A DNA stretch of 64,000 nucleotides from Candidatus Aenigmatarchaeota archaeon (lineage in GTDB: Archaea > Aenigmatarchaeota > Aenigmatarchaeia > PWEA01): positions 55,437 to 119,436 of the forward strand of contig JBKHHD010000001.1 of the NCBI GenBank assembly GCA_046539325.1. Reading direction: 5' to 3'. Both the position numbers and the translations under genes were made by a program. Each line of letters starts with the position of its first letter. Within the stretch, counting starts at the first letter, position 1. The notes under the pieces are model-generated. The model made no database searches. It was not told where the DNA came from and saw only the letters and a list, made by a program, of their open reading frames with translations. Below, piece by piece: positions 1 to 64,000 of this stretch.

Positions 1-527
1 ACATCTTCAAACTTTTCCTTTACATCAGAGTCCTCGCTTGGATTTGTGGAAGGGTGTGGTACTATAGAGCCATCCATTAGAAGGAGACTTAGATCCTTCC
101 TATTCATAGTCTTAAGTGCTATATCTGCCTCTATCTCCATTCTCTCGAGGTTTGCAGCAAGTGAGAAGTCCTCTCTGGAAAGAGGTTCTGTGAAGACAGA
201 AAGCTTAGGGGTAGGCAGGGAACTGGGATAATAACTTACGTTTTCCAAGCCGTCATTGAAATCAAATACGACCGCAACGGCCTTAGTAAGGACCAGGTCA
301 ACTGCATGGTAGGACTTTTTTAGAAGCCCGCCGTCTATACCACATATACTTCCTCCGCTCAAATCACCTTCTTCCACCTCTATAGATATCTTCTTCTCAG
401 GAATCTTTTCTCCTTCTATCTCTTCATCCTTTACCTCCTGAAGAAAGTTACCAAGCCTCTTCCTCTTGCTTTCCAGCCTTTCGACCTTCCCTGCTATATC
501 ATCAAGCTCCGAAAGAATCTCCTGCAT
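1..527 (-). CDS. nurA: NurA-family nuclease (runs off window edge)
   Basis: Not in ORF track. Manual translation from ATG 527 gives MQEILSELDDIAGKVERLE...ICGIDGG...LLLMDGSI, the two acidic NurA motifs. Confidence 0.75.
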   Translation of the reverse strand, partial: MQEILSELDDIAGKVERLESKRKRLGNFLQEVKDEEIEGEKIPEKKISIEVEEGDLSGGSICGIDGGLLKKSYHAVDLVLTKAVAVVFDFNDGLENVSYYPSSLPTPKLSVFTEPLSREDFSLAANLERMEIEADIALKTMNRKDLSLLLMDGSIVPHPSTNPSEDSDVKEKFED

Positions 528-593
528 AACTTAAATAAATCCCGCCAAATTAATAAAACTAGCCAGTATTTATGAGCAGTGAGATCAGGTAAA

Positions 594-875
594 ATGGACC
601 ATGAAATAATAAAAGAAGCTATAGAGAGGATACGCGGACTCCCGACCTTTTCAAGGATACGAGATGAACTTAGGGAGAAGTTTGCTCTGAAGATCGACGA
701 AAAGGAGCTGAAAGAGGACCTAGAAGAGATGATGAGACAGGAAAAAATAAAGGAAAAGGAAACAACAATAAAAGGAACAAGATTTAAAGGGTATACCGTT
801 GTAAGAGAAGAAAAACAAGAGGAAGAAGAGGAAAAGTCAAAGGAAGAGGAGGTAATAGATGAGGTATTTGGTTAA
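594..875 (+). CDS. Small hypothetical protein, winged-helix-like with acidic tail
   Basis: ATG 594 follows AGGT; helix-helix-beta-hairpin pattern. Confidence 0.55.
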   Translation: MDHEIIKEAIERIRGLPTFSRIRDELREKFALKIDEKELKEDLEEMMRQEKIKEKETTIKGTRFKGYTVVREEKQEEEEEKSKEEEVIDEVFG

Positions 876-1065
876 AAATGTTTTTTCGGTAGTAAGATTT
901 CTCAAAAATAATAAATCAAAGGGTGGAATAATAGGAAAGCTTGTTAAGCTGTTTCTCGTAGGCCTTGTGTTTACCTTTTTAACATGGCTACTGTTCGGTG
1001 AAGCACTCCACCCAAAACAGATACTCCTACTACCAATCTATGCGCTGTTGAAGGCAGGTGGGTAG
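859..1065 (+). CDS. Small membrane protein
   Basis: GAGGT upstream; hydrophobic segment LVKLFLVGLVFTFLTWLLFG. Confidence 0.5.
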   Translation: MRYLVKNVFSVVRFLKNNKSKGGIIGKLVKLFLVGLVFTFLTWLLFGEALHPKQILLLPIYALLKAGG

Positions 1066-1218
1066 TTATAAAAGTGTGTAGCTACTTTCCTTTTCAGGTC
1101 TATTTACCTCATGGCAGTCCTTGCACTTTGTTACCTTTTCAGAATCCCGAGGATTTTTAACAAAACCAAGGTTCGAGCCATCAAGTTCACATCCACATAC
1201 ATCACACTTCAAAGACAT
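1066..1218 (-). CDS. 50-aa CxxC...CxxC zinc-finger microprotein
   Basis: Below ORF-track cutoff. MSLKCDVCGCELDGSNLGFVKNPRDSEKVTKCKDCHEVNRPEKESSYTLL; GGAGGTGA 5 nt before the ATG. Confidence 0.65.
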   Translation of the reverse strand: MSLKCDVCGCELDGSNLGFVKNPRDSEKVTKCKDCHEVNRPEKESSYTLL

Positions 1219-1366
1219 GCCTTTCACCTCCCAAAAACGTCTTAAAGAAAATCCTTTTCAAGATATTCCATATTAGCACTGTAACTATATAAAATCTTTG
1301 TTGTTACCTAAGGGAAATTAATACTTCCAATAAAGCTTTTTAACTTTTGGCGAGTAATTCATCTGT

Positions 1367-1693
1367 ATGCCGGAGTGTAACACGTGTGGAAAAATTTTTG
1401 ATTCAGAAAGAGGGCTTCACATACACCAATCCCGAGTCCACGCAAGTAAATCCGAAGGAACAGATCAAACCAAATCAACCAAGTTCCTCGAGGTAAAATC
1501 AATAAGACCCTGGATAGTTGCTGCAGTAATAATAATTCTAGGCTTAGGCCTGATAATCGCCACAGATGAGGTTGAAACTGAACGAAAAGAGGACGGTTTG
1601 GAGGAAAGCTTCAGCAGGGATTTGAAGCTTGTGGTGGAGGAAAATGAAACAGAAGACAAAGCAAAGGAAGTTGATGACTATGCCGAGGGATGA
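1367..1693 (+). CDS. C2H2 zinc-finger protein with one transmembrane helix
   Basis: CNTCGKIFDSERGLHIHQSRVH, then WIVAAVIIILGLGLIIA and an acidic tail. Confidence 0.65.
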   Translation: MPECNTCGKIFDSERGLHIHQSRVHASKSEGTDQTKSTKFLEVKSIRPWIVAAVIIILGLGLIIATDEVETERKEDGLEESFSRDLKLVVEENETEDKAKEVDDYAEG

Positions 1694-2006
1694 AGAAAGA
1701 AGAAGGGCACCTGCGATACATAAGAAAATTGACAGCATAGAGGAAGAAGATATAAGGGTGGCTATAATAGGGACCCTAGTTGATCGAGGAGAAACGAAAG
1801 TAGTAGTGGACGACGGAACAGGAAGTATGGACGTGAGCTTTGACCTATCGAAGGATTTGGGAAGGTTTGAGGAAGGTAATCTTGTAAGAGTTGTCGGAAA
1901 ACCTTCCAATGGATCCCTGGACGGAGAAGCGATACAGGACTTTGAGGACTTCGACGTAGAGCTTTACAGGGGAGCAAAACAGAAGTTGGAAGAGCTCAGA
2001 GAATAA
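1680..2006 (+). CDS. OB-fold protein, RPA small-subunit-like
   Basis: RRAPA...RVAIIGTLVD...VVVDDGTG OB-fold motifs; ATG 1680 preferred as start. Confidence 0.7.
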   Translation: MPRDEERRRAPAIHKKIDSIEEEDIRVAIIGTLVDRGETKVVVDDGTGSMDVSFDLSKDLGRFEEGNLVRVVGKPSNGSLDGEAIQDFEDFDVELYRGAKQKLEELRE

Positions 2007-2047
2007 GTTTTCTAAAGATAAAAGCTTCAACTACCATAGTTATATCC

Positions 2048-3370
2048 ATGCCAGGTAAGACTCCTATAAAGAAGGTAAGCACCAAGAAGGAAGTAAAGAC
2101 CTTTTCCGAAGAGGTAGCACCCAAACTTGATCCAAAGGCAAGGAACATGTGCCTCAAGTGCCGGGGAGCAAAGAAGCTCTGCGGTAAGGAAAAATGCCCA
2201 GTTCTACAGAAATACTACTCACAGGTCGGTGATGAGAGGAAAAACAGGTTCGACACGAAGGAGATAGAAGGGAACTCGCCGCCTTCTGTTTTTGTTGGAA
2301 GATACAACTACCCAAATGTCAACGTTGGTCCTCTTGTCCCTCCTGAGAAAGGCGACACGTCCATATACTCAAGACCTGAGAAATGGTTCGGCAGTGCAGG
2401 AATAAACGATATTATAGAGATGAGAGGGAGTCTTGCAAGAGGCAAAAAAAAGCTTTCCGGGGACGCAAAAGTAAAGAATATAGGAAGGGATGAGCAGGAG
2501 GTTAGATACCTTGCGCTCTCAAAGAACCCAGCCGAGACCGAGGTCAAGTTCAAGAAGAATCTCAACAATTCGATGAAGCTGGATGGAAGGTCACAGCCAC
2601 ATGGTCCTTCTGGTCCCATGGAGTCGTTCAGAAGAGGGACCATGAGCTCCGATCAGCGTCTGGAAAAAATATTCTACGACAAAGACCTTAAGGCAAACAA
2701 AGCCGTCAAAAAGCTGTACAGTAAAGGCGTTCCTGTCTCCAGAATACAGGACATATTTGCCGTTGGTGGTACCGGCATCAAGGACAACAGAAAGTTCGTG
2801 CCAACCAGGTGGAGTATAACAGCTGTAGATGACATTTTAGGAAAAGACCTGAGGAGAAGCGTTAAAGGCTATCAAAAAATAAACGAGTGGCGTGTATATG
2901 AAACCAACTACCTAGACAACCAATGGGTAATTATATTCACACCGGAAACCTGGCGCTACGAGCTTATAGAAGCCTTCTACCCTGAAACGACATGGAACCC
3001 TTCGAAGGACTCGATAACTATCTTCGGCGATCACGAGGAGTTCGACGGCAGAGACGAATACGCTTCTATTGGAGGCTGTTACTACTCGGCAAGGCTTGCT
3101 GTGCTGGAGAAGCTGGAGGAGGAAAGGAGACAGGCAGGAGCCATAGTTTTAAGGGAAGCAAAACCTGGATATATACTTCCAGTGGGCGTATGGAACGTGA
3201 GGGAATCAGTGAGGAGCGCTCTCAAAGAAAGTCCTGTGAAGTTTGAAGATCGAAAGAAGACCTTTGAACATCTTAAACAGACACTGGACCTGGAATTCGG
3301 ACAGTGGTTATCGGTCTCGAGGCTTCTCACAAGCAGGGAAAAACAAGAAAATCTCAAATCATTTATTTGA
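2048..3370 (+). CDS. nreA: Nre-family DNA repair protein
   Basis: CxxCxG..LCG..CP zinc motif, SPPSVFVG, VPTRWSITAVDD, C-terminal PIP-like QENLKSFI. Confidence 0.9.
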   Translation: MPGKTPIKKVSTKKEVKTFSEEVAPKLDPKARNMCLKCRGAKKLCGKEKCPVLQKYYSQVGDERKNRFDTKEIEGNSPPSVFVGRYNYPNVNVGPLVPPEKGDTSIYSRPEKWFGSAGINDIIEMRGSLARGKKKLSGDAKVKNIGRDEQEVRYLALSKNPAETEVKFKKNLNNSMKLDGRSQPHGPSGPMESFRRGTMSSDQRLEKIFYDKDLKANKAVKKLYSKGVPVSRIQDIFAVGGTGIKDNRKFVPTRWSITAVDDILGKDLRRSVKGYQKINEWRVYETNYLDNQWVIIFTPETWRYELIEAFYPETTWNPSKDSITIFGDHEEFDGRDEYASIGGCYYSARLAVLEKLEEERRQAGAIVLREAKPGYILPVGVWNVRESVRSALKESPVKFEDRKKTFEHLKQTLDLEFGQWLSVSRLLTSREKQENLKSFI

Positions 3371-3857
3371 TATAGTAGCCTACACTATCTTCCTCGACCT
3401 TGAGGCTTTCATCGACCTTCTCTTTCATAGTACTGAGCAACTTGAGAACTCTTCCTTTGTCAAGTATATCGTTTTCGAAAATCGAGAGGGCAAGGTAGTC
3501 TTCACCCTTCCTTATAACGCCAGATGCTTTAGGATTCTCAGAGATATCTTCAACTGCTTCTCTGGATATCTCATCTATAGACCTGTAAAACTCCCTTTCC
3601 TTTACGGCAGGATACGGATCTCTTTTCATTGCATTCTCCCTAAGCCTCTCACCAACCTTTAATACAAAGGCTGTATCAAAATTAGCGCCTGAAGCCCTCT
3701 CTAGCCAGTCCTTGTGTTCCTGAGGTATAGGATAGGAAAAGTAATCTTCGGTCACTAATCCAAGGGGAGGAATGTCTTCAGGAAAGTTTCCAATATCGTA
3801 CTCAGAAAGAACCTCCCTGTATCTCTCACAATAACTATCCACTAAAGACTTCGACAT
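3363..3857 (-). CDS. Hypothetical protein
   Basis: 164-aa ORF with genome-typical acidic composition; no motif recognised. Confidence 0.6.
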   Translation of the reverse strand: MSKSLVDSYCERYREVLSEYDIGNFPEDIPPLGLVTEDYFSYPIPQEHKDWLERASGANFDTAFVLKVGERLRENAMKRDPYPAVKEREFYRSIDEISREAVEDISENPKASGVIRKGEDYLALSIFENDILDKGRVLKLLSTMKEKVDESLKVEEDSVGYYIK

Positions 3858-3896
3858 ATTTAGTTTACAAGTAGAAAAATATTTATTTTTTACTGT

Positions 3897-4985
3897 TCAG
3901 AATCTTAGCTCTACAACGTCCTCGTCCCTAAGTCTATGGTCCTCGCCCACCTTTTGGCCAGGGAACTTCGCGCTGCCGCCCCAGATCTTAGCATACTTCA
4001 AATCCTTGGAAAACTTCTTGTCTAAGGATTCCATAATATCTTCCACTGTCGATTTCCTTTTAACGATCAAAGGCTCCTCCCTGTCCGGTTCTTTTCCTCT
4101 TTTCTTCATATAAATTCTCATCATACCAAGTCCTTCCCACAGCCTTTTCTTGAACTCACCAAGATTCTCGCTCTCTTCTGCCGAGACAAACACCCAGTCC
4201 TGCCTTTCCTCCTTCATTTTCGCCAGCCTTTCATCATCTATCTCATCCGTCTTGTTAAGGCAGACTATACCGGGCATATAAACCCTGTTGTTCATTAGCC
4301 CGTCTATAAATTCGTCCAGACTTAAGTCCTCTCTAACTACAACCTTACAGTTTACGAAACCGTGGTCTTTAAGCACCTCCTTCATTGTTTCCTCTTCCAG
4401 ATCAACGTCCTCGGTTGTTGAAATTTCTATTCCACCTTCTCCTCTTTCGAAAACGTCCATGTTAGGAGGCTTTTCGTTGAGCCTTATTCCAGAGCCGTAA
4501 AGCTCCTCCCTCATATCCTTGATCCTGTTAATGTTCTCGCTGTCGGCGACCAGAACGACCATATCCGAGCTTCTCACCACGGACAGTACCTGCTTTCCAC
4601 CACCCTTGTCCTCGGCAGCGCCGCTTATGAGTCCTGGTACGTCCAGTATCTGAATATTAGCTCCTTTGTATTCCATCATCCCAGGTATTACTTCGAGGGT
4701 TGTGAACTCGTAGCCCGCTACCTCAGAATCCGCGTTTGTAAGTTTGTTCAGAAGCGTGGACTTGCCCACGGAAGGTGGACCGACCAACGACACGGTTGCA
4801 TCGCCTCTCTGTTTCACCGCGTATCCCTGGCCTGAGGCCTGACTCTCCTTCTGCTTCTGCTCCTTCTCCTCCTTCAATCGCGCTATCTTCGCCTTCAGGC
4901 GGCCGCGCTCAGTCTCCGTAGACTTGTTGACAGGCGTGTCCCTCAGCTTCTCCTTCGTCTTCTCTATATCATCCTCAAGAGCCAT
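3897..4985 (-). CDS. DRG/OBG-family GTPase with TGS domain
   Basis: GPPSVGKS, YEFTT, DVPG, NKTD motifs; TGS C-terminus. Confidence 0.93.
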   Translation of the reverse strand: MALEDDIEKTKEKLRDTPVNKSTETERGRLKAKIARLKEEKEQKQKESQASGQGYAVKQRGDATVSLVGPPSVGKSTLLNKLTNADSEVAGYEFTTLEVIPGMMEYKGANIQILDVPGLISGAAEDKGGGKQVLSVVRSSDMVVLVADSENINRIKDMREELYGSGIRLNEKPPNMDVFERGEGGIEISTTEDVDLEEETMKEVLKDHGFVNCKVVVREDLSLDEFIDGLMNNRVYMPGIVCLNKTDEIDDERLAKMKEERQDWVFVSAEESENLGEFKKRLWEGLGMMRIYMKKRGKEPDREEPLIVKRKSTVEDIMESLDKKFSKDLKYAKIWGGSAKFPGQKVGEDHRLRDEDVVELRF

Positions 4986-5046
4986 GGTTTAAACTGGCAG
5001 GCAAAATGTATAAAAATTTTACCATAGAAACAGTACAGGTGAAAAA

Positions 5047-5406
5047 ATGTATGACGAAGAAAATATGCTACCGGTACAGAGAGAAATCTACGAAATAAGC
5101 AGCGAGGAAATAAGAGACTGGATCAAAAACAACGAAGGCTATGGAGAGACGAACGCGACAACAGTATCATCCATCGAGGAAAGCAAGAACGGGGAAGAAT
5201 CCTGCATACACAAAATAATAGATCTGCGCCCGGAGGAAAACGAAGCAATAGAAGTGATAGGGAAAGAAAACGAGGGATTGAAAAACTACGTGGAAGTAAG
5301 AAAACATTCGGAAGACGGCATGGTGAATAATTACGAGGGTTGGATAAAATACACCGGACAGAGAGTTGAAGAGGTAGTCAGCTTCTTCGAGGAAAAACTT
5401 ACTTAA
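5047..5406 (+). CDS. Hypothetical acidic protein
   Basis: AGGTGA upstream; no motif recognised. Confidence 0.6.
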   Translation: MYDEENMLPVQREIYEISSEEIRDWIKNNEGYGETNATTVSSIEESKNGEESCIHKIIDLRPEENEAIEVIGKENEGLKNYVEVRKHSEDGMVNNYEGWIKYTGQRVEEVVSFFEEKLT

Positions 5407-5428
5407 GATTTGCCTCAAAACCTGTTCT

Positions 5429-6229
5429 ATGAAGATCGAGGAAGTACAGTGCAAATCCACTCTATCGAACACGAAGCTCTACGGTTTGGACTATTCTGTG
5501 AACCCCTACACAGGCTGCGGACATTCATGCGCCTACTGCTACGCCGTTTACATGAAAAAGTTCACCGATCACGAGGAGGACTGGGGAAGCTTTGTGGACG
5601 TGAAGGTGAACGCGCCTGAGGTCCTGAGGAAAGAAGTGAAGAAAAAGGACAGTGGTTCCGTGCTCCTTTCCTCGGTGACGGACGCCTATCAACCATTAGA
5701 GGAAAGGTACGGAATTACAAGAGAGCTGTTGGAGATACTTCAGGAGAACGGCTTTTCCGTTTCTATACTTACGAAGAGCGACCTGGTGCTACGTGACCTC
5801 GATGTCCTGAAGAAGTTCGACCACGGACGTCTGTCGGTTGGTTTCACCGTAAACTTCACAGAAGAAGAGGATAGAAAAATATGGGAGCCAGAAGCTTCGA
5901 GCATCGAGGAAAGGATAGAAGGTTTAAAGAAACTTCACGAGGAAGGAATACCGACCTACGTCCACGTAGGTCCGTGGCTGGAGGGTATAACGGATCTGGA
6001 AAAAATACTGGAGAAAGTTGAAGACTACATATACGAGTTCCAGGTAGAGAACTTAAATAAGAAGAGGGGAGAGATTGTAATGAAGGTAATAAGAGAAAAC
6101 TATCCAGGACTAGCTGAAAAGTATGAGCATATAATGGAAGATCTATCAGGCCACAACAAGAGGCTGAAAGAGGAAGCTAAAACACTGAGAAGGAAAAGTT
6201 CAGTTCCTGTGAAGGTATATGTCGATTAG
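5429..6229 (+). CDS. Radical SAM protein, spore photoproduct lyase-like family
   Basis: NPYTGCGHSCAYCYA, SSVTDAYQPLE, LTKS...RDLD. Confidence 0.88.
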   Translation: MKIEEVQCKSTLSNTKLYGLDYSVNPYTGCGHSCAYCYAVYMKKFTDHEEDWGSFVDVKVNAPEVLRKEVKKKDSGSVLLSSVTDAYQPLEERYGITRELLEILQENGFSVSILTKSDLVLRDLDVLKKFDHGRLSVGFTVNFTEEEDRKIWEPEASSIEERIEGLKKLHEEGIPTYVHVGPWLEGITDLEKILEKVEDYIYEFQVENLNKKRGEIVMKVIRENYPGLAEKYEHIMEDLSGHNKRLKEEAKTLRRKSSVPVKVYVD

Positions 6230-6314
6230 GAATTAACCAAGAAAAATTCAAAGATTGTTCATGGACAAAAGACTTATATAAATACCTGAATGATTAATTA
6301 CGGAAGGTGTTAAG

Positions 6315-7067
6315 ATGTTTAAAGCAAAGCTATCGGATCCTTCACTGTTGAAGAACTCCGTAGACACGATATCAGAGCTAATCCATGAAGGACTGTTCAA
6401 GATAGACTCAGAATCACTTTACATGAGAGCCGCAGACAGAGCAACAGTAGCTGTAGTTGACTTTGAACTGGGGAAGGAAGCTTTCGAGGAGTTTGAATGT
6501 GATGAAGAAACGCAGATAGGAGTAAACCTTGAAGGTCTTCTTGGCATTCTGAAGAGAGCAAAGAAGGACGACAGTCTTGCACTTGAGCTTTCAGAGGACG
6601 AATCCCGGCTAAAGATATCAATAGGCGACGGGACAAAAAGAGACTTTGAGATGCCCCTTCTTTCGATATCAGAAGGAGAAGTACCAGAAACAAAGCAGCT
6701 TGATTTTACAGCGGAGATGGAGCTGAAGAGCTCGGTTCTAAGCAAGGGAATAGCCGACGCAGAAATTGTCGCGGACTCCGTTCTCTTCAGAACAGAGGAA
6801 GGAAGCCTCACACTTGTAGCTGACAGCGACTCAGGGAGCGTGGAAGCAAAGACAGAAAAAGGTTCTGAAGATCTGATGGAGATAAAGGTAGATAAGGAAA
6901 CGGAAAGCAGGTATCCTCTGGAATACCTGAAGAAGATGCTGAAGGCCTCGAAGATATCTGACGTAGCTTCTCTGAAGTTTGGAGACGACTACCCAATGGA
7001 ACTGAAGTTTGAGGAGCCAGGTCAGATAAAGATATCGTTTGTTCTTGCTCCCCGTGTCGAGGACTAG
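6315..7067 (+). CDS. pcn: DNA sliding clamp PCNA
   Basis: MFKAKL...AADRATVAVV...SRYPLEYL...LAPRVED. Confidence 0.97.
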   Translation: MFKAKLSDPSLLKNSVDTISELIHEGLFKIDSESLYMRAADRATVAVVDFELGKEAFEEFECDEETQIGVNLEGLLGILKRAKKDDSLALELSEDESRLKISIGDGTKRDFEMPLLSISEGEVPETKQLDFTAEMELKSSVLSKGIADAEIVADSVLFRTEEGSLTLVADSDSGSVEAKTEKGSEDLMEIKVDKETESRYPLEYLKKMLKASKISDVASLKFGDDYPMELKFEEPGQIKISFVLAPRVED

Positions 7068-7097
7068 AGTGTGGGATCTGATTCGGGGTAGTTGAAA

Positions 7098-8360
7098 ATG
7101 CATAGAAAGGAAATTATAGACTACTACAGTAAGGAAGAGGTAGTTAATTCTATTCTCAATGCCTCGAAGAACAGAGAAATAAGCGGAACACTGTCCAGTG
7201 GAGGCTATACCTCGAGGCCCAACGTTCTCCAGTATACAAGTGACCTTGAGGAAATGGTTAAAAAGGGCTGTGTCGCTTTCCACGGCTCCGTGGAAAGATG
7301 GAAAAACGCAATGAAGCTTGACACGAAAATGAGGAAGGAGGATATGGATCGGCTCAGAAAGGGCTGGGATCTTATTCTTGACATAGATTCCGATATAGGA
7401 CTTGAAGGCGCAAAGGTTGCACTGAAAAGGATTGTAGACCTTCTAAAGGACTATGGAATAGAGAACTATGGAATGAAGTTCTCAGGTAGAAGAGGATTCC
7501 ATATAGTTGTACCGTGGAAGGCGTTTCCAAAAAAGGTCGACTTTGAAAGGACTGAAAAGCAGTTCCCGGAAATACCTCGGGCAATAGCAACATTTATCAG
7601 ACAACAAATAAAGTCAGATCTTCTCCAGGATCTTATAGATCTCAAGGGCTCATTCCACAAGCTCTCAGAAGAACTGGAAGGCCACGCAGACAGAATGACC
7701 CCCTTTGCCTTCGTGGACGTAGAAAAGGACTGGGGAAAGAGGCATCTTTTCAGACTTCCCTACTCGTTGCACGACAGCACCTGGTTGGTTTCCTATCCGC
7801 TGAAGGAAAGGGAGGTGGAAGAGTTTGAGATGGAAGACGCTGATCCTGAAAACGTGGAGCTTGGAAGAAAGTTCATAAAGAATGTGGACAAAGGATGTGC
7901 CAAAGACCTGGTAGTTGACGCGATAAACTGGATGAGCAAGAGGAAGGAAAGGAAAGAAGACAAAGAGGAAGAAGTGGATGAAATAAAGCCCGAGGATCCT
8001 GTGCCAGAGGAAAGATTCCCACCTTGTATAAAGCATATACTAAAGGGCCTTTCAGACGGAAGGAAAAGGAGTGTATTCATCCTCATAACCTTCCTGAGGA
8101 GGATGAGCTGGGACTGGGAGAAGGTTGAAGAGAAGATTGATGAATGGAACGAAAAGAACGATCCACCGCTGCGGGAGAACTACATAAACACGCAGCTCAA
8201 GTGGTTCAAGAGACAGGACCGCGAGATTGTAGCGCCGTCATGCGACAACGACCTCTACTACAAGTCCTTTGGTGTCTGCGACCCTGATGAAAAATGCAAA
8301 CAGGGAACTGAAGAGATACAGATAAAGAATCCTATGGTTTACCCCTTCAAAAAGAAGTAA
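7098..8360 (+). CDS. Fused DNA primase (PriS catalytic domain plus PriL C-terminal Fe-S domain)
   Basis: WDLILDID and KFSGRRGFH (PriS), then FPPCI...GRKR...PSC...CDPDEKC...NPM (PriL-CTD). Confidence 0.92.
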   Translation: MHRKEIIDYYSKEEVVNSILNASKNREISGTLSSGGYTSRPNVLQYTSDLEEMVKKGCVAFHGSVERWKNAMKLDTKMRKEDMDRLRKGWDLILDIDSDIGLEGAKVALKRIVDLLKDYGIENYGMKFSGRRGFHIVVPWKAFPKKVDFERTEKQFPEIPRAIATFIRQQIKSDLLQDLIDLKGSFHKLSEELEGHADRMTPFAFVDVEKDWGKRHLFRLPYSLHDSTWLVSYPLKEREVEEFEMEDADPENVELGRKFIKNVDKGCAKDLVVDAINWMSKRKERKEDKEEEVDEIKPEDPVPEERFPPCIKHILKGLSDGRKRSVFILITFLRRMSWDWEKVEEKIDEWNEKNDPPLRENYINTQLKWFKRQDREIVAPSCDNDLYYKSFGVCDPDEKCKQGTEEIQIKNPMVYPFKKK

Positions 8361-8392
8361 GTTATTTAACTTTTGCCAGGAAATGGTAAAAT

Positions 8393-9211
8393 ATGGCAGA
8401 TGAAGAGGACAGCGCTATAACATTTGAGACCTTCAGAAAGTTTCAGAGAAAGGAGAAGAAGAACGAGAAGCTGCAGGAGCTGCCGGATGACTTCTTCAGA
8501 ACCTGCGTACAGTGGATAAACAGAAAGGAGGAGAAGTTCGAGGAGAGCAGAGATTCGGCCCTGATGAGGGAAATAGAGAACGTCAAAAGTATCGTAAAGG
8601 ACATATTTGAAAGGAGACGGAAGAAAATACTAATCCTTGCACTCCACTCCGTGAGGAGCAAAAAAGTTTCAAAAAACCTCCTCCCGGAGGAAGAAGAGTT
8701 CTTTGAGAGGACAGTGAAAAATTTAAGGCAGCTCGAAGAGAATCTACTTGAAAGGGTATTGAAAGGAGAAGAGCCGAAGGAAGCGACGGAAGAAGAGGAA
8801 TCAAAGGAAGAAGTGAACAAAGACGAAAGATCGGAAAAAAGTGAGGAGGTTGAAGAGGAAAGAGATGCTGAGAACAAAGGTAGTGAAGAAGTAGAAGAAA
8901 AGGAGGGACAGTCGGAGAGGGAAGAGGAGGTTACAGAAGTTGAACAAAAGGAAGGGCCAGGAGAACCAGAAGAAGAGACAGCCGAAGAAGGAGAAAAGGT
9001 TAAGACAAGGAAACTCGGTGAGGAGGAGCAAATGGAGGTTGAGACCTCCGAAGGGCAAAAACTTCTCCGGATAACGGATCAAGTCGAAAGGTTTGTAGCT
9101 ACAGACGAAAATGAATACGGTCCACTGGAAGAAGGGGATATAGTGACTTTGCCTGAAGACGTGGCCAAACTTCTTATAGAAAAGGACAAGGCAAAGGAAT
9201 CAAAGGTTTAA
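8393..9211 (+). CDS. GINS subunit (Gins51-type) with long acidic linker
   Basis: LQELPDDFF, ERRRKKI, LLPEEEEFF A-domain; YGPLEEGDIVTLP B-domain; PCNA-primase-GINS gene order. Confidence 0.88.
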   Translation: MADEEDSAITFETFRKFQRKEKKNEKLQELPDDFFRTCVQWINRKEEKFEESRDSALMREIENVKSIVKDIFERRRKKILILALHSVRSKKVSKNLLPEEEEFFERTVKNLRQLEENLLERVLKGEEPKEATEEEESKEEVNKDERSEKSEEVEEERDAENKGSEEVEEKEGQSEREEEVTEVEQKEGPGEPEEETAEEGEKVKTRKLGEEEQMEVETSEGQKLLRITDQVERFVATDENEYGPLEEGDIVTLPEDVAKLLIEKDKAKESKV

Positions 9212-9332
9212 TCAAAGTCCGCCTGATCATATTTAAAAGTGTCGGAACAGTAATAAGAAGTGCCTTTAACTTGAAGCGATAGATTTAAAAGTTTCAAAGT
9301 TGTACAAAAACCATCCAGAAAAAGGTGGAATT

Positions 9333-9626
9333 ATGAAAATACCTGAAAGACAGAGAAAATACTGCCCTGACTGCGACAAACATACGGAGCACAAGGTAAG
9401 GAGAGAAAGCCAGGGACCAAGGCTGAATCCCTCGGCTCACTCAAAGGGCGAAAAAAAGAGTGAAAGAAGGGAGAAGGGCTACGGAAACAGCGGCAAGTCT
9501 TCAAAGCAGGTCAGTGGCGAAAAGCCCACAAGAAGAGTCGACCTTCGCTACGAGTGTCAGGAATGTGGAAAAGAACAGACCATAGGAAGGGGCTTCCGCG
9601 TAAAGAGACTGGAGATAGAAAGGTGA
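9333..9626 (+). CDS. rpl44e: Ribosomal protein L44e (eL42)
   Basis: MKIP..RKYCPDCDKHTEHKV, KPTRRVDLRYECQEC. Confidence 0.95.
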   Translation: MKIPERQRKYCPDCDKHTEHKVRRESQGPRLNPSAHSKGEKKSERREKGYGNSGKSSKQVSGEKPTRRVDLRYECQECGKEQTIGRGFRVKRLEIER

Positions 9627-9630
9627 TCTT

Positions 9631-9813
9631 ATGAACGGAGAAGAGCCAGATTCAAAGTTTCTAAAGGTAAGCTGCTCTGATTGTGAGAACAGTCAGATAA
9701 TATTTAACAAACCTACAACGCAGGTTGAGTGCTCAGAGTGTGGCTCCAACCTATGTGAGCCAAGAGGCGGGATGGGAAAAGTTCAGTCCAAGATAAAAGA
9801 GGTATTCAGGTGA
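9631..9813 (+). CDS. rps27e: Ribosomal protein S27e
   Basis: SKFLKVSCSDCENSQIIF...CSECG..LCEPRGG. Confidence 0.95.
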   Translation: MNGEEPDSKFLKVSCSDCENSQIIFNKPTTQVECSECGSNLCEPRGGMGKVQSKIKEVFR

Positions 9814-9817
9814 TTTG

Positions 9818-10585
9818 GTGGTAAAAAGGCGGGCAGACTTCCCTTCAAAAGGGGAGCTAGTTATCGGTACTGTAAGGGAAATAAATCCTAATTCTGTTTT
9901 TGTAGAGCTTGAGGAATACGACAAGGAAGGAATGATCCATATATCAGAAATTGCGAAGAAGTGGGTTCGCGATATAAGGGACTGGGTTTCTGTTGATGAA
10001 AAGATAGTCTGCAGAGTTAAAAATATAAGAAAGAAGAAGGACCAGATAGATCTCTCGCTGAAGGAGGTCAGTGACAGGGACAAAAACAGGAGAATGCAGA
10101 CCTGGAAGAGGGATGAAAGGGGCGAAGACTTCCTCGAGGAGCTGGCCGAAGCCAATGATATTTCTCTTAAAGAAGCCTACGAAAAAATTGGGTACGAGCT
10201 GCAGAAAAACTTCAAGGATATGCTCGAGGCGTTTGAAATAGCTGTGAGGAAAGGCGTGGAAGAGCTCGTCAAAAGAGGCGTGGAAGAGGACTGGACAGGA
10301 AAGATAAAGAAAATCGGAGAGAAGAATATAAAACGTAAGAAGAAGGAGCTAACCGAAAGGTTCAATCTTAGTGTGAGCGAACCCACCGGTGTAGAGATTA
10401 TAAAAGACGCTTTAAACAAGGTCGCTGAGTCACGGGGTGTGGAGTTCAAGTACATATCTGCTCCGGAGTACGAGATAAAGAAGGAGGGCAGAGACCTCAA
10501 AGAAGCGGAGAAGTCCATTGAAGCATCAACTGAAGAGCTGGAGGAAGAGCTACAGGGGAAGGATTTCGAGCTTCAAAAATTATAG
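9818..10585 (+). CDS. eif2a: Translation initiation factor 2 alpha subunit
   Basis: S1 domain GELVIGTV, EGMIHISEI, IDLSLK; YISAPEY; GTG start 4 nt after AGGTGA. Confidence 0.95.
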   Translation: MVKRRADFPSKGELVIGTVREINPNSVFVELEEYDKEGMIHISEIAKKWVRDIRDWVSVDEKIVCRVKNIRKKKDQIDLSLKEVSDRDKNRRMQTWKRDERGEDFLEELAEANDISLKEAYEKIGYELQKNFKDMLEAFEIAVRKGVEELVKRGVEEDWTGKIKKIGEKNIKRKKKELTERFNLSVSEPTGVEIIKDALNKVAESRGVEFKYISAPEYEIKKEGRDLKEAEKSIEASTEELEEELQGKDFELQKL

Positions 10586-10677
10586 TGGCTAAAATATTTC
10601 TATGAAAACCTGTTTCCGTAAATATGTTTTCCTCCACAAAAAAGTTTAAATAGAAAGGAAACCATTCCTTGTCTGGA

Positions 10678-10725
10678 TCCCCACATATAGGGGGTTACTT
10701 AAATCAAAGCCACAACATGTAGTAG
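10678..10725 (+). promoter_or_regulatory. Tandem NrdR boxes
   Basis: tccCcAcATaTaGggg (10678-10693) and ccaCaAcATgTaGtag (10710-10725) fit acaCwAtATaTwGtgt, 32 bp apart, between TATA-like TTTAAATA (~10645) and nrdR. Confidence 0.8.
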
Positions 10726-10758
10726 TCACAGGTTGATAGTAAAAGAGAAAATGATATC

Positions 10759-11199
10759 ATGAAATGTCCAACATGCTCTTCTGAAACCAGAGTCCTGGAA
10801 TCTCGAGATATTTCTGATTCCACGGCTATAAGGAGGAGGCGAGAATGCAAGGACTGCGAGCATAGATTCACGACCTACGAAAGGCCTGAGCTGTCAGTCA
10901 GAGTTGTGAAGAAGGACGGTGCAAGGGAAGAGTTCGATCAGGATAAGCTCAAGAGAGGAATAATGAAAGCATGTGAGAAAAGACCAGTAAGTAACGAAGA
11001 GGTAGAAGAGCTGATAAGGAATGTCGTCAAAAAGATAAGAAGAAAGGGGATAAATGAAATAGAATCGACGGAAATAGGCAACCTGGTCATGGAGCAGCTA
11101 AAGGAACTGGACAAGGTGGCTTACATACGGTTCGCTTCGGTCTACAAATCCTTCGATCTCGAAAGCTTAGAAAAAGAAATAAAGACAATCAAAAGGTGA
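10759..11199 (+). CDS. nrdR: Transcriptional repressor NrdR
   Basis: MKCPTC...VLESR...IRRRREC..C..RFTTYE; ATP cone; [10 protein letters not shown]. Confidence 0.96.
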
Positions 11200-11204
11200 T
11201 TCCA

Positions 11205-13343
11205 ATGAGTTTTGAAGCTATCAAAAAACGTGATGGTACCATTGAAAAATTCGATCAAATCAAGATTACAAACGCAATATGGGAAGCTGCACAGGCGGTA
11301 GGTGGGACAAACAAAGACCTTTCTAAAAAACTTTCAGATGAAGTAGTTGAGAGACTGGAGGAAAATCTTGCAGAAAATGAGATTCCTACAGTAGAGCAGG
11401 TACAGGACCAGGTCGAGAAGACACTTGTAGAAAATGGACATTACAAGACAGGTAAAGCATATATCTTATACAGAAGCCAGCATGAAGAGCTCAGAAAGTT
11501 CCACGAGCTTATGAGCAACGTTTCTCTTGTGGAGAACTATGTAAAGGAAAACGACTGGCGTGTAAAGGAAAACTCAAACATGAGCTATTCACTACAGGGT
11601 CTGAACGTCCACGTAACAGATAAGATAATAAGAAAGTACTGGCTTCAGAAGATCTATCCACCTGAAGTAAGGAAGAAACATAACCAAGGCTTCTTCCATA
11701 TACATGACCTAGGTACACTCGGTCCCTACTGCGTGGGTTGGGGCCTCAAGGATCTACTTGTAGAAGGATTCAAAGGTGTAAGAGGTAAAATCGAATCTAA
11801 GCCGGCGAGCCACTTCGATGTTGCTCTGCTTCAGCTTGTGAACTTCCTCTACACGCTTCAGGGTGAAGCAGCAGGCGCACAGGCTGTATCCAACTTCGAT
11901 ACATACTTCGCGCCGTTCATCCACTACGACGATCTCGACTACGACGAAGTAAAGCAGGCGATGCAGAAGTTCCTCTACAATATGAACGTTCCTACAAGAG
12001 TGGGCTTCCAGACGCCCTTCACAAACCTGACAATGGACTTAGAAGTTCCTGAGATGATGAAGGACGAACCTGTCATAATAGGCGGCGAGGAAAAGGACAA
12101 GACCTACGGAGAGTTCCAGGAGGAAATGGATATGCTCAACAGAGCCTTCGCCGAGGTCATGATGGAGGGTGACGCAAAGGGAAGACCTTTCACGTTCCCT
12201 ATCCCGACTTACAACATAACGAACGACTTCGTCTGGGACAAGGAAGTTCTTGACCCGGTTTGGAAGATGACCGCAAAGTACGGCATACCCTACTTCTCAA
12301 ACTTCGTAAACTCAGATATGGACCCAGAGGACGCAAGATCCATGTGCTGTAGGCTCAGGCTAGACAACCGTGAACTGAAGAAGAGAGGTGGAGGACTTTT
12401 CGGTTCAAATCCTCTAACAGGATCCATAGGAGTAGTTACAATGAACCTGCCGAGGATGGCCTACCTATCAGAAGACGAAGAAGAGTTCTTTGACATGCTT
12501 GAAGAACACATGGAACTGGGCAAACAGAGCCTTATCCTCAAGAGAGAAGTTCTTGAAAAGTTCACGGAGAAAGGACTTTATCCTTACTCCAAGTTCTATC
12601 TCAGGAGCGTCAAGGAGTCACAGGGATCATACTGGGAAAACCACTTCTCAACCATAGGATTAATAGGGATGAACGAGGCTGCATTGAACCTCAAAGACAC
12701 ATCCATCAGTACTGAAGAGGGTCACGACTTCGCGGAAAGGGTCCTTGAGTTCATGAGAGAAAAGATAGCAGACTTCCAGGAGGAAACAGGATCGATATTC
12801 AACCTGGAGGCTACGCCTGCAGAGGGATCAAGCTACAGGCTGGCCAGAAACGACAAGAAGGAGTTTCCAGATCTAAAGGTCTACAACACCTCGGAATTAG
12901 GCGATTCGGAACCTATCTACACGAACTCAACTCAGCTTCCCTTCGGAGAAACGGAAGATCTGTTCGAAGCACTGGACCATCAGGAGCCTCTCCAGACAAA
13001 GTACACCGGAGGAACAGTATTCCACGCATGGCTAGGTGAGAAGATGCCTTCCATAGAGTCCACCAAGAAGCTTGTGAAGAAGATATCAGAGGACTATAAG
13101 CTTCCATACTACACGCTTACACCAAGCTTCTCTGTCTGTCCGACACATGGCTACTTATCAGGCGAGAAGGAGATTTGCCCCGAATGCAAGAAGGAAGGTG
13201 AAAGGACAAAATGTGAAGTCTATTCGAGGGTAGTCGGCTACTTAAGACCGAAGGAACAGTGGAATCCAGGGAAGCAGGAGGAGTTTGAGGACAGATCAGA
13301 CTACTCAAAGAAGGTAACTCCTGAGGCCGAGGTTTCCGGATGA
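11205..13343 (+). CDS. nrdD: Anaerobic (class III) ribonucleoside-triphosphate reductase with ATP cone
   Basis: IKKRDG ATP cone, FHIHDL, SMCCRL, EATPAE, glycyl-radical loop YSRVVGYLRP. Confidence 0.96.
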   Translation: MSFEAIKKRDGTIEKFDQIKITNAIWEAAQAVGGTNKDLSKKLSDEVVERLEENLAENEIPTVEQVQDQVEKTLVENGHYKTGKAYILYRSQHEELRKFHELMSNVSLVENYVKENDWRVKENSNMSYSLQGLNVHVTDKIIRKYWLQKIYPPEVRKKHNQGFFHIHDLGTLGPYCVGWGLKDLLVEGFKGVRGKIESKPASHFDVALLQLVNFLYTLQGEAAGAQAVSNFDTYFAPFIHYDDLDYDEVKQAMQKFLYNMNVPTRVGFQTPFTNLTMDLEVPEMMKDEPVIIGGEEKDKTYGEFQEEMDMLNRAFAEVMMEGDAKGRPFTFPIPTYNITNDFVWDKEVLDPVWKMTAKYGIPYFSNFVNSDMDPEDARSMCCRLRLDNRELKKRGGGLFGSNPLTGSIGVVTMNLPRMAYLSEDEEEFFDMLEEHMELGKQSLILKREVLEKFTEKGLYPYSKFYLRSVKESQGSYWENHFSTIGLIGMNEAALNLKDTSISTEEGHDFAERVLEFMREKIADFQEETGSIFNLEATPAEGSSYRLARNDKKEFPDLKVYNTSELGDSEPIYTNSTQLPFGETEDLFEALDHQEPLQTKYTGGTVFHAWLGEKMPSIESTKKLVKKISEDYKLPYYTLTPSFSVCPTHGYLSGEKEICPECKKEGERTKCEVYSRVVGYLRPKEQWNPGKQEEFEDRSDYSKKVTPEAEVSG

Positions 13344-14026
13344 AGATAGGCGGGCTTCAGAAGTTCACAGTTACAGACTATCCCGGAAAGATATCCTGCA
13401 TAGTCTTCACCATTGGATGCAACTTCCGCTGTCCTTTCTGCCAGAACAGCCAGCTTGTGACGGAAGAAGCAAACGAGATGCCAGCCGACAAAGTCTTTAA
13501 CTTTTTAGAGGAAAGACCGGGACAGCTAGAGGCAGTTACAGTGACAGGAGGTGAACCTCTTATACAGAGGAATTTATTTGAGTTCTTTGGAAAGGTGAAG
13601 GATCTAGGCTACGATATCAAGCTGGACACAAACGGAAGCGTGCCAGGTGAGCTAAAGAGAGCAGTACGGAAAGATCTTGTGGATTACGTAGCTATGGACA
13701 TAAAGGCGCCTATAGACGAGTACGAGAAGGCCTGTGGAATAAAGGTCAACACCGACGAGATCGAGGAAAGCATAGATTTCATTCTAGGACTCGATGACTA
13801 CGAGTTCAGAACTACGGCTGTTCCAACAATTATAGACGAAAAAACTATAGAGGAGATAGCAAAGAGGATAGAAGGCGCGAAGAAGTTTTACATACAGCAG
13901 TTCGAAACAAAGAACACCCTGGACGAGGACTACCAGGAGTTGGAGAGCCTTCCTGAGAAAAGATTGGAAAACTTCAAAGAGATAGCAGAAAGATACGTGC
14001 AGAGCTGTCAGATAAGGAACGTGTGA
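13340..14026 (+). CDS. nrdG: Class III RNR activating radical SAM protein
   Basis: DYPGK...GCNFRCPFCQN, TGGEP, KLDTNG; overlaps nrdD stop. Confidence 0.93.
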   Translation: MKIGGLQKFTVTDYPGKISCIVFTIGCNFRCPFCQNSQLVTEEANEMPADKVFNFLEERPGQLEAVTVTGGEPLIQRNLFEFFGKVKDLGYDIKLDTNGSVPGELKRAVRKDLVDYVAMDIKAPIDEYEKACGIKVNTDEIEESIDFILGLDDYEFRTTAVPTIIDEKTIEEIAKRIEGAKKFYIQQFETKNTLDEDYQELESLPEKRLENFKEIAERYVQSCQIRNV

Positions 14027-14061
14027 AGATTTAAATTCTTTCGCACAGAAGGTTACCTACC

Positions 14062-14220
14062 ATGAAGCTAAAGAAGTGTAAAAGCTGTGGTGTTTACACC
14101 TTAGACAAAGAGTGCTCAAAATGCGGGCAGAAAACTTCTGAACCGCGGCCTGGCCCCTTTTCACCCCAGGATAAGTACGGAAAACACAGAAGGAAGGAAA
14201 AGCTTAAAAAGGAAGGATAA
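14062..14220 (+). CDS. nop10: H/ACA RNP protein Nop10
   Basis: Below track cutoff. MKLKKCKSCGVYTLDKECSKCG...PGPFSPQDKYGKHRR; expected position before the PAC2 gene. Confidence 0.92.
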   Translation: MKLKKCKSCGVYTLDKECSKCGQKTSEPRPGPFSPQDKYGKHRRKEKLKKEG

Positions 14221-14239
14221 AGCTTTAATAGAGGATAAG

Positions 14240-15037
14240 ATGGAAACCGAACTAAATATAATAGAAGAAGTTGATCTTGAAGACCCGATACTAATAGAAG
14301 GACTACCAGGCATAGGGAATGTAGGAAGGATAGCAGCAGAATACATGATAAAACATCTCGATACTAAAAAGTTTGCTGAACTTTATTCTTCACACTTCAT
14401 GCCTATAGTGCTAATAGACGATGATGAGGTGTCCTTGCTTAAGTTTGAGTTCTACTACTGGAAGAACGACAAGGGCAATGATTTAATATTCCTTATAGGA
14501 GATTCACAGGCAGGCAAGGAAGGCAGCAGCGGACATTTCGACGTAGCTGAAAGGGTGCTGGACCTTGCGGAGGATTTTGGAGTAAGAAGAATAATAACCC
14601 TAGGAGGTTATAGTACAGGTGATATCGGTGAAGAGATGGACGAAAGCCCTGAGGTTCTTGGCGCAGTGACACACAGCGAGATGATCGAGGAGTTCGAGAA
14701 TTCCGGTATAAACTTTGAAGACACCGACTCCAACATAGGAATGATTGTTGGTGGAACAGGACTTCTACTTGGAATGGCAAAGAAAAGGGACATGAACGGA
14801 CTTTGTCTGATGGGGGAAACAGCTGGATTCCCGATACTTACAGATCCCAAGTCTGCTGAAAGCGTGGTTAAAATAGTTTCAGATATTCTCGATCTTGGTA
14901 TCCCGCTTCAAGACATAGAGGAAAAGGTCGAGGAGATGGAAGACTTCCTAAACAAGCTGGAAGGCCTCCAGAAGAAAAGCATGAAACAGATGGAAGGCGG
15001 CGATGACGAGGAGGAGAAATTAAGGTATATAGGATGA
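14240..15037 (+). CDS. PAC2-family proteasome assembly chaperone
   Basis: LIEGLPGIGNVG, ITLGG, CLMGET, DPKSA; C-terminal LRYIG. Confidence 0.9.
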   Translation: METELNIIEEVDLEDPILIEGLPGIGNVGRIAAEYMIKHLDTKKFAELYSSHFMPIVLIDDDEVSLLKFEFYYWKNDKGNDLIFLIGDSQAGKEGSSGHFDVAERVLDLAEDFGVRRIITLGGYSTGDIGEEMDESPEVLGAVTHSEMIEEFENSGINFEDTDSNIGMIVGGTGLLLGMAKKRDMNGLCLMGETAGFPILTDPKSAESVVKIVSDILDLGIPLQDIEEKVEEMEDFLNKLEGLQKKSMKQMEGGDDEEEKLRYIG

Positions 15038-15046
15038 GGTGAAAAG

Positions 15047-15250
15047 ATGGGTTTCCTTGATTTTGAAGGCATGACGCGTTTTGAGAAGGCAAGGATAATC
15101 TCCACAAGGTCCTTGCAGATAGCTATGGGCGCACCGCCACTAATAGATGAGAAAGCAGGAATGGATCCCATAGGAACAGCAAGAAAGGAGTTCGAAGAGG
15201 GCGTAGTCCCCCTCACTGTAAAGCACAAAGAGCCTCCGGAAATGGAGTAG
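15047..15250 (+). CDS. rpoK: RNA polymerase subunit K (Rpo6)
   Basis: TRFEKARIISTRSLQIAMGAP. Confidence 0.95.
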   Translation: MGFLDFEGMTRFEKARIISTRSLQIAMGAPPLIDEKAGMDPIGTARKEFEEGVVPLTVKHKEPPEME

Positions 15251-15289
15251 TAAAGATATTTAAATTTGTCCAGAAATAAGTTGGGTATC

Positions 15290-15877
15290 ATGACTGATTT
15301 AATGGAAAGAGAAAGGTACGTCGATTCAGGAGTACATTTAGGAATGAGGAAGAGATCCAAGGAGATGGAGCCTTTTATTTTCAAGACCAGGCCAGACGGC
15401 CTTTCTATAATAAACATTGAGAAGATAGACAACAGAATAGATGTAGCTTCATCCTTTTTGAGCAGGTTCGACAAGATAATGTTTGCTGGGAGAAAGGAGG
15501 GCGCAGTGCCCGTACTAAAATTGGTAGATGAAGCAACCGACTTCGAGGTTGAGTACGGAAGGTTTATGCCAGGAACGCTTACCAATCCTTCCTTCGATGA
15601 TTACACTGAGCCTGATGTACTTGTCGTAGCAGACTCAATAATCGATGAACAGGCTGTCTCAGAAGCAATAAAGAAAAGGATTCCTGTAGTAGCTGTATGT
15701 GATAGCTTTACCAACCTCGACTATGTAGATCTTATAATCCCAGGTAATAACAAAGGAAGAAAAAGTCTCGGTGCTATATTCTACCTCCTTACAAGAGAAA
15801 TTCTGAAGAAGAGGGATGAAATAGAGGGGGAAGAGTTTGGCTACGAGCTATCGGACTTCACAGGAGAAGAGGAGTAG
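15290..15877 (+). CDS. rps2: Ribosomal protein S2 (uS2)
   Basis: SGVHLG, GRFMPGTLTNP, IPGNNKGRKS. Confidence 0.96.
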   Translation: MTDLMERERYVDSGVHLGMRKRSKEMEPFIFKTRPDGLSIINIEKIDNRIDVASSFLSRFDKIMFAGRKEGAVPVLKLVDEATDFEVEYGRFMPGTLTNPSFDDYTEPDVLVVADSIIDEQAVSEAIKKRIPVVAVCDSFTNLDYVDLIIPGNNKGRKSLGAIFYLLTREILKKRDEIEGEEFGYELSDFTGEEE

Positions 15878-15928
15878 GCTGACATATTTATTAATCTCAA
15901 CAACGAATTATTCTAAGGGTGTTTGGAT

Positions 15929-16780
15929 ATTATAATACGAAACTCAGCCGCTGCTGGACAGTTCTATCCCAGAAGTTCGAGGGATATAGAATCAATGATA
16001 GACAAGTTTTCAAGGAGAGCAGACGTTGAGAAAAGAGACGTATTAGGCGGCGTGGTTCCACATGCAGGTTACATGTACTGTGGAGAAACACAGGCACACG
16101 TTTACGAATCAATCCTCGATGATACAAGCACTTTTGTTATACTCGGACCCAACCACTCAAGCCAGGGAACTTCGGAAGCGATAATGACGAGCGGGATGTG
16201 GAAGACACCTCTTGGTGGTGCAAGGATAGACACTGACCTTGCTAACTCAATACTGCAAAACTCCGACTATCTCGAGGACGACTATACAGCCCACAACCAG
16301 GAGCACTCAATAGAGGTTCAGCTTCCCTGGCTACAAAAAAAGTTCAGAGACTTCAACTTCGTTCCAATATCTATGAGCAAACATGATCTTAAGAGAGGGC
16401 AAGATATAGGAAAGGCCCTGAGGAAAGCTAGAGAAGAAACTTCAGAGAAGTTTGTAGTACTTGCTTCCTCTGACTTTACACATTTTGGAACTTCTTATGG
16501 ATACAAGCCTGTGACGGGTGGCATAGGGAAAAAGCTTGACTACATAAAGAAGATAGACACAGAAGCAGCTTCTGCCGTAGAAAAGCTTTCACCGGAAACG
16601 TTCGTCGACACAGTCGAAAGGTACAACGCTACCATATGTGGTGTTGGACCAATTGTATCCATGCTTTATTATTTAGAAGATATTGCGAAGGGGGGCGATC
16701 TCCTCGACTATTCGACTTCGTACGAGGTATCGAAGAACGAGGACTCTATGGTAGGATACTGCGGAATAGTACTGGAGTGA
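15929..16780 (+). CDS. MEMO1 / AmmeMemoRadiSam protein B family
   Basis: AAGQFYP, VPHAGY, GPNH, EHSIEVQLP, SSDFTH, TICG. Start uncertain (TTG 15923 or ATT 15929). Confidence 0.88.
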   Translation: MIIRNSAAAGQFYPRSSRDIESMIDKFSRRADVEKRDVLGGVVPHAGYMYCGETQAHVYESILDDTSTFVILGPNHSSQGTSEAIMTSGMWKTPLGGARIDTDLANSILQNSDYLEDDYTAHNQEHSIEVQLPWLQKKFRDFNFVPISMSKHDLKRGQDIGKALRKAREETSEKFVVLASSDFTHFGTSYGYKPVTGGIGKKLDYIKKIDTEAASAVEKLSPETFVDTVERYNATICGVGPIVSMLYYLEDIAKGGDLLDYSTSYEVSKNEDSMVGYCGIVLE

Positions 16781-16784
16781 AAAA

Positions 16785-18461
16785 ATGAAGAAAGAGGTAA
16801 AGGAAAGCATAAGGAAGTACGCGCTTCGGAATGCGCTGCAGCATGATGGAGAAGCTGATACAAACGCTGTTCTTGGTGGAGTTATGTCCGATCATGATGT
16901 AGAGCCGAAGGAAATAATTGAAAAGGTACAGAAAATCGTCGCTGAAGTCAACAAACTCTCAAAAAAGGACCAGGAAGACGAAGCGGAGGAAATGGATGTG
17001 GTTCTTGAAACCGAAAAGGAGGAAAGCGAAGGCTTACCTGAGCTTCCTGAAGAGGAAGAAGGAAATGTAATAACAAGGGCAGCACCAAATCCAAACGGGC
17101 CGTTCCATCTAGGCAACAGCAGAGCTTATATACTATCTTACATCTACGCAAACAGGAACGACGGAAGGTTCATCCTTAGATACGATGACACAAACCCCTC
17201 GAGTCCTGAAAAGTCACCGAAGAAAAAGTTCTACAGATGGATAGAAGAAGACCTAGAGTGGCTAGGATGCAAGCCTGATCTAATTATAAGAGCTTCAGAG
17301 AGGCTCGACATATACTACGAGTTCGCCTACGAACTTATTGAAGATGAGAAGGCCTACGTATGTACCTGTAACCCGGACAAGTGGAAAAAGCTGAGGGATG
17401 AAGGTAAGGCCTGTCCCTGTAGAAGCAAGGATTCGGAAGAGCACGTGGATAGATGGCACAAGATGCAGGACGGCGACTACGAAGAAGGTGAGGCGGTCGT
17501 AAGAATAAAAACAGATATAGAGCACAAGGACCCTGCACAGAGGGACTGGCCCGCGTTCCGAATACTCAAGGACCACAACCACCCACACGTTTCGCAGGAC
17601 TACGTAGTCTGGCCACTATACAACTTTGCTTCAGCAGTAGACGACCACGAGCTGAACGTTACCCATATCTTCAGGGCAGAGGAGCATTCAACTAATACAG
17701 AAAATCAGAAGCACCTGTACGACCACCTCGGCTGGGAATACCCAAACACTGCCCACCATGGTTTCCTATCGCTTAAGGGAGCAGTTCTGTCAACAAGCAC
17801 TATAAGAAATGGGATAAATAACGGCAAGTACAGCGGCTGGGATGATCCGAGGCTGGGAACTATAAGAGCTCTGAGGAGACGGGGTTTCCAGCCAGAGGCA
17901 ATACATAGGCTTATAAAGAAATACGGAATAAAGAGCTCCAACGCAGAGGTTTCTATGGAGGAGTTCACAAGCATTAACAGGAAGGTAGTGGATCCGGAGG
18001 CACTGAGATATTTCTTCGTGAAGGATCCTATTAAGTTGAAGGTCAAAGATCCAGGAAAGAAGGGTACAGTAAAGCTCACCGTGCATCCAGAGAAAGAAGG
18101 AGAAAGGGAGTTGGAGGTTGGAAACACCTTCTTCATCGAGAGAGAAGACTTTGAATCCAACCGTGGAAAAACGATACGTCTCAAAGGACTTTACAATATA
18201 GAAATCCCCGAGAAAGGGAAGGACTGTAAATATTCCGGTGACGATATAGTTCAGAAAATGCCGAAGGTCCATTGGCTTCCAGACAAAGAAGGTGAAACTG
18301 TTGAAGCAGAAGTTGTTATGCCGAGCGCTGAAAGGAAAGAGGGTATAGCGGAGAGAAACGTACTGGAGGAAGAGGTAGGCAATGTTCTACAGTTCGAAAG
18401 GTTCGGGTTCGTTAGGCTTGACGACAAAGAAGATTTAACCTTCTATTTTACTCACAAATAG
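16785..18461 (+). CDS. gltX: Glutamate--tRNA ligase
   Basis: APNPNGPFHLGN (HIGH-like), RYDDTNP, GWDDPRL, QFERFGF. Confidence 0.96.
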   Translation: MKKEVKESIRKYALRNALQHDGEADTNAVLGGVMSDHDVEPKEIIEKVQKIVAEVNKLSKKDQEDEAEEMDVVLETEKEESEGLPELPEEEEGNVITRAAPNPNGPFHLGNSRAYILSYIYANRNDGRFILRYDDTNPSSPEKSPKKKFYRWIEEDLEWLGCKPDLIIRASERLDIYYEFAYELIEDEKAYVCTCNPDKWKKLRDEGKACPCRSKDSEEHVDRWHKMQDGDYEEGEAVVRIKTDIEHKDPAQRDWPAFRILKDHNHPHVSQDYVVWPLYNFASAVDDHELNVTHIFRAEEHSTNTENQKHLYDHLGWEYPNTAHHGFLSLKGAVLSTSTIRNGINNGKYSGWDDPRLGTIRALRRRGFQPEAIHRLIKKYGIKSSNAEVSMEEFTSINRKVVDPEALRYFFVKDPIKLKVKDPGKKGTVKLTVHPEKEGERELEVGNTFFIEREDFESNRGKTIRLKGLYNIEIPEKGKDCKYSGDDIVQKMPKVHWLPDKEGETVEAEVVMPSAERKEGIAERNVLEEEVGNVLQFERFGFVRLDDKEDLTFYFTHK

Positions 18462-18506
18462 CGACTGTAAAAAGCTTTAAATACTTTAAAACATTTAGAA
18501 AATCAA

Positions 18507-18563
18507 GCCTGAAGACAAAGCTTCGGGTCTGGTCTAACCGGCCAAGATGAAAATCACTGATGA
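18507..18563 (+). promoter_or_regulatory. Structured rpl7ae leader with box C/D-like (K-turn) elements
   Basis: Hairpins at 18507-18528 and 18530-18544, then GATGA-AAATCA-CTGA(TGA) at 18546-18563. Confidence 0.45.
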
Positions 18564-18587
18564 AACAAAAAAATGAGAGGTGATTGG

Positions 18588-18959
18588 ATGGCAGATTACG
18601 TAAAATTTAATGTTTCGGAAGAACTTGAAGATACAACACTTGAAGCACTTGAGACTGCAAGAGCTACAGGTAAGCTCAGCATCGGCACAAACGAGGTAAC
18701 CAAGGCTGTTGAAAGAGGTAACGCAGATCTAGTAATAATAGCCGAAGATGTTGACCCACCTGAAGTAGTAATGCACCTACCAGCTATCTGTGAAGAAAAG
18801 TCTATTCCTTACACCTTCGTAGGTGAGAAGGAAGAGCTTGGTAGAGCTTGTGGTCTAACTGTTCAGACGGCCTCAGCAGCTATAACTGAAGCAGGAGACG
18901 CCGAAGGTCTCATAGAAGAAGTCGTCGATGAGGTAAAAACTTTAAAAACTACAGAGTAA
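18588..18959 (+). CDS. rpl7ae: Ribosomal / sRNP protein L7Ae
   Basis: [23 protein letters not shown]; GAGGTGA 4 nt before ATG. Confidence 0.97.
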
Positions 18960-18970
18960 AATGATGCGCT

Positions 18971-19174
18971 ATGGCAGAAGAAGCTGTTCCAGGAAAAGTA
19001 GTTCAGATTTTAGGTAGAAGTGGCGTAGGGGACGTAACCAGAGTTAGATGTAAGGTTCTCGAAGGACAGGACGAAGGCAAGGTACTTACGAGAAACGTGA
19101 TGGGCCCCGTAAAGAAAGGCGACATCCTTATGCTCAAAGAAACAGAGATGGAATCAGGAGGAAGAATGGGATAG
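18971..19174 (+). CDS. rps28e: Ribosomal protein S28e
   Basis: ILGRSGV..VTRVRC...[14 protein letters not shown]. Confidence 0.96.
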
Positions 19175-19181
19175 TGATAAG

Positions 19182-19337
19182 ATGGAATGTACATTTTGTG
19201 GCGAAAAGATAGACAAAGGCGAAGGGAAAATAGTCGTAGATAAAACTGGAAAGAGCTTCTTCTACTGTTCTTCAAAGTGTGAGAAAAACCATCAAAAGCT
19301 AGGCAGAGAACCAAAAAATACTGAATGGGTGAAATAG
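19182..19337 (+). CDS. rpl24e: Ribosomal protein L24e
   Basis: Below track cutoff. MECTFCGEKIDKGEGKIVVDKTGKSFFYCSSKCEKNHQKLGREPKNTEWVK. Confidence 0.93.
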   Translation: MECTFCGEKIDKGEGKIVVDKTGKSFFYCSSKCEKNHQKLGREPKNTEWVK

Positions 19338-19338
19338 T

Positions 19339-19986
19339 ATGAAGCTTTTAATTTTCGGTCCTCCGGGTTCCGGGAAAGGAACCTACTCATCTGAAATCGA
19401 AGAGAGAATAGACGTAGAACATATAGCTACAGGCGACATGTTCAGAGAAGCCGTGAAGAAGGACACAGAACTTGGGAATAAAGTAGAAGAGTACCTTGAT
19501 AAAGGCGAACTAGTTCCTGACGAGCTTGTCAACGAAGTTGTAAGAGAAAAGCTCAAGGAAATGGGTATGGAAGGTTTTATACTCGACGGATATCCGAGAA
19601 CTGTCGAACAGGCAAAGTTCCTTGAGAATCTTGTCGACATAGACGCCTTGATACTACTTGACGTCACAGATGAAATAATAATTGAAAGGCTTTCTTCGAG
19701 AAGGATCTGCAAGGAATGTGGCGAAGTTTTCAACAAGCTGTTCAATCCACCAGAGGAAGAAGGAGTATGTGATGAGTGTGGCGGGAAGCTTTATCAGAGA
19801 AAGGACGACAAGCCAGACGTAATAAGGGACAGGATAGATACCTACGAAGAGAGGTCTGAACCCGTTATAAACTACTTTGAAGGAAAGATTCCATTTGTAG
19901 TCAACAAATGCAGAGAAGCCAACGCACCAATAGATGGAATGGTAGACAATATAATAGAAGGGCTTAAGGAAAAGGACCTTGTCTAG
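19339..19986 (+). CDS. adk: Adenylate kinase, bacterial type with zinc lid
   Basis: GPPGSGKGT, GELVPD, LDGYPRT, CxxC...CxxC lid, QRKDD. Confidence 0.93.
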   Translation: MKLLIFGPPGSGKGTYSSEIEERIDVEHIATGDMFREAVKKDTELGNKVEEYLDKGELVPDELVNEVVREKLKEMGMEGFILDGYPRTVEQAKFLENLVDIDALILLDVTDEIIIERLSSRRICKECGEVFNKLFNPPEEEGVCDECGGKLYQRKDDKPDVIRDRIDTYEERSEPVINYFEGKIPFVVNKCREANAPIDGMVDNIIEGLKEKDLV

Positions 19987-21449
19987 TTCTTAAGGAGACC
20001 TTTGTTCTTGGCGTATTTTCCGTAGGATTCAAACTCTAGAAGGTCTTCATCCTCTTTCCCGATCCAGGAGTCAACGCTTCTTTCCTTCTTTCTTTGCTTC
20101 TCTTTTATCTTCTCTGTAACAGTTATATCAAAGGCATCTGAGCCAGCGCCAGATCCGTAGGAGGTTACAAATATTCTGTCACCTGGTGACGCCTGGTCAA
20201 ATATTCTGCAGAGGCCAAGAGGAACGCAAGCAGAGTAAGTATTCCCTATCCAGTCAACAACTATAGTAGGCTCTATCTGATCCTCCGTGAAGCCCAGTCT
20301 TTTACCTACCTTCCGGGGGAATTTCCTGTTCGGTTGATGGAAAAGAGCGTAGTCGTAGTCCTCTGGATCCGTTCCTTGCTTCTCCATAAGCCTCTTAGCA
20401 GCTTCTTCTATATGCTTGAAGTAGGCTGGCTCGCCAGTAAATCTTCCGAAGTGGACCGGAAACTCTTCGGCCTCGCCACGTACGAAGTCAGGCGTATCGG
20501 AAGTAAAGGATTCGTAGGCGTTTATGACAGCGATGGGATCTTTTGAGCCTATCATTATAGCAGCTGAACCATCGCCTGCAGTATATTTCAAGGCATCGCC
20601 AGGTCTTGCCTGCGACGAATCAGAACCTATTGCAAGCCCGTAATCTATTGTACCGGCCTTTACGGAGTCATGTGCATCTATGATGGCCTGTGTTCCTGCC
20701 TTACAGGCGAACTCAAAGTCAACACACTGTTCATCAGCACCTATAAGTTCCGCGACAACAGAAGCCGTCGGCTTCACGGCGTAAGGATGCGACTCCGATC
20801 CAACCATTATCTTTCCTATATTTGAAGGGTCAACACCGCTCGTTTCTAAGCAGTTCAAAGCGGAGTTCATAGCGTAAGCGCCAGGATCATCCCATTTTCC
20901 TGGGAAGCTCTTGACTAAACCCTCGACGTCCTCGCCCCAGACCTCAGCTATATCCTCAGATCTTATCCTCTTCCTAGGAACGTAAACTCCGTAATCAACT
21001 ATACCAACACCTTCATTAACATCACACTCACCTTCGGAAGGCTCAGGAGAATGGTATTCGTTTCTTTCGCGCCACAGATATGTGTAGAACCTGAGCTCGT
21101 TTGAAATGCCAAGAAGGCCTATTTGTGCTTCTACCTCTTTACCTGATGCTCTCTCATCAGTATCTATGATGCCCGGTGCTTTGAAATCAATTCCTTTAAG
21201 GGTTATGAGACCAACGGTGTAAGGAATCTTTTCATCGAGGTTAAAGTCAGATGTAGATTTCCTGACCACGGAAGAAGAGTACACTTTGCCCTTTTTTGGT
21301 AATTCAGTGTTCTCCAACTTTCCTTCCCTTCCACAGTCACTGCAGAAGTTTCTCGAGGAGAGATAGATCTTGCCGCATTTCTTGCATTTCTTTCCTCTGA
21401 GATACCTCAGGTCCAAAGTTCTCCTGTATTCAGGTGCTGTTCTTTCCAT
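19983..21449 (-). CDS. DUF35 (Zn-ribbon/OB) fused to HMG-CoA synthase
   Basis: N-terminal CKKCG...FCSDC, KGKVYS, PYTVGLI; then GSESHPYAVKP, EFACKAGT, FHQPN, GNTYS, SYGSGAGSD. Confidence 0.9.
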   Translation of the reverse strand: MERTAPEYRRTLDLRYLRGKKCKKCGKIYLSSRNFCSDCGREGKLENTELPKKGKVYSSSVVRKSTSDFNLDEKIPYTVGLITLKGIDFKAPGIIDTDERASGKEVEAQIGLLGISNELRFYTYLWRERNEYHSPEPSEGECDVNEGVGIVDYGVYVPRKRIRSEDIAEVWGEDVEGLVKSFPGKWDDPGAYAMNSALNCLETSGVDPSNIGKIMVGSESHPYAVKPTASVVAELIGADEQCVDFEFACKAGTQAIIDAHDSVKAGTIDYGLAIGSDSSQARPGDALKYTAGDGSAAIMIGSKDPIAVINAYESFTSDTPDFVRGEAEEFPVHFGRFTGEPAYFKHIEEAAKRLMEKQGTDPEDYDYALFHQPNRKFPRKVGKRLGFTEDQIEPTIVVDWIGNTYSACVPLGLCRIFDQASPGDRIFVTSYGSGAGSDAFDITVTEKIKEKQRKKERSVDSWIGKEDEDLLEFESYGKYAKNKGLLKN

Positions 21450-21453
21450 AATA

Positions 21454-22677
21454 TCATCGTGGTTTTCTCAAAAGGCTTACTACAGCTGTTCCTCCGCTAC
21501 CACCAACGTTGTGTGTGATGCCGACTTCGGCTCCAGGGACCTGTCTTTCACCTGCTTCATCCCTCAGCTGCTCTGTAATCTCCACTGCCTGGGCTATACC
21601 GGTAGCTCCTACAGGATGCCCCTTTGCCTTAAGCCCTCCCGAAGTATTTACAAACAGTTCCCCTCCGTCTGGAAGCTCGTAGGGCACAGGAACTTCTTTA
21701 TTATTACAGTCTTTCAGGCTCTTCTCCATCCACTTCCACCCTTCCTTCTTTGGATAGAAACCTAGGTCCTCAAGAGCCAGGACTTCGGCTATGGAAAAAC
21801 AGTCATGAACCTCGGCAACATCGACGTCCTTCGGTCCAAATCCAGAGGATTCGTAGACGCGCTCAGCAGCCTTTTTCGTAGAGACAAGGGTAAGTATATC
21901 ATCCCTTTCGAAGAGTGCTATAGAGTCGTTTACGCCTTGCACGTCCTCCAGTAGTACGTAGTCCGTTCCTAACTCCTCCGCCTTCCTCACCGTTGTCATT
22001 ATAAGGGCAGCTGCCCCGTCCGCTATGCCCGAAGAGTTAAGAAGTTTGGTCGGGCTGGCCACAGGGAAGGAGTTCTTTACCTTTTTGTGTGAGACTTCAA
22101 AGGAATACTGCGCCCTTGGGTTCTCTGAGGCGTGCTTATGGCTCTTTACAGCTATATAATCAAAGTCTTCTTCCTCAGCATCGGTTTCCCTCAAATACCT
22201 GTCCTTCAGCATTCCGTAAAGAGCTGGAAATGTAAATCCTACCTCCTTTCCCATATCGGAGGCAGCGCTCAGTATCTTTGTCGCCTCATCCGTAGACTTA
22301 TCTGTCATCTTTTCAAAGCCGCCCGCCATAACGATCCTGTCCTCGTCATGGTGGATTCCAGCCAAAACGTCATTAAAGGAAGCTTCTAATGCAAGACCCC
22401 CGGAAGAACATGCTCCTTCTATTCTCCTACCAAGGACCTGCGACTCAGGATTACTATCAAAGACTTCGGAAAAAACCTTTGAAGCTGTATGTTCCTGGCC
22501 ACCAAACATTCCAAGGGACATATTCCCAAGGAAAAACTTCTCTATGTCATTCTTTTTTATTCCCGCATCCTCAAGAGCCTCTAGACCTGCTTCCTCAACA
22601 AGTTCAATCCAAGAACTGTCCCACAGTTCCCCAAACTCAGTATGGCCTACTCCAATGATAGCTACCTTCTCTTTCAT
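21454..22677 (-). CDS. Acetyl-CoA acetyltransferase (archaeal thiolase)
   Basis: EGACSSGG, EVHDCF, SGGLKAKGHPVGATG, HNVGGSG. Confidence 0.93.
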   Translation of the reverse strand: MKEKVAIIGVGHTEFGELWDSSWIELVEEAGLEALEDAGIKKNDIEKFFLGNMSLGMFGGQEHTASKVFSEVFDSNPESQVLGRRIEGACSSGGLALEASFNDVLAGIHHDEDRIVMAGGFEKMTDKSTDEATKILSAASDMGKEVGFTFPALYGMLKDRYLRETDAEEEDFDYIAVKSHKHASENPRAQYSFEVSHKKVKNSFPVASPTKLLNSSGIADGAAALIMTTVRKAEELGTDYVLLEDVQGVNDSIALFERDDILTLVSTKKAAERVYESSGFGPKDVDVAEVHDCFSIAEVLALEDLGFYPKKEGWKWMEKSLKDCNNKEVPVPYELPDGGELFVNTSGGLKAKGHPVGATGIAQAVEITEQLRDEAGERQVPGAEVGITHNVGGSGGTAVVSLLRKPR

Positions 22678-22753
22678 TAGAAGATATTAGTATTTCCTAG
22701 GCTTAAAAAACTTTCGACAAAAGGAACATGATGCATAGCACATTTGTCGATTA

Positions 22754-23995
22754 CTACTTTACAATTCCGTAACCAATCAGACGCCATTTGTTTTCAATCT
22801 GCCGTGAGATGGCTATTCTCTCGCCCAGGTCAGTACATATTGGAAGCTTAAGTTTGATCTCTGCTTCCTCGTTGCCGTCAACAACTCTTGCAGAAGTAAC
22901 TACTCCGGCAGTCTTTGACGTACCTGCTGTAAGCATAAGTGGTTCGTTTGTCTTGACCTCCTCCACTTCCCTCTGGCCCTCAACTCCGGCGACCTCATCA
23001 AAGGTATGTATCTCAAGGGTAAGCTCCTCTATCAGGTCAGGAAGCTCGCCAGGGTATCCAACAACGGAACCAGAGAAGTTGTCGCTTTTCGTAAAGGAAG
23101 GATCGAGCTTCGTCTGAACTCCCAGAAGTCCACCAGGCCCTGCCTTATCCAAGCTCTTGCCGACCTTCTCCATGGCCACTATTTCAGTTTTTATCGGATG
23201 CATTCCATCGTCCTTATGGATCCCAGGCCTTATTTCTATCTCGTCCCCAACACTTAGCTCTCCTTGTATGATACTCCCGCCTATTACACCGCCCTTAATG
23301 TCATCTATAGTCGTGCCTGGCTTGTTCACATCAAAGGATCTGGCTGCCATAATTCTAGGGCTAGCCTCAGGATCCCTATCGGGTGTAGGTATCCCATCCT
23401 GTATAGCTTGAAGTACTGCATCGACGTTAACCCTCTGAAGAGCAGATACAGGTATTATAGGAGCGTCCTCAGCGACGGTTCCTTCGACAAACTCCTTTAT
23501 TTCCTCATAGCTTTCCCTGGCCCTCTCTTCAGAAACTCTGTCTACCTTGTTCTGAACTATAACAATATTGTCTATACCTGCTATATCCAAGGTTTTGAGA
23601 TGCTCCGCTGTCTGAGGCTGGGGGCATGGCTCGTCGGCAGATATAACAAAGAGACAGCCGTCCATTAGGGCAGCTCCTGAAAGAACAGTTCCCATAAGGG
23701 TCTTGTGGCCAGGTACATCCACCAGAGATATGGTTCTTTGTGGCTCCGTGTCCTCGAAACATGTCGGGCATTTGTCGGTGGTGCAGTAACAGCTTGGTTC
23801 ATCACAGTCCTGGCACTTGTATATAGTAGCGTCTGCATAACCAAGCCTTATAGTTATTCCTCTCTTTATCTCCTCTGAATGTGTGTCAGCCCACTTACCG
23901 GAAATAGCCTGCGCTAGTGTACTCTTCCCGTGGTCCACGTGGCCCATTAGACCTATATTTACCTTCGGTATGAGCCTTTCATCTGGATCTTCCAT
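22754..23995 (-). CDS. eif2g: Translation initiation factor 2 gamma subunit
   Basis: GHVDHGKS, RGITIRLGYA, zinc knuckle, PQPQT, WRLIGYG. Confidence 0.97.
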   Translation of the reverse strand: MEDPDERLIPKVNIGLMGHVDHGKSTLAQAISGKWADTHSEEIKRGITIRLGYADATIYKCQDCDEPSCYCTTDKCPTCFEDTEPQRTISLVDVPGHKTLMGTVLSGAALMDGCLFVISADEPCPQPQTAEHLKTLDIAGIDNIVIVQNKVDRVSEERARESYEEIKEFVEGTVAEDAPIIPVSALQRVNVDAVLQAIQDGIPTPDRDPEASPRIMAARSFDVNKPGTTIDDIKGGVIGGSIIQGELSVGDEIEIRPGIHKDDGMHPIKTEIVAMEKVGKSLDKAGPGGLLGVQTKLDPSFTKSDNFSGSVVGYPGELPDLIEELTLEIHTFDEVAGVEGQREVEEVKTNEPLMLTAGTSKTAGVVTSARVVDGNEEAEIKLKLPICTDLGERIAISRQIENKWRLIGYGIVK

Positions 23996-24007
23996 GAATC
24001 ATCCCAT

Positions 24008-24415
24008 TTATTCTTCCTCTTCTTCCGATCCTTCTTCGCTTTCCTCTGAGCCGAGAAGGTCGTCTATGTCCTCAGCATCGCTATCCCTTTCGACCACCTT
24101 CGCATTGATCTGAACTATATCCTCAGAAATTACTTCTCCTCTAACTGATTTTCTTCTCTTCACACCGCTGTCCTCGGGCCTGTAACCAGGACCTTCCCCC
24201 ATGAGGACTCTTCTTCTTCCGCTTCCGTGAACTCCCTTCCTCATTGGAAATCCTTCCTCGTCGCTTCCTCCTGTGACTTCAAGAATGTATCCTTCTAAGC
24301 CTACTAAAGAACCGTTGAACTCTTCGCCTAGCTCGGTTCCTATAAGCGGTGTGGCTTCCTTCTCCACCTGCCAGGATTTGCCTTCTTTAGGATCGGAAAT
24401 GCTTATCTTGAAAAT
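24008..24415 (-). CDS. rps6e: Ribosomal protein S6e
   Basis: FKISISDPK, TGGSDEEGFPMR, RKSVRG, QIN. Start uncertain (ATT 24415 behind SD, or ATG 24454). Confidence 0.93.
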   Translation of the reverse strand: MFKISISDPKEGKSWQVEKEATPLIGTELGEEFNGSLVGLEGYILEVTGGSDEEGFPMRKGVHGSGRRRVLMGEGPGYRPEDSGVKRRKSVRGEVISEDIVQINAKVVERDSDAEDIDDLLGSEESEEGSEEEEE

Positions 24416-24427
24416 ATCGATCACCTC

Positions 24428-24452
24428 GCCCAGATCAGTTTCATCTCCGGGC
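24428..24452 (-). promoter_or_regulatory. Hairpin enclosing box C/D motifs directly 5' of the rps6e SD
   Basis: GCCCGGA-GATGA-AA-CTGA-TCTGGGC: 7-bp stem around GATGA/CTGA, followed by GAGGTGA. Confidence 0.5.
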
Positions 24453-24503
24453 ATTCATGAAAGAAATAGCAAGCTATTTAAAGATTACGGCTTGTGAAGC
24501 CCT

Positions 24504-24650
24504 TTACAATAGTTTCTTATCCTCGTATCTATTTTCTTCAGTTAAATCCTCCTTTTTATGTTCCTTGCTGCCACCAACAAAAGAAAGGACTTCAGAATCC
24601 ATTCCATTTTGAAGATATACTTCATGTCTACCTGGTTTTGAATCAGCCAT
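24504..24650 (-). CDS. Possible 48-aa acidic microprotein
   Basis: MADSKPGRHEVYLQNG...EENIDEDKKLL; TATA-like TATTTAAG upstream; co-oriented between aIF5B and S6e. Confidence 0.35.
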   Translation of the reverse strand: MADSKPGRHEVYLQNGMDSEVLSFVGGSKEHKKEDLTEENRYEDKKLL

Positions 24651-24693
24651 GTTATCACTGTATAATTACAACTCATTACTTAAATAGTTTTCC

Positions 24694-26427
24694 CTAACCG
24701 TACTTCTCATCGATAACTTCCTCCAGAACTTTCTTCTCACCTTTCGAGAGCATATCCTCAAGCTCCTCAAGCTTCCTTATATCTCTGTCTGAAAGAAGGT
24801 TGTAAAGTACGTCACCTTCCTCGACCTGTCTTCCAACCGTTACCTTGCTTATAGAGACAGCTACCCTGTCCCCGCCTTCAGCCATCTCTACAGGAACGTT
24901 TTCGTCCTGTATCTCTCTTATAGTTCCTACTCTCTTACCTTCCTTCACGAGATCGTAACCAGGCTTTATAACACCATCTATGACATCACATCCAACCACC
25001 GCAGGCTTCCTTTGCCTGAAGACGTAGCCAGGAAGCAAACGAATCTTTCCTGGACGTGTCACCTCTTCCAGCTTTTCCCTTCTTATCTCCTCCTGCTTCT
25101 TTTCCTTCCATTCCTCATACTCCTCGACCAACCTGTAGACGACTGAACTGGAAAATATCTTTACGTCCTCTTCACACATCTCAGCAGCCTCGGTAACGCC
25201 TACGTTGAAGGCAAATATTCCTCTCTGAAGAGGATCTTTGACGGAGCTAGCTTCCATAACGTCTTTACGCGTGACGTCACCTATTGACGCTTTCGTTATA
25301 GGAATTTCCTTCTCCTCGAGCATGTTTATGATTCCTTCAAGGCTGCCCAACGTATCAGCCTTTACTACAATACCTTCGCCTTCGGACTCCATCTCGATGT
25401 CCTCAACCTCTTCCTTCAGTTCCCCAAGAGCTTTGTCCGTATCGCCCTCAGGTCCAAGACTCTGAAGAGGTGAGCCAGCCACAACCTTGTCAAGACCAGG
25501 TCCGGATATCTTTACACCGGAAGCAGCCTTTACCTCCTCGACGTTCTTGAACTTCTTCTCCGTCCTGAGCTCCTCGAGCTCCCTTGGTTTGAGAAGAGCC
25601 TTAATCTTTGAGACAACAGGATTTTCGCCGCCAATGGCAAGCTGGTCACCTTTTCTCATAACACCTTCGTACAGTATTACGTCCAGGGTGGTTCCCAGGC
25701 CTTTAGACTCCTTGACCTCCAAAACTGTTCCCTTACCAACATCTGACGTAAGTTCCAGTTCATCTGAGAGGTATTTCTGAGAAAGTCCTATAAGGACCGC
25801 TAGGAGATCCGGAACCCCTTCGCCGGTAAGCCCAGAAACAGGAACTATAGCAACCTTGTCTCTGAAATCATCGACCCTGTCAAACCTGTCCGCAGTGACG
25901 TTCATCTCGGAGAGGTCACCCATAAGCTCGTATACCTTTTCGTCGAGTTTGTTTCTCACCTTCTCCCTTTGTTTCTTATATGTATTAGAAAAACAGGCTC
26001 CTTCAACAGAGTTCCAACCACGTATCTTGTCCGTTTTAGTAGCAGCGACGACAAAGGGCGTATTAAACTCCTTCAAGAACTTTAGAGACTCCTTTGTCTG
26101 CGGCTTAAAGCCTTCGTTGACGTCTACCACTAGAACAGCAAGATCGGAGACGGACCCGCCTCTCTTTCTGAGAGTAGTAAAGGCCTCGTGGCCTGGGGTA
26201 TCTATAAACAGAAGGCCAGGCACTTTAATGTCCTCCGTCGTCAGAAGACCGCCGCACAAGCTCTTTACAACGTCAAGGGTTATCTCAGTAGCACCTATAT
26301 GCTGTGTTATTCCTCCCGCCTCACCTGAAGCTACCTTCGTTTCTCTTATACGGTCGAGTATAGTCGTCTTTCCGTGATCCACGTGGCCTAGTACCGATAT
26401 TATCGGCTGCCTTCTTTTTTCCGACAT
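24694..26427 (-). CDS. infB: Translation initiation factor aIF5B (IF-2)
   Basis: RQPIISVLGHVDHGKT, GITQHIGA, DTPGHEAF, KADTLGSLE; no intein. Confidence 0.97.
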   Translation of the reverse strand: MSEKRRQPIISVLGHVDHGKTTILDRIRETKVASGEAGGITQHIGATEITLDVVKSLCGGLLTTEDIKVPGLLFIDTPGHEAFTTLRKRGGSVSDLAVLVVDVNEGFKPQTKESLKFLKEFNTPFVVAATKTDKIRGWNSVEGACFSNTYKKQREKVRNKLDEKVYELMGDLSEMNVTADRFDRVDDFRDKVAIVPVSGLTGEGVPDLLAVLIGLSQKYLSDELELTSDVGKGTVLEVKESKGLGTTLDVILYEGVMRKGDQLAIGGENPVVSKIKALLKPRELEELRTEKKFKNVEEVKAASGVKISGPGLDKVVAGSPLQSLGPEGDTDKALGELKEEVEDIEMESEGEGIVVKADTLGSLEGIINMLEEKEIPITKASIGDVTRKDVMEASSVKDPLQRGIFAFNVGVTEAAEMCEEDVKIFSSSVVYRLVEEYEEWKEKKQEEIRREKLEEVTRPGKIRLLPGYVFRQRKPAVVGCDVIDGVIKPGYDLVKEGKRVGTIREIQDENVPVEMAEGGDRVAVSISKVTVGRQVEEGDVLYNLLSDRDIRKLEELEDMLSKGEKKVLEEVIDEKYG

Positions 26428-26718
26428 TTCCGACACCTTTTGCATATATAGTGCTAGCGGGAGTCATTCCTACACTATAATTCCGCCGAAGATATTTAAA
26501 ATAGTTAGGAGGGCTCAGATATGAGGCCAAGGAAAGCTCCACTCGTAAGCCATCTGTTAATGAAAGGCCACGGTATAGATATATTTATCTCGTCAAAAAA
26601 CGAGGATACATTTATAAAATCGTCGAACAATGCTTTAGCCAAGGATTGGTGAGGAACTTTTAAAGAAATTAAAAACTTTTAAATTGTGCAGAACAATATT
26701 AGCTGGAGGCAGTTAACA

Positions 26719-27255
26719 ATGAAACAGATAAGGATACATGGACGTGGCGGCCAGGGCTCTGTTACTATGGCTTCCATGATGGCAGAAGCAGCTTTTGAAT
26801 CAGGTAAAGAAGCCCAAGGATTTCCATCCTTCGGTGTAGAAAGATTGGGCGCACCCATAGAAGCCTACGTCCGAATAGACAACAAAGAAATAACGGACAG
26901 AAGCCAGATCTACAATCCTGACTTCGTGATAGTCCAGGACTCCACGCTCATAGAGCTCGTGGAAGTTGAAAAGGGTCTAAAAGATGATGGAATGATACTT
27001 ATAAATACTTCAGAGGACGCCGAAAACATAGATCTGGACACAGAAGCAGAAATCGTAACAGTGGACGCCACAGAAATAGCACTCGAGCACCTTGGAAAGC
27101 CGATTATGAATACTGCACTTGCTGGAGCCTTTGCAAAGGCGACAGGCTTGATAGAAGAGGAAAGTATGGCAAAGGTTATAAGGGAAACTTTCGAAGGAGA
27201 GATAGGTCAAAAGAACGTCAAAGCTATGGAAGAAGCTTACGGGGTTGTACAATGA
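26719..27255 (+). CDS. porG: Pyruvate/2-ketoacid:ferredoxin oxidoreductase gamma subunit
   Basis: IRIHGRGGQG, FPSFGVERLGAP. Confidence 0.92.
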   Translation: MKQIRIHGRGGQGSVTMASMMAEAAFESGKEAQGFPSFGVERLGAPIEAYVRIDNKEITDRSQIYNPDFVIVQDSTLIELVEVEKGLKDDGMILINTSEDAENIDLDTEAEIVTVDATEIALEHLGKPIMNTALAGAFAKATGLIEEESMAKVIRETFEGEIGQKNVKAMEEAYGVVQ

Positions 27256-27536
27256 CAAAGGATCCATACGAAGATCTGGAGATAAAGACTGGCGCGGCAA
27301 CGGAGCCCAGGGGCACACTTGTAAATAAAACAGGAAGCTGGAGGTCTCAAAGGCCTGTAATAGACCATGAGAAATGTGTGGCATGCGGGAACTGTGAGAA
27401 GTTCTGTCCTGATATGGCAGCAAAGGAAACGGAAGAAGGCAGGTTTGAAATTGACCTGGACTTCTGTAAGGGCTGTGGAATATGTGCCGAAGAATGTCCT
27501 GTAAACGCTATTGAAATGGAGAGGGAGGAGAAATAA
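27252..27536 (+). CDS. porD: Pyruvate/2-ketoacid:ferredoxin oxidoreductase delta subunit
   Basis: KTGSWR..RP; two CxxCxxCxxxCP motifs. Confidence 0.92.
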   Translation: MTKDPYEDLEIKTGAATEPRGTLVNKTGSWRSQRPVIDHEKCVACGNCEKFCPDMAAKETEEGRFEIDLDFCKGCGICAEECPVNAIEMEREEK

Positions 27537-27537
27537 T

Positions 27538-28755
27538 ATGGCAGAAATGATGACAGGATACGACGCTGTTGCAGAGGCCGTGAAGGCCTGTAACCCAGAC
27601 GTTATACCTGCATATCCTATAACGCCACAAACGGATATCGTAGAAAAAATAAGCGAAATGGTCGCAGACGGCGAGCTTACAAGCGAATACGTGAGAGTGG
27701 ACAGTGAGTTCAACGCTGCTTCCACCGCACTAGGTGCGAGCGCTGCAGGAGCAAGAGTTTTCACCGCGACCTGCTCACAGGGACTTAAGCTTATGAGCGA
27801 GCCTATCTTTAGCGCCTCAGGGATGAGGTTGCCTCTTGTTCTCGCTGTAGCCAACAGAAGTCTCTCAGCACCTCTAAGCATATGGGGAGACCATACTGAT
27901 ACATTTGCAGAAAGGGATGGTGGAATGATTCAGTTTTACGCAGAAGATGTACAGGAAGCCATGGACAACATAGCGATGGCCTACCGCGTCGCAGAGGACA
28001 AGGATATTTCACTGCCTGCTCTTTCATGCCTGGATGGATTTATACTAACGCACGTGCAGGAGAAGGTCGAACCATTTACTGAGGAGGAATTAAAGGAGTT
28101 CCTTCCTGAAAGGGACCCGGTCCATACCTTAGACCCTTCGGATCCGACGACGATGGGGGCCTATGCAAGACCTGAGCACTGGACCGAGACGAGGTACGAA
28201 GTACATGAAACTGTGAAAAGATCCAAAGACAAGATCGGCGAAGCTGTAAAGGAGTTCGCAAACATATTCGGAAGAGAGTACGGCCTAGAGCACAACGGAC
28301 TTCTGGAGACGTACAGAACGGAGGATGCAGACGTTATATTAGTCGCTCTGGGAAGCGTCTGTGGAACTATGAGATATATCGTGGACGAGTACAGGGACAA
28401 GGGCCAAAAGGTCGGTATGGTAAGGCCAAGAGTTTACAGGCCTTTCCCTGTTGAAGAGATAAGCAAGGCCCTAGAGGAAGCTGAAGCTATAGCAGTCTTA
28501 GAGAAGGACGTTTCGCTCGGCTATCAGGGTGGTCTAGCAATAGATATAAAGTCCGCTCTCTACTCCAACGGAAGCAAGATACCAATACTCAACTTCATCG
28601 TAGGATTGGCTGGAAGGGACGTGACAAAGGACAACCTCAGGAACATTGTAGAGCAAACGAAGGAACTACGTGGCAAGGGCCCTGAGGACATCAGTGAGGA
28701 GGAAAGGTGGGAACCTTTGAGGACTGAAATTTTATCAGGTGATAAGAATGACTGA
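27538..28755 (+). CDS. porA: Pyruvate/2-ketoacid:ferredoxin oxidoreductase alpha subunit
   Basis: AYPITPQT, TATCSQGL, NRSLSAP. Confidence 0.92.
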   Translation: MAEMMTGYDAVAEAVKACNPDVIPAYPITPQTDIVEKISEMVADGELTSEYVRVDSEFNAASTALGASAAGARVFTATCSQGLKLMSEPIFSASGMRLPLVLAVANRSLSAPLSIWGDHTDTFAERDGGMIQFYAEDVQEAMDNIAMAYRVAEDKDISLPALSCLDGFILTHVQEKVEPFTEEELKEFLPERDPVHTLDPSDPTTMGAYARPEHWTETRYEVHETVKRSKDKIGEAVKEFANIFGREYGLEHNGLLETYRTEDADVILVALGSVCGTMRYIVDEYRDKGQKVGMVRPRVYRPFPVEEISKALEEAEAIAVLEKDVSLGYQGGLAIDIKSALYSNGSKIPILNFIVGLAGRDVTKDNLRNIVEQTKELRGKGPEDISEEERWEPLRTEILSGDKND

Positions 28756-29674
28756 AGACAAGTTCAAACACGAAGAAGACCTGTTCTGCTCCGGGCATAG
28801 AGCATGTCCAGGTTGTGGAGCCGCGCTTACCTCAAAGCTTGTAACAGAAGCAACAGGTTCCCAGACTATACTCTCGATGCCTACCGGATGTATGGAAGTT
28901 ACGACAACACCTTACCCGGAAAGCGCCTGGGGAATAAGCTGGATGCACAATATATTTGAGAACTCCGCCGCAATTGCAGGGGGAATAGAAACCGCTTACA
29001 AGGCCTTTGACAAAAGGAACAAGGAAGGTTACATGGATCACGACGACGTGAACTTTGTAGTTCTAGCCGGTGATGGAGCCACATTTGATATAGGTATAAG
29101 GAGCTTAAGCGGAATGATGGAAAGGGGTCACGACGTTCTCTACATATGCTACGACAACGAAGCTTACATGAATACAGGGATTCAGAGGAGCAGTAGTACA
29201 CCGATCGGTGCAGCCACGACAACGAGTCCAGCAGGAAAGGAAAGCCATGGTGAAAACATTCATAAGAAGGATATGCCTAGTATAGCTGCTGCCCATGGAC
29301 TTGAGTACGTAGCTACAGCCAGTATCGCTTACCCCGAGGACTTCCAAAAGAAGGTGAAGAAGGCTCTGGAAATAGAAGGTCCGAAGTATATTCAGGTCTT
29401 CTCTCCTTGCCCACGTGGCTGGAGACATGATGCAAAGAACAGTGTAAAGATAGCAAGGCTTGCGGTGGAAACAGGAATGTACCCGATCTACGAAATGGAG
29501 AACGGACAGATAACCAACGTCAAGAAGATCAAGGATCGGAAACCTGTCGAGGAATATTTGAAGACACAAGGCAGATTCAAGCATCTCTTTGAGCAGGAAG
29601 GTGGGGAAGAAGTAATTGAGGAGCTTCAGCAAATTGCTGACGCAAACGCTGAAGAGCTAGGGATCGATAAGTAA
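28748..29674 (+). CDS. porB: Pyruvate/2-ketoacid:ferredoxin oxidoreductase beta subunit
   Basis: GHRACPGCG, TPP motif GDG...DNEAYMNTGIQRS, SPCP. Confidence 0.92.
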   Translation: MTEDKFKHEEDLFCSGHRACPGCGAALTSKLVTEATGSQTILSMPTGCMEVTTTPYPESAWGISWMHNIFENSAAIAGGIETAYKAFDKRNKEGYMDHDDVNFVVLAGDGATFDIGIRSLSGMMERGHDVLYICYDNEAYMNTGIQRSSSTPIGAATTTSPAGKESHGENIHKKDMPSIAAAHGLEYVATASIAYPEDFQKKVKKALEIEGPKYIQVFSPCPRGWRHDAKNSVKIARLAVETGMYPIYEMENGQITNVKKIKDRKPVEEYLKTQGRFKHLFEQEGGEEVIEELQQIADANAEELGIDK

Positions 29675-30592
29675 TCACTCTAATATTTCTATATCGTCTG
29701 TTTTTCCATCTCCGTCCCTATCCAAACCCTTTATAACCCTGCAAAACTCCTCTCCTCGTTGATAATCATCGAAAACTCTATCGGACCGATGTATTGCTCC
29801 GAGGATACACGTCTTTGTTCCTTCGAAGTGAAGCCCAGAAAGCAGTATTCTCTGATAGCCGTTGTTTTCTATCTTTGCTACAAGGCCCAGATTCTCATCG
29901 GAATACGTATTTCCGGTTTTATCCGAAACTATCTTCCAGGTCTTTTCCCAGTCGAAGCGAACGCTCAACTCCTCGTTTAGCTCCCTTGAAACAGTGTTTG
30001 TTATAGGACCCCCTATCAGTATTAGGTTTCTATCCAAGGCTTCCTCTGCTTTAACTTCGGTGTCCAGTTTCACTACAAATCTCTCTTCCAGGTTGCAAAA
30101 TCCACCTAAAAAAATTCCAAGCTGAACCGCATAATGTCCGTCTCGGGAAGCAGTCATAAAGGGACCGTGCTCCTTTGGTGAGCCAACAACTATCGAACCA
30201 CTGAAGCTTTCACCGGAAACAAACTCAGAAAAGAAGTCCAGGGCTCCTTCAGGAACATCAGGCTTTCTTCCTCTGCTTTCCCTCCAGTTGTCGTTTATCT
30301 CAAATCCGACAGAATCCGTAGTAGGACGGTAGAACTTGCAGAGAGCACCACCCCTTCTCTCCTCCTTTGCAACTTCAACAAGACCGGCTTCCTTTAACTT
30401 TTCGATATGATAGTAAACCTTCTGTTCATGGACACCTAAATCCTCTGCAATCTTTTTGGGATAAGTCCCCTTTTCGTCTATTGACCTAAGGATTTCAAGT
30501 GTTTTTTCACTTACAGCTCCTGCATTGTTAGAATCCAAGAGCCTGATGTCCTTTGAATAAAAGTTGCCGTTATCTTCTCTGGTAATCTTCAT
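29675..30592 (-). CDS. ArsR-like HTH regulator with large C-terminal domain
   Basis: YPKKIAEDLGVHEQKVYYHIEKLKEAGLV wHTH; C-terminal NLILIGGPITN. Confidence 0.75.
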   Translation of the reverse strand: MKITREDNGNFYSKDIRLLDSNNAGAVSEKTLEILRSIDEKGTYPKKIAEDLGVHEQKVYYHIEKLKEAGLVEVAKEERRGGALCKFYRPTTDSVGFEINDNWRESRGRKPDVPEGALDFFSEFVSGESFSGSIVVGSPKEHGPFMTASRDGHYAVQLGIFLGGFCNLEERFVVKLDTEVKAEEALDRNLILIGGPITNTVSRELNEELSVRFDWEKTWKIVSDKTGNTYSDENLGLVAKIENNGYQRILLSGLHFEGTKTCILGAIHRSDRVFDDYQRGEEFCRVIKGLDRDGDGKTDDIEILE

Positions 30593-30692
30593 AGATATAA
30601 ACTGTGGTTCTTATTATAAATATTTTTACAATGAGAAGGATTCTATTTTAATTATTTTTATATAATTCTAAGACCAAAATAATGCAGGTAAC

Positions 30693-31412
30693 ATGGATGC
30701 TCTTGTACTTGCTGCGGGTAAAGGAACGAGGCTACGTCCTTTAACAGATCAGAAGCCTAAGGTTCTTGTCGAGGTCAAGGGAAAGTCTCTGATAGAGCAC
30801 ATCATCGATGATCTCAAAGAGATTGGAGCAAAACAGATTACAGTCGTAAAGGGTTATATGGGTGAAATGCTGGAGGAAAGGCTTGATAAGTACGAAAACA
30901 TTGATTTCATACAACAGGAAAAGCAGCTCGGGACAGCACATGCCATAGGACTATCATCGTTCAGCTCTCCTTTCCTAACAGTAAACGGAGACGTCTTCAT
31001 GCATAGGAGGAATCTCAGGAATCTTGTCTCCGCCTTCGGAGAAGATACGGAAGCTGTCATTGGAAGTATGAGGGTAGAAAATCCTGAGGAGTTCGGCGTT
31101 CTCGAGGTTAAAGGAAGGGAGGTCAAGGATATAATCGAGAAGCCTGACGAACCCCCTTCCGATATAATAAACACCGGAACATACGTCTTCTCGCCGGAGA
31201 TATACAAATACATAAAAAGAACAGAGGTTTCTGAAAGAGGAGAATACGAGATAACCGATTCCCTTCGGATGATGCTAAAGGATGGAAAACCAGTGAGCCA
31301 TGCCAAATTCAGTGATTACTGGATAGATGTGGGAAGGCATGAGGATTTGGCGAGAGCAAAAAACATAGAGACAAAGGACAAAACAAAGAGGTCGGTAGTA
31401 TCTGTGGGATAA
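30693..31412 (+). CDS. Sugar-phosphate nucleotidyltransferase (GlmU N-domain-like)
   Basis: LAAGKGTRLRPLT..KPK, QLGTAHA, EKP, SERGEYEITD. Confidence 0.9.
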   Translation: MDALVLAAGKGTRLRPLTDQKPKVLVEVKGKSLIEHIIDDLKEIGAKQITVVKGYMGEMLEERLDKYENIDFIQQEKQLGTAHAIGLSSFSSPFLTVNGDVFMHRRNLRNLVSAFGEDTEAVIGSMRVENPEEFGVLEVKGREVKDIIEKPDEPPSDIINTGTYVFSPEIYKYIKRTEVSERGEYEITDSLRMMLKDGKPVSHAKFSDYWIDVGRHEDLARAKNIETKDKTKRSVVSVG

Positions 31413-33133
31413 CAGGGTACTGCGGACAAGGTAAGACTCCAGAAGTACTGCTCGATTGTTTGGAAAGGTTGGAGTACAGGGGATACGACTCTGCAGGCCT
31501 TGCATTTCTCAATGATTCAGGCATACAGGTAAGCAAGGCAACAGGAACCCTTGATGAACTTGATTTTGATTCAGAGGATATAGATGGAGAAATAAATACA
31601 GGCATCGGCCATACAAGATGGGCCACACATGGAGATGTTTCAAAAGAAAACGCCCATCCACACAGCTCTTGCAAAGGAAGGTTTGTATTAGCACACAACG
31701 GGATAATAGAGAACTGGAAAGAGCTGAAGGAACAGCTTAACAACCACACCTTTGAATCAGAAACCGACTCCGAGGCTGCTGTCCATTACATAGAGGAGAA
31801 AGCAGATAAATTTACAACGGAAAGGGCTATTCAGGATTTTATGGAAGAGGTAGAAGGCAGCTACGCTATAACCCTCCTTGATTCGAAACAAGAAAAGTTA
31901 TACGTTATGAAAAGCGGCTCACCCATTGTGATAGGTATCAACGAAGAAGAAGTTTTTGTCGCATCCGACGTCTACGCTTTTTCACCGTACACAGACAAAG
32001 TAATGTTTCTCAAGGACGAGGAATATGCGGTTGTAGAGGAGGGAAATGTTACAGTAAAGGACAAGGAAGGCAAGGAAGTTGAAAGGGGCCTCAAAACTGT
32101 ACAATGGGAACAGGAAAGTTCCGAAAAGGAGGGTTTCGAACACTATATGCACAAGGAGATAAAGGAAATTCCAAATGCCCTGAAAAAACTACAGAACTCC
32201 TTGGATACGACACAAAATGAGAGGCTTAAGAAGTTCGCTGAAAAAATAAAGGATCATGGAAAGGTTGTCTTCGCCGCCTCAGGGACCAGCTACCATGCTT
32301 CTCTACTGGGTGTCTATTTTCTTCAGAAAGCAGGTGTAGAAGCACGGGCATTTTTAGCCTCGGAGCTCGGGAACTATGACAGGGTTGACGACGATACTCT
32401 TCTCATTCCGGTATCACAGTCCGGTGAGACAAAGGACGTGCTTGAAGCAATGAAATACGCAAGAAACAAAGGAGCGGAAATAGCCTCTATAACAAACGTG
32501 CCCCATTCCACGGTCGAGAGGAAGTCAGATATAAACCTTAGGATAAAGTCTGGGCAAGAGGTCTGTGTTGCCGCTACGAAAACATTTACAAACCAGGTCT
32601 ACGCGCTAATGAGGATAGCTGAAGAGATGGACGGACTGAGCTTTGAAAGAAACATAGAAAGTTCTCTTAGAGAGGTCATCGAAAGAAATGAAGAACCAAT
32701 AAAGGAGCTCGCAGAGGAACTTAAGGAAGAGGAAGACATATACATCATCGGCAAGGGTGAGAGCTTTCCTGTCGCGAGGGAGATATCGCTGAAACTAAAG
32801 GAAATAGCCTACATACACGCCGAAGGAATGTTGGCAGGTGGATTGAAACATGGAACTTTAGCGCTTATCGAGGAAGGAACTCCCGTTATTTCTCTAATAC
32901 CAGAAAAGGATTCGGACATGATTTCAAACGTCAAGGAGGCAGAATCACGGGAAGCAAGGACGATAAGGATATCACCCCACTACGGCGACTTCTACCTACC
33001 TGAGACAGAAAACGGCGATTTCTCCTTTTTCGCGGCAGCAATAGGTTTCTTGCTTACATACTGGATAGCCAGGGAGAAAGGACTGCCTATAGACAAGCCG
33101 AGGAACCTCGCTAAATCAGTCACAGTCCAGTAG
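31400..33133 (+). CDS. glmS: Glutamine--fructose-6-phosphate aminotransferase
   Basis: Frame extends upstream of the track start to (ATC)-CGITG...LEYRGYDSAG; GHTRWATHG, HNGIIEN, SQSGET, PRNLAKSVTV. Confidence 0.93.
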   Translation: MCGITGYCGQGKTPEVLLDCLERLEYRGYDSAGLAFLNDSGIQVSKATGTLDELDFDSEDIDGEINTGIGHTRWATHGDVSKENAHPHSSCKGRFVLAHNGIIENWKELKEQLNNHTFESETDSEAAVHYIEEKADKFTTERAIQDFMEEVEGSYAITLLDSKQEKLYVMKSGSPIVIGINEEEVFVASDVYAFSPYTDKVMFLKDEEYAVVEEGNVTVKDKEGKEVERGLKTVQWEQESSEKEGFEHYMHKEIKEIPNALKKLQNSLDTTQNERLKKFAEKIKDHGKVVFAASGTSYHASLLGVYFLQKAGVEARAFLASELGNYDRVDDDTLLIPVSQSGETKDVLEAMKYARNKGAEIASITNVPHSTVERKSDINLRIKSGQEVCVAATKTFTNQVYALMRIAEEMDGLSFERNIESSLREVIERNEEPIKELAEELKEEEDIYIIGKGESFPVAREISLKLKEIAYIHAEGMLAGGLKHGTLALIEEGTPVISLIPEKDSDMISNVKEAESREARTIRISPHYGDFYLPETENGDFSFFAAAIGFLLTYWIAREKGLPIDKPRNLAKSVTVQ

Positions 33134-33171
33134 TTTCCAAGCTTTTAAAGATTCTGTACAAAAGTAGGAAT

Positions 33172-33450
33172 ATGTCAGACAAAGAAAAGTTAGGATATCA
33201 TAAAGGCGCCATGGAAGCTCTGATCAATGAGAAGATAGAGCTCTCACGTCTCCTGAAGATAGTCAACTCACTGATCCAAAGACACTCCAAGTCTCTCGAG
33301 GAGATGGGCGTCGATGTCGAAAAGTTCATAGAAAACGTTCAAAAGAAAAGGGAAAAAAGCGCAAGAAAGGCGACCGAGAAAAGCAAGAGATCCTCACAGG
33401 ACAAAGGAGAGTTTGATCTGTCGGACGAAGAACTTCCTGAAGAGTTCTAG
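33172..33450 (+). CDS. Hypothetical helical protein
   Basis: 92-aa ORF; YHKGAMEALINEKIELSRL. Confidence 0.7.
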   Translation: MSDKEKLGYHKGAMEALINEKIELSRLLKIVNSLIQRHSKSLEEMGVDVEKFIENVQKKREKSARKATEKSKRSSQDKGEFDLSDEELPEEF

Positions 33451-33458
33451 GTGGAAAA

Positions 33459-33854
33459 ATCACAACAGTAATACTTGATGCCAACTTCGTCATGGCTCCT
33501 GGCGAGGTTGGTGTGGACGTCTTTGAAGAGATAGGCGGGATGTTGAACGGAAATTACAATCTTGTGATGCCCGAACCGGTGAAAAATGAAGTCCGGAAGC
33601 TTTCAAGGGGAAGGGGTGAAGAGGCAAAGGCCGCAAGAATAGCTCTTGAGCTTGTCGAGAGGCAAGGTGTTGAGATCGTAGAAACAAGTAGAAAAGACGG
33701 GGACGCTTCAATAGTCGAAGCTGCAAGGAAATTTGAAAAGCCTGTTATAGCAACCAACGACAAGAATCTGAGGAACCAGTTCAGACAGAGGTCAATTCCA
33801 ACAGTTTACGTAAGAACAGGAGACCACGTTGAGATGGAAGGTGATATAAGATGA
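33459..33854 (+). CDS. PIN-domain protein (Fcf1/Utp24-like)
   Basis: First strand VILDANFVM lies upstream of the track ATG; also V..E, GDASI, IATND..LR; usual position before rpoE. Confidence 0.88.
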   Translation: MTTVILDANFVMAPGEVGVDVFEEIGGMLNGNYNLVMPEPVKNEVRKLSRGRGEEAKAARIALELVERQGVEIVETSRKDGDASIVEAARKFEKPVIATNDKNLRNQFRQRSIPTVYVRTGDHVEMEGDIR

Positions 33855-34339
33855 CAAAGAAGGCAGTAAACTTCATTGTAAAAGCAAGAGAAGGTAGCAG
33901 ATGTAAGTATAATTATTCGGATGGTAAGCTTGAACTAGAAAGCATGTTGCCAAAGGGCGCACAGTATCCTGAAAACTACGGCGCAGTCTCTCAAACCCTA
34001 GACGATGCAAGAAAGAAGCTTGATGGGTTCCTAATAACTAACGAATCAATTGAACCAGGTACCTCAGTAAAGGTCAGGCCCGTCGCCTGCATAAGGACAG
34101 AGGAGGAAGGAGTGAAGAACGATAAAGTAGTAGTTGTACCGGAAATTGATCCGGATAAAGATAATATAAAGGACCTTGAGGACCTGGACAGAAAGCTTCT
34201 AATTGAGCTTAAGGCCTTCGTAAACGAACTATGTCAAGCCGAAGGCAAGGATGTCGAGATAAAGGATACTTTTGGTAGTAGAGATGCAAGAAGATTGATA
34301 AAACACTGCAAAAAGATATATAAAAGAAGAAAGGAGTAA
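33851..34339 (+). CDS. Family I inorganic pyrophosphatase homolog with degenerate active site
   Basis: GSRCKY, YPENYG..SQTL, PGTSVKVRPV, DKVVVVP; DxDPxD motif not intact. Confidence 0.75.
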   Translation: MTKKAVNFIVKAREGSRCKYNYSDGKLELESMLPKGAQYPENYGAVSQTLDDARKKLDGFLITNESIEPGTSVKVRPVACIRTEEEGVKNDKVVVVPEIDPDKDNIKDLEDLDRKLLIELKAFVNELCQAEGKDVEIKDTFGSRDARRLIKHCKKIYKRRKE

Positions 34340-34369
34340 GTATGTGTCAACCATTTGAGGAGATTGATA

Positions 34370-34921
34370 ATGTACAAGATACTAGAGGTTAAAGACACAA
34401 TAAGAGTCGATCCAGAAAAGTTCAGTATGGAGCTTGAGGACTCCGTTTACGAATCCCTGAGAGAAAAGTATGAAGGACTATTGAGGCCTGAAATAGGCTT
34501 CATACTATCCGTTGAAGAAGTAACGGATATAGGTGAAGGAAAGATTCTTCCTGAAGACGGTGCAGCCCACTATCCTGCAGAGTTCAAGATGCTTGTCTTC
34601 GAACCACAGGAACACGAGGTAGTCATAGGGGAAGTTGTTGATGTGACGGAGTTTGGTGGTTTTGTAAGGATAGGGCCAATAGACGCTCTCATACACGTCT
34701 CCCAGGTTATGGACGACTACGTCAACTACGACGAAAAGAACAATTCTCTGGAAGGCAAGGAGACAGGAAAGCGTCTGAAGAACGGTGATCTTGTAAGATC
34801 AAGGATAATCTCAGTATCTTACTCCGAGGACAACAAAGTGGGCCTTACGATGAAACAGCCAAGGCTTGGTGCTCTGAAATGGTTAGAAGAAGGCGAAGAA
34901 AATGAAGAAGAGGAAGAATAA
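34370..34921 (+). CDS. rpoE1: RNA polymerase subunit E' (Rpo7)
   Basis: GKILPEDGAAH, FGGFVRIGPIDALIHVSQVMDD, GLTMKQPRLG. Confidence 0.96.
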   Translation: MYKILEVKDTIRVDPEKFSMELEDSVYESLREKYEGLLRPEIGFILSVEEVTDIGEGKILPEDGAAHYPAEFKMLVFEPQEHEVVIGEVVDVTEFGGFVRIGPIDALIHVSQVMDDYVNYDEKNNSLEGKETGKRLKNGDLVRSRIISVSYSEDNKVGLTMKQPRLGALKWLEEGEENEEEEE

Positions 34922-34956
34922 ATTTAAATTTTAGGACGAAAAGATTCGTGATTAGT

Positions 34957-35145
34957 ATGGCAAAAAGAGAAAAAGCTTGTAAGGAATGCAGAAGGCTCAT
35001 CCAGGGCAGCGAATGTCCTGCATGCAAGACCTCGGATCTTACAAAAAACTGGGAAGGAATGGCTATAATTATAGATCCTGAATCAGAGCTTGCCCAAACA
35101 ATAGGTATAGAAACACCTGGAAAATACGCAATTAAGATGAGGTGA
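34957..35145 (+). CDS. spt4: Transcription elongation factor Spt4 (RpoE'')
   Basis: KACKECRR...CPAC...WEGMAIIIDPE..PGKYA. Confidence 0.95.
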   Translation: MAKREKACKECRRLIQGSECPACKTSDLTKNWEGMAIIIDPESELAQTIGIETPGKYAIKMR

Positions 35146-35149
35146 AAGG

Positions 35150-35584
35150 ATGAAGGTAGAAATAAAGGAAAGGAAAAAGAACCCTGTGCTAGACAGAAGA
35201 TTGATAGAAGGAACTGTAGAACACGCAGGTGAAGCTACTCCTTCCTCTGAAGCTCTAAAAGGATTCCTTGCAGAGGAACTAGACTCAGAAGAGGAAAGCA
35301 TCGAAATTAAAAAGATATTTACAATAAGAGGAATGCAAAAAAGCAAGTTCTGGGCAAGAGAACATGGAGATATTGAAGCTTCCGAAGAAGCAGAGAAAGG
35401 AGAAAAGAAGGAAGAATCCGGAGGCAAAAACTACGAAGAAGTATTAGGCGGAAGTATCTCAGATGCAAAAGATGAGATAGAGGAAATGGACGATCCAGAC
35501 TACGAGAAGTTGATGGAAGTTGAAAAGAACAATAAGGACAGAAAAGGTATGAAGAAATATCTGGAGAAGAACATAGGTGAATAA
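35150..35584 (+). CDS. rps24e: Ribosomal protein S24e with extra C-terminal domain
   Basis: [13 protein letters not shown] core; between spt4 and S27ae; extra YEEVLGGSI...NKDRKGM domain. Confidence 0.9.
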
Positions 35585-35585
35585 G

Positions 35586-35759
35586 ATGCCTAAACACAAG
35601 AAGGTAAGTGTATGGGAAAAGTACGATGTAGACGGTGAAGAAGTAGAGAGAAAGGGTAAGACCTGTCCCAGGTGTGGCGACGGAGTTTTCATGGCTGACC
35701 ACGAAGACAGGCTCACATGTGGAAGATGTGGATTTTCTCAGATGAAGGAAGAAGAGTAA
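35586..35759 (+). CDS. rps27ae: Ribosomal protein S27ae
   Basis: [23 protein letters not shown]. Confidence 0.96.
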
Positions 35760-35814
35760 AAGGCGTTTATCTGTATTTCTATCCTGAACTCAAGCAAGCT
35801 TTGAGAACTGCTTA

Positions 35815-37773
35815 CTAGACCAAAAGAGGCACGAATATAAGAGCTGTCATTGCAACCAGCTTTATGAGGACATTCAGAGAGGGGCCTGAAGTATCTTTCA
35901 TTGGATCACCGATAGTATCCCCTACAACTGCTGCAGAGTGGGCATCAGAACCCTTACCCCCGTAGTTACCGTTTTCTATATGTTTCTTAGCGTTGTCCCA
36001 AGCTCCGCCTGCATTGGCCATTGTTACAGCAAGGAGGAATCCCGTTGAAATATTCCCAGCAAGCATTCCTGCGAGGGCCTCAGGACCCAGAAGAAGTCCA
36101 ACAACTATAGGCGAAAGTATAGCTATTACTCCAGGAAGAACCATCTCCTTGAGGGCTGAATCCGTTGAAATAGCTATACATGACGAGTAGTCAGGCTTCT
36201 CATCACCTGAAAGAATATTCATATCTTCGAACTGCCTTCTTATCTCATCTATCATCTTGCTTGCGCTTTTGCCCACTGATCTCATCGTAAGAGCTGAGAA
36301 AATAAAGGGTAGTAGAGCGCCAATGAACAGACCACCAACTATCATAGGCTGAGTAAGTGCTACGTCGGCTGCCTTCAGACCAACGTTCTGCGTGTAGGTA
36401 ACGAAAAGCGTAAGTGAAGCAAGGGCTGCGGAGCCTATGGCAAATCCCTTACCTATTGCTGCTGTGGTGTTACCTATCGAATCAAGAGCTTCGGCCCTCT
36501 CCCTCACGTCCTGGCCCATCTCTGCCATCTCAGCTATTCCAGCAGCGTTGTCAGCTACAGGTCCGTAACAGTCCGTTGCAAGCGTTATGCCTAGCGTTGA
36601 TAACATTCCTATAGACGCTATACCGATACCGTAGAGTCCTGCGAAATAATATGAAATTAACATGGCAGCAGATACCGTAAGCATAGGAACAAGGGTTGAA
36701 ATCATTCCTGTGGAAAAGCCAGCTATTATGTTTGTAGCGGCGCCACCTATCGATTCCTTTGCAATATTTCTCGTTGGTTTGTGTTTGCTGGCGGTGTAGT
36801 ACTCAGTCATAAGGCCTATAATTACACCGGCCAGAAGCCCTGAAACTATAGAGTAAAATACGCCAATCACTATTTCAGGGAAGAGATGCTGCATCCCGAA
36901 ATACATGAAGACAGGGGCAAGAATGGCTGCTCCGAAGGTTCCTCTGTTCAGGGCCCAGTGTAGGTTCTCCTCTCCACCAACGAAGAAGTATCCAATCATG
37001 GATGCTATTATTCCAGCTGCGCCTATGAAAAGGGGAAATACTACAGCGCCTGCAGCCTCCATGGTTATAGCTCCTATCGCCATCGTGGCCACGATCGCCT
37101 CGACGTATGACTCGAAAAGGTCCGCGCCCATTGCCGCTACGTCACCTACGTTGTCCCCGACGTTGTCCGCGACTACGCCCGGATTCCTTGGATCGTCCTC
37201 AGGGATATCCTCCTCCACCTTTCCCACAAGATCCGCTCCCATATCCGCAGTTTTCGTGTAAATTCCACCTCCGACGCGCGCGAACAGCGCTACTGAAGAA
37301 GCTCCGAATGCAAAGCCGAAAAGTATCTCGGGGTCAGGAAAGACGTAGTAGAAAACTGCTATACCCAAAAGACCGAAGCCTACGACAGACATTCCCATAA
37401 CGGTTCCTGAGGAAAAAGCAATTCCCAATCCTTTCCCGAGGCTATCCTTCACTGCTTCTGATGTCCTGGAGTTGGAGCTTGTGGCTGTAGACATTCCTAT
37501 AACTCCTGCAAGCGAGCTGAGGAAAGCTCCGAAGACGAAGGTAAGGGCAGTCTGTGGGTTTATAAAGTAGAAAAGGACAGAAGCTATCACAACAACAACC
37601 ACGGACAGGTACTTGAACTCCTGTGTAAGAAACGTCCTCGCTCCTTCCTTTATGTGATCCGACATCTCCCTTGCCTTTTCAGGTCCCCGGTCCTTCTTCT
37701 TTATCCTCCAGGTCAAAATTACTGCGAAAATTAATGCTATGATAGAAGCAGTTACTGCTATCGTTACGTGCAT
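35815..37773 (-). CDS. hppA: Membrane ion-translocating pyrophosphatase, K+-dependent type
   Basis: GGGIYTKTADMGADLVGKVE, DNVGDNVGD, GNTTAA, GGAWDNAKK, GDPMKDTSGP; start at ATG 37773. Confidence 0.95.
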   Translation of the reverse strand: MHVTIAVTASIIALIFAVILTWRIKKKDRGPEKAREMSDHIKEGARTFLTQEFKYLSVVVVVIASVLFYFINPQTALTFVFGAFLSSLAGVIGMSTATSSNSRTSEAVKDSLGKGLGIAFSSGTVMGMSVVGFGLLGIAVFYYVFPDPEILFGFAFGASSVALFARVGGGIYTKTADMGADLVGKVEEDIPEDDPRNPGVVADNVGDNVGDVAAMGADLFESYVEAIVATMAIGAITMEAAGAVVFPLFIGAAGIIASMIGYFFVGGEENLHWALNRGTFGAAILAPVFMYFGMQHLFPEIVIGVFYSIVSGLLAGVIIGLMTEYYTASKHKPTRNIAKESIGGAATNIIAGFSTGMISTLVPMLTVSAAMLISYYFAGLYGIGIASIGMLSTLGITLATDCYGPVADNAAGIAEMAEMGQDVRERAEALDSIGNTTAAIGKGFAIGSAALASLTLFVTYTQNVGLKAADVALTQPMIVGGLFIGALLPFIFSALTMRSVGKSASKMIDEIRRQFEDMNILSGDEKPDYSSCIAISTDSALKEMVLPGVIAILSPIVVGLLLGPEALAGMLAGNISTGFLLAVTMANAGGAWDNAKKHIENGNYGGKGSDAHSAAVVGDTIGDPMKDTSGPSLNVLIKLVAMTALIFVPLLV

Positions 37774-37856
37774 AACCTGAACTAGTTTTCCGTTGTTTTT
37801 AAAATTTCTAACGAAACCACAAAGATATTTAAATTTTAGTATTAAATAGTAACAAT

Positions 37857-38765
37857 ATGTCAGAAAATGAACAACCTGAGGCTTCAAAGGAGGTATACGA
37901 AAAACTCCCCTGGGACAAAATAATGAGTGAAAGAAATGAAAATGAAGAAGGTCTGGAATCATTAGCACAAGGCTCATATAAATGGGATCAGGAAGTAGAC
38001 AAACTTGCTTCAGAAAAGAAACCGGACAATGGTGATTATGAGGCACAGAATGGAACATCTTCTTCAACTGATTCAACTGAACAAAAGACTGTCGAAGTAA
38101 TATATTCATTGCAGCCTGAGATAAAGGACACAGCAGATAAACTTGGTTTAAAATACAACAACGAGATGGACCTATTCTTGAGATGGGGCGAAAAAAGCTA
38201 CGATGGGCAACTTTTAAGAAATGTTGCAAAAAAGGTCTACGGAAAAGAAAGGGGGGCATACAACTCATGGGACGAGATGGATAAAGCCGAAAAACATTCA
38301 GAGGTTATATCCCTGGGATTTAAGATGACAGATCCCGAATTTGAAGAAATTGCGGAATGTAGCAGTCTTACCGAAGCCTCAGAATTAATAGCCGAAGAAA
38401 TCGAAAACAAGTACGAGGACAGTTACACGTCACAAACCATACAGAAAATACTCAGAGAAGAAGCGCCAGAAATACACAGAGATCTAATGGATCCTTCCTT
38501 CAAGAGGAAAATAAAAAATAAGGTAGACAAAGAGTTTTTGAAGGCCGTGGACCCGGCCACAAAATCACTGGAACCTCTTGTTAGAGAGAGTGAAGAACAA
38601 TTTGCAGGAAGGTCCTATAACATGAATACAACCGAGGCCAGAAGCCGAAAGAAAGAAAGAAAGGAGATAGAAGAAGAAAACAAAGTACCAATTAACAAAG
38701 AAGTAGCTGCAACTGCTGCTAAAACAGAAGATGGATCAGAATACCTGGAAAGTATTAGTTCTTGA
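37857..38765 (+). CDS. Hypothetical acidic protein
   Basis: 302-aa ORF divergent from hppA with TATA-like sequence upstream; no motif recognised. Confidence 0.7.
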   Translation: MSENEQPEASKEVYEKLPWDKIMSERNENEEGLESLAQGSYKWDQEVDKLASEKKPDNGDYEAQNGTSSSTDSTEQKTVEVIYSLQPEIKDTADKLGLKYNNEMDLFLRWGEKSYDGQLLRNVAKKVYGKERGAYNSWDEMDKAEKHSEVISLGFKMTDPEFEEIAECSSLTEASELIAEEIENKYEDSYTSQTIQKILREEAPEIHRDLMDPSFKRKIKNKVDKEFLKAVDPATKSLEPLVRESEEQFAGRSYNMNTTEARSRKKERKEIEEENKVPINKEVAATAAKTEDGSEYLESISS

Positions 38766-38816
38766 TACCAAGGTTGGCTATTAAAAACCACGACTTCAAT
38801 ACATGTTCTGAGTAAG

Positions 38817-39794
38817 ATGATCTGTTTTGGGATTGAAAGTACTGCTCACACCTTCGGAGTAGGGGTAATGGAAGACGAAGAAGTGCTTGCAAACGTCACT
38901 GATATGTACAAGCCTTCCGGAGGTGGGATACATCCAAGAGAAGCTGCGGAGCACCACACAGAAGTATGCGACGAAGTTTTAGAGGAAGCATTGACGGAAG
39001 CTGGAATAGAAAGAGAGGATATAGATCTCGTAGCTTTCTCCCGGGGCCCTGGACTTCCGCCTTGTCTGAGGACGGGAGCTGTATTTGCGCGGTCGTTGGC
39101 GCTTTCCTTGGACGTTCCTATAGTAGGTGTAAACCACTGTATAGCGCACATAGAAATAGGCAAGTTGAAGACAGAGGCAGAGGATCCTGTAACACTTTAC
39201 GTCTCCGGAGGAAACACACAGGTTATAGCGCTCTCAGCAGGGAAGTACCGTGTCTTTGGTGAAGTTCTTGATACACCAGTAGGAAACGCTCTGGACAAGT
39301 TCGCGAGAAAGGCGGGTTTGGAGCATCCTGGTGGTCCAAAGGTGGAGAAGCATGCCAAAAAGGGTTCAAACTACATAGAGCTTCCATACACCGTCAAGGG
39401 AATGGACATGTCCTTTTCAGGACTCATGACCGAGGCCATGAGAAGACTGGAAGAAGAGGAAATGGAGGACGTATGCTACTCCTTACAGGAGACTATGTTT
39501 GCGATGCTGACGGAAGCTGTTGAGAGAGCTATGGCACATGCTGGTAAGGACGAGGTACTGCTTACTGGTGGCGTAGCAGCGAACAAAAGGTTACAGGAGA
39601 TGTTGGATACTATGTGTGAAGAAAGGGAGGCAGATTTCTACACGGTTCCACATGACCTCGCGGGGGACAACGGCGCTATGATGGCATGGCTCGGAATTTT
39701 GAAGTACAGGAGCTCCGGTGATGATGAGCTTGGAGAAACAAACTTCATACAGAACTGGAGAACTGATGACGTAGAAGTGACATGGGACAAGTAA
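38817..39794 (+). CDS. kae1: KEOPS t6A synthase Kae1 (not fused to Bud32)
   Basis: GIESTAHT, GGIHPREA, VNHCIAHIE, YVSGGNTQ, GGVAAN, DNGAM. Confidence 0.96.
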   Translation: MICFGIESTAHTFGVGVMEDEEVLANVTDMYKPSGGGIHPREAAEHHTEVCDEVLEEALTEAGIEREDIDLVAFSRGPGLPPCLRTGAVFARSLALSLDVPIVGVNHCIAHIEIGKLKTEAEDPVTLYVSGGNTQVIALSAGKYRVFGEVLDTPVGNALDKFARKAGLEHPGGPKVEKHAKKGSNYIELPYTVKGMDMSFSGLMTEAMRRLEEEEMEDVCYSLQETMFAMLTEAVERAMAHAGKDEVLLTGGVAANKRLQEMLDTMCEEREADFYTVPHDLAGDNGAMMAWLGILKYRSSGDDELGETNFIQNWRTDDVEVTWDK

Positions 39795-39828
39795 GCTTTA
39801 TTAAGCGCAAACCATAATCCTTTTCCTG

Positions 39829-40446
39829 ATGGCTATGTCTTTAGTAAGCTATCTGAAAAATCCTAGCCAAGCCGTAGAGGAACTCAAGCAAAAGACAGAA
39901 CTCAAAACGATGCAGAACTCTCTAGTAATGGTATTTGTATCAGCAGTTCTGTTTGCAGTAAACAGCTATGTAGGCCTGAATCTCCTAGAAAACATGGGCC
40001 TGGAGATAACAGGACCAGAGCTTCTCGTTTCAGTGCTTGAAATGGGAACAGTGAACCTGGCCACAGGAAGCTTCTTCCTGATCTTCCTCGGAGGTCTTTT
40101 CTTCGGCTACCTTATGAAAGTCGTGTTGAATGTCCTCGGAGGAGAAGGTGACTACTGGGATGGTTTGACTACAATAGCGTATCCAGTTTTCTCAGTTAGC
40201 CTGGGCATACTTCTAGCAATGATATTCAGTTACGTGCCTACGGTAGGACCTGCACTGGCATTCATCTTTGTAGCAGTATTCTTCGCAATAGGATACTCGT
40301 CTATGTTTAGGCTAGCAAAGGAAATGTTCGATGTAGGAATGATAGAGGCCTTCATAGGCGTTACAGTTGTACTGGCTGTAGGTCTTGTTGCCATATACGG
40401 CGGTCTTCTGACGACGCCTGAAGGAGTAATGGCTGTAATACCATAG
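39829..40446 (+). CDS. Yip1-like membrane protein
   Basis: About five hydrophobic helices; N-terminal LKNP; LGGEG loop. Confidence 0.7.
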   Translation: MAMSLVSYLKNPSQAVEELKQKTELKTMQNSLVMVFVSAVLFAVNSYVGLNLLENMGLEITGPELLVSVLEMGTVNLATGSFFLIFLGGLFFGYLMKVVLNVLGGEGDYWDGLTTIAYPVFSVSLGILLAMIFSYVPTVGPALAFIFVAVFFAIGYSSMFRLAKEMFDVGMIEAFIGVTVVLAVGLVAIYGGLLTTPEGVMAVIP

Positions 40447-40560
40447 GCTAGCTAGGTACACGTAAGAGAGAAGGTCTCTGTTATTTGTGGGTTTAGTTCC
40501 GAGGTTTTCGAAAGATTTAAAAGTTTAGAACCTGAAAGAATGATATCTCTGGTGAACAGT

Positions 40561-41025
40561 ATGGGAATGTACAAGGAAATAAAGGATAAATGGAAGGAGC
40601 CTGACGAAGAAGTCAAGAAGAGGCTGAAGAAATGGAGAGATGAAGATGCAGTAAAGAGAATAGAAAGACCCACGAGGCTTGATAAGGCGAGGGAACTTGG
40701 CTACAAATCAAAACAAGGTGTAACTGTAGCAAGAAGCCGTGTAAAGAAAGGGACAAGGAAAAGGCAGGAGGTATCAGGTGGAAGGAGAACTGCCAACTCC
40801 GGTTCAAAGGAACCTCGTAAAAAATCAAAGCAACAGGTAGCTGAGGAGAGGACTACAAAGAAGTTTCCAAACCTTCGCGTGCTTGACTCTTACTGGGTAG
40901 GCGAGGACGGCAAACACAAGTGGTTTGAGGTAATTCTCGTAGATCCCGAGCATCCAGCAATGAAGAAAGACAAAGACCTGAAGTGGATCACTAAGGAGAA
41001 AGAGAAGGACAGAAGCCTTAGATAG
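40561..41025 (+). CDS. rpl15e: Ribosomal protein L15e (short C-terminus)
   Basis: RIERPTRLDKARELGYKSKQG, SYWVGEDGKHKWFEVILVDP. Confidence 0.95.
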   Translation: MGMYKEIKDKWKEPDEEVKKRLKKWRDEDAVKRIERPTRLDKARELGYKSKQGVTVARSRVKKGTRKRQEVSGGRRTANSGSKEPRKKSKQQVAEERTTKKFPNLRVLDSYWVGEDGKHKWFEVILVDPEHPAMKKDKDLKWITKEKEKDRSLR

Positions 41026-41027
41026 TT

Positions 41028-41300
41028 CTAATATTTTATCTCAAATCCTTCAATACCTTTTGATTGTTCTTCTTTCTGTTCAACTTCGTCAACCCTTGCA
41101 GGGTCTGGGCCGCTATAGCACCAGTCGACGATCTTCCTAACATTTTTCTCACTTCCTTCAAAAACAGCCTCGACCTTTCCGTCCGGAAGGTTTTTAACCC
41201 AGCCGTTCACACCAAGATCCCTTGCCTTTCTCCTTGTACTGGCTCTGAATGTCACTCCCTGAACCTTTCCTGATATGAAAAGGTGTTTTCTTGTTGCCAT
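41028..41300 (-). CDS. acyP: Acylphosphatase
   Basis: SGKVQGVTFR, GWVKNLPDGKVEAVFEG; start at ATG 41300. Confidence 0.93.
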   Translation of the reverse strand: MATRKHLFISGKVQGVTFRASTRRKARDLGVNGWVKNLPDGKVEAVFEGSEKNVRKIVDWCYSGPDPARVDEVEQKEEQSKGIEGFEIKY

Positions 41301-41378
41301 ATATTTGTTTTTCAGAAAGCAGCTTAAATCCTTTACGCCAGGTTTATAAGATTGAAAGTCGAAGTTAAAGGGGGTAAG

Positions 41379-42083
41379 ATGGACTTTTACGATCTCTATA
41401 TACCTACAGAGAACGCACAGAAAGTCCTGGAAAGCGCTGAGGATATGAAGTTTGAGGGACTTGGAATAGCTCACAGATACAAGGATAGGGAAGGTCTGAG
41501 CAAGTATCTAAACGCTATGGACAAGCTAAGCAAGGAGAGCGATATCAAGCTTGTAAGGTCCTGTGTGATTGATGAAAAAAGCCCTGGAAGGATGAAGAAG
41601 GCTATCGGAAAGGTTAGACAGAAAGTGGATGTAGTAGCTGTTGACGGTGGAAACTTTGATATTAACAACGCAGCCGTGAGGGACAGGAGAGTTGATATAT
41701 TACTTCACCCGGAGCATAAGAGGAAGGACGCTGGCATGGACCACAAAACTGTAAAGATAGCAGCCAAAAATGAGGTTGCGCTGGGGTTCGTGCTTCACGA
41801 CCTGCACCAAACCTACGGAAAGGTCAGATCACACGTACTGAGACATATGAAGAAAAACTTCGAGCTGTGTGAAAGATACAGCACAAAGTTCTTGGTTACT
41901 TCGGGTGCTCACGACGTCTACGAACTAAGGGCTCCAAGAGACCTCGCTTCACTCCCGAAGGTTCTTGGAGTAAGCACATCAAAGGCAATAGATTCCGTAA
42001 GCTCAGTACCTAAAAGAATCGTAAAGGAGAATAGAAAGAAACTTGCTGGGGATATCAAAAAGGAAGGTGTAGAAGAGGTTTAA
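41379..42083 (+). CDS. rnp3: RNase P protein Rpp30
   Basis: VDILLHPE, LAAK-like IAAKNEVA, SGA...ELRAPRD; L15e-Rpp30-Pop5 context. Confidence 0.88.
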   Translation: MDFYDLYIPTENAQKVLESAEDMKFEGLGIAHRYKDREGLSKYLNAMDKLSKESDIKLVRSCVIDEKSPGRMKKAIGKVRQKVDVVAVDGGNFDINNAAVRDRRVDILLHPEHKRKDAGMDHKTVKIAAKNEVALGFVLHDLHQTYGKVRSHVLRHMKKNFELCERYSTKFLVTSGAHDVYELRAPRDLASLPKVLGVSTSKAIDSVSSVPKRIVKENRKKLAGDIKKEGVEEV

Positions 42084-42313
42084 TCCGAATCAAAATCCCT
42101 TCTCTCATCCAAATCTATCTTTATCTTCATACTTCTCTCGTCACCAAGCTCTTCAAAGAAAACGCTGACAGGCTGCTTAGGATTTATCTTTGCTTTTCCC
42201 TTCGAATAGCCAGGTATCTCTATGGACACCTTTCCGTTTCTAATCTGGGAAGCAAGCTCCTCCAAAAACCTGCTAAGCTCTATCCGTGAGAACTTGGACT
42301 CGACTTCATCCAT
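42080..42313 (-). CDS. Amphi-Trp-domain-like small protein
   Basis: SRIELSRFLEELASQIRNGKV pattern; terminal Trp absent. Confidence 0.55.
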   Translation of the reverse strand: MDEVESKFSRIELSRFLEELASQIRNGKVSIEIPGYSKGKAKINPKQPVSVFFEELGDERSMKIKIDLDERRDFDSD

Positions 42314-42356
42314 AAAAATCTTAACTAATATATAAAATCAGGTGCAAATAAAGTTT

Positions 42357-42734
42357 ATGGCGAAGCCGGAGACCCTTCCTTCCTCTTTGAGAGAGAAGAA
42401 AAGGTACATAGCCTTTGATATAGTTTCTGAGGACAAGGTAGAGTTCAGCGACCTGATAAATGCTCTCTGGAGCTCTATACTTGATCTGTTCGGCGAGGTA
42501 AATACAGGCGAAATAAATTTTTGGTTAATCAAGGATGCCTGGCAGGAACAAAGCCAAAGAGGATTAATAAAATGTGCTCACAACCACGTAAAGGATGTAA
42601 GGTTAGCATTGGTACTTATAGACCGGATAGGCGAATCAAAGGTTTCGATACGCTCTCTCGGTGTATCGGGCACGATGAAATCCGCAAGGAAAAAGTATTT
42701 CGGAGAAAGGGATCTGAGCAACTTTGAAGATTAA
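42357..42734 (+). CDS. rnp2: RNase P protein Pop5
   Basis: LPSSLREKKRYIAF, GLIKC, GVSGT. Confidence 0.93.
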   Translation: MAKPETLPSSLREKKRYIAFDIVSEDKVEFSDLINALWSSILDLFGEVNTGEINFWLIKDAWQEQSQRGLIKCAHNHVKDVRLALVLIDRIGESKVSIRSLGVSGTMKSARKKYFGERDLSNFED

Positions 42735-42806
42735 TGAAAAGACTTAAAAGCGTAAGCGGGTAATTAAACTTAAGATTTCTGGGGTCATAAGCCACAGGGG
42801 TTTCAT

Positions 42807-43310
42807 ATGAACATATTCCTAACTGGAAAGCCGGGTTCAGGGAAGACTACGCTTCTGAAGGAGATAGTCGAAGATCTGGACGAGGAGTTCTGCGGCTTTA
42901 CTACACCTGAGATAAGAGAAGACGGTGAAAGGACAGGATTCCACATTGAAGACATAAAAACTGGCGATAAGGGTGTTCTAGCTTCCGTGGATATAGAAAA
43001 CGGACCCTCTGTAAGCAAGTACAAGGTAAATCTTGAAGCCCTGAAGATGTTCTCAGAAAAGGTTCTAGAGGATATGGGAGGAGGGGATTCTATAGCTATA
43101 GATGAGATAGGGGTTATGGAGCTTTACTCCGACAACTTTGAAGAAATGCTGGACAAGGCCATAGACTCTGAAAAACTACTGATCGCGACCCTTCATAGAA
43201 ACCTCGTCGAAAGGTTCCAGGACAAAGGAAAGGTTATATGGGTCACGAGGAAGAGTAAAGACAAAATAAAGGATAAGGTTCTTGATATAATAGACAACTC
43301 TATAAGTTAA
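42807..43310 (+). CDS. THEP1-family nucleoside-triphosphatase
   Basis: TGKPGSGKTT, GFTTPEIRE.GERTGF, IDEIGVMEL. Confidence 0.92.
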   Translation: MNIFLTGKPGSGKTTLLKEIVEDLDEEFCGFTTPEIREDGERTGFHIEDIKTGDKGVLASVDIENGPSVSKYKVNLEALKMFSEKVLEDMGGGDSIAIDEIGVMELYSDNFEEMLDKAIDSEKLLIATLHRNLVERFQDKGKVIWVTRKSKDKIKDKVLDIIDNSIS

Positions 43311-43343
43311 AGATTTAAAGAGAAAGGAAGTTTGGTTTGTACA

Positions 43344-44402
43344 ATGAGCGACAAAACATCAAGTAGGAAGGACGACCACATAAGGATAACGAAGGAAGAG
43401 GACGTTGAGTCCTGTAATCCTGGATTTAAAGACGTGGTTCTTCAGCATGAAGCACTTCCTGAAATAGATAAAGAGGAAATAGACACTTGCTGTGAAATCT
43501 TTGGGAACAAGCTTCAGGCTCCGATTCTCATAGACTCGATAACAGGGGGAAGTAAAAGAGGTAAAAGGATAAACAGTGTCCTTGCCTCTGCTGCAGAAAA
43601 ATGTGGAATAGGAATAGGCGTTGGAAGCCAGAGAGCAGCTCTGGAAGACGAAAGTCTTATCGAAACCTACTCTGTGGTGAGAGAAAAAGCGCCGTCTGCA
43701 TTTGTATACGGTAATATAGGCGTTGCTCAGTTGAAGGAGTACGAAACGGAAGAAGTGGAAAGGGCTGTAGATATGATAGATGCAGACGCTATGGCTGTAC
43801 ATCTTAACTTCACTCAGGAGTCGATACAACCCGAGGGAGACACCAATGCGAAGAGCTGCCTCCAAGCAATAGAGAAGACCGTGGAAGAGCTCAGTGTGCC
43901 TGTGATTGCTAAAGAAACAGGCTGTGGAATTTCTCAGAAAACAGCCGAAAAGCTTAAGGAAGCAGGAGTTGATGCTATAAACGTTGGCGGGAGAGGAGGG
44001 ACTTCCTGGCCCTATATCGAATCCTACAGAGCAAGAGCGGTGAACGAAGAAAGGAAGGGCAGAATGGGTGAACTCTTCAGAGACTGGGGAATTCCAACCG
44101 CTGCTTCAGTCGTAATGGCACGAAAGGCGCATAATTTCGTCATATCAAGTGGTGGTGTGAGAAACGGAGTTGATGTCGCAAAGTCCATAGCTTTAGGTGC
44201 TAGATGCTCTGCGGCCGCAGCACCGTTTTTGAAGGCTGCTCTTGAAGGTGAAGAAAAGGTTGTTGAAACAATAGAGGATATGGAAGAAGGTCTCAAGACC
44301 GCTATGTTTGTCACAGGCTCCGAGAACCTTGAGGGACTATCCGAAGCTAAGGTAAGGATAAGGGGTAAAACACGGAGCTATGTGAAAGGGTGCGGGTGTT
44401 AG
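43344..44402 (+). CDS. fni: Type 2 isopentenyl-diphosphate isomerase
   Basis: RKDDH, ITGG, GSQR, HLN..QE..QPEGD, KETG.G, GGT, SGGVR. Confidence 0.95.
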   Translation: MSDKTSSRKDDHIRITKEEDVESCNPGFKDVVLQHEALPEIDKEEIDTCCEIFGNKLQAPILIDSITGGSKRGKRINSVLASAAEKCGIGIGVGSQRAALEDESLIETYSVVREKAPSAFVYGNIGVAQLKEYETEEVERAVDMIDADAMAVHLNFTQESIQPEGDTNAKSCLQAIEKTVEELSVPVIAKETGCGISQKTAEKLKEAGVDAINVGGRGGTSWPYIESYRARAVNEERKGRMGELFRDWGIPTAASVVMARKAHNFVISSGGVRNGVDVAKSIALGARCSAAAAPFLKAALEGEEKVVETIEDMEEGLKTAMFVTGSENLEGLSEAKVRIRGKTRSYVKGCGC

Positions 44403-44475
44403 ACACAAAACGTTTAAAGGGTTACATGAATGACGAATATTTATAAGCAACAAGGGATATTCTCAATGTGATACT

Positions 44476-45588
44476 ATGAAAATTAAGGGAACAGAAATCG
44501 ATGACGAAAGGATGGAGAAGGCTGTAAAGGAGCTTAAAAAATGGCGTGAAAAGGTAAATAAAGAGCTTGAAGAGGAATTTGAACTCCATAAGAAGAGAGC
44601 TAAAAATATACATCCTGAAGGAGTCAAGGTAATAGACTACCTTGAAGACTACACTATGAGAGGCGGAAAGAGGGTCAGGCCCGCGTTAATAATAGCAGGA
44701 TACAAGGCTGTCGGTGGCAAAGAGCCGGGAAAAATAGTTCCTGCCTCTCTTTCGATCGAGGCGCTTCAGTCTTATCTCCTTATCCACGACGATATAATGG
44801 ACGAGGACGAGGTAAGAAGGGGCGATACAACTCTGCATAAGATGTACGAACAGTACCATGATAAAAAGTTCCCTGACGGAAGAGCGGAAAAGTTCGGAGA
44901 AAACATGGGAATAATCGTCGGTGATATAGCAAACTCCTTTGCTGTCGCACAGCTAATAAAGAGCGACTTCGACTGTGATACAAAGATGAAAGCACTGGAA
45001 AAGTTTGAGCAGATTCACAGGCATACTGGATACGGCCAGGTTCTCGATGTAACTTTCAACGAGAAGAGCTTGGAGGAGATCGACGAAGAGGACGTACTCA
45101 CAGTCCACTATCTAAAGACTTCACAGTACACGATGGCAGGTCCGCTTGAACTTGGTGTGATCTTCGCCAGAGGAAACGAGGACCAGAGGAAAATTTTGAA
45201 GAAATACGGCGAGAAGGCAGGCAAAGCCTTCCAGATATACGATGATATGCTCGGTCTTTATGGCGACGAAGAAAAGCTTGGGAAACCAATAGCATCGGAC
45301 CTAGAAGAGGGAAAGAAAACGCTTCTGATGGTAAAGGCCTACGAAAACGGAGATGAAGAGCAGAGAAAGAAGTTGAAAGAGGCTTTAGGGAAGAAAGATA
45401 TAACTGAAGAAGAGGTAAAGGAAGTGCGAGATATAGTTAAGGAGACGGGGTCCTACGATTACTCCAGGGAAATGACTGTAAAGCTCGCCGAGGAAGCTAA
45501 GCAAGTTCTGGACGAAAGCAAGCTTGATCCAAAGATAGTGAAGTTCCTCGGAGGACTTGCAGATTATATAGTCACAAGAGAGGTCTAG
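44476..45588 (+). CDS. Polyprenyl (probably geranylgeranyl) diphosphate synthase
   Basis: GGKRVRP, LIHDDIMDEDEVRRG, GQ..D, KT, FQIYDD, DLEEGK. Confidence 0.92.
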   Translation: MKIKGTEIDDERMEKAVKELKKWREKVNKELEEEFELHKKRAKNIHPEGVKVIDYLEDYTMRGGKRVRPALIIAGYKAVGGKEPGKIVPASLSIEALQSYLLIHDDIMDEDEVRRGDTTLHKMYEQYHDKKFPDGRAEKFGENMGIIVGDIANSFAVAQLIKSDFDCDTKMKALEKFEQIHRHTGYGQVLDVTFNEKSLEEIDEEDVLTVHYLKTSQYTMAGPLELGVIFARGNEDQRKILKKYGEKAGKAFQIYDDMLGLYGDEEKLGKPIASDLEEGKKTLLMVKAYENGDEEQRKKLKEALGKKDITEEEVKEVRDIVKETGSYDYSREMTVKLAEEAKQVLDESKLDPKIVKFLGGLADYIVTREV

Positions 45589-45639
45589 TTCTCAAGAACT
45601 TATTAATAATCAGAAGAATTTACTTGGTTAGAGGATAGT

Positions 45640-46788
45640 ATGGATAATAGCGAGTTCGACGTTACGCCCTGGGATGTAGAAGGAAACGTGGATTACAGGA
45701 AGCTTATAGAAAAGTTCGGAACGGAAAGGCTTACAGAAGAGCTGAAGCGGAGGATTTACGATAATGCTGAAAGCAGAAACCTGTACATAGATAGAGACTT
45801 CGTTTTTTCTCACCGCGACCTTGACAAAGTACTTGACGACCACGAGGACGGCGAAGAGTTTTTCCTTTACACTGGCGTCGGTCCCTCTGGTCCGATGCAT
45901 ATAGGACATATAATTTCCTTTAAGATGACAAAGTGGCTACAGGAAAACTTCGACGTAAACGTATATATACAGTTTCCTGACGACGAGAAGTTCTGGTCGA
46001 GAGACAGAAACTACGAGGAAGTGGAAAAATTCGCAAGAGATAACCTTAAAGATGTAGCTGCTGTGGGCTTCAATCCAGATAAAACATTCGTGTTTAAAAA
46101 CACGGAATATATAGGAAATATGTACAAGGCAGCCACGAAGCTTGCCAAAAAGATAAACAACTCCGTCGTATCTGCAGTTTTCGGCTTCGGAAGTTCTACA
46201 AACATAGGGCTCAACTTCTATCCTGCTCTACAGATGGTACCGACGTTCTTTGAGGACAAAAGGTGTCTCATACCCGCCGGAATCGACCAGGACCCGTACT
46301 GGAGGGTACAGAGAGATATAGCTCCGAAGCTAAACAAACTCAAAGCAGCACAGATACACAACAAGCTTGTACCGGCTCTCACAGGACCAGAAGGTAAGAT
46401 GTCGTCCTCAAAGCCAAAGGATGCAATAATGCTGGATGACGATCCCGAAGAAGTAAGGGAGAAGGTAATGGAGAGAGCCTACTCTGGTGGACAGGTCACA
46501 AAGGAAAAACACAGGGAGAAGGGAGCAGACCTCTCCGTGGATGTTTCTTACCAGTGGCTAAAGAACCTCTTCCTCGAAGATGGAGAGAGATTGGATGAAA
46601 TAACTGAGAAATACAGCAAAGGTGAGATGCTAACTGGAGAGATAAAGGAGATACTCGTGGAAAAGATAAACGAATTTCTCAGTGAACACCAGAGAAGAAA
46701 GGAAGGGGAAGGTGAAGCTCTGAAGGAAAAGATGATGTACGACGGCGAACTTGCGGAAAAGATGTGGAACAGGAATATAGATCTTTAG
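45640..46788 (+). CDS. trpS: Tryptophan--tRNA ligase
   Basis: VTPW, YTG.GPS..MHIGH, IDQDPYWR, KMSSS. Confidence 0.95.
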   Translation: MDNSEFDVTPWDVEGNVDYRKLIEKFGTERLTEELKRRIYDNAESRNLYIDRDFVFSHRDLDKVLDDHEDGEEFFLYTGVGPSGPMHIGHIISFKMTKWLQENFDVNVYIQFPDDEKFWSRDRNYEEVEKFARDNLKDVAAVGFNPDKTFVFKNTEYIGNMYKAATKLAKKINNSVVSAVFGFGSSTNIGLNFYPALQMVPTFFEDKRCLIPAGIDQDPYWRVQRDIAPKLNKLKAAQIHNKLVPALTGPEGKMSSSKPKDAIMLDDDPEEVREKVMERAYSGGQVTKEKHREKGADLSVDVSYQWLKNLFLEDGERLDEITEKYSKGEMLTGEIKEILVEKINEFLSEHQRRKEGEGEALKEKMMYDGELAEKMWNRNIDL

Positions 46789-46812
46789 TAAAAGGAAAGA
46801 AGGGGCGTTACA

Positions 46813-47421
46813 ATGTTGAAAGCTTTTCTCGGGCAGATCGCTGTATTTATCACAAATATCTTAAAGGAGGGTGTAGAGTTTACCGAAGGTTTTGTAATTA
46901 CCTACGGCCTCAGTGCGCTTATTGCAGCCTCACTGGCCAGGGGTTTCATGCTTTTCTGGGTCGCACCTGACGAGGCCGTGACCATTGCCTACGTTCTCTT
47001 CTACAGTGAAACAGTTTATCAGGTAGCAGGAATAGTGATAATCTCATCCATATGCATACTTATAGCCAACAGTCTGGTGTTTCTACTTTTTCGATGGCTT
47101 GGTGAAAAGTTGATAAGTGAAGAGAGAAAGGCAGGTAAGATATATAGATTCCTCAACTGGGCCTTCGATAGGAACGGAAAGTTTTCTATACTCCTGTTCA
47201 GGATGACACCTTTGATAGGGGGCGATTGGGTAGCGATATTTTCGGGTATAACAGACATGCACTTCAAGGACTATTTTATATATTCATTGGTTGGAATCCT
47301 CTTTTACGAGGCCCTTGTAGGATTCGGAGCCTACTACGGATTGAAAATGGGAATGCTCTACGAGATGGAAATACCTTTCCTCCGGTTCTTCATAGACTGG
47401 CTGGAAACAGCTCTCGCCTAA
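46813..47421 (+). CDS. DedA/VTT-family membrane protein
   Basis: Hydrophobic; P.E motif and FRMTP motif. Confidence 0.7.
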   Translation: MLKAFLGQIAVFITNILKEGVEFTEGFVITYGLSALIAASLARGFMLFWVAPDEAVTIAYVLFYSETVYQVAGIVIISSICILIANSLVFLLFRWLGEKLISEERKAGKIYRFLNWAFDRNGKFSILLFRMTPLIGGDWVAIFSGITDMHFKDYFIYSLVGILFYEALVGFGAYYGLKMGMLYEMEIPFLRFFIDWLETALA

Positions 47422-47446
47422 AACAAAGAACTCGATCTTCCAAATA

Positions 47447-48766
47447 TCATTTCTTTATGTACTCTTCCACTTTCCTCATAACCTTCTCTCTTATCTCATC
47501 TAGGTCCTTTTCTGTATCAGCCTCGAAACGTATAGAAACCTTATCCTCCGTTCCAGAAGGCCTCACAAGAGCCCAACCACCGTCAAAGTATATCTTGGCG
47601 CCGTCCTTCTCAACAATTTTTTTATCAGAGAAATCCTTCTTCAGCTTCCCAGGAACCTCTTCCTTGTTGTTGCAAGCAAGCCTTAACTCGGGGGAAGACT
47701 GGTAGGTGGGAAGTTTATCGACGAGCTCTGACAGCTTTCCTTTACTATCCATAATCTCAAGGAGCTTGGTTGCAGCGTAATAAGGATCATCGTAGTAGTC
47801 ATTGTCCTTGAAGAAGAAATGTCCCGTGTATTCACCACCTAGTTCTGCTTCCCTCTTTATCATTTCCCTCTTTATGTAGCTCATACCAACCCTAAAGGGT
47901 ATGTCTCGCGCGCCCACCTCCTCTACCATATCTTCTACAAGCTTCGAGGACTTAACATCATGTATAACTGTATCACCCTGGTTTATGAGGTTCTTAACGA
48001 AAAGCGCAAGAAGGACGTCGTTATCAACCCTGTCACCTTTCTCGTCTATGAAAACACCTCTATCACCGTCACCGTCAAAGGCAACGCCAAGATCAGCTCC
48101 TTCTTCGACCACCATTTCACCCAGTTCACCAACATTTTCCACGGGGTCAGGACCACGCGCAGGAAACTCTCCATCGACTTCCGAATTTACCGTTACAACC
48201 TCACAGCCTATGGACTTGAATATATCCTCAGCAAACAGTGCGGATGAACCGTTTCCAGGATCTACAACCACTTTGAAACTTTTATCGATACTGGCAGAAG
48301 AGGAAATCTTGTCAACAAAATCTTGTAGAACATCCCTTTGTATCACCTGACCACGAGGCTTGCTCTCAAACTCTGATTTATGAATTTCCTCCATCTTCTT
48401 TATACCGGCCTCGTAAACGAGATCCAGACCCAGCTTTCCACAGAACCTTATTCCGTTGTCCCCTTTGGGATTGTGGGAAGCGGTTACCATAGCGCCGCCA
48501 GCCAGGTTATCCTCCACGACCTCGTAGTAGAGAACTGAGGTTGCAGTGGTTCCTATATCTACAACGTCACAGCCCTGATCCACAAGCCCTTCGATCACAG
48601 CATTGGCTATCTGAGGTGAACTGTTCCTAGCGTCTCTTCCTACAGCCACCTTCTTTCCTGAAAGATCCTTGACCTTTACAAAGGCCTTTGCTATCTTCTT
48701 TGCCTTCTCTTCGTTGAATTTGTCTGGGTAAGAACCACGAACATCGTACTTTCGAAAAATGGACAT
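47447..48766 (-). CDS. Phosphomannomutase/phosphoglucomutase family
   Basis: YDVRG, TASHNP, FDGDGDR, GGE..GH, VRPSGTE. Confidence 0.93.
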   Translation of the reverse strand: MSIFRKYDVRGSYPDKFNEEKAKKIAKAFVKVKDLSGKKVAVGRDARNSSPQIANAVIEGLVDQGCDVVDIGTTATSVLYYEVVEDNLAGGAMVTASHNPKGDNGIRFCGKLGLDLVYEAGIKKMEEIHKSEFESKPRGQVIQRDVLQDFVDKISSSASIDKSFKVVVDPGNGSSALFAEDIFKSIGCEVVTVNSEVDGEFPARGPDPVENVGELGEMVVEEGADLGVAFDGDGDRGVFIDEKGDRVDNDVLLALFVKNLINQGDTVIHDVKSSKLVEDMVEEVGARDIPFRVGMSYIKREMIKREAELGGEYTGHFFFKDNDYYDDPYYAATKLLEIMDSKGKLSELVDKLPTYQSSPELRLACNNKEEVPGKLKKDFSDKKIVEKDGAKIYFDGGWALVRPSGTEDKVSIRFEADTEKDLDEIREKVMRKVEEYIKK

Positions 48767-48796
48767 ATTCAACCTTCCCTCTTCTTCAATAATATA

Positions 48797-49702
48797 TTAA
48801 TCTGAGAGTATTCTTCTTGAAATTTCTTCGGCATCGAACTTCTCAAGGTCCTCGTACTCCTGGCCAACGCCTATGTAAAATATAGGTTTATCCAAAGACC
48901 GTGCAACTGAAAGTGAAGCACCTCCTTTCTCGTTAACGTCCATCTTTGTAAGAACTACACCATCGATGCCAACGGACTCCGAAAACTCCTCTGCCTGCTC
49001 AACCGCATCGTTCCCTGTCAATGAATCAATAACAAGTACCTTCCAGTCAGGGTCGTTTACCCTACATATCTTTTCCAGTTCATCCATAAGGTTCGCGTCG
49101 GAATGTGACCTTCCGGCAGTGTCGGCAAGCACAGCACCCTTGCCTTCTGTCTCTGCATGTTCCACAGCATCATATATAACCGCGGCTGCATCCGAACCGT
49201 AGTCATGTTTTATCACCTTCAGATCTAGCTTCTCGCCGTGTTTATCGAGCTGTTCTATTGATGCAGCACGGTACGTGTCTCCGGCTGCGAGAACAGGCTC
49301 TACACCTTCCTTCTTCAGCATGCTTGCAAATTTTACTAAAGTGCTTGTCTTACCTGAGCCGTTGAATCCTAAAAAGAGGACAAGGGAGGTTCCTTCCTCT
49401 TCTTTGACCCTTTCCACGAGATCAGGCGTCTCATGGGCAAGTATATCCTTTACCGTATATCTAAAGCTTTCCTTTATTGTTTGCCTTATTTTTGTCCTTT
49501 TGACTTCCTGGCCTGAAAGCTTCTGTCTGAGGTCATCACATATCAGTTCAGCTACGTTGAGAGCTACGTCTGACTCGATCAAAGAAACTTTGAGCTCTTC
49601 AAGAACCTCGTCCAGATCCTTTTCAGAAATTTCTCTATCGGTAATCTTCTTGCCTGCTTTACTTATAGCGTTGTCAACCTTCTCCCTAAACTTAGAAAAC
49701 AT
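48797..49702 (-). CDS. ftsY: SRP receptor FtsY
   Basis: GFNGSGKT, DTYRAAS.EQL, DTAGR, TKMD, GVGQ.Y.DL. Confidence 0.95.
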   Translation of the reverse strand: MFSKFREKVDNAISKAGKKITDREISEKDLDEVLEELKVSLIESDVALNVAELICDDLRQKLSGQEVKRTKIRQTIKESFRYTVKDILAHETPDLVERVKEEEGTSLVLFLGFNGSGKTSTLVKFASMLKKEGVEPVLAAGDTYRAASIEQLDKHGEKLDLKVIKHDYGSDAAAVIYDAVEHAETEGKGAVLADTAGRSHSDANLMDELEKICRVNDPDWKVLVIDSLTGNDAVEQAEEFSESVGIDGVVLTKMDVNEKGGASLSVARSLDKPIFYIGVGQEYEDLEKFDAEEISRRILSD

Positions 49703-49719
49703 CTTACCAGCGGTTAAGG

Positions 49720-50391
49720 TTATTCGGAGCTCCTTATTAAAGCTTGCTCTACTCTGCCCAGTTCCGGTCCTGTGGTATCCTCACTGACCAGAACACCATT
49801 GGAGCTAGCAACTACGCCTGCTCCGACAAATGGAACTCCAAAGCCCACGGTACCTATACCACACTCTAAACCAAAGACCTCTTCCAAAAACTCGATCTCC
49901 TCCTCCGAAGCGTCTCTGTGGCATAGAAGGCCCTTGTTTGTAACTACCGAGCTGCTTCCAAGGAGGTCCTTGCCTGCTATCTTCCCTGTCTTCACAGGAA
50001 CCTGAAAAAGCTCTTCAATCTCCCCTTTCACGTCGCTGAGCCTTTCAGAAACAACACATGCTTTATCGTTTACCATAATAAGGTTTCCAAGGGCTGTAGC
50101 GTTAACCTTCAAAACCTTCCACTCAATCCCTGCCTCTTCAAAGGCCTTCTTTTCCCTTTCCTCAACGTTCCTTGGGAGAACCACGCCCTTTGAGTTAGCA
50201 GAACAAAAGATACCAGGCATGGTTGAGCCAGCCACAGGCGTCTTGATGATTTCAACTCCCAGAACCTCTTCAACTGCTTCGTAACATCTTTCTGAAAGAC
50301 CTGGGTTCATTATACAGAAGTCTTCCGAGGTCTCTGCATGTAGCCCTATATTTGAGTCTCCGTCGAAGTTTATCCTCTTTATATTGGTCAT
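49720..50391 (-). CDS. eif6: Translation initiation factor 6
   Basis: NIG, GNLI.VND, GTV.FG, TTGPEL. Confidence 0.94.
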   Translation of the reverse strand: MTNIKRINFDGDSNIGLHAETSEDFCIMNPGLSERCYEAVEEVLGVEIIKTPVAGSTMPGIFCSANSKGVVLPRNVEEREKKAFEEAGIEWKVLKVNATALGNLIMVNDKACVVSERLSDVKGEIEELFQVPVKTGKIAGKDLLGSSSVVTNKGLLCHRDASEEEIEFLEEVFGLECGIGTVGFGVPFVGAGVVASSNGVLVSEDTTGPELGRVEQALIRSSE

Positions 50392-50405
50392 AGTATCAAG
50401 AAAGG

Positions 50406-51041
50406 TCAGTCCATCTGGCTTTCAATAAACTCCTTCATGCCCTTCCTATTCTTGTTCTCTTCTTCCAACTCCAGAAGGAGTTCGAAGTCCGGATTTTCCA
50501 GATCATCTATAGATTCCTTCGCTTCGCCTATAGTTCCACCTAAAATATCCTCATACCTTTCCTTCTCCTGCTCGTCTACTTTCTCATGTAACTGTGATTG
50601 ATGGATTGAAAGACCTCTCTTTGTCTCAAACTCCCTTCCGCATTCATCACAGATGTACAGTTCCTCTTCTTCCTCTTCCTCTTCCTCTACTTCTTCCTCT
50701 TCTTCTTCATGCGCACGTGAGCGGTGCACTTCAAGTCCTTGTTCCGTGGAGAAGGTCTTACCACACTCTTCACATTCAAACTCTTCCTCTAAAGGAAGTT
50801 CCTTTTCGGGTGGCTGGACTAAGACGTACTCACCAGCATCTACGAGCCTTATTCTTATGGAGGAAGGTGGCTTCTGGGCTCCTCTTTTCCATATTCTATC
50901 ATTAAGGTCCTGATCGAGCTTGATATCTTTATCCGTCTGCTTCATAGCAAATTTCTTAATCTCACGCACAGCCCTTGCTGCGCGGTTTCTTCTCTCCACT
51001 TTCTTCACATCTAACGGAACGGAAAAGACGTTCTCTTCCAT
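50406..51041 (-). CDS. rpl31e: Ribosomal protein L31e fused to two C2H2 zinc fingers and a C-terminal domain
   Basis: VPL...RAARAVREIKKF...LNDRIWKRG..KPP.SIR core; between L39e and eIF6. Confidence 0.9.
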   Translation of the reverse strand: MEENVFSVPLDVKKVERRNRAARAVREIKKFAMKQTDKDIKLDQDLNDRIWKRGAQKPPSSIRIRLVDAGEYVLVQPPEKELPLEEEFECEECGKTFSTEQGLEVHRSRAHEEEEEEVEEEEEEEEELYICDECGREFETKRGLSIHQSQLHEKVDEQEKERYEDILGGTIGEAKESIDDLENPDFELLLELEEENKNRKGMKEFIESQMD

Positions 51042-51046
51042 AGAAA

Positions 51047-51202
51047 TCAGTCTCTCCAATGTTTGTCCTTGTTCACTCTAATCCTTCTCGTTCTGCTCCT
51101 TTTCATTCCGTACTTCTTTATGGATGCCCATACAGGAGCATCAGAGAGGTTGTCCTTCTTGATTAGCTTCCTCTTTTTCCCTTTCGTTTTTCTCGAAGAC
51201 AT
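51047..51202 (-). CDS. rpl39e: Ribosomal protein L39e
   Basis: Below track cutoff. MSSRKTKGKKRKLIKK...APVW..IK...HWRD; expected position before L31e. Confidence 0.88.
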   Translation of the reverse strand: MSSRKTKGKKRKLIKKDNLSDAPVWASIKKYGMKRSRTRRIRVNKDKHWRD

Positions 51203-51203
51203 A

Positions 51204-51536
51204 TTATCTCCTCTTTATATTCCAATCTTGTTCGGTTTCGTTCTTTATGGACTTCAGTATCTTTTTAAGCTTTTCCTCGTCTATCTTCTCCCTAACCTGG
51301 CCTGACTGGCTCAGCTGGACAAGGTAGGTTTCAAGCTGCTGTGCAACTGCTTCGTCTGCGAGCTTTACTCTGTTAAGCCTCTCCCTCGCGTCCTTGGTCA
51401 TTATCTTCCTCAGTGCCTGCTTCTTCTGCTGCTCGAGTTTCTTCTCCATGTCCTCTCGCTGATTCGCTGCTTCTTCGCTCTCCTGCATCTCCTTCTTCTT
51501 CTGTTCCTTTATCTTTTTGATCTCATCTTCGTCCAT
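51204..51536 (-). CDS. PDCD5-family DNA-binding protein
   Basis: LRKIMT.DARERL.RVKL, IDEEKLKKIL, IKRR end. Confidence 0.93.
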   Translation of the reverse strand: MDEDEIKKIKEQKKKEMQESEEAANQREDMEKKLEQQKKQALRKIMTKDARERLNRVKLADEAVAQQLETYLVQLSQSGQVREKIDEEKLKKILKSIKNETEQDWNIKRR

Positions 51537-51537
51537 C

Positions 51538-51957
51538 CTATCCTTCCTTTATCTGTTTCGCAATACCGTCCAGGAAGGACTGTCCTTCTGGGGTCATCTT
51601 TCTGCCTTCGCCTTCCTCTTTTTCAACGAAGCCAGCCTCTTCAAGTTGCTGAAGTGCCGTTCTTATAATCTTACCTCCAGCAGGCCTTGAATGGTCGGGT
51701 TTATGACCTCTATCTCTTCTGTCGCTGTACTCTCTCCTCAGCCTGTTAACTCCCATAGGACCCTTAACGTAAAGTTTTCTCAGGAGGGAAGCGCTACGCA
51801 TATACCACCAGTCGTCCTGTTGTGGAGGCCTTTCCTTTGCAGCGGAAGTTTTAACGAACTCGCTCCACTCCGGCTGCTCTACTTCTTCCTTCCCCTTCAA
51901 CTCATCTGCAACAGCTTCTATAAGCTGGTTGGGTCTTACATCGTAAACTGTAACCAT
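51538..51957 (-). CDS. rps19e: Ribosomal protein S19e
   Basis: TVYDV, PEW..FVKT...ERPP...WWY.R.AS.LRK, IIR.ALQQLE. Confidence 0.97.
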   Translation of the reverse strand: MVTVYDVRPNQLIEAVADELKGKEEVEQPEWSEFVKTSAAKERPPQQDDWWYMRSASLLRKLYVKGPMGVNRLRREYSDRRDRGHKPDHSRPAGGKIIRTALQQLEEAGFVEKEEGEGRKMTPEGQSFLDGIAKQIKEG

Positions 51958-51975
51958 AATCTGAAAACCTCGTTT

Positions 51976-52003
51976 GAATTTGGAAGCCTCGCTTCCAAAA
52001 TTC
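51976..52003 (-). promoter_or_regulatory. Strong hairpin in the rps19e leader
   Basis: GAATTTTGGAAGC-GAG-GCTTCCAAATTC between TATA-like TTTAAA and a GAGGT SD. Confidence 0.45.
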
Positions 52004-52043
52004 CACTGACTTTAATTCAACGTTAAGGTTTTTAAAGCTTAAA

Positions 52044-52346
52044 CTATCCCTCGTAGGGATACCTCTTCACGTAGCCACACTCCTCACACTTCCACTTCAC
52101 CGTCTTCTCGTCGCTGTCCACTTGTGTTTTACAGTTAACGCCAGGCTTTATGTAGCTGTGGCACTCCTCACAGAACTTCCTGTTTAGCTCCTTCGGAATC
52201 TTCACCCGGTAGCGCATCGCGATCTTTCTGGCAAGCTCTACGTAGCGATTCGCCCTGTCCTTTCTCTCCGTAAAGGCCTCCTCCGCCTCCTCGAACAGTA
52301 TCTCTATCCTTTCCCTCGCTATCTTTTTCTGCCAGTCCGGCTTCAT
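52044..52346 (-). CDS. rnp4: RNase P protein Rpp21
   Basis: IARERIEILF, RYVELARKI, CEEC...PG...CEECG..KRYP. Confidence 0.93.
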   Translation of the reverse strand: MKPDWQKKIARERIEILFEEAEEAFTERKDRANRYVELARKIAMRYRVKIPKELNRKFCEECHSYIKPGVNCKTQVDSDEKTVKWKCEECGYVKRYPYEG

Positions 52347-52394
52347 GTAGTCCACATTTCATTCTTCAAGTTTATATATCCGGAGCACGGTTCA

Positions 52395-55076
52395 CTAACC
52401 ACTGAACTCCCTGCTACCGTACCTCTTCGAAAGAAATCTCGTGTACAATGTCTCCAAAACGCCGAAGGCCATCAAAGCCAGAGCTATCTGACCCCACTCT
52501 CCAAGACCCAGAGTAACTGCACCAAAGTATTTCGAGAGGGGAGTGTAAAGAACCAGAAGATGTGACAGTGACGCAGCTGCTATACCAACGAGAAGGTACT
52601 TGTTCTCCCAAAGTGTCAACCCGTAGTCCCTTCTTATTATGTGAAACATCATGATCTCGAAAAATGCAAGTGCTATGAACAACATGGTCTGTGCGAGAGC
52701 AAAGTTCCTTATATGAATGAAGAACAGTGGGAGCATTATGAGAGCCGCCAATGGTCCAGTAACCAGTATCATGGCAAGGACTTTTTTATCTATTATAGAC
52801 TCGTCCCTGCCTCTGGGCTCCCTCTTCATTATTCCCTCTACTTTCGGGTCCTCACCAAGAGCCATTGCAGGCGGTCCGTCGCTTGCGAAGTTCACCCACA
52901 GGATCATGACAGCCGTAAGAACTACAGGATTTGGACCTGTGAAGTACTGATGGAAGAATAGGCCACCAATTACCGTACCAAAAAACACAAAGGATACTTC
53001 ACCTGAGTTCGTCGACAGGAGCTGGTTGGTAACCTTCCTTATATTGTCAAATATATGTCTCCCCTCAGATATGGCGTCACGTATCGTTACGAAGTTGTCG
53101 TCCTGGAGTATCATATCGCTGCTTTTTTTCGCCACGTCCGTTCCTCTTATACCCATTGCTATTCCCACGTCCGAATCCTTCAATGCAGGTGCATCGTTCA
53201 CGCCGTCACCGGTCATAGCCACGTTGAAGTTCTGATACTGAAGGGAATCAAGTATCCTTACCTTGTGGTGAGGCGAAACTCTGGCAAATATCTCTACCTC
53301 CCTCACCTTGTCCCTCAGCTCGCCGTCGCCTATGTCCTCCAGTTCATTTCCTGTTATCGCCTTTTCCGGATCGAACCCTAGCTCCTTCCCCACGGCTTTG
53401 GCCGTTTCTACATTATCGCCTGTTGCCATGACCACGTTTATCCCCGCTTCTCTGCACTCCTTCACGGCCTCCTCCACTTCCTTTCTTGGTGGATCTATCA
53501 TACCTTGCAGGCCCAAAAATACCATACCACTCTCTATTTCCTCGTCCTCGAGACTCTCGTGCTTCAGCTTTCTTCTCGCAGAAGCAAGAACACGAAGCGC
53601 TTCTCCTGCAAACTCGTGGTTCTTTTCCACTAGCTCCTTCCTTTTCTCCTCTGTGAGCTCCTTTACTTCCCCATCCTCCAGAATTCGGTCACACCTTTCC
53701 AGAACAACCTCAGGGGCGCCCTTCATATAGGCCGTCATGTCCTCAGTAACAACGGTCATCCTTTTTCTATGGGAAGAAAAGGGTACACTTCTTCTTCTTT
53801 CCTTGTCCTTTTCCAGACCTGCTTTAATCCCTGATACAAGAAGAGCTACCTCCGTCGGGCTCCCATGGAAGTCCTTGTCGGATTTCTCACCTGCTGGCTC
53901 TGCATTGTTGCAGTATACACCGCACTCGAGAAGTGGCCTCAGACTATCGGCCTCGACGACCTTATCGCCCTTCAAGAACCTCCCCTCTGTTTCAGTTCCT
54001 CTTCCTGTAACATCGTACTCTTCGCCCTGGAAGTACAGTTTCTCAACGGTCATGGTCCCCTCTGTAAGCGTACCTGTTTTGTCCGTGACAATATAGTTCA
54101 CTGAGCCGAGAGCCTCTACAACAGGAAGCCTTCTCACCAAAGCATCCTTGTCGAGCATCTTCCTTGAGCCAAGAGCCATAGTAAATGTAACTATAGCAGG
54201 AAGGGACTCCGGAATCGCGGCGACAGCCAGGCTTATGGTCATGAGAAATATAGTTATGGGTGTAGCCTCTGTCAGGAGAAACTGGAAGAGAGCGACCATC
54301 AACACTATGCCTATTACTATGTAACCGATCTTCCTGCCCATCTCGTCAACCTCCACCTGGAACGGCGTCTCCCTTTCCTCGACCTCCTTCAGCTCCTTCG
54401 CTATACTTCCCAGTTCCGTGTCCATTCCGGTCTCTACAACCACCGCCTTCCCTCGCCCCTTGACAACGTGCGTGTTCTTGAAGACCATATTCTTCCTGTC
54501 AGCAACTGGAATGTCCCCATCCAAAACACAGAGCTCCTTGGAAACGTTGACGCTCTCGCCTGTGAGCGCGGACTCGTCCGTGGCCAGGGACTCCACCTCT
54601 ATAAGCCTCGCATCCGCAGGAACAGCGTCACCCTGCTCCAGCTGCACAACGTCGCCCGGAACCACCTGCTCCGATTCGATCTCTACCCTTTGTCCGTCCC
54701 TTATCACGCTGGTCTTCGACGAGGCCATTTCCTTCAACGCCTCTATGGACTTCTCCGCCCTGTAGTCCTGGTAGAAGCCAAACAGACCATTGGCCAGAAG
54801 TATTACAAATATTATTATGGACTCCATATACCGTGGCTCGTGTCCCGGAAGAAAGCCAACGAACACTGAAAGGAAGGCCGCGGCCATCAGAAGGTATATG
54901 AGGTTGTCGTCGAACTGATCCAGAAGGATGTGAAGAGCCGAAGTGGACTGATCGCTCTTGATTTTGTTCTCTCCTTCCTCCTCCAGCCTCTTCTCCGCCT
55001 CCCCCTCGCTCAATCCCTCCTCCGACGTTCCAAGCTCCGAGAAAACTTCCTCCAGGATCTTGTCGTACCAGGACAT
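52395..55076 (-). CDS. P-type cation-transporting ATPase (type IIA, Ca2+-like)
   Basis: TGES, AAIPESLP, DKTGTLT, KGAPE, TGD, MTGDGVNDAP. Confidence 0.93.
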   Translation of the reverse strand: MSWYDKILEEVFSELGTSEEGLSEGEAEKRLEEEGENKIKSDQSTSALHILLDQFDDNLIYLLMAAAFLSVFVGFLPGHEPRYMESIIIFVILLANGLFGFYQDYRAEKSIEALKEMASSKTSVIRDGQRVEIESEQVVPGDVVQLEQGDAVPADARLIEVESLATDESALTGESVNVSKELCVLDGDIPVADRKNMVFKNTHVVKGRGKAVVVETGMDTELGSIAKELKEVEERETPFQVEVDEMGRKIGYIVIGIVLMVALFQFLLTEATPITIFLMTISLAVAAIPESLPAIVTFTMALGSRKMLDKDALVRRLPVVEALGSVNYIVTDKTGTLTEGTMTVEKLYFQGEEYDVTGRGTETEGRFLKGDKVVEADSLRPLLECGVYCNNAEPAGEKSDKDFHGSPTEVALLVSGIKAGLEKDKERRRSVPFSSHRKRMTVVTEDMTAYMKGAPEVVLERCDRILEDGEVKELTEEKRKELVEKNHEFAGEALRVLASARRKLKHESLEDEEIESGMVFLGLQGMIDPPRKEVEEAVKECREAGINVVMATGDNVETAKAVGKELGFDPEKAITGNELEDIGDGELRDKVREVEIFARVSPHHKVRILDSLQYQNFNVAMTGDGVNDAPALKDSDVGIAMGIRGTDVAKKSSDMILQDDNFVTIRDAISEGRHIFDNIRKVTNQLLSTNSGEVSFVFFGTVIGGLFFHQYFTGPNPVVLTAVMILWVNFASDGPPAMALGEDPKVEGIMKREPRGRDESIIDKKVLAMILVTGPLAALIMLPLFFIHIRNFALAQTMLFIALAFFEIMMFHIIRRDYGLTLWENKYLLVGIAAASLSHLLVLYTPLSKYFGAVTLGLGEWGQIALALMAFGVLETLYTRFLSKRYGSREFSG

Positions 55077-55163
55077 CTATGGATAATTTTAACTTGTGGG
55101 TTAAAAAATCACAGCAAACATCAGTCCAAAAATACTTTAAGCCCAGAATCATTGTGATAACTA

Positions 55164-56438
55164 ATGGACAGGACACACAAGGTCGAGTACTTTGCTATGT
55201 TTTTGGTAGCCTCAGTAGTGATTACGGTGAGTTTTTTCCAAGGACTGAGCTTCAGGGGTGTAGCTTTCAGTTTTTTCTACATCACAGGCCGTGTTGTTAT
55301 GTTAGATGCTGTTTACTCAACACTGGTATTTTCAACCATAACTCTTTTTCTAACAGCCTTTCTCGTGAAGGAGGTCTACTCCAGAAAACCCATCCCCCAT
55401 GTAACCAGCGGCCCTGGGGTCGCTGCTATTGTGCCAGCATATAAGGATGCAGAGGTTCTTGGTGATACCATCTCGAGCCTTATGGACTCTAACTACAAGG
55501 ACCTAGATGTATATGCCGTCTGTGAACCAGATGACAAAGAAACCATAGAGAAAGCAGAAAAACTGCCCTGTGAAGTCCTTATGAATAAGAATCCAGGTTC
55601 AAAGGCAGAGGCCTTGAATACCGCATTCAAATCTATCGAAACCGACTATTACGCGCTTTTCGATGCAGATGAACTCGTAGACCCCGACTTTATACCCAAC
55701 GCCGTTGGATACCTGGAAGAAGGCTACGAGGCATTCCAGGGAAGGAGAATACCTTTAACAGGTGGTTGGGTCGAAAACCTAGCTTACTGTGAAAGGGCAA
55801 TGAACCGAAATTTCTCGAAACTTATGGAAATAGTAGGATTCCGCTATGTCAAAAGTTCATCCACTATAATCACAAAAGATGTCTGGAAAAGGGTCGGAGG
55901 TTACGACGATATGATAACAGAAGATGTAGACTTCTCTCATAAATGCTACAGGGAGAAGGTAAAAACCAAGACCGATAAAAGATTAACAAATTCAATGGAA
56001 GCACCACACTGTTTCAAGGACTTCTTGGGCCAGAGAAAAAGATGGGCCATTGGAGAAGTGGAGATAATTTCCAAGGCACTTCACAGAAATTACAAGACCA
56101 ATAAGGACCTGAGGGCTTTGACATCAACCGCACTTATAATACTCGCGGTATTTGCACCTCTTTTCCTCATAGGACTTATGGCGAAGATAACATCTCTTGT
56201 AATACTGAGCATAGAACCTTTCTATTTTTTACCGATAGTTGCTGCGGCAGTCCCAACTTTATCGCTTTCATACAGAGACAAAGAAAAAGCGGGCTTCATA
56301 GGGTTTTACTCATTATTGAGTTTCTTTGGAGGAGTAATTACGGCCCTTTTAGGAATCAAGGCCGTCTTCGAATATCTAATAAGCCACACCGGTGAATGGT
56401 ACAGGATTGAAAAACAGGGAAACCTATCTGAAGAATAA
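55164..56438 (+). CDS. Membrane GT2 glycosyltransferase, processive type
   Basis: VPAY, KAEALN, DAD, TED, QRKRW motifs plus TM helices. Confidence 0.88.
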   Translation: MDRTHKVEYFAMFLVASVVITVSFFQGLSFRGVAFSFFYITGRVVMLDAVYSTLVFSTITLFLTAFLVKEVYSRKPIPHVTSGPGVAAIVPAYKDAEVLGDTISSLMDSNYKDLDVYAVCEPDDKETIEKAEKLPCEVLMNKNPGSKAEALNTAFKSIETDYYALFDADELVDPDFIPNAVGYLEEGYEAFQGRRIPLTGGWVENLAYCERAMNRNFSKLMEIVGFRYVKSSSTIITKDVWKRVGGYDDMITEDVDFSHKCYREKVKTKTDKRLTNSMEAPHCFKDFLGQRKRWAIGEVEIISKALHRNYKTNKDLRALTSTALIILAVFAPLFLIGLMAKITSLVILSIEPFYFLPIVAAAVPTLSLSYRDKEKAGFIGFYSLLSFFGGVITALLGIKAVFEYLISHTGEWYRIEKQGNLSEE

Positions 56439-56448
56439 CAGAAAGGAA

Positions 56449-56564
56449 TGCGGCCGCCGGGATTTGAACCCGGGTTGCGAGCTGGCTCCGGACTACGCGC
56501 CCGAAAGTGATTTACCGGACGTGCCCATGGAAGGCTCGAGTCCTAGCCACTAGACCACGGCCGC
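56449..56564 (-). tRNA. tRNA-Gly(TCC) with 44-nt intron at 37/38 (intron 56484-56527)
   Basis: Acceptor GCGGCCG/CGGCCGC-A; anticodon stem CGAGC/GCTCG; T-arm CCGGG-TTCAAAT-CCCGG; BHB with helix CTTC/GGAG and bulges CAT and CCA. Confidence 0.93.
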
Positions 56565-56606
56565 ACGGATACCGACATGGGCTTCAGTCAACGTACGTTA
56601 GTTCGT

Positions 56607-57230
56607 TCAGTAGCCTCCTCTCTTCATCCCTTTCCATTGCTCGGCAGCACTTTTATTTCTTTCGTCTTCCTTTTCTTCTTCGTCTTCTTCCTCCTCTCCT
56701 TTCTGTTCTTCTACTTCCTCTTCGTCATCCGGAATGCTTGCTGAGCGCTTTGCTATCTTCGGTCTCTGCTTAGGAGGTTTTCCACCACCAACCTCTGCAT
56801 TCTTTATAGAGTCCTGAACCTCCTGGAACATTTCTTCGTTCTGTAGCTCCTGGTTTTTAGGGAAAATAGCTCCTGTGGGCGTTCCTGCGTTCTCGTCGTC
56901 CGTAAACCTCGGGAATATCTGTATGTATGCGTGCGGAACCATCTGTCCTCCTGCCTCCTTCACGTTCATCGTCACTGAGACGCCGTCCGCTTCCAGTCCC
57001 TCCATAACTTTATGCATCGTTTCCCTGAGAAGTCCCATGGCTTCCTGCCACTCCTTTTCCGTAAGCTCCAACAGGCTCTCCTTATGGTCCTTGGGGACTA
57101 TGTTCGTCTGACCCTTTGCCCTTGGTTCCGGGTACTCTAGCCAGGCGTAGAAGTTCTCCGTCTCTCCTACGACCCAGAGGTCATTGGGCTTGTTGTTTAT
57201 GAAATGGCAAAATGGACACTGTTGCGGCAT
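56607..57230 (-). CDS. HIT-family protein with altered triad and charged tail
   Basis: CPFC, P.AKGQT.IVPK.H, AGGQMVPHAYIQIFPR. Confidence 0.82.
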   Translation of the reverse strand: MPQQCPFCHFINNKPNDLWVVGETENFYAWLEYPEPRAKGQTNIVPKDHKESLLELTEKEWQEAMGLLRETMHKVMEGLEADGVSVTMNVKEAGGQMVPHAYIQIFPRFTDDENAGTPTGAIFPKNQELQNEEMFQEVQDSIKNAEVGGGKPPKQRPKIAKRSASIPDDEEEVEEQKGEEEEDEEEKEDERNKSAAEQWKGMKRGGY

Positions 57231-57299
57231 ATTAGCATATTTAAATAGGAGCTAAATAAAGTTATGGATTAAGGAGCTCCAACACCCCCGCCGATAATC

Positions 57300-58997
57300 A
57301 TGCTCGATATAGCCGTAACGGAAGGTCTGTTCATAACCTGGGACTTCGTGGTTCTGATAGTCGCCGCAACAGCCCTGGGTTTTCTCGCACACAAGACCTA
57401 CCAGCCAAACCTGATTGCGTACCTAGTCGCGGGAATATTTCTCGGCCCTGTCTTTCTAGGAGTGGTATCAGAGGGCAGTCTCATAGAGCTGGTTTCGGAA
57501 ATAGGTCTGGCGCTCCTGCTCTTCCTTCTTGGACTGGAACTCAAGTTTGAATCAATAAAGAACGTGCTGAAGCCCGTACTGAGGATCGGAACTCTGCAGA
57601 TATCCATACAGGCTGTTTTCTCCGCCTTCCTGGCGTACTTCCTGGGCTTCAGAGGCGTTGAAATACTCGTAATAAGTCTGGCTACAATCTACGCCTCCAC
57701 TGCCGTAGTAGTAAAAACGCTCGTCGACAAAGGAGAGGCAGCCACTCTTCCAGGTAAGATAGACGTCGGAGTCCTTTTAATTCAGGATATATTTGTGGTT
57801 GTGGTTCTCACGCTTCTATCCTCTCCAAACCTCAGTGGCCCTGTACCGATAGCTCTGAACTTCTTCAAGGTCATGGGAATCCTCGTTGTGTTTTCAGCCT
57901 TCTCATATACCGTATCCAGATACCTTGTACCGAAGATAGTCGAGGAAATAGGGAAAAACAAACATATCCTATTGATAAACGGCGCTGCCTGGGCCTTTCT
58001 TTTCATAGCTGTCTCCAGCTACCTTAACGTCTCCATAGAGGTCGGGGCGTTCATAGCAGGACTTGGACTCGCACAGACACCGTTCAGCGACGAGATGAAA
58101 GAACAGATGAGACCTCTGACAGACTTCTTTATAGTCCTCTTTTTCACCTCTATAGGCCTGCAGTTGACAAGAGAAAGTCTTCTTGCGTACTGGAAGGAAG
58201 CGCTTATATCTTCTGCTGTACTGATGCCCGCAAGCTTCCTTGTAATGTTCTGGCTGATAGACAGAGAAAAGTTCTCGGTGGAAACGTCTTTCAAGGGAAG
58301 TATAAACATGACCCAGTGCAGCGAGTTCGCTCTGGTGGTCGGCGCTGTGTCCGTGAGCTCCGGCCTGGTGGGGGAAGGTATACTTGGATACCTGAGCCTC
58401 ACGGTCGTAATCACGATGGCCGTTTCCGCGTACCTCATAAAGTTCAACGATCAGCTGTACCGGAGACTCAAGCCTTACACGGAGTTCCTCGAGTCGGAAG
58501 AGAAAAAGGACGTTGAGATGAAGACCATGGAAAACCACGCGATAATCGTGGGGTACAACGAGATAACCAGGCGCCTGGTTCCCGTGCTGAAGGAGAGGTA
58601 CGGAGACGTCATTGTTATAGACAAGAATCCTGAGTACGTCGAGCTCTTGAGAGAGTCGGAGGCTGAGTTCGTGTTCGGGGATCTGAGACATGGTGAGATG
58701 AGGAAGTCCGTCGGACTTGAAAGGGCGGGTATAATCGTGAGTCTAGCTGTTGATGAAGCTGCGAACAGGAGGATTATAGACGGAAGTAAAAGAGGCGCGC
58801 TCGTATTCCTCAGGGCGAAGGACAGGGAAGAGGCAGCGGAGCTTTACGATCTTGGCGCTGACTTCGTAATAATCAAAAGGATGCTATCGGCGGAGAAGAT
58901 GACTGAGTACATAGAGGCGTTCCTCGAAGACACGGACACGTTCGACGATATGATAGAAGGCGACAAACAGATAATAGACTGGGAGGCGAGACTATGA
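57300..58997 (+). CDS. CPA2 (KefB/C-like) cation:proton antiporter with RCK domain
   Basis: LLLFLLGLE, STAVVVK, LLIQD, GAFIAGL, SEF; C-terminal IIVGY...GAD. Confidence 0.9.
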   Translation: MLDIAVTEGLFITWDFVVLIVAATALGFLAHKTYQPNLIAYLVAGIFLGPVFLGVVSEGSLIELVSEIGLALLLFLLGLELKFESIKNVLKPVLRIGTLQISIQAVFSAFLAYFLGFRGVEILVISLATIYASTAVVVKTLVDKGEAATLPGKIDVGVLLIQDIFVVVVLTLLSSPNLSGPVPIALNFFKVMGILVVFSAFSYTVSRYLVPKIVEEIGKNKHILLINGAAWAFLFIAVSSYLNVSIEVGAFIAGLGLAQTPFSDEMKEQMRPLTDFFIVLFFTSIGLQLTRESLLAYWKEALISSAVLMPASFLVMFWLIDREKFSVETSFKGSINMTQCSEFALVVGAVSVSSGLVGEGILGYLSLTVVITMAVSAYLIKFNDQLYRRLKPYTEFLESEEKKDVEMKTMENHAIIVGYNEITRRLVPVLKERYGDVIVIDKNPEYVELLRESEAEFVFGDLRHGEMRKSVGLERAGIIVSLAVDEAANRRIIDGSKRGALVFLRAKDREEAAELYDLGADFVIIKRMLSAEKMTEYIEAFLEDTDTFDDMIEGDKQIIDWEARL

Positions 58998-60643
58998 TAG
59001 GAGTCATATATACGTTTGCTGCTGTGTTTGTGCTTTCGGCAGTCCTCCTTTTCATATTCCACAAAACGTTTAAGCTAACGATACCTGCCTACATAGCGGC
59101 AGGAATAATCGGTGGGTTTTTCCTACCACAGGAAGGACTTCTTGAGCTTCTGAAATGGGGGATAGCCTTCGTGGTATTCATATTCGGTGCGAAGATGGAA
59201 CCCGACAAGCTCAAACGCGGCATAGGAGGAAGCCTTTTCAGTGTGGGCGTACAGGTAACGGGGCTGGGCCTCGGATTCTTCGGTGCCTTCTACCTGGCAG
59301 GTTTTGGAGCCCTGAACTCAATATACATAAGCGCAGCCATAGTATTCAGCTCCTCCTTAACCGGGACGGAACTCTCAGAGAAGTACGCGACCATAGAGCT
59401 CCTGTATGCCAGGCTGGCCGAGGCGACGGACGTCGTGCATGATATCCTAGCAGTTGTCCTGATACTTTTCCTGAGTCCTGTTCTCTTCGATGTCGGCTCA
59501 GGCTACGCACTGGCCGTGGGTGGCGTTATGCTCTTGCTTTCCCTTGTTGTGAGAAGCTTCCTCTTCCCGTGGCTCTTCGAACTGTCCGATTCCTCGGAAG
59601 AGCTAATGCTACTTTCAGGGATATCGATGCTCGCCGTGATGACAGCGATCTCCGAGTTCGCCGGGATCTCGATAGTCGTGGGCGCTTTCTTTGCGGGCCT
59701 CGCCTTCTCCAAGTTCCCCTACAACATAGAGCTGGTAGAGAGCATGGAGTCCCTCAAGGACTTCTTTGCAGCGATATTCTTCTTCTCATTGGGTGCTCTG
59801 GTCACGGTACCGAGCGCGCCCTCGCTAGGAATAGCAGTCACGATAATAGCCGTCACCGTGCTAGTGAAGCCTCTTCTCACTGCGCTATCGCTCATGCACT
59901 ACGGATACGATAAGAGGACCGCCTATCGCTGCGCGCTGACACTGGACCAGGTGAGCGAGTTCGTGCTTATAATAGCTGTACAGGCCTACCTGGTCGGGGC
60001 GATAGCCACACCGGTTTTCCAGGGGATAATACTCGCCACAACCGTGACCATGATAACCACGGCCTACACGGACAACTACTCTGATAAGATAAAGGATGTA
60101 CTATGCGACAGACTTCCGTTCGAGACACCAGAGAGGATACAGAGATACCACACACAGATAAGCACAAAGCTGGAGGACCACATAATACTCGTAGGCTACG
60201 ACGCACAGGGAAGAGAGATCGGCGAGTATTTACAGGAAAAGGACGAAGAATTTGTGGTTATAGAGCTCAACCCTGAGATGCTTGAGTCCGGGGATGGACT
60301 GAAGAACTACGTGTTTAAGAGTGCGATGAACGACGAATCATGGGAACTTGCCAACTACAAGGACGCGAAGCTGATAGTCTCAACACCTCCACAGAAAAAC
60401 ATATCCGAGAAGGTCCTTTCACTGGACACGGACGCGAAGAAGGTTGTCCGGTCAAACAGGTTTGATGAGGCAAACAGGTTCCTGGAGGAAGGCGCAGACT
60501 ATGTAATGATTCCAGATCTGCTGGCTTCAGAACAGCTCATCGACTACATAGAAGAAATGGTTTATGGTGGTAAAGAGGCCGCCAAGAGGCTTAGGTCAGG
60601 ACTTCTCGAGGAACTGAATGAGGAAGTTGAAGGATTTGAATAA
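58994..60643 (+). CDS. Second, divergent CPA2 antiporter with RCK domain
   Basis: GAFFAGL, LKDFF..IFF, QVSEF, HIILVGY; overlaps upstream stop (ATGA). Confidence 0.88.
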   Translation: MIGVIYTFAAVFVLSAVLLFIFHKTFKLTIPAYIAAGIIGGFFLPQEGLLELLKWGIAFVVFIFGAKMEPDKLKRGIGGSLFSVGVQVTGLGLGFFGAFYLAGFGALNSIYISAAIVFSSSLTGTELSEKYATIELLYARLAEATDVVHDILAVVLILFLSPVLFDVGSGYALAVGGVMLLLSLVVRSFLFPWLFELSDSSEELMLLSGISMLAVMTAISEFAGISIVVGAFFAGLAFSKFPYNIELVESMESLKDFFAAIFFFSLGALVTVPSAPSLGIAVTIIAVTVLVKPLLTALSLMHYGYDKRTAYRCALTLDQVSEFVLIIAVQAYLVGAIATPVFQGIILATTVTMITTAYTDNYSDKIKDVLCDRLPFETPERIQRYHTQISTKLEDHIILVGYDAQGREIGEYLQEKDEEFVVIELNPEMLESGDGLKNYVFKSAMNDESWELANYKDAKLIVSTPPQKNISEKVLSLDTDAKKVVRSNRFDEANRFLEEGADYVMIPDLLASEQLIDYIEEMVYGGKEAAKRLRSGLLEELNEEVEGFE

Positions 60644-60647
60644 AGTA

Positions 60648-60804
60648 TGGGGCCACCCGGATTTGAACCGGGGCATGCGGATGTCACCTTGGCATATAGC
60701 CATACATCCAACTTTCTGTCATCCCAGGAAACCTTTATCTGAACCTGGTCAAAACTCCAAAAATCTGGAGTCCGCCGTCCTAGGCCTGACTGGACCATGG
60801 CCCC
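60648..60804 (-). tRNA. tRNA-Trp(CCA) with 82-nt intron at 37/38
   Basis: Acceptor GGGGCCA/TGGCCCC-A; anticodon stem GCGGA/TCCGC; loop CTCCAG|A; T-arm CCCGG-TTCAAAT-CCGGG. Confidence 0.92.
60683..60764 (-). ncRNA. tRNA-Trp intron with box C/D guide elements
   Basis: TTGGAGTT-TTGA (N+5 = C34), stem CCAGG/CCTGG, GATGA, then GGATGT complementary to the U39 region. Confidence 0.7.
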
Positions 60805-60809
60805 CTTGT

Positions 60810-61043
60810 CTACTCTTTAAGCTCTTTGAGTGCTTCTATAATCTCATCGAGAACCTCATCGTCGTCCGGAATCGAGAAGTTCTTCTTCCAAACCCTTTCA
60901 CCGTCGTCACCGAAAAAGCCACGTGAAAGAGACAGGAATACGTTCTCGCCGTCTTCTGAAACGGCCTTCTTCCTTGCGACCTGGATAAAGTCGTTGTTTC
61001 CGAACTCAACTTCGGTTCCTTCCAGTGTTTCGAAATCTACCAT
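60810..61043 (-). CDS. Small protein, PC4/YdbC-like fold suspected
   Basis: Beta-rich N-terminus, LSLSRGFF.DDGE..WKK, terminal helix. Confidence 0.6.
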   Translation of the reverse strand: MVDFETLEGTEVEFGNNDFIQVARKKAVSEDGENVFLSLSRGFFGDDGERVWKKNFSIPDDDEVLDEIIEALKELKE

Positions 61044-61095
61044 ATCAATCCCGTAGTCAATTTATCATTTTAGTTTAAAACATTTTCGGAGAATT

Positions 61096-61176
61096 GGGGG
61101 CTCACTAGCTACCCTTATCCTCATCCCTGGAAGCAGAGCCTCCAAGTCGGAATGGGGCGGTGTGCTCATTGCCCGC
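61096..61176 (-). ncRNA. Box C/D sRNA (predicted guide for 23S Gm2251)
   Basis: GGGC-AATGA-guide-CCGA-9 bp stem-GATGA-guide-GTGA-GCCC; TATA-like CTTATAAG about 21 nt upstream. Confidence 0.78.
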
Positions 61177-61258
61177 ATAGTTCTTTCTCGTGAAAACTTA
61201 TAAGCCTGTGTTACATTCAGGAAAGTTTTTAAATCAAACTAACCAAACCACTTATGTT

Positions 61259-63247
61259 ATGTCGGAGAAGGGAACGAAGTGGGTCGAAGAGGAGGATGGT
61301 GTTTACTGGCCTTCTGAACAAATGAAGAACAAGGCGCACGTCTCCGATCCAGAGATATACGAAAGGGCGAAGGAAGATCCAAAGAAGTTCTGGGCGGACA
61401 AAGCAAAGGAGCTAATAGACTGGTTCGACGAAGACTGGGACTACATCCAGAAATGGGAGCCTCCCTTCTTTAAGTGGTTTGAAGGTGCCAAGACCAACCT
61501 GGCCTACAACTGCGTGGACAGACACGTTGAAGACAAGGAAGAAAAGGCAGCGATAGTTTGGGAGCCGGAGCCCACGGACGAAGAGAAGAGAGTTCTCACG
61601 TACGGCGATCTTCACGAAGAGGTACAGGGGTTCGCCAACGTTCTGAAAGAATTAGGCGTGGAAAAGGGCGACGCAGTTACGTTCTGGATGCCTATGATAC
61701 CTGAAACCGCCGTAGCCGCGCTGGCCTGCCAGAGGATAGGCGCCTGGCACTCTATAGTCTACACTGCTTTCTCACCAGAGGCAGTGAGGAAACGTATGGA
61801 AGACGCCGGTTCGAATGTACTTATAACTGCAGACGGTTTCTACAGGCGCGGAAAGGTGATGGAACTTAAGGATAAGATAAACGAGGCCCTGGACGACGTG
61901 GGTGCGGAGAGCTGTCTGGTCGTGGATCGCGCAGGATCCGATCCTGATATGGTCGAGGGGAGAGACCACTTCCTCAAAGATATGAAGGAAGAGGTCGAAG
62001 GGAAATGCGAGGTCGAAGAACTGGACGCCGAGGACACGGGATTTCTACTTTACACCTCAGGGACTACGGGCAAGCCGAAGGGCGTAAAACACTCCGTGGG
62101 AGGCTATCTTGTACAGGCAGCTCTGACTATGAAATGGGTATTTGACTTCCATGAAGACGATCTATTCTTCTCGACAGCTGATATAGGCTGGATAACCGGG
62201 CATACATATACGCTTTACGGGCCTTTATTACACGGCGGAACAACCCTATGGTACGAAGGTTCGCCTGACTACCCGAACCTGGAGAGATGGTGGGAGATAA
62301 TCGAAGAGAACGGAGCCACGCAGTTCTACACCGCACCTACAGCTCTACGTATGTTGATAAAGAAGGGGAGGGACCTGCCTGACAAACACGACCTCTCTTC
62401 CCTCCGAGTACTGGGTTCCGTGGGCGAGCCAATAGACCCCGAGACCTGGAACTGGTACTTCGAGAAGGTAGGTGGAGGGAGATGTCCGATAGTGGACACC
62501 TACTGGCAGACCGAAACGGGTGGGATCCTTCTCACCTCACTCCCAGGAATAGGACCGTTTGTTCCGGGTGTTGCAGGAGTTCCCTTGCCTCCCGTAAACT
62601 ACGATATCCTTGATAAGAAGGGTGGTCCCACGGACAAAGGAGCAGTTGTGATAAAGGAGCCATTTTCCCCTGGTATGCTGAGGGGTGTCTACAAGAATCC
62701 TGACAAATACAGGGAGGAGTACTGGAACAGATACAACGATAAAATATACTTTTCTGGTGACGAGGGCGTGAGGACAGACCATGGGATCGGTGGACAGGAT
62801 CTATTGAAGATCGTAGGAAGGATGGACGATCTCCTGGAGGTCGCAGGACACCGACTAGGGACCGCGGAAATAGAGGACGCTGTCCAGGAAGTCGAAGAGG
62901 TAGCAGAGGTCGCCGTGGTAGGAGAGCCGCACGAAGTAAAGGGGGAGGTTCCAGCGTTATTCACTATTCTAGTCGAAGATGCCGAACCGTCAGACGGGCT
63001 GAAAAAGAAAATAGTGAAGATGGTGAGAAAGGAGGTCGGACCTGTGGCGACGCCTGGTGAGATATACTTTGTGGAGGATCTCCCAGAGACGGAGTCAGGA
63101 AAGGTCATAAGAAGATTTCTACGGTCGCTGCTGGAGGACGAGGAGCTCGGAGACATGAGAACAGCGAAGAATCCAGACTGTCTGAAGGAGCTAGCCGAAA
63201 AGACGGAATACGAAGGACCACAGGACATACCTGGATACAACTGTTAA
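61259..63247 (+). CDS. acs: Acetyl-CoA synthetase (AMP-forming)
   Basis: YTSGTTGKPKG, ADIGWITGH, DTYWQTETGG, GHRLG, SGKVIRR. Confidence 0.93.
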   Translation: MSEKGTKWVEEEDGVYWPSEQMKNKAHVSDPEIYERAKEDPKKFWADKAKELIDWFDEDWDYIQKWEPPFFKWFEGAKTNLAYNCVDRHVEDKEEKAAIVWEPEPTDEEKRVLTYGDLHEEVQGFANVLKELGVEKGDAVTFWMPMIPETAVAALACQRIGAWHSIVYTAFSPEAVRKRMEDAGSNVLITADGFYRRGKVMELKDKINEALDDVGAESCLVVDRAGSDPDMVEGRDHFLKDMKEEVEGKCEVEELDAEDTGFLLYTSGTTGKPKGVKHSVGGYLVQAALTMKWVFDFHEDDLFFSTADIGWITGHTYTLYGPLLHGGTTLWYEGSPDYPNLERWWEIIEENGATQFYTAPTALRMLIKKGRDLPDKHDLSSLRVLGSVGEPIDPETWNWYFEKVGGGRCPIVDTYWQTETGGILLTSLPGIGPFVPGVAGVPLPPVNYDILDKKGGPTDKGAVVIKEPFSPGMLRGVYKNPDKYREEYWNRYNDKIYFSGDEGVRTDHGIGGQDLLKIVGRMDDLLEVAGHRLGTAEIEDAVQEVEEVAEVAVVGEPHEVKGEVPALFTILVEDAEPSDGLKKKIVKMVRKEVGPVATPGEIYFVEDLPETESGKVIRRFLRSLLEDEELGDMRTAKNPDCLKELAEKTEYEGPQDIPGYNC

Positions 63248-63306
63248 AGGGGTTCTAAGGTCTTCAAACCCTAAAATTTAAATTTCTAAGCACTTAATAC
63301 AAAGGT

Positions 63307-64000
63307 ATGAAAAGGGGTGTGTCCGCGTTTCTCTTTCTAGCTGTGTTTATCTGTACCTCTTCCTCAGCACAGGCTCAAGCTCCGCAAAACCTCCTGGAGA
63401 ACGAGTTCTTTGAAGAGTGGAGGGATGAAACAAATGCAACTGACTGGCAGCTAGAAAAGGGTGGGGCAGAAGCTTATGAAAGATCCAGTTATATGGCAGT
63501 GTCTGGGGAATATTCGGCCTATACAGAAAGCAGCAAAGAAATTATCTTGGGACAAGAAGCTTACATGGAGGAAGGGACCGACTATCACCAAGAAGTCTGG
63601 GTTAAAGGAAACGGGGATTTCAGTGTTGGTATACAGTATCCGGATGATGTATGGACAGGTTATGGTGAATGGCAAAATGCTTCCAATAAAGAATGGACCA
63701 AGGCAACATACAAACAAAGCCCAACTACAACAGGCCAAGGACAAATTCGAATCCGGATGGAAAATATAAGTAATGGTCTATGGATAGGTGCAGCGTGGCT
63801 GGGGACAAAGGGATCTCCTAAGGACTGGCTTGTGGAAGGTAATGAAAGCGATGAAAATAACGTCACGGAGTATATGCTGAACATCACCACCCTCGGTAAA
63901 GGTGAAACAACGCCTTCTGAAGATGTATACTTCTACGAAGAGAATGAGACCGTTTCTGTTGAAGCCGCCCCGGATGATGGCTGGGAGTTCGTGGAATGGG
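63307..64000 (+). CDS. Secreted/surface protein with CBM-like domain and InlB B-repeat-like unit (runs off window edge)
   Basis: Not in track. Signal peptide MKRGVSAFLFLAVFICTSSSAQA, NLLENEFFEEW, then YMLNITTLGKGETTP...VSVEAAPDDGWEFVEW. Confidence 0.72.
   Translation, partial: MKRGVSAFLFLAVFICTSSSAQAQAPQNLLENEFFEEWRDETNATDWQLEKGGAEAYERSSYMAVSGEYSAYTESSKEIILGQEAYMEEGTDYHQEVWVKGNGDFSVGIQYPDDVWTGYGEWQNASNKEWTKATYKQSPTTTGQGQIRIRMENISNGLWIGAAWLGTKGSPKDWLVEGNESDENNVTEYMLNITTLGKGETTPSEDVYFYEENETVSVEAAPDDGWEFVEW

Follow-up and report, generated by a model that had tools for sequence, protein, structure and literature searches.

The start codons AUU, AUC, AUA, and CUG are individually rare in bacteria. 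For archaea, passages of two published accounts state the start codons as AUG, GUG, and UUG (PMC7531240, PMC4705826), and the second of these includes the observation that S. solfataricus aIF1 discriminates against AUU in vitro (PMC4705826). Genes for initiation factors form a special case: a section of the same account describes both IF3 and eIF1 as autoregulated via weak starts (PMC4705826), and parts of two accounts describe eIF1 as restricting its own production by way of a weak initiation site (PMC4705826, PMC6237735). Our literature search found no published description of a near-cognate aIF1 start, or of infC-like feedback on aIF1, in archaea.

The DNA analyzed here, referred to throughout as the window, is a 64,000-nucleotide (nt) stretch from a Candidatus Aenigmatarchaeota archaeon. 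The organism is a tiny salt-lake archaeon, and its genus is hypersaline. The region in which glmS begins contains the following features.

30693-31412, plus strand: NTP_transferase gene, 5' of glmS, with its stop codon TAA at 31410-31412, 8 nt past the ATC
31388-31392, plus strand: GAGGT, Shine-Dalgarno (SD)-like, 5' of glmS
31400-31402, plus strand: ATC, proposed start codon of glmS, adjoined at 31403 by TGT (Cys)
31400-33133, plus strand: glmS coding sequence, 577 codons plus TAG (33131-33133), listed as an open reading frame with an ATC start
31460-31462, plus strand: TTG, first canonical in-frame codon of glmS, 19 codons past the Cys and the start of the public 557-amino-acid (aa) form

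The initial annotation had placed the start of glmS at the ATC at 31400, directly before CGITG at 31403 and behind GAGGT, with no canonical codon as far back as the TGA at 31340; rereading of the sequence bore out each of these elements. The codons following the ATC are TGT-GGG-ATA-ACA (CGIT), and there is no in-frame ATG, GTG, or TTG among all 20 codons between the TGA and the Cys at 31403 (GGA TTT GGC GAG AGC AAA AAA CAT AGA GAC AAA GGA CAA AAC AAA GAG GTC GGT AGT ATC). Read in the register of GGAGGTGATC, the tetramer GGTC has its last base at 31393, 6 nt ahead of the ATC, and the SD is only 5 nt long (GAGGT), with the consensus G replaced by C. Downstream, all 577 codons are free of stops and frameshifts. 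The NTP_transferase gene and the start of glmS overlap by 13 nt, and translational coupling across this overlap is possible.

Base 31402, which the initial annotation had singled out for verification, is a C in the Logan contigs of two sequencing runs, X1 and X2 (27,625 nt each, at depths of 63.7 and 72.6), and these contigs show no differences from the window over positions 24423 to 36500. Being contigs and not raw reads, they could miss minor variants, and the assembly itself may derive from the samples of X1 and X2. Two additional runs (X3 and X4) cover the start of the PIN-domain gene described below, which is unchanged there, and position 31400 lies outside their coverage. None of the sequencing runs holding the stretch is on record as RNA. 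The presence of ATC directly before the glmS Cys codon is confirmed.

In its domains, the encoded protein is an ordinary full-length GlmS, with Pfam matches to GATase_6 (4e-19) and GATase_7 (1.5e-14) and two stretches matching SIS (4e-40), such that the glutaminase is followed by two SIS domains. Its identity to relatives ranges from 37 to 67%, with residues 1 to 575 or 576 covered. The TGT at 31403 aligns with Cys1 of 28 relatives, so that Cys directly follows the initiator residue, as is characteristic of GlmS. The codon ahead of Cys1 in these relatives is ATG in 25, GTG in 2, and TTG in 1, and ATC occurs only in the genome of the window (G000), i.e., in 1 of 29 genomes, the relatives showing exchange with ATG. 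Because ATC is present in G000 alone of 29, conservation at glmS cannot tell whether the start is weak but functional or has just been lost. Neither a propeptide nor a frameshift fusion to the upstream gene was retained as an explanation, since relatives with the same arrangement of genes have their own ATG immediately ahead of the Cys. The pathway neighbors of glmS are retained, both the overlapping NTP_transferase gene and a PGM/PMM-family gene (47450-48796). This glmS is present in the public protein collection only as the 557-aa form, which begins at TTG 31460 and is without Cys1.

The initial annotation had further proposed that glmS belongs to a wider pattern, which would appear as an excess of ATT and ATC at homology-defined SD-led starts. 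Among 188 near-unambiguous starts in G000, GGTG lies mostly 5 to 7 nt ahead of the start codon (counts of 5, 11, and 15). Pairing G000 with G004, a whole genome of the same genus, yielded 14,301 aligned N-terminal columns, 220 of which have an SD in both genomes. These columns contain ATG/ATG 81 times, TTG/TTG 8 times, and GTG/GTG once, along with ATT/ATT 6 times, ATC/ATT 3 times, and ATC/ATC twice (expected, 0.67, 0.27, and 0.40); mixed codons occur in one ATG/ATT and one ATC/ATG column. The excess foreseen by the annotation is present: ATT or ATC occupies the site in both genomes in 11 columns, against an expectation of 1.3 based on the internal rate. ATA/ATA columns show no excess (4 versus 5.9 expected).

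Upon inspection, 8 of the 11 shared columns hold up; two (g501 and g713) are false, representing internal coding sequence, and one (g211) is ambiguous, with an ATG upstream in both genomes. Another candidate, g511, was dropped as internal coding sequence. Scanning single genomes for SD-led ATT gave 10 occurrences versus 2.1 expected in G000 and 8 versus 2.9 expected in G004, and the hierarchical design of the scan, together with the two-genome columns, avoids inflation by "ATT ATG" neighbors of true ATG starts. About 12 of the roughly 110 SD-led starts common to the two species are ATT or ATC (~11%), and ATT and ATC situated 5 to 7 nt past an SD are probably the start codons of about 1 in 9 SD-led genes of the genus.

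All 13 curated ATT/ATC genes have an SD match of 4 to 10 nt at the spacing seen in ATG genes. Mean SD length is 6.5 in ATT/ATC genes (n = 13) and 5.8 in ATG genes (n = 81), a difference that is not significant (one-sided P = 0.078), and a stronger SD was rejected as compensation for the weaker codon on these grounds. In 187 of the 575 G000-G004 gene pairs, the protein alignment runs more than 2 residues 5' of the first canonical start. Fifteen of these pairs were inspected, and 14 represent conserved promoter DNA with TATA-like boxes ~25 nt before the ATG, indicating that these genes are leaderless; the fifteenth is aIF1. Stop-codon reassignment or a massive use of noncanonical starts was discarded based on these 14 pairs.

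Several of the genes with apparent ATT or ATC starts lie within the window.

15917-16780, plus strand: Memo-family gene, with SD-like GGGTG at 15917-15921, ATT at 15929, and TGA at 16778-16780, 283 aa
24008-24427, minus strand: ribosomal protein S6e gene, with SD GAGGTGATC at 24427-24419, ATT at 24415-24413, and TAA at 24010-24008, 135 aa
33449-33461, plus strand: start of the PIN gene, with SD AGGTGG at 33449-33454, AAAA, and ATC at 33459; the stop codon (TAG) of the upstream gene is at 33448-33450
33459-33854, plus strand: PIN-domain gene, 131 aa from the ATC

The SD geometry that the initial annotation had recognized at the PIN (ATC), S6e (ATT), and Memo (ATT) genes is indeed common to all three, and their starts are ATT or ATC in 7 of 7, 7 of 8, and 7 of 7 genomes of the genus, respectively. 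The PIN gene starts with ATC in six genomes and ATT in one; its PIN_9 profile begins at residue 4 counted from the ATC, the first canonical ATG (33492) falls after the conserved Asp, and in G007 a stop lies 3 codons 5' of the start site with no canonical codon in between. All seven of the S6e starts are ATT, the aligned site being ATG in the sister genus and other lineages (G008 and others), and in G007 a stop lies 6 codons 5' of the start, again with no intervening canonical codon. The Memo gene has ATT in three genomes and ATC in four, with a frame-breaking indel just 5' of the start and, in G002, a stop 1 codon upstream and no canonical codon between.

Outside these three genes, an NYN gene and a thermosome subunit gene both start with ATT in 8 of 8 genus genomes. 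For NYN, three genomes have a stop 4 codons 5' with no canonical codon in between, and for the thermosome gene, G008 has ATG at equal SD spacing. A single aligned site in an ABC transporter gene is ATT in three genomes, ATG in three, and TTG in one, and exchanges between ATG and ATT/ATC, in both directions, separate G000 from G004 at g234, glmS, and g635. In the thermosome gene, most S6e genes, and g367, a GTG within the SD is in frame and could be an alternative start, though one without an SD of its own.

Inspection of aIF1 (Pfam SUI1), the start-codon fidelity factor, had also been called for in the initial annotation, and the gene itself starts at ATC. This codon is present in all 9 family genomes, and the start codons in 22 genomes of the order are ATC (17), ATT (1), and ATA (4), with caveats on 5 of the 22: in three genes the first Cys codon is immediately preceded by ATG, a clear SD is missing from one of the ATA cases, and one gene has a GTG beside the Cys. 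In eight genomes from other orders the start is ATG (4), GTG (2), or CTG (2), and among archaea as a whole, 61 of 80 loci show an ATG no more than 8 codons away from the first Cys. The gene is situated in a ribosomal-protein operon (L22-S3-L29-aIF1-Rpp29-S17-L14-L24). Public aIF1 forms of 93 and 60 to 63 aa are missing the zinc knuckle's first CxxC. With the caveats noted, the order possesses a fidelity-factor gene with a conserved suboptimal start. Within the protein, the genus shows no specific change at conserved positions, differing only by E17D and Q96K, and a change in aIF1 itself was rejected as the cause of ATT/ATC use.

The initial annotation had described AUC/AUU initiation as routine in the lineage, which is supported within one genus but not beyond it. 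In G021, which belongs to a different family of the same order, aIF1 was the sole convincing ATT/ATC start in the 400 kb (of 833 kb) surveyed; general use across the order was rejected, and genome-wide use of these codons looks genus specific. Since G021 has an ATC-initiated aIF1 without general ATT/ATC use, the aIF1 start alone does not explain the pattern in the genus. The associated claim that gene callers misannotate such genes applies to glmS, which is called as 557 aa from the TTG, but public 101-aa aIF1 forms begin with M, indicating that at least one pipeline calls ATC. Overall, the comparison of these genomes supports the interpretation offered in the annotation.

Two components of the initiation machinery are conventional. 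The initiator tRNA, another component marked for inspection, has standard features (anticodon CAU, A1:U72, and a GGG/CCC stem), and an altered initiator tRNA was accordingly rejected as a cause. The 3' end of the 16S rRNA, located with Rfam and a 10-nt pattern, is canonical (GGATCACCTCC). The 16S gene carries an insertion near its 3' end.

From these genomic comparisons, we think it likely that glmS is translated from the ATC at 31400, which would be positioned by the SD and read by the ordinary initiator as one case of a genus-wide habit, with the weak start of aIF1 acting in a self-limiting manner. Pairing of GAGGT 6 to 7 nt upstream would place the 30S initiation complex at the ATC, possibly helped by ribosomes ending at the overlapping NTP_transferase gene. 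The near-cognate AUC would be accepted with the ordinary initiator Met-tRNA (anticodon CAU), and removal of Met would then expose Cys1. The same habit would provide ATT/ATC starts to aIF1, S6e, the thermosome subunit, NYN, PIN, Memo, and the ABC transporter. In glmS, the ATC would be a recent change from ATG that is tolerated by such a system, probably at reduced output. Most likely, the ATC, ATT, or ATA start of aIF1 keeps the amount of this factor low or self-limiting within the ribosomal-protein operon, as AUU does in bacterial infC.

An explanation that overlaps with this one holds that the ATC is used mainly by termination-reinitiation, ribosomes sliding back 8 to 13 nt after terminating at the TAA at 31410-31412, in place of SD-driven recruitment of free 30S subunits. 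The overlap between the two genes fits such a process. Tight packing after a same-strand gene is seen for g234, for the PIN gene (preceding stop, 9 nt upstream), and for aIF1 as well (preceding stop at a distance of 11 nt from the ATC). But S6e, the thermosome gene, g628, g367, and NYN use ATT at distances of 79 to ~1,270 nt from the previous same-strand gene; coupling is therefore unnecessary for the overall pattern, and we view reinitiation as an unlikely main route to the glmS start.

A less probable explanation is that the change from ATG to ATC silenced glmS, leaving a very young pseudogene or only a trace of product, in which case the intact frame would signify recency only. Small symbiotic archaea often lose biosynthetic genes, the noncanonical codon is confined to 1 of 29 genomes, and the SD is weak. 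Against silencing, the genus uses ATT and ATC at equal geometry in the conserved and presumably essential S6e, thermosome, and aIF1 genes, orthologous starts within the genus alternate between ATG and ATT/ATC, the 577 codons contain no stop or frameshift, and the pathway neighbors, including the overlapping gene, have been kept. Together these render a silenced glmS improbable, though less so than the explanations that follow.

Translation from TTG 31460, the first canonical in-frame codon and the start of the form in the public collection, would yield a protein missing its first 20 residues. Cys1, the nucleophile of class-II amidotransferases, would be lost, and the residues removed (CGITGYCGQGKTPEVLLDCL) align with the N termini of relatives from residue 1. 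Moreover, the SD scan found no match ahead of the TTG, the sole SD match of glmS being that at the ATC, and this start is very improbable. Equally so is a dedicated decoder of ATT/ATC, such as an initiator-like tRNA with a GAU anticodon or an altered initiation factor. Nothing points to one directly; the 17 Rfam tRNA matches form an incomplete set in which tRNA-Ile was not found. The standard initiator tRNA, the absence of genus-specific changes at conserved positions of aIF1, and the alternation of ATG, TTG, and ATT at the one ABC transporter site, as expected with a single initiator, all weigh against it. Finally, an assembly or sequencing error at 31402 is extremely improbable: the codon is one base off that of 25 of 28 relatives and the verifying runs may be the samples assembled, but two separately assembled runs (depths of 64 and 73) give identical 27,625-nt contigs, and no fewer than 8 further ATT/ATC starts are conserved among genomes assembled independently.

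Translation of glmS and other genes of the genus from SD-placed ATT or ATC would have consequences for annotation and for the study of initiation. Gene callers limited to ATG, GTG, and TTG cut functional N termini in this lineage, producing a GlmS without Cys1 and an aIF1 without its first CxxC, and a PIN protein begun at the first ATG loses its first strand along with the conserved Asp. Metabolic reconstructions of such small genomes may score ATT/ATC-started genes as broken. A genus in which ATT and ATC are as frequent as TTG at SD-led starts would constitute a natural system for investigating start-codon stringency in machinery of the archaeal/eukaryotic type. The conserved near-cognate start of aIF1 makes an infC-like feedback in archaea testable with the existing Pyrococcus abyssi and Saccharolobus solfataricus in vitro systems.

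Compared to known GlmS, the gene in the window is alike in the Cys next to the start codon, the class-II glutaminase domain, and the two SIS stretches, and is unlike only in the start codon. The start codons of the genus resemble the rare AUU, AUC, AUA, and CUG starts of NCBI table 11 in being near-cognate, SD dependent, and presumably read as Met by the initiator; they differ in their frequency, ATT/ATC being at least as common as TTG (8 TTG/TTG columns) and more common than GTG (1 GTG/GTG column), and in a gene set that takes in S6e and the thermosome subunit.

By analogy, and tentatively, the initiation of aIF1 in Aenigmatarchaeota from near-cognate AUC, AUU, AUA, and, in some lineages, apparently CUG may represent an archaeal loop of the infC/eIF1 type, whose set point might have shifted in one hypersaline genus such that ~11% of SD-led genes start with AUU or AUC. 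If such a loop exists, all three domains would set start-codon stringency by one logic. Like bacterial infC, which encodes IF3 and is described in part of one account as beginning with AUU (PMC4705826), aIF1 is a fidelity-factor gene that begins with a near-cognate AUH behind an SD and that has kept its odd codon throughout a lineage (22 of 22 genomes of the order). Unlike infC, its codon is mostly AUC, the gene lies inside a ribosomal-protein operon, and the trait is restricted to a portion of a single phylum-level group, ATG being present at 61 of 80 archaeal aIF1 loci; the aIF1 fold is also unrelated to that of IF3, according to a passage of the same account (PMC4705826). With eIF1, which is autoregulated via an AUG in poor context, aIF1 shares homology (SUI1), but it is the codon itself, and not the context, that makes the aIF1 start weak, and the aIF1 mRNA is SD led instead of scanned.

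Across its start region on the + strand, the glmS gene of the window reads AAAGAGGTCGGTAGT and then ATC TGT GGG ATA ACA GGG TAC, and its product contains class-II glutaminase and SIS domains (Pfam).

31400, + strand: ATC, candidate glmS start codon, immediately followed by the Cys codon at 31403
31410-31412, + strand: TAA stop of the upstream NTP_transferase gene, overlapping the glmS start
31460, + strand: TTG, earliest canonical codon (ATG, GTG, or TTG) in the glmS frame
33131-33133, + strand: TAG stop of the 577-codon glmS open frame

The initial annotation was correct that ATC precedes the Cys codon and that the 20 in-frame codons from TGA 31340 to this Cys contain no ATG, GTG, or TTG. The Shine-Dalgarno (SD) tetramer, GGTC, lies 6 nt from the ATC, and the window sequence supports the reading that glmS starts at ATC 31400.

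The assembled C at 31402 is upheld at contig level in two sequencing runs, X1 and X2, each of which yielded one 27,625-nt Logan contig (depths of 63.7 and 72.6) spanning 24423-36500 with 0 differences from the window; these runs may be the source samples of the assembly of this genome, G000 (715 kb in 10 contigs, ~45% G+C, 91% complete), and contigs mask minor variants. A consensus error at such depth in two separate assemblies is unlikely. Low-depth pieces of the organism in two other runs, X3 and X4, cover the PIN start, which is unchanged, with the glmS start outside their coverage. Among 28 relatives with the glmS N terminus on a contig (one further locus, interrupted by a contig end, was left out), the Cys immediately follows ATG in 25, GTG in 2, and TTG in 1. 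The ATC is confined to G000, so the odd codon is young and conservation lends it no support. That it represents a fresh loss of the start codon rather than a working start is nonetheless a slim prospect. With glmS, g628, g367, and g631 counted, G000 has 12 credible ATT/ATC starts and one more that is ambiguous.

G000 was compared whole with G004, a 633-kb genome of the same genus, through 575 aligned open-frame pairs. Alignments reaching upstream of the first ATG were rejected as non-canonical starts, being conserved promoter DNA of leaderless genes: TATA-like boxes ~25 nt upstream of ATG show nucleotide-level conservation between the two genomes, so that protein alignments appear to extend past the start. 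Most G000 genes look leaderless (e.g., g600, g288, and g674). Aligned codon columns with an SD 5-mer at 4 to 8 nt in both genomes were counted, with expected values from the rate in 106,764 internal columns and codon pairs pooled regardless of order. The N-terminal zone comprised 14,301 columns, 220 with an SD in both genomes.

SD-led N-terminal codon columns, G000/G004 (observed; expected)
ATG/ATG: 81; 2.4
TTG/TTG: 8; 0.27
ATT/ATT: 6; 0.67
ATC/ATT: 3; 0.27
ATC/ATC: 2; 0.40
ATG/ATT: 1; 0.00
ATC/ATG: 1; 0.13
ATG/GTG: 3; 0.13
ATG/TTG: 3; 0.00
GTG/GTG: 1; 0.40
ATA/ATA: 4; 5.9
other/other: 91; 138

At these columns, ATT and ATC are enriched about eightfold over the internal rate, the excess expected from the initial annotation, and ATA and other codons show no enrichment. 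Inspection of the 11 columns with ATT/ATC in both genomes left 8 credible, 2 in internal coding sequence, and 1 ambiguous. Conserved SD-led starts include ~97 canonical codons, and the ATT/ATC share is about one in nine. Scanned singly for SD-led ATT, G000 has 10 against 2.1 expected and G004 has 8 against 2.9. Codons also exchange between the genomes: g234 has ATT in G000 and ATG in G004, and g635 shows the opposite pattern. G004 has SD-led ATT/ATC candidates of its own at L034 (-19056), L057 (+4144), L055 (-163), and L066 (+5630), two with a stop directly upstream.

The 16S gene of G000 ends 3' in GGATCACCTCC, and at 188 starts that follow an upstream stop by no more than two codons, GGTG lies mostly 5 to 7 nt ahead of the start codon. 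In the 16S gene (contig C2:54477 to ~56760), an ~800-nt insertion (~2937-3745 of locus L313), which may be an intron, separates AAGTCGTAA from CAAGGTAGCCGTAGGGG immediately ahead of the 3'-terminal helix; the anti-SD end is intact downstream.

All three companion cases proposed initially, PIN, S6e, and possibly Memo, hold across the genus.

24415-24413, - strand: S6e, SD-defined start ATT in 7/8 genus genomes
33459, + strand: PIN, ATC in 6/7 and ATT in 1/7
15929, + strand: Memo, ATT in 3/7 and ATC in 4/7, preceded by an indel that breaks the frame or by a stop one codon away
NYN protein: SD-defined start ATT in 8/8, with a stop 4 codons upstream in three
Thermosome subunit: ATT in 8/8 behind an SD of 8 to 10 nt
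ABC transporter: one aligned site with ATT in 3, ATG in 3, and TTG in 1

In G007, another genus member, a stop precedes the S6e start by 6 codons and the upstream frame differs; the aligned codon is ATG both in the sister genus and in relatives at greater distance. In PIN, the first ATG falls past a conserved Asp. The sister-genus thermosome has ATG at equal spacing, and a GTG within the thermosome SD reads in frame with the gene.

The conserved ATC gene at C2:78061 is aIF1/SUI1 (Pfam, 7e-21), the archaeal start-codon fidelity factor and eIF1 homologue.

C2:76561-79863 (locus L078): ribosomal-protein operon L22-S3-L29-aIF1-Rpp29 (RNase P p29)-S17-L14-L24

The L29 stop abuts the aIF1 SD. Scored at the SD-defined site, 2 to 3 codons ahead of the CPxCG motif's first Cys, aIF1 starts at ATC in 17, ATT in 1, and ATA in 4 of the 22 genomes of the order, although in three the Cys also immediately follows an ATG, one ATA lacks a clear SD, and another has GTG beside the Cys. 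In other orders of the class, the start is ATG in 4/8, GTG in 2/8, and CTG in 2/8. Among the best 80 of 592 archaeal loci, ATG lies within 8 codons of the Cys in 61 and GTG/TTG lies nearby in 14, several of which, in records titled Aenigmatarchaeota, have the GTG inside the SD and CTG after it; the 5 with no canonical codon nearby comprise four titled Aenigmatarchaeota and one "uncultured archaeon." At L111, L112, L120, L122, L124, L146, L103, and L104, from records titled Aenigmatarchaeota and class-level relatives, aIF1 apparently starts at CTG, 5 to 7 nt past AGGTGA/GGGTGA, and the sole in-frame canonical codon is the GTG within this motif. No telling substitution was seen in the aIF1 protein of the genus. 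The operon's L24 gene has a C2H2 match near its C terminus (L078 2808-3302), and L31e is fused to a C2H2 zinc finger (window 50409-51077, - strand).

Widely used gene finders generally recognize just ATG, GTG, and TTG as starts. The predicted misannotation is borne out for glmS, present in the public protein collection solely as a 557-aa form (100% identity, 97% coverage) that begins at TTG 31460 and lacks Cys1. For aIF1, at least one pipeline already accepts ATC; aIF1 relatives appear both at 101 aa with the N terminus MANCPDCG, an NCBI entry among them bearing the name "stress response translation initiation inhibitor YciH," and as truncated 93-aa and 60- to 63-aa forms. Elsewhere in the window, a 422-aa ORF (7092-8357, + strand) matches both the small- and the large-subunit families of DNA primase and so appears to be a fusion of the two. 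In an H+-pyrophosphatase ORF (35818-38304, - strand), the ~187 residues ahead of the H_PPase profile either extend the N terminus or are open frame lying before the true start. Sections of two reviews give archaeal starts as AUG, GUG, and UUG (PMC4705826, PMC7531240). Searches of full-text literature, a body largely without subscription journals, yielded no account of aIF1 starting at a near-cognate codon or of archaea often using AUU/AUC starts.

In G021, from another family of the order, the same scan over 400 kb (48%) gave 61 ATG, 15 GTG, and 11 TTG and no convincing ATT/ATC start other than the ATC of aIF1. In the sister genus, S6e, thermosome, and glmS all start at ATG, so general ATT/ATC use looks like a genus trait atop an older, order-wide odd aIF1 start.

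The initiator tRNA of G000, suggested for inspection, is ordinary, and one M24-family peptidase gene is present, a family that includes methionine aminopeptidase. G000 tRNAs gave 17 matches to Rfam RF00005 and, with ARAGORN, 11 without and 30 with introns, many carrying long ones; no tRNA-Ile was detected genome-wide. In the simplest reading, a well-placed SD would set AUU or AUC in the P site, where Met-tRNAi would initiate by mismatch, perhaps assisted in overlapping genes by ribosomes terminating close by. These comparisons extend the observation to a trait of the lineage, in which aIF1 plausibly forms a regulatory core. A weak codon within a heavily translated operon would keep aIF1 output low, and, because S. 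solfataricus aIF1 rejects AUU in vitro according to a section of PMC4705826, such a start would also render its synthesis self-limiting, much like the autoregulation of infC and eIF1 outlined in parts of PMC4705826 and PMC6237735.

Follow-up and report, generated by a model that had tools for sequence, protein, structure and literature searches.

Lineage-specific extensions of ribosomal proteins are already known, and several described systems resemble the one reported here. The P-stalk (aP1, P1/P2) consists of a ribosome anchor, a flexible charged hinge and a conserved C-terminal element, which is present in several copies and fishes for ligands; this element is a short peptide located at one site and it recruits translation GTPases. 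Eukaryotic eS31 and eL40 are made as ubiquitin fusions, in which ribosomal proteins of both subunits bear the same small folded domain; ubiquitin is N-terminal there, has a beta-grasp fold and is cleaved off. The L32e of the halophile Haloarcula marismortui is enlarged by an N-terminal extension composed of an acidic linker and a small module of a nucleic-acid-binding type (helix-hairpin-helix). Promiscuous adaptors such as the J-domain, SAM and UBA are small helical domains found on unrelated ribosome-associated and membrane-anchored carriers. Eukaryote-type ribosomal extensions reach far from the globular core, and the C-terminal tail of uL22, as described in the available part of PMC11186639, passes eL31 towards the translocon on the membrane-facing surface. 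Archaeal ribosomal proteins are regarded as compact: in the available part of PMC9932298, the archaea/eukaryote-specific ribosomal proteins of archaea are single-domain, and eL31 is given without an extension in either domain of life.

The proteins analyzed here share features with each of these systems and differ from each in others. They carry a small helical domain, hereafter the helical head, and their architecture is P-stalk-like, with an anchor, a flexible linker and a conserved terminal element. In contrast to the stalk peptide, the head is a folded four-helix domain found on three to seven proteins of both subunits and on non-ribosomal ones, and the genome under study also encodes a stalk-like protein with the usual short tail. 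Unlike the ubiquitin of eS31 and eL40, the head is mostly C-terminal, all-helical and shows no sign of a cleavage site. The L32e of H. marismortui bears a different module, which is confined to that protein and has no counterpart on membrane proteins, although eL32 is also among the carriers of the head. As in promiscuous adaptor domains, a conserved polar motif of the head lies in an inter-helix loop, but neither sequence nor profile similarity to the J-domain, SAM or UBA was found. The long extensions recall those of the eukaryote type, and eL31 has here about 130 extra residues with three folded modules, in contrast to the eL31 of the available part of PMC9932298. The novelty lies in the domain family as such, which extends to seven ribosomal proteins of both subunits, to RNA polymerase and to membrane proteins, is exchanged for a dedicated zinc finger and shows concerted evolution of its copies; in a whole clade of ultra-small symbiotic archaea, as many as seven ribosomal proteins bear this one folded module.

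Two of the fusions are encoded in a 64,000-nucleotide stretch of DNA (GCA_046539325.1, JBKHHD010000001.1:55437-119436; hereafter the window; cf. Table 1). The genome (715 kb in 10 contigs, 91% complete) has an acidic proteome (D+E 18.1% versus K+R 12.2% in 442 long ORFs), and close homologues are named 'Candidatus Aenigmatarchaeota' by their sources. Among sequencing runs, no RNA run was listed as containing it; the DNA runs listed are two possible source samples and two further runs of the same study with a small share, from which neither expression nor habitat is deduced here. The eS24 gene belongs to the classical cluster rpoE'-spt4-rps24e-rps27ae, with the neighbours identified by Pfam, while the eL31 gene is found in the order rpl39e-rpl31e-eif6, with eIF-6 confirmed by Pfam. 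Both products were recognized by their family models: eS24 scored 37.3 bits against Ribosomal_S24e (PF01282; cut-off 24.5), with its tail outside the model, and eL31 scored 55.1 bits against Ribosomal_L31e (PF01198; cut-off 25), though slightly below the cut-off of the NCBIfam L31e equivalog (66.7 versus 68 bits). Since the Pfam matches cover only residues 4-71 of eS24 and 17-72 of eL31, both tails are extra, which bears out the statement of a preliminary description of this DNA that neither protein family normally has the domain.

Table 1. Coordinates of the features of the eS24 and eL31 genes in the window, and of the uL24 gene on contig 2 of the same genome
Feature	Position	Strand	Basis or remark
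eS24 (rps24e) gene	35150-35584	+	144 aa ORF; Pfam Ribosomal_S24e match
eS24 core, residues 4-71	35159-35362	+	Extent of Pfam match
eS24 charged linker, residues 72-94, Glu/Lys-rich	35363-35431	+	Read from sequence
Helical head copy 1, eS24 residues 95-144	35432-35581	+	HMM E 1e-24 to 2e-29; AlphaFold
eL31 (rpl31e) gene	50406-51041	-	211 aa from ATG; Pfam Ribosomal_L31e match
eL31 core, residues 17-72 of 217-aa frame	50844-51011	-	Pfam match
eL31 C2H2 zinc finger 1	50709-50780	-	Pfam zf-C2H2, zf-C2H2_jaz; beta-beta-alpha in model
eL31 poly-Glu spacer between fingers, 16 residues	50661-50708	-	Sequence coordinates
eL31 C2H2 zinc finger 2	50586-50657	-	Pfam zf-C2H2 stretch; finger pattern
Helical head copy 2, eL31 C-terminus	50409-50555	-	HMM E 3e-23 to 2e-28
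uL24 gene	Contig 2, 79368-79892 (L112 69-593)		Acidic linker and one C2H2 finger at end, without helical head

eS24 and eL31 end in the same domain of about 50 residues. The preliminary description had reported that their last 45 residues or so were alike, each behind an acidic linker, and this was confirmed: the tails share 23 of 45 residues in an ungapped alignment, a whole-protein BLASTP comparison aligned the tails alone (26 of 63 residues identical, E 9e-13), both tails sit behind a charged linker, and none of 100,000 composition-preserving shuffles attained 23 identities. Furthermore, the codons differ at 15 of the 23 identical residues and the nucleotide identity is 84/135, indicating conservation at the protein level rather than a DNA repeat. 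The tails are rich in Glu, Asp and Lys and come from a metagenome-type assembly in 10 contigs, which might point to a chance or compositional likeness of two acidic low-complexity sequences, or to an artefact of assembly or annotation; given the shuffles, HMM E-values down to 1e-29, a confidently modelled fold and the presence of the same fusions in 8 of 8 genomes of the family, this explanation has next to no probability, and we regard it as refuted. When profiles built from 3, 27 and 223 tails were compared with every six-frame ORF of the genome, exactly three copies were found, namely those of eS24 and eL31 and one at the C-terminus of uS3, encoded on contig 2; the best of the remaining matches had an E-value of 0.13.

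The eL31 on record is the 211-aa form; an alternative upstream start (TTG at 51059) yields 217 residues. Between its core and its head, the protein contains two C2H2 fingers separated by a run of Glu, which, like the uS3 copy and the non-ribosomal carriers, had been missed in the preliminary description. A finger was accepted when the pattern C-x2-C-x12-H-x4-H with conserved Phe and Leu was accompanied by a model match above cut-off. In eL31, zf-C2H2 (PF00096) matched with 43.1 bits (cut-off 25.2) in two stretches, which places both inserts in the family, and zf-C2H2_jaz scored 29.6 (cut-off 22.6). In the full-length AlphaFold model, eL31 looks like beads on a string, i.e. core, finger, disordered poly-Glu spacer, finger and four-helix head (pTM 0.38). 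The fingers are modelled as beta-beta-alpha units, residues 113-126 of the 211-aa form, in the poly-Glu spacer, have a pLDDT below 50, and the four helices of the head reach 86-90.

The helical nature of the tail, which had been suggested earlier, was supported by modelling. AlphaFold2, run on the eS24 tail with a 33-sequence alignment, predicted four helices in the 57-residue query (5-11, 16-25, 31-41 and 45-55; mean pLDDT 87.7, pTM 0.71), with the first three residues below a pLDDT of 50. A column analysis of 223 instances agrees with this model: helix breakers are found at Gly14, Pro29 and Gly/Asn41, and the intervening segments show a strong hydrophobic moment at 100 degrees. In the same 223 instances, the last inter-helix loop is flanked by a Glu and an Arg that never vary, and conservation reaches 87-91% at two Lys and one Asp and 87-93% at several further polar positions; Lys or Arg is invariant or nearly so at four positions of the otherwise acidic domain. 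The models thus show the tail as an autonomously folding four-helix mini-domain of about 48 residues, which appears to be undescribed. No Pfam family was matched by the two tails at E<=1, and no consistent one by 27 tails at E<=10. NCBIfam gave no match on the tail, PHROGs gave weak matches to unnamed families only, and neither two profiles nor one protein used as queries retrieved anything significant from the PDB sequences (best E 0.4). Among the PDB rows, those of SRP54 and VirB (E 0.4-1.2) were not significant, while those of polyubiquitin turned out to be sums of repeats at chance level (3.9-4.5 bits per domain, i-Evalue about 300-500); a ubiquitin-like beta-grasp was ruled out, as the model is all-helical and there was no significant sequence match. 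Foldseek against the PDB gave a best E of 6.9, and an exhaustive structural scan of 48,161 chains gave a best Z of 5.9 to generic helical pairs, which was rated uninformative. By our own reading of the pattern, the helix-3/turn/helix-4 motif resembles a helix-turn-helix (HTH), but the fold search lends this no support, with no HTH chain among the best 50 of the 48,161 chains; no HTH family was matched in Pfam. UBA was rejected upon hhalign comparison of 223 heads with 11 NAC UBA tails of the clade (probability 0.1% in global and 5.4% in local mode). Rho_N (PF07498) was also rejected: it was matched in none of 70 Nanohaloarchaeota genomes, though 69 of them hold 1-10 heads. General Pfam scans showed no match to SAP or HeH, and the head had no sequence-family match in Pfam to known hibernation factors. 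A full-text search of the literature found no description of the domain.

The suggestion that similar tails occur on other proteins was borne out by an exhaustive search of 1.84 billion representatives, which yielded 361 clusters at E<=1e-3. Of the best 150 of these 361 clusters, 34 are ribosomal (eS24 13, eL31 13, uS3 3, uL24 3, uL22 1, eL32 1) and 116 are not recognisably so, although clusters should not be read as occurrences, since conserved ribosomal proteins collapse into few of them. The latter comprise 42 proteins in which an N-terminal head, an acidic linker, a single transmembrane (TM) helix and an ectodomain follow one another, 12 that bear the head behind TM helices, 11 short proteins, 8 others with a Pfam match (RpoA'', KaiC, MoxR, GINS51, HSBP1-like, HEPN, prohead protease and a C2H2 protein) and 43 without class. 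Among the same best 150, no more than 20 residues separate the head from a terminus in 138, and it is internal in 12 (e.g. GINS51), 25 representatives hold 2-5 copies, and the 30-residue flanks of the head contain 28% Glu and 8% Asp, i.e. 36% acidic residues together. A word-indexed search, the query of which was biased towards ribosomal tails, retrieved 69 longer proteins, 65 of them ribosomal by precomputed Pfam (23 uS3, 18 uL24, 12 eL31, 11 eS24 and 1 eL32), and their sources name them Aenigmatarchaeota and Nanohaloarchaea. Seven ribosomal carriers were found altogether (eS24, uS3, eS6, eL31, uL24, uL22 and eL32), next to RNA polymerase A'', an integrase, GINS, chemotaxis proteins and several membrane-protein families. 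The earlier view of a module displayed on both subunits stands, but the module is not confined to ribosomal proteins: all three carriers in this genome are ribosomal, whereas elsewhere the clusters are mainly non-ribosomal. Four Nanohaloarchaeota genomes contain 6-10 copies each, on uS3, eL31, eS24, uL24 and RpoA'' as well as on Roadblock/LC7, an MCP signalling protein, membrane thioredoxin, two-TM and coiled-coil proteins, and RpoA'' bears two heads in several named MAGs of Nanohaloarchaeota. In family f14 the head is found on uS3 and eS6, behind linkers that are Lys-rich and not acidic, and in one genome it precedes the core-binding domain of a tyrosine integrase. Stand-alone heads are at best putative: one of the 11 short representatives is annotated as partial, others match the N-termini of longer families, and an apparent case at locus L040 is cut by the contig end.

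At E<=1e-5, the head was found in 18 of 371 genomes of the window's phylum. In the Nanohaloarchaeota, 69 of 70 genomes were positive. It is present in all 8 other members of the window's family and in 0 of 8 genomes of the sister family f4; the eS24 of f4 and f5 ends in a long Lys/Glu low-complexity tail without a head. Three f4 eS24 proteins with such Lys/Glu-rich C-terminal tails (loci L055, L058 and L059) are 172, 190 and 352 aa long. Two genomes of another sister family (f6) have the head on uS3 alone, one of them being a single contig that is 90% complete. Altiarchaeales also appear among the source names, with an eL32 bearing an N-terminal head and with a HEPN protein. A strict link to halophily was ruled out, as the Lys-rich family f14 has the head; acidity ratios derived from 3-kb loci were too noisy to use. 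Halophilic Aenigmatarchaeota and Nanohaloarchaeota have been united in one 'ATN' clade (PMC13195033; bioRxiv 10.1101/2024.03.10.584303), and the available parts of these two papers do not mention the domain. A preprint on Nanohaloarchaeal insertions (10.64898/2026.06.17.729505), in its available part, notes terminal indels only as 'difficult to interpret'.

Comparison of orthologous carriers indicates that the helical head is interchangeable with a particular C2H2 finger. Homologues of several carrier families in this genome have a finger where the Nanohaloarchaeal ones have the helical head. This holds for uL24, which ends in a finger here and in a helical head in Nanohaloarchaeota, and for a protein of the finger-linker-TM-ectodomain type, the ectodomain of which matched the head-bearing family with an HMM E of 3.7e-14; a word-indexed search with the P0092 ectodomain returned only itself. 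A finger-TM-thioredoxin-like protein and a two-TM protein with a C-terminal finger are also encoded in this genome. Within Nanohaloarchaeota, Thioredoxin_4/DsbA membrane proteins carry either the helical head or the finger at the N-terminus, in pairs that are 29-31% identical over about 305 aa (E 5e-38 and 3e-35), and a two-TM family has either head (E 1e-12 to 7e-17). By pattern, this finger subtype occurs in six ORFs of the genome, namely eL31 (twice), uL24, three membrane proteins and one nucleotidyltransferase-like protein, while a finger profile gave nine matches in the genome; the membrane-protein fingers are 60-69% identical to those of eL31 and uL24. The nucleotidyltransferase-like protein was considered as an equivalent of the HEPN carrier and discarded, as no significant similarity was found. 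One profile match lies in a 111-aa open frame at 1373-1444 (+) of the window (contig 1, 56809-56880; E 4e-11), and in 8 genomes of the family, this one included, the strand that encodes the uS3 tail also encodes a finger some 2 kb further downstream. The finger is more widely distributed than the helical head, with 117 of 371 genomes of the phylum (including the head-negative f4) and 67 of 70 Nanohaloarchaeota. Both modules occur together in the eL31 described here, in several small or membrane proteins and in the uS3 of family f6 (L015 538-1668 and L016 730-1671), where one C2H2 finger is followed by the helical head and these are the only copies of either module in the two genomes.

The copies of the head evolve in concert. 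In ten genomes, the heads of eS24 and eL31 are not sorted by carrier, the mean identity being 0.66-0.70 between heads of the same carrier and 0.67 between those of different carriers. In three of the ten, the two heads are 91-96% identical in DNA; 89-90 of 90 nucleotides are identical up to a sharp 5' edge, past which only 12-17 of 30 agree, and the linker is close to random. Such a near-identical tract with a sharp edge is the mark of recent gene conversion, which the eS24 and eL31 tails undergo in these three sister genomes. The other nine pairs are all less diverged than that of the window (53% amino-acid identity). A FastTree tree of 62 short instances separated the uS3 head as a stable lineage of its own, and since the Nanohaloarchaeota eL31 head groups in this tree with the Aenigmatarchaeal type, the eL31 fusion looks like the oldest one. 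Nanohaloarchaeal heads on different carriers of the same genome are 0.462 identical (n=59), compared with 0.458 for the same carrier in different genomes (n=16) and 0.433 for different carriers in different genomes (n=199); shuffling of labels gave 0.0038 for this same-genome likeness, a value to be read with the kinship of the genomes in mind, which are not independent, and to which amino-acid composition could contribute.

How might such a module work? Two small interchangeable heads, the four-helix domain and the C2H2 finger, would sit at the free ends of long, charged, disordered linkers and act as flexibly tethered binding modules, fishing, as far as the linker allows, for an abundant ligand common to them. 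The ligand would most likely be RNA, either the ribosome's own surface or mRNA, and the heads would add contacts between ribosome, message, polymerase and membrane-anchored carriers. We infer both the binding itself and RNA as its target, and we put this reading forward tentatively, as the leading one among several. The terminal position on disordered linkers, the tandem copies and the strict polar conservation argue for binding rather than decoration. RNA is favoured because (i) the head swaps with a finger that, in eL31, passes the threshold of Pfam's dsRNA-binding zf-C2H2_jaz, (ii) Lys and Arg are conserved, (iii) many carriers handle nucleic acids (the seven ribosomal proteins, RpoA'', tyrosine integrase, GINS51 and wHTH coiled-coil proteins) and (iv) two genomes have the head on uS3 only, a protein located at the mRNA entry of the ribosome. 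On the other hand, halophile versions of the head are strongly net-acidic, no nucleic-acid-binding family was found by Pfam, PDB sequence searches or the best 50 structural rows, and MCP, Roadblock/LC7, CheW-like, MoxR ATPase and extracytoplasmic thioredoxin carriers have no obvious need of RNA; the chemotaxis and thioredoxin carriers sit uneasily with RNA binding. Moreover, single C2H2 fingers often bind proteins, and the same-genome likeness of heads (0.462 versus 0.433) is explained by co-evolving contacts between proteins no less well than by RNA binding. Protein docking, already raised in the preliminary description as attachment to a common partner, comes close behind RNA as a slightly less probable explanation. 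The helical head, and likewise the finger, would bind its own copies or a common protein hub, and ribosomes, polymerase and membrane carriers might in this way be held together, e.g. with the exit face of the ribosome near the membrane. The same head on unrelated machines and membrane proteins, the multivalency offered by tandem copies, the 60-69% identity of eL31 and uL24 fingers with membrane-protein fingers, the homogenization of eS24 and eL31 heads in 3 of 10 genomes and the slightly greater likeness of same-genome copies (0.0038 on label shuffling, among related genomes) all speak for it, as does the location of three of the four large-subunit carriers (eL31, uL24 and uL22) on the membrane-facing exit surface (PMC11186639, available part). 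Yet the uS3-only genomes offer no second carrier to pair with, no membrane carrier in this genome has the helical head, the small-subunit carriers are distant from the membrane face, and two unrelated folds would need to serve the same contact.

Other readings appear less probable than RNA binding or docking. In a wider proposal, which we consider unlikely, the four-helix head and the C2H2 finger on charged linkers would form a 'tether code' of the ATN-clade DPANN archaea that networks ribosomal subunits, polymerase, replisome parts and membrane proteins, possibly in a single membrane-proximal assembly for transcription, translation and insertion. Somewhat less likely still, the charged linker might be the functional part, serving solubility or spacing, and the tip domain might merely protect its free end, e.g. 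from unfoldases. Such a passive cap would suit the terminal position in 138 of the best 150 of 361 clusters, always beside low-complexity charged sequence, the mutual replacement of two unrelated mini-folds, the long Lys/Glu tails without a head on eS24 of domain-negative sister families and the beads-on-a-string model of eL31 (pTM 0.38), but it does not explain why a Glu and an Arg never vary among 223 instances and several further polar positions are 87-93% conserved across acidic and Lys-rich lineages, why 25 of these 150 representatives are tandem and 12 internal, as inside GINS51, or why the uS3, uL24, eL31 and RpoA'' fusions are kept across a phylum. A ribosome-specific tag pairing subunits or whole ribosomes (hibernation or polysome order), which is how we take the role proposed in the preliminary description, is the most doubtful of the functional readings. 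The head does occur on both subunits, all three copies in this genome are ribosomal, most cellular copies are probably on ribosomes given the abundance of these particles, and even uS3-only genomes would permit ribosome-ribosome contacts. Nevertheless, only 34 of the best 150 of 361 carrier clusters are recognisably ribosomal and 116 are not, which is the observation that the preliminary description itself had named as contrary to such a tag, and it was made outside this genome; two genomes have the head on uS3 alone, carriers differ between lineages, a constitutively fused head offers no obvious switch, and no Pfam family, hibernation factors included, resembles it. If heads bind RNA, as we favour, or one another, they would represent a new way to hold ribosome, message, polymerase and membrane together and a direct handle on the organisation of gene expression in nano-sized cells; were the wider network real, it would be a previously unknown mode of organising their cytoplasm.

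The family merits a Pfam entry. Fused proteins are at present mis-annotated, as illustrated by a close homologue of eL31 that one source names simply 'C2H2-type zinc finger protein', and the tails add non-orthologous sequence to the ribosomal-protein markers of DPANN phylogeny. Near-identical head repeats can also break assemblies: in genome G007, one of the three with gene conversion, the heads of eS24 and eL31 share 96% of their DNA sequence, contigs C7 (at its end), C35 (at its start) and C24 (at both ends) stop inside head-coding sequence, and the repeat is probably what breaks this assembly.

Several further observations concern individual genes. In another assembly, the eS24 protein P0018 (167 aa) appears to bear both finger and head, as judged by Pfam S24e and the finger pattern. 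At loci L086 (genome G371) and L114 (genome G006), two different head-bearing genes adjoin on the same strand. P0211 (561 aa) has a caudovirus-type prohead protease domain with a helical head just after it, which suggests that this carrier belongs to a virus or provirus of these archaea; a search of a viral contig collection with P0211 found no relative. In the window, the RpoE' encoded near eS24 (Rpb7-like, with SHS2 and S1 domains; 34355-34921, +) has a Glu run at its end. A long ORF adjoining rps27ae (35815-38268, -) resembles, by eye, a membrane-bound proton-pumping pyrophosphatase, and its listed ATG is probably too far upstream. Near the C-terminus of a HIT-domain protein (56610-57251, -), some 28 residues form an acidic run. 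Finally, contig 3 of this genome encodes an acidic coiled-coil protein (74954-75991, -), the gene of which neighbours small pilin-like genes and an ORF of 2989 aa. This protein has no head, whereas homologous proteins of two sister genomes (L113 and L114) end in one.

Follow-up and report, generated by a model that had tools for sequence, protein, structure and literature searches.

Few known proteins are as conservative in their architecture as the ribosomal proteins of prokaryotes. The part of a review that deals with eL31 describes it as a single domain without extensions or ribosomal-protein partners (PMC9932298). In a 64,000-nucleotide stretch of DNA from an Aenigmatarchaeota genome (hereafter the window), a sequence-only reading had found an eL31 gene in which the ribosomal core is followed by two C2H2 zinc fingers and a shared tail domain, and had proposed that these form a tethered module acting at the tunnel exit. 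The locus raises the question of whether such a protein is genuine, from what and in which order its extension was built, and what a ribosome may gain from it.

The eL31 gene and its relatives

The gene is a single open reading frame on the minus strand (50406..51041, stop codon counted) encoding, from its ATG, an eL31 of 211 aa. A TTG start six codons upstream (217 aa) was dismissed because 13 of 13 homologues begin at MEENVF-like residues. Residues 1–80 (50802..51041, minus strand) correspond to the eL31 core as defined by Pfam, NCBIfam and alignment with solved chains. The Pfam family Ribosomal_L31e (PF01198) matches residues 11–66 with an E value of 9.3e-15 and a score of 55 bits, above its cut-off of 25, and solved archaeal eL31 chains of 89–95 aa align with residues 2–69 at E values of 2.5e-11 to 1.3e-4. 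The NCBIfam L31e equivalog (NF002258), matched over positions 1–73 of 83, scores just below its cut-off (66.8 versus 68 bits) because the extension replaces the last ~10 positions of the model. PF01198 has exactly one match in this genome, whose 10 contigs add up to 715 kb at a completeness of 91 %.

The gene is part of a co-directional row made up of Rpr2, S19e, a dsDNA_bind protein, a 51-aa basic ORF, eL31, eIF6 and a 301-aa ORF. The 51-aa ORF, taken from the ORF list (51047..51202, minus strand), is the upstream neighbour and has no Pfam match at an E value of 0.01; we read it as eL39 from its size, its basic composition and its location at the eL39 position. The downstream neighbour is eIF6 (49720..50391, minus strand; Pfam eIF-6, E 4.3e-56). 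The 301-aa ORF past eIF6 was read by eye as FtsY.

Judged from its sequence, the gene is a genuine eL31 and the sole one found in the genome of a tiny, halophilic DPANN archaeon with an acidic proteome (D + E 17.5 % versus K + R 12.6 % over 375 long frames). The open reading frame and Pfam agree with the sequence-only reading on a protein of 211 aa in one frame, with a core of about 80 aa and a poly-Glu spacer between the fingers. The net charge is +6 for the core and about −33 for the extension. In public annotation, these eL31 proteins are called either 'C2H2-type zinc finger protein' or '50S ribosomal protein L31e'.

A chimeric assembly, a missed stop or a frameshift might have joined eL31 to a finger gene. 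The DNA is indeed a metagenome assembly, and a 36-nt finger 1 repeat present on other contigs could in principle mislead an assembler. Read support across the fusion had been proposed as a check, and a 1101-nt stretch is found whole in single 27.6-kb contigs of two DNA runs, which bridge the entire gene at a depth of 64–73 with 0 differences and no variant. This agreement stands, but its weight as confirmation is reduced, as both runs may be the source of this DNA and hence are not independent support. The survey of sequencing runs brought up no RNA run. An artefact is excluded because the architecture is independently conserved, rather than by the reads: the same single-frame arrangement is found in 13 other clusters, 10 genomes and 8 named loci, at identities down to 43 % with the zinc ligands conserved. 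We give the artefact explanation practically no chance.

The 13 clusters, with L31e plus C2H2 domains, emerged from a search of 5.8 billion proteins. They show 43–88 % identity to the eL31 of the window, lie on contigs of up to 134 kb and come from several sources, the three named ones being labelled Candidatus Aenigmatarchaeota. The 10 genomes with an eL31 bearing two fingers and a tail belong to three genera (G000, which is the genome of the window, and G254–G262); they consist of G000, seven others of its genus, one of a second genus of the family and G254 from another family, and such kin genomes are not independent of each other. The same eL31 is present in 8 named loci of relatives, in which protein starts were set by stop-to-stop frames.

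Long eL31 proteins are the rule in this order, with 19 out of 19 eL31 frames in its 22 genomes spanning 143–264 aa from stop to stop. In two sister families the extension consists solely of low-complexity sequence rich in Lys and Glu, finger and tail both being absent, and the eL31 proteins of G242 and G043 have a linker and a tail without fingers. The likely order of gain is a disordered extension, followed by capture of the tail and finally by insertion of the fingers. Finger 2 and the tail look like one cassette, as the same pair follows eS24 in the proteins P0015 and P0016, where a finger of the finger 2 type precedes the tail with 58 % and 49 % identity, respectively, to the eL31 cassette. 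Fusion with a downstream gene was also considered as the source of the extension and rejected, the downstream gene being eIF6 and the sister families showing the low-complexity extension first.

Fingers, spacer and tail

In the AlphaFold2 model of the full eL31 (14-sequence alignment; mean pLDDT 76, pTM 0.38) the core, each finger and the helical C-terminus are separate confident units. The C-terminus of eL31, normally free of extensions, is here longer by some 130 residues, which form a leash. The tether of the sequence-only reading thus holds, with separate units in the model and a disordered spacer that varies in length; its action at the tunnel exit is supported only in part.

Pfam zf-C2H2 (PF00096) matches the extension in two places (E 3.8e-11, with 43.2 bits where the cut-off is 25.2), so that both families on which the description of an L31e with two C2H2 fingers depends are above their Pfam cut-offs; the sequence strings quoted for them are present letter for letter. 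Both fingers have the form C-x2-C-x12-H-x4-H, the four spaced residues being the predicted zinc ligands, and both adopt a beta-beta-alpha fold in the model. Finger 1 (residues 88–111, FECEECGKTFSTEQGLEVHRSRAH; 50709..50780, minus strand) is the best zf-C2H2 stretch, with a predicted strand pair and a helix at residues 100–110. All 14 homologues have its putative zinc ligands C90, C93, H106 and H111 unchanged, and finger 1 also matches zf-C2H2_jaz with 29.7 bits against a cut-off of 22.6. A 36-nt segment coding for part of finger 1 also matches other contigs of both DNA runs.

The poly-Glu spacer (residues 112–127, EEEEEEVEEEEEEEEE; 50661..50708, minus strand) has a net charge of −15 and is predicted to be disordered, with pLDDT below 50 at residues 113–126; its length and sequence differ between the 14 homologues. 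Finger 2, the second zf-C2H2 stretch, follows at residues 129–152 (YICDECGREFETKRGLSIHQSQLH; 50586..50657, minus strand) and retains its putative zinc ligands in 13 of the 14 homologues, the remaining one, P0014, being without finger 2. Its motif TKRGLSIH.SQ.H is almost invariant in the alignment of the 14 homologues, and the invariant positions beyond the zinc ligands include G102, L103, T140 and L144. To our knowledge, classical C2H2 fingers are rare in archaea. Across the whole genome, the regular expression C-x2-C-x12-H-x3-5-H has only 11 matches among 8528 six-frame ORFs of at least 40 aa, and 9 of the 11 carry, by eye, the signature CxxCG..F....GL..H.

A connecting helix (residues 153–162; 50556..50585, minus strand), which is modelled as helix 155–167 in the full protein and 5–15 in the tail-only model, leads to the helical tail of 47–49 aa (residues 163–211; 50409..50555, minus strand), delimited by AlphaFold2 and profile search. 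The tail-only model, built from 25 sequences, reaches a pLDDT of 91.8 and a pTM of 0.74 and predicts a compact bundle of four short helices. In the eL31 homologue alignment the tail contains the conserved block P184-D185...K197-R199-K200-G201; within the conserved basic turn NK-RKG, K35 is found in at least 90 % of tails and R37 is invariant. The tail has no metal ligands. Its net charge is −11 in the eL31 of the window and lies anywhere between −13 and +8 in different lineages, so that no conserved charge pattern indicates a class of ligand.

Searches with the eL31 tail gave no match in Pfam and NCBIfam, even at an E value of 10. Among 25 tails, no Pfam family is matched by more than one, every weak match being confined to 1 of the 25, and the tail shows no similarity to the SAP, HeH or HTH families. 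A sequence profile search of the PDB gave nothing better than an E value of 0.28, Foldseek found 0 matches of the tail model in the PDB at E ≤ 1e-3, and the ESM Atlas returned no usable match to the tail region. A structural scan with VIA-align yielded a best Z of 6.0 and 26 chains with Z ≥ 5, all of them generic helical and within noise. By these searches the tail appears to be a small, confidently folding domain family that has so far gone undescribed.

A second copy of the tail is present in the window itself, at the C-terminus of eS24 (gene 35150..35584, plus strand, with the tail at 35432..35572; Pfam S24e at residues 4–71, E 3e-9). It is found by tblastn at an E value of 5.9e-18 and by a tail HMM at 6.6e-26, in line with the earlier description of the tail as a shared domain.

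Two mobile modules and their carriers

A profile made from 15 tails and searched against 1.84 billion cluster representatives finds 309 at E ≤ 1e-3, 107 of which are at E ≤ 1e-10. Carrier families were called by Pfam on the best 149 of the 309 representatives. Among these best 149, the ribosomal carriers are S24e (12), L31e (10), S3 (2), uL24 (2), L22 (1, P0024) and L32e (1, with the tail N-terminal). The subunit A'' of RNA polymerase is found once with two tails and KaiC once with five tails plus a finger; single carriers are also found for MoxR, tyrosine integrase, Gins51, OapC, ParA, CheW and HSBP1, as well as a C2H2 protein, a Zn-ribbon/bPH protein and a HEPN/FG-GAP protein. The other 109 of these best 149 are without any Pfam family.

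In the same best 149 of 309, our own HMM places the tail at the C-terminus of 77 proteins, at the N-terminus of 61 and in the interior of 10, with two to four copies in 21 proteins. Most of the proteins with an N-terminal tail (43 of 61) resemble each other in having ~190–270 aa and one hydrophobic segment after an acidic linker, such transmembrane (TM) segments being called by a crude hydropathy window.

By name or record title the carriers belong to Aenigmatarchaeota, Nanohaloarchaea (including complete genomes), Nanoanaerosalina, Altiarchaeales, Iainarchaeum and 'Nanoarchaeota', in part through a scan of the sequence collection that relied on one peptide pattern. A single-sequence tail query has a match in 18 of 371 genomes of the phylum, including all 8 others of the family to which the window belongs; the genome searches covered 393 genomes altogether. 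The complete genome of Nanosalina sp. VS9-1 encodes both a uL24-tail fusion (L071) and a protein with a tail and a TM segment (L063), and another such tail-TM protein is encoded in the complete Nanohaloarchaeal genome of strain M3_22 (L081). The uL24 protein carries the tail in five Nanohaloarchaeal loci and a finger in G000.

Four ribosomal proteins of G000 carry these modules: eL31 has two fingers and the tail, eS24 has the tail, uS3 has a divergent tail behind an acidic linker (HMM E 1.8e-7), and uL24 has an acidic linker and one finger without a tail. The finger type C.ECGK.F....GL..H.SQ.H is found on six more G000 proteins besides eL31 and uL24. In three of the six the finger is N-terminal to a hydrophobic segment and in one it follows two such segments; the remaining two are a small wHTH protein and a 461-aa nucleotidyltransferase. 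The window contains a small protein (1367..1693, plus strand) with an N-terminal C2H2 finger of the same type and one hydrophobic segment (window at residue 40), which is found by tblastn with the eL31 finger region at an E value of 5.4e-8 and matches Pfam zf-C2H2 at 0.0025, under the cut-off.

Homologous proteins can bear one module or the other. A G000 protein of 189 aa with a finger and a TM segment is homologous, outside the module, to P0040, which has a tail and a TM segment (E 2e-9), and the G000 wHTH protein with a finger is homologous to the N-terminus of P0018, a Nanohalobium protein with four tails (E 8e-12). Both modules occur together in eS24 (P0015 and P0016), uS3 (L015 and L017), the membrane protein P0140 and the wHTH protein P0137. 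Finger and tail are thus mobile modules. In this lineage and in Nanohaloarchaea they have become attached, either alone or joined in a finger-tail cassette, to the ends of ribosomal proteins from both subunits (eL31, uL24, uL22, eL32, eS24 and uS3), to RNA polymerase A'' and other proteins, and to the N-termini of a single family of membrane proteins with one membrane pass. By homology of their carriers, the two modules substitute for each other at equivalent positions. Since they swap at the same position of orthologues, the simplest explanation is that they serve the same purpose.

A passive appendage is another way to account for the extension, be it a bristle for halo-adaptation and solubility, a store of zinc on an abundant protein or a piece trimmed off after translation, which would leave just the core in mature ribosomes. 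The proteome is acidic, and the K/E low-complexity extensions of the related families suggest that the eL31 terminus tolerates neutral growth. Bacterial zinc-binding paralogues of ribosomal proteins are known as zinc reserves, a precedent for storage. Against this, finger 2 and the tail are more conserved than the edges of the eL31 core, beyond the zinc ligands, and the tail lacks metal ligands. Moreover, at least 309 protein clusters contain the tail as a unit of its own, which indicates selection on a folded binding surface. We consider a passive role very unlikely.

A proposed leash-mounted adaptor and its counterparts

We lean, with some reservation, towards a leash-mounted adaptor that holds a ligand common to its carriers, by means of the grafted mobile modules. 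The modules recur on ribosomal proteins at the solvent side of both subunits, on proteins handling DNA or RNA and at the N-termini of membrane proteins. The cassette would be held off the ribosome surface on its flexible acidic leash and would capture a ligand that all carriers have in common, which might be a hub protein, the modules themselves or a nucleic acid. Ribosomes would then share one physical network with the module-bearing proteins of the membrane and of the DNA side, and the adaptor of eL31 would merely happen to hang by the tunnel exit, its function not being specific to that place. Carriers such as CheW, MoxR and the HEPN-containing proteins are so diverse that there may be no single shared ligand.

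One candidate for the ligand is nucleic acid itself, with the modules acting as non-specific binders. They would give ribosomal proteins additional contacts to rRNA or mRNA, and would link RNA polymerase, GINS, OapC, ParA, the integrase and the membrane proteins to the nucleoid. C2H2 fingers are classical nucleic-acid binders, and the best solved matches to the fingers are the DNA-binding arrays Aart (E 5.7e-14) and PRDM9 (E 3.2e-12). The named carriers outside the ribosome mostly work on DNA or RNA, the tail has its conserved basic turn, and the exchange of finger for tail would suit a shared class of ligand. The electrostatics, however, are poor for a polyanion: in eL31 the tail has a charge of −11 and finger 1 of −4, and the linker is poly-Glu, while the tail charge drifts over the whole range given above between lineages. 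Finger 1 has S, E, Q and E at the helix positions through which such fingers usually touch bases, and the tail is without similarity to SAP, HeH or HTH domains in Pfam, each weak match being confined to 1 of 25 tails. On balance, we find binding of this kind doubtful.

The shared-ligand adaptor differs in its scope from the proposal with which the locus was first described, a built-in tunnel-exit factor acting on nascent chains or on the maturation of the 50S subunit, in the manner of the eukaryotic C2H2 factors and chaperones at that site. Its starting point is sound, since RAC has been placed beside Rpl31 at the tunnel exit (Peisker 2008, as cited in the part of PMC9932298 that concerns eL31), which agrees with the claim that chaperones bind near eL31. 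Finger 1 matches the dsRNA-type zf-C2H2_jaz family above its cut-off. In known ribosome structures eL31, uL24 and uL22 are proteins of the exit rim, which puts three of the four module-bearing proteins of the large subunit there, and a module at the exit is kept in both sister phyla, on eL31 and uL24 in Aenigmatarchaeota and on uL24 in Nanohaloarchaea. The modules of uL24 and uL22 speak to some degree for an action at the exit, but in the same genome two proteins of the small subunit, eS24 and uS3, bear this tail as well, and so do eL32, RNA polymerase and replication proteins, and 43 membrane proteins among the best 149 of 309. In addition, families of the chaperone, J-domain, NAC or Rei1-like kind are absent from this eL31 by Pfam and NCBIfam. 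A dedicated exit factor is in our view unlikely, though the eL31 copy itself may act at the exit.

It is also conceivable that finger and tail are the halves, or interchangeable plugs, of a lineage-specific docking system. Through the binding of finger and tail to one another or to a single hub, such a system would wire both ribosomal subunits, RNA polymerase, the replication and partition proteins and the single-pass membrane proteins into one scaffold, with ribosomes moored to the membrane or the nucleoid by their own proteins and independently of SRP. We offer this as a tentative and rather improbable extension of the adaptor reading. If it were true, the eL31 cassette would be an exit-side mooring point in ultra-small halophilic DPANN cells.

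Whatever the ligand, one clade has fitted at least four ribosomal proteins, from both subunits, with folded modules on flexible leashes. RNA polymerase, replication proteins and one family of membrane proteins bear these modules too, which makes it probable that the modules delineate a network of interactions, so far unrecognised, in the minimal DPANN cells of two sister phyla. The complete Nanohaloarchaeal genomes with uL24-tail or tail-TM proteins make the role of the modules testable wherever such strains can be grown.

What appears to be new here is a lineage-specific extension of a ribosomal protein that bears an apparently undescribed domain family of 309 clusters. Our literature search found no paper on an archaeal L31e with a zinc finger, and likewise no paper was found on C2H2 zinc fingers in Nanohaloarchaea. 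A search for C-terminal extensions of Aenigmarchaeota ribosomal proteins gave nothing relevant at the level of titles and abstracts. In the portions consulted, 10.64898/2026.06.17.729505 treats other ribosomal-protein insertions and PMC6393860 contains no mention of a finger or tail extension of eL31.

Compared with the canonical archaeal eL31 (4v6u_Ba, 6skf_Bc and 1s72_X), the protein described here is alike in the sequence of its core, its gene neighbourhood and its single copy. It differs from this single-domain form by about 130 additional residues with three folded modules. The fingers share with the C2H2 arrays of Aart (2i13) and PRDM9 (5v3g) the consensus F/Y-x-C-x2-C-x3-F-x5-L-x2-H-x4-H. 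In contrast to these arrays, the eL31 fingers have a poly-Glu spacer of 16 residues between them in place of the TGEKP linker and therefore cannot wrap DNA as a tandem array, and finger 1 is acidic or neutral at the usual base-contact positions.

Ribosomal proteins fused to a small non-ribosomal domain have a precedent in eukaryotic eL40 and eS31, which are ubiquitin fusions. There, the ubiquitin is N-terminal and is cleaved off, whereas the eL31 modules are C-terminal on long linkers, with no sign of cleavage. The eukaryotic C2H2 factors Rei1, Reh1 and ZNF622 act at the 60S tunnel exit as free trans-acting proteins. Together with Zuotin-RAC, these exit factors resemble our case in having C2H2 fingers at the exit by eL31. 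Here, by contrast, the fingers are a covalent part of eL31, the homology is only that of a generic finger, and modules are also found far from the exit.

The P-stalk proteins of archaea and eukaryotes have a flexible acidic linker that ends in a conserved C-terminal element recruiting factors. The design is alike, in that an anchor in the ribosome bears a flexible acidic linker whose end is a small conserved element, with several copies per ribosome. The two are unrelated in sequence, and in place of the stalk's terminal element the leashes described here present a folded helical domain of 47 aa together with zinc fingers, not on one stalk but scattered over proteins of both subunits.

Tail and finger on other ribosomal proteins

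The 47-aa helical tail that ends eL31 (window 50406..51041, - strand) is also carried by eS24, whose gene lies at 35150..35584 of the window on the + strand and in which a short acidic or Lys-rich linker precedes the tail. In eS24 of other genomes (cluster representatives P0015 and P0016) the tail is accompanied by one C2H2 finger.

Two proteins of the main ribosomal-protein operon of the same genome (locus L031, contig C2) are extended at the C-terminus by an acidic linker. The linker is followed in uS3 (L031:3009-3854) by a divergent tail and in uL24 (L031:5369-5893) by one C2H2 finger, with no tail.

As a separate observation, the window also encodes an 817-aa ORF (35815..38268, - strand), by eye a putative membrane pyrophosphatase. 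The sequence looks odd over its initial ~150 residues, and the likely reason is that translation begins downstream of the listed start.

Predicted membrane proteins, enzymes and multi-tail proteins

The finger type found on eL31 is shared by four predicted membrane proteins of the genome, encoded at window 1367..1693 (+), L032:1-1125 (-), L032:2381-2947 (-) and L035, with loci L032 and L035 on contigs C3 and C9. In three of the four the finger lies on the N-terminal side of a hydrophobic segment; in the fourth, L035, it comes after two such segments. In Pfam, one of the four also scores weakly, under the cut-off, against domains of thioredoxin/DsbA type (E 2e-4 to 7e-4). In the 189-aa protein among them, the domain past the membrane segment is homologous to its counterpart in Nanohaloarchaeal proteins combining tail and TM segment, and by eye this domain appears to resemble a PepSY-like motif.

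Two further proteins (L033 and L034, contigs C3 and C7) have this finger type at the C-terminus: one, of 117 aa, is a wHTH protein, and the other, of 461 aa, is an NTP_transf_2 nucleotidyltransferase. The body of the wHTH protein is homologous to P0018, a Nanohalobium protein with four tails.

The search of cluster representatives also returned multi-tail proteins (P0020, P0026 and P0166). Among these, a KaiC-type ATPase has five tail stretches and a finger at its N-terminus, an RNA polymerase A'' carries two tails, and seven stretches matched in a protein of 1381 aa.

Recurrence of finger-coding DNA and the eL31 C-terminus

Part of finger 1 of eL31 (36 nt, window 50751..50786) is matched with 3 differences by other contigs of the same metagenome runs, including one of 51 nt at a depth of 307-357 and one of 11.7 kb. 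At the DNA level, finger-coding sequence is therefore also present elsewhere in the community, be it in further genes or in further organisms.

We compared eL31 genes from other families of the order (L036-L044). The C-terminal extensions in two sister families have neither finger nor tail; they are Lys/Glu-rich, low-complexity stretches of roughly 60-130 residues. The C-terminus of eL31 seems to be a growth hotspot within the order.
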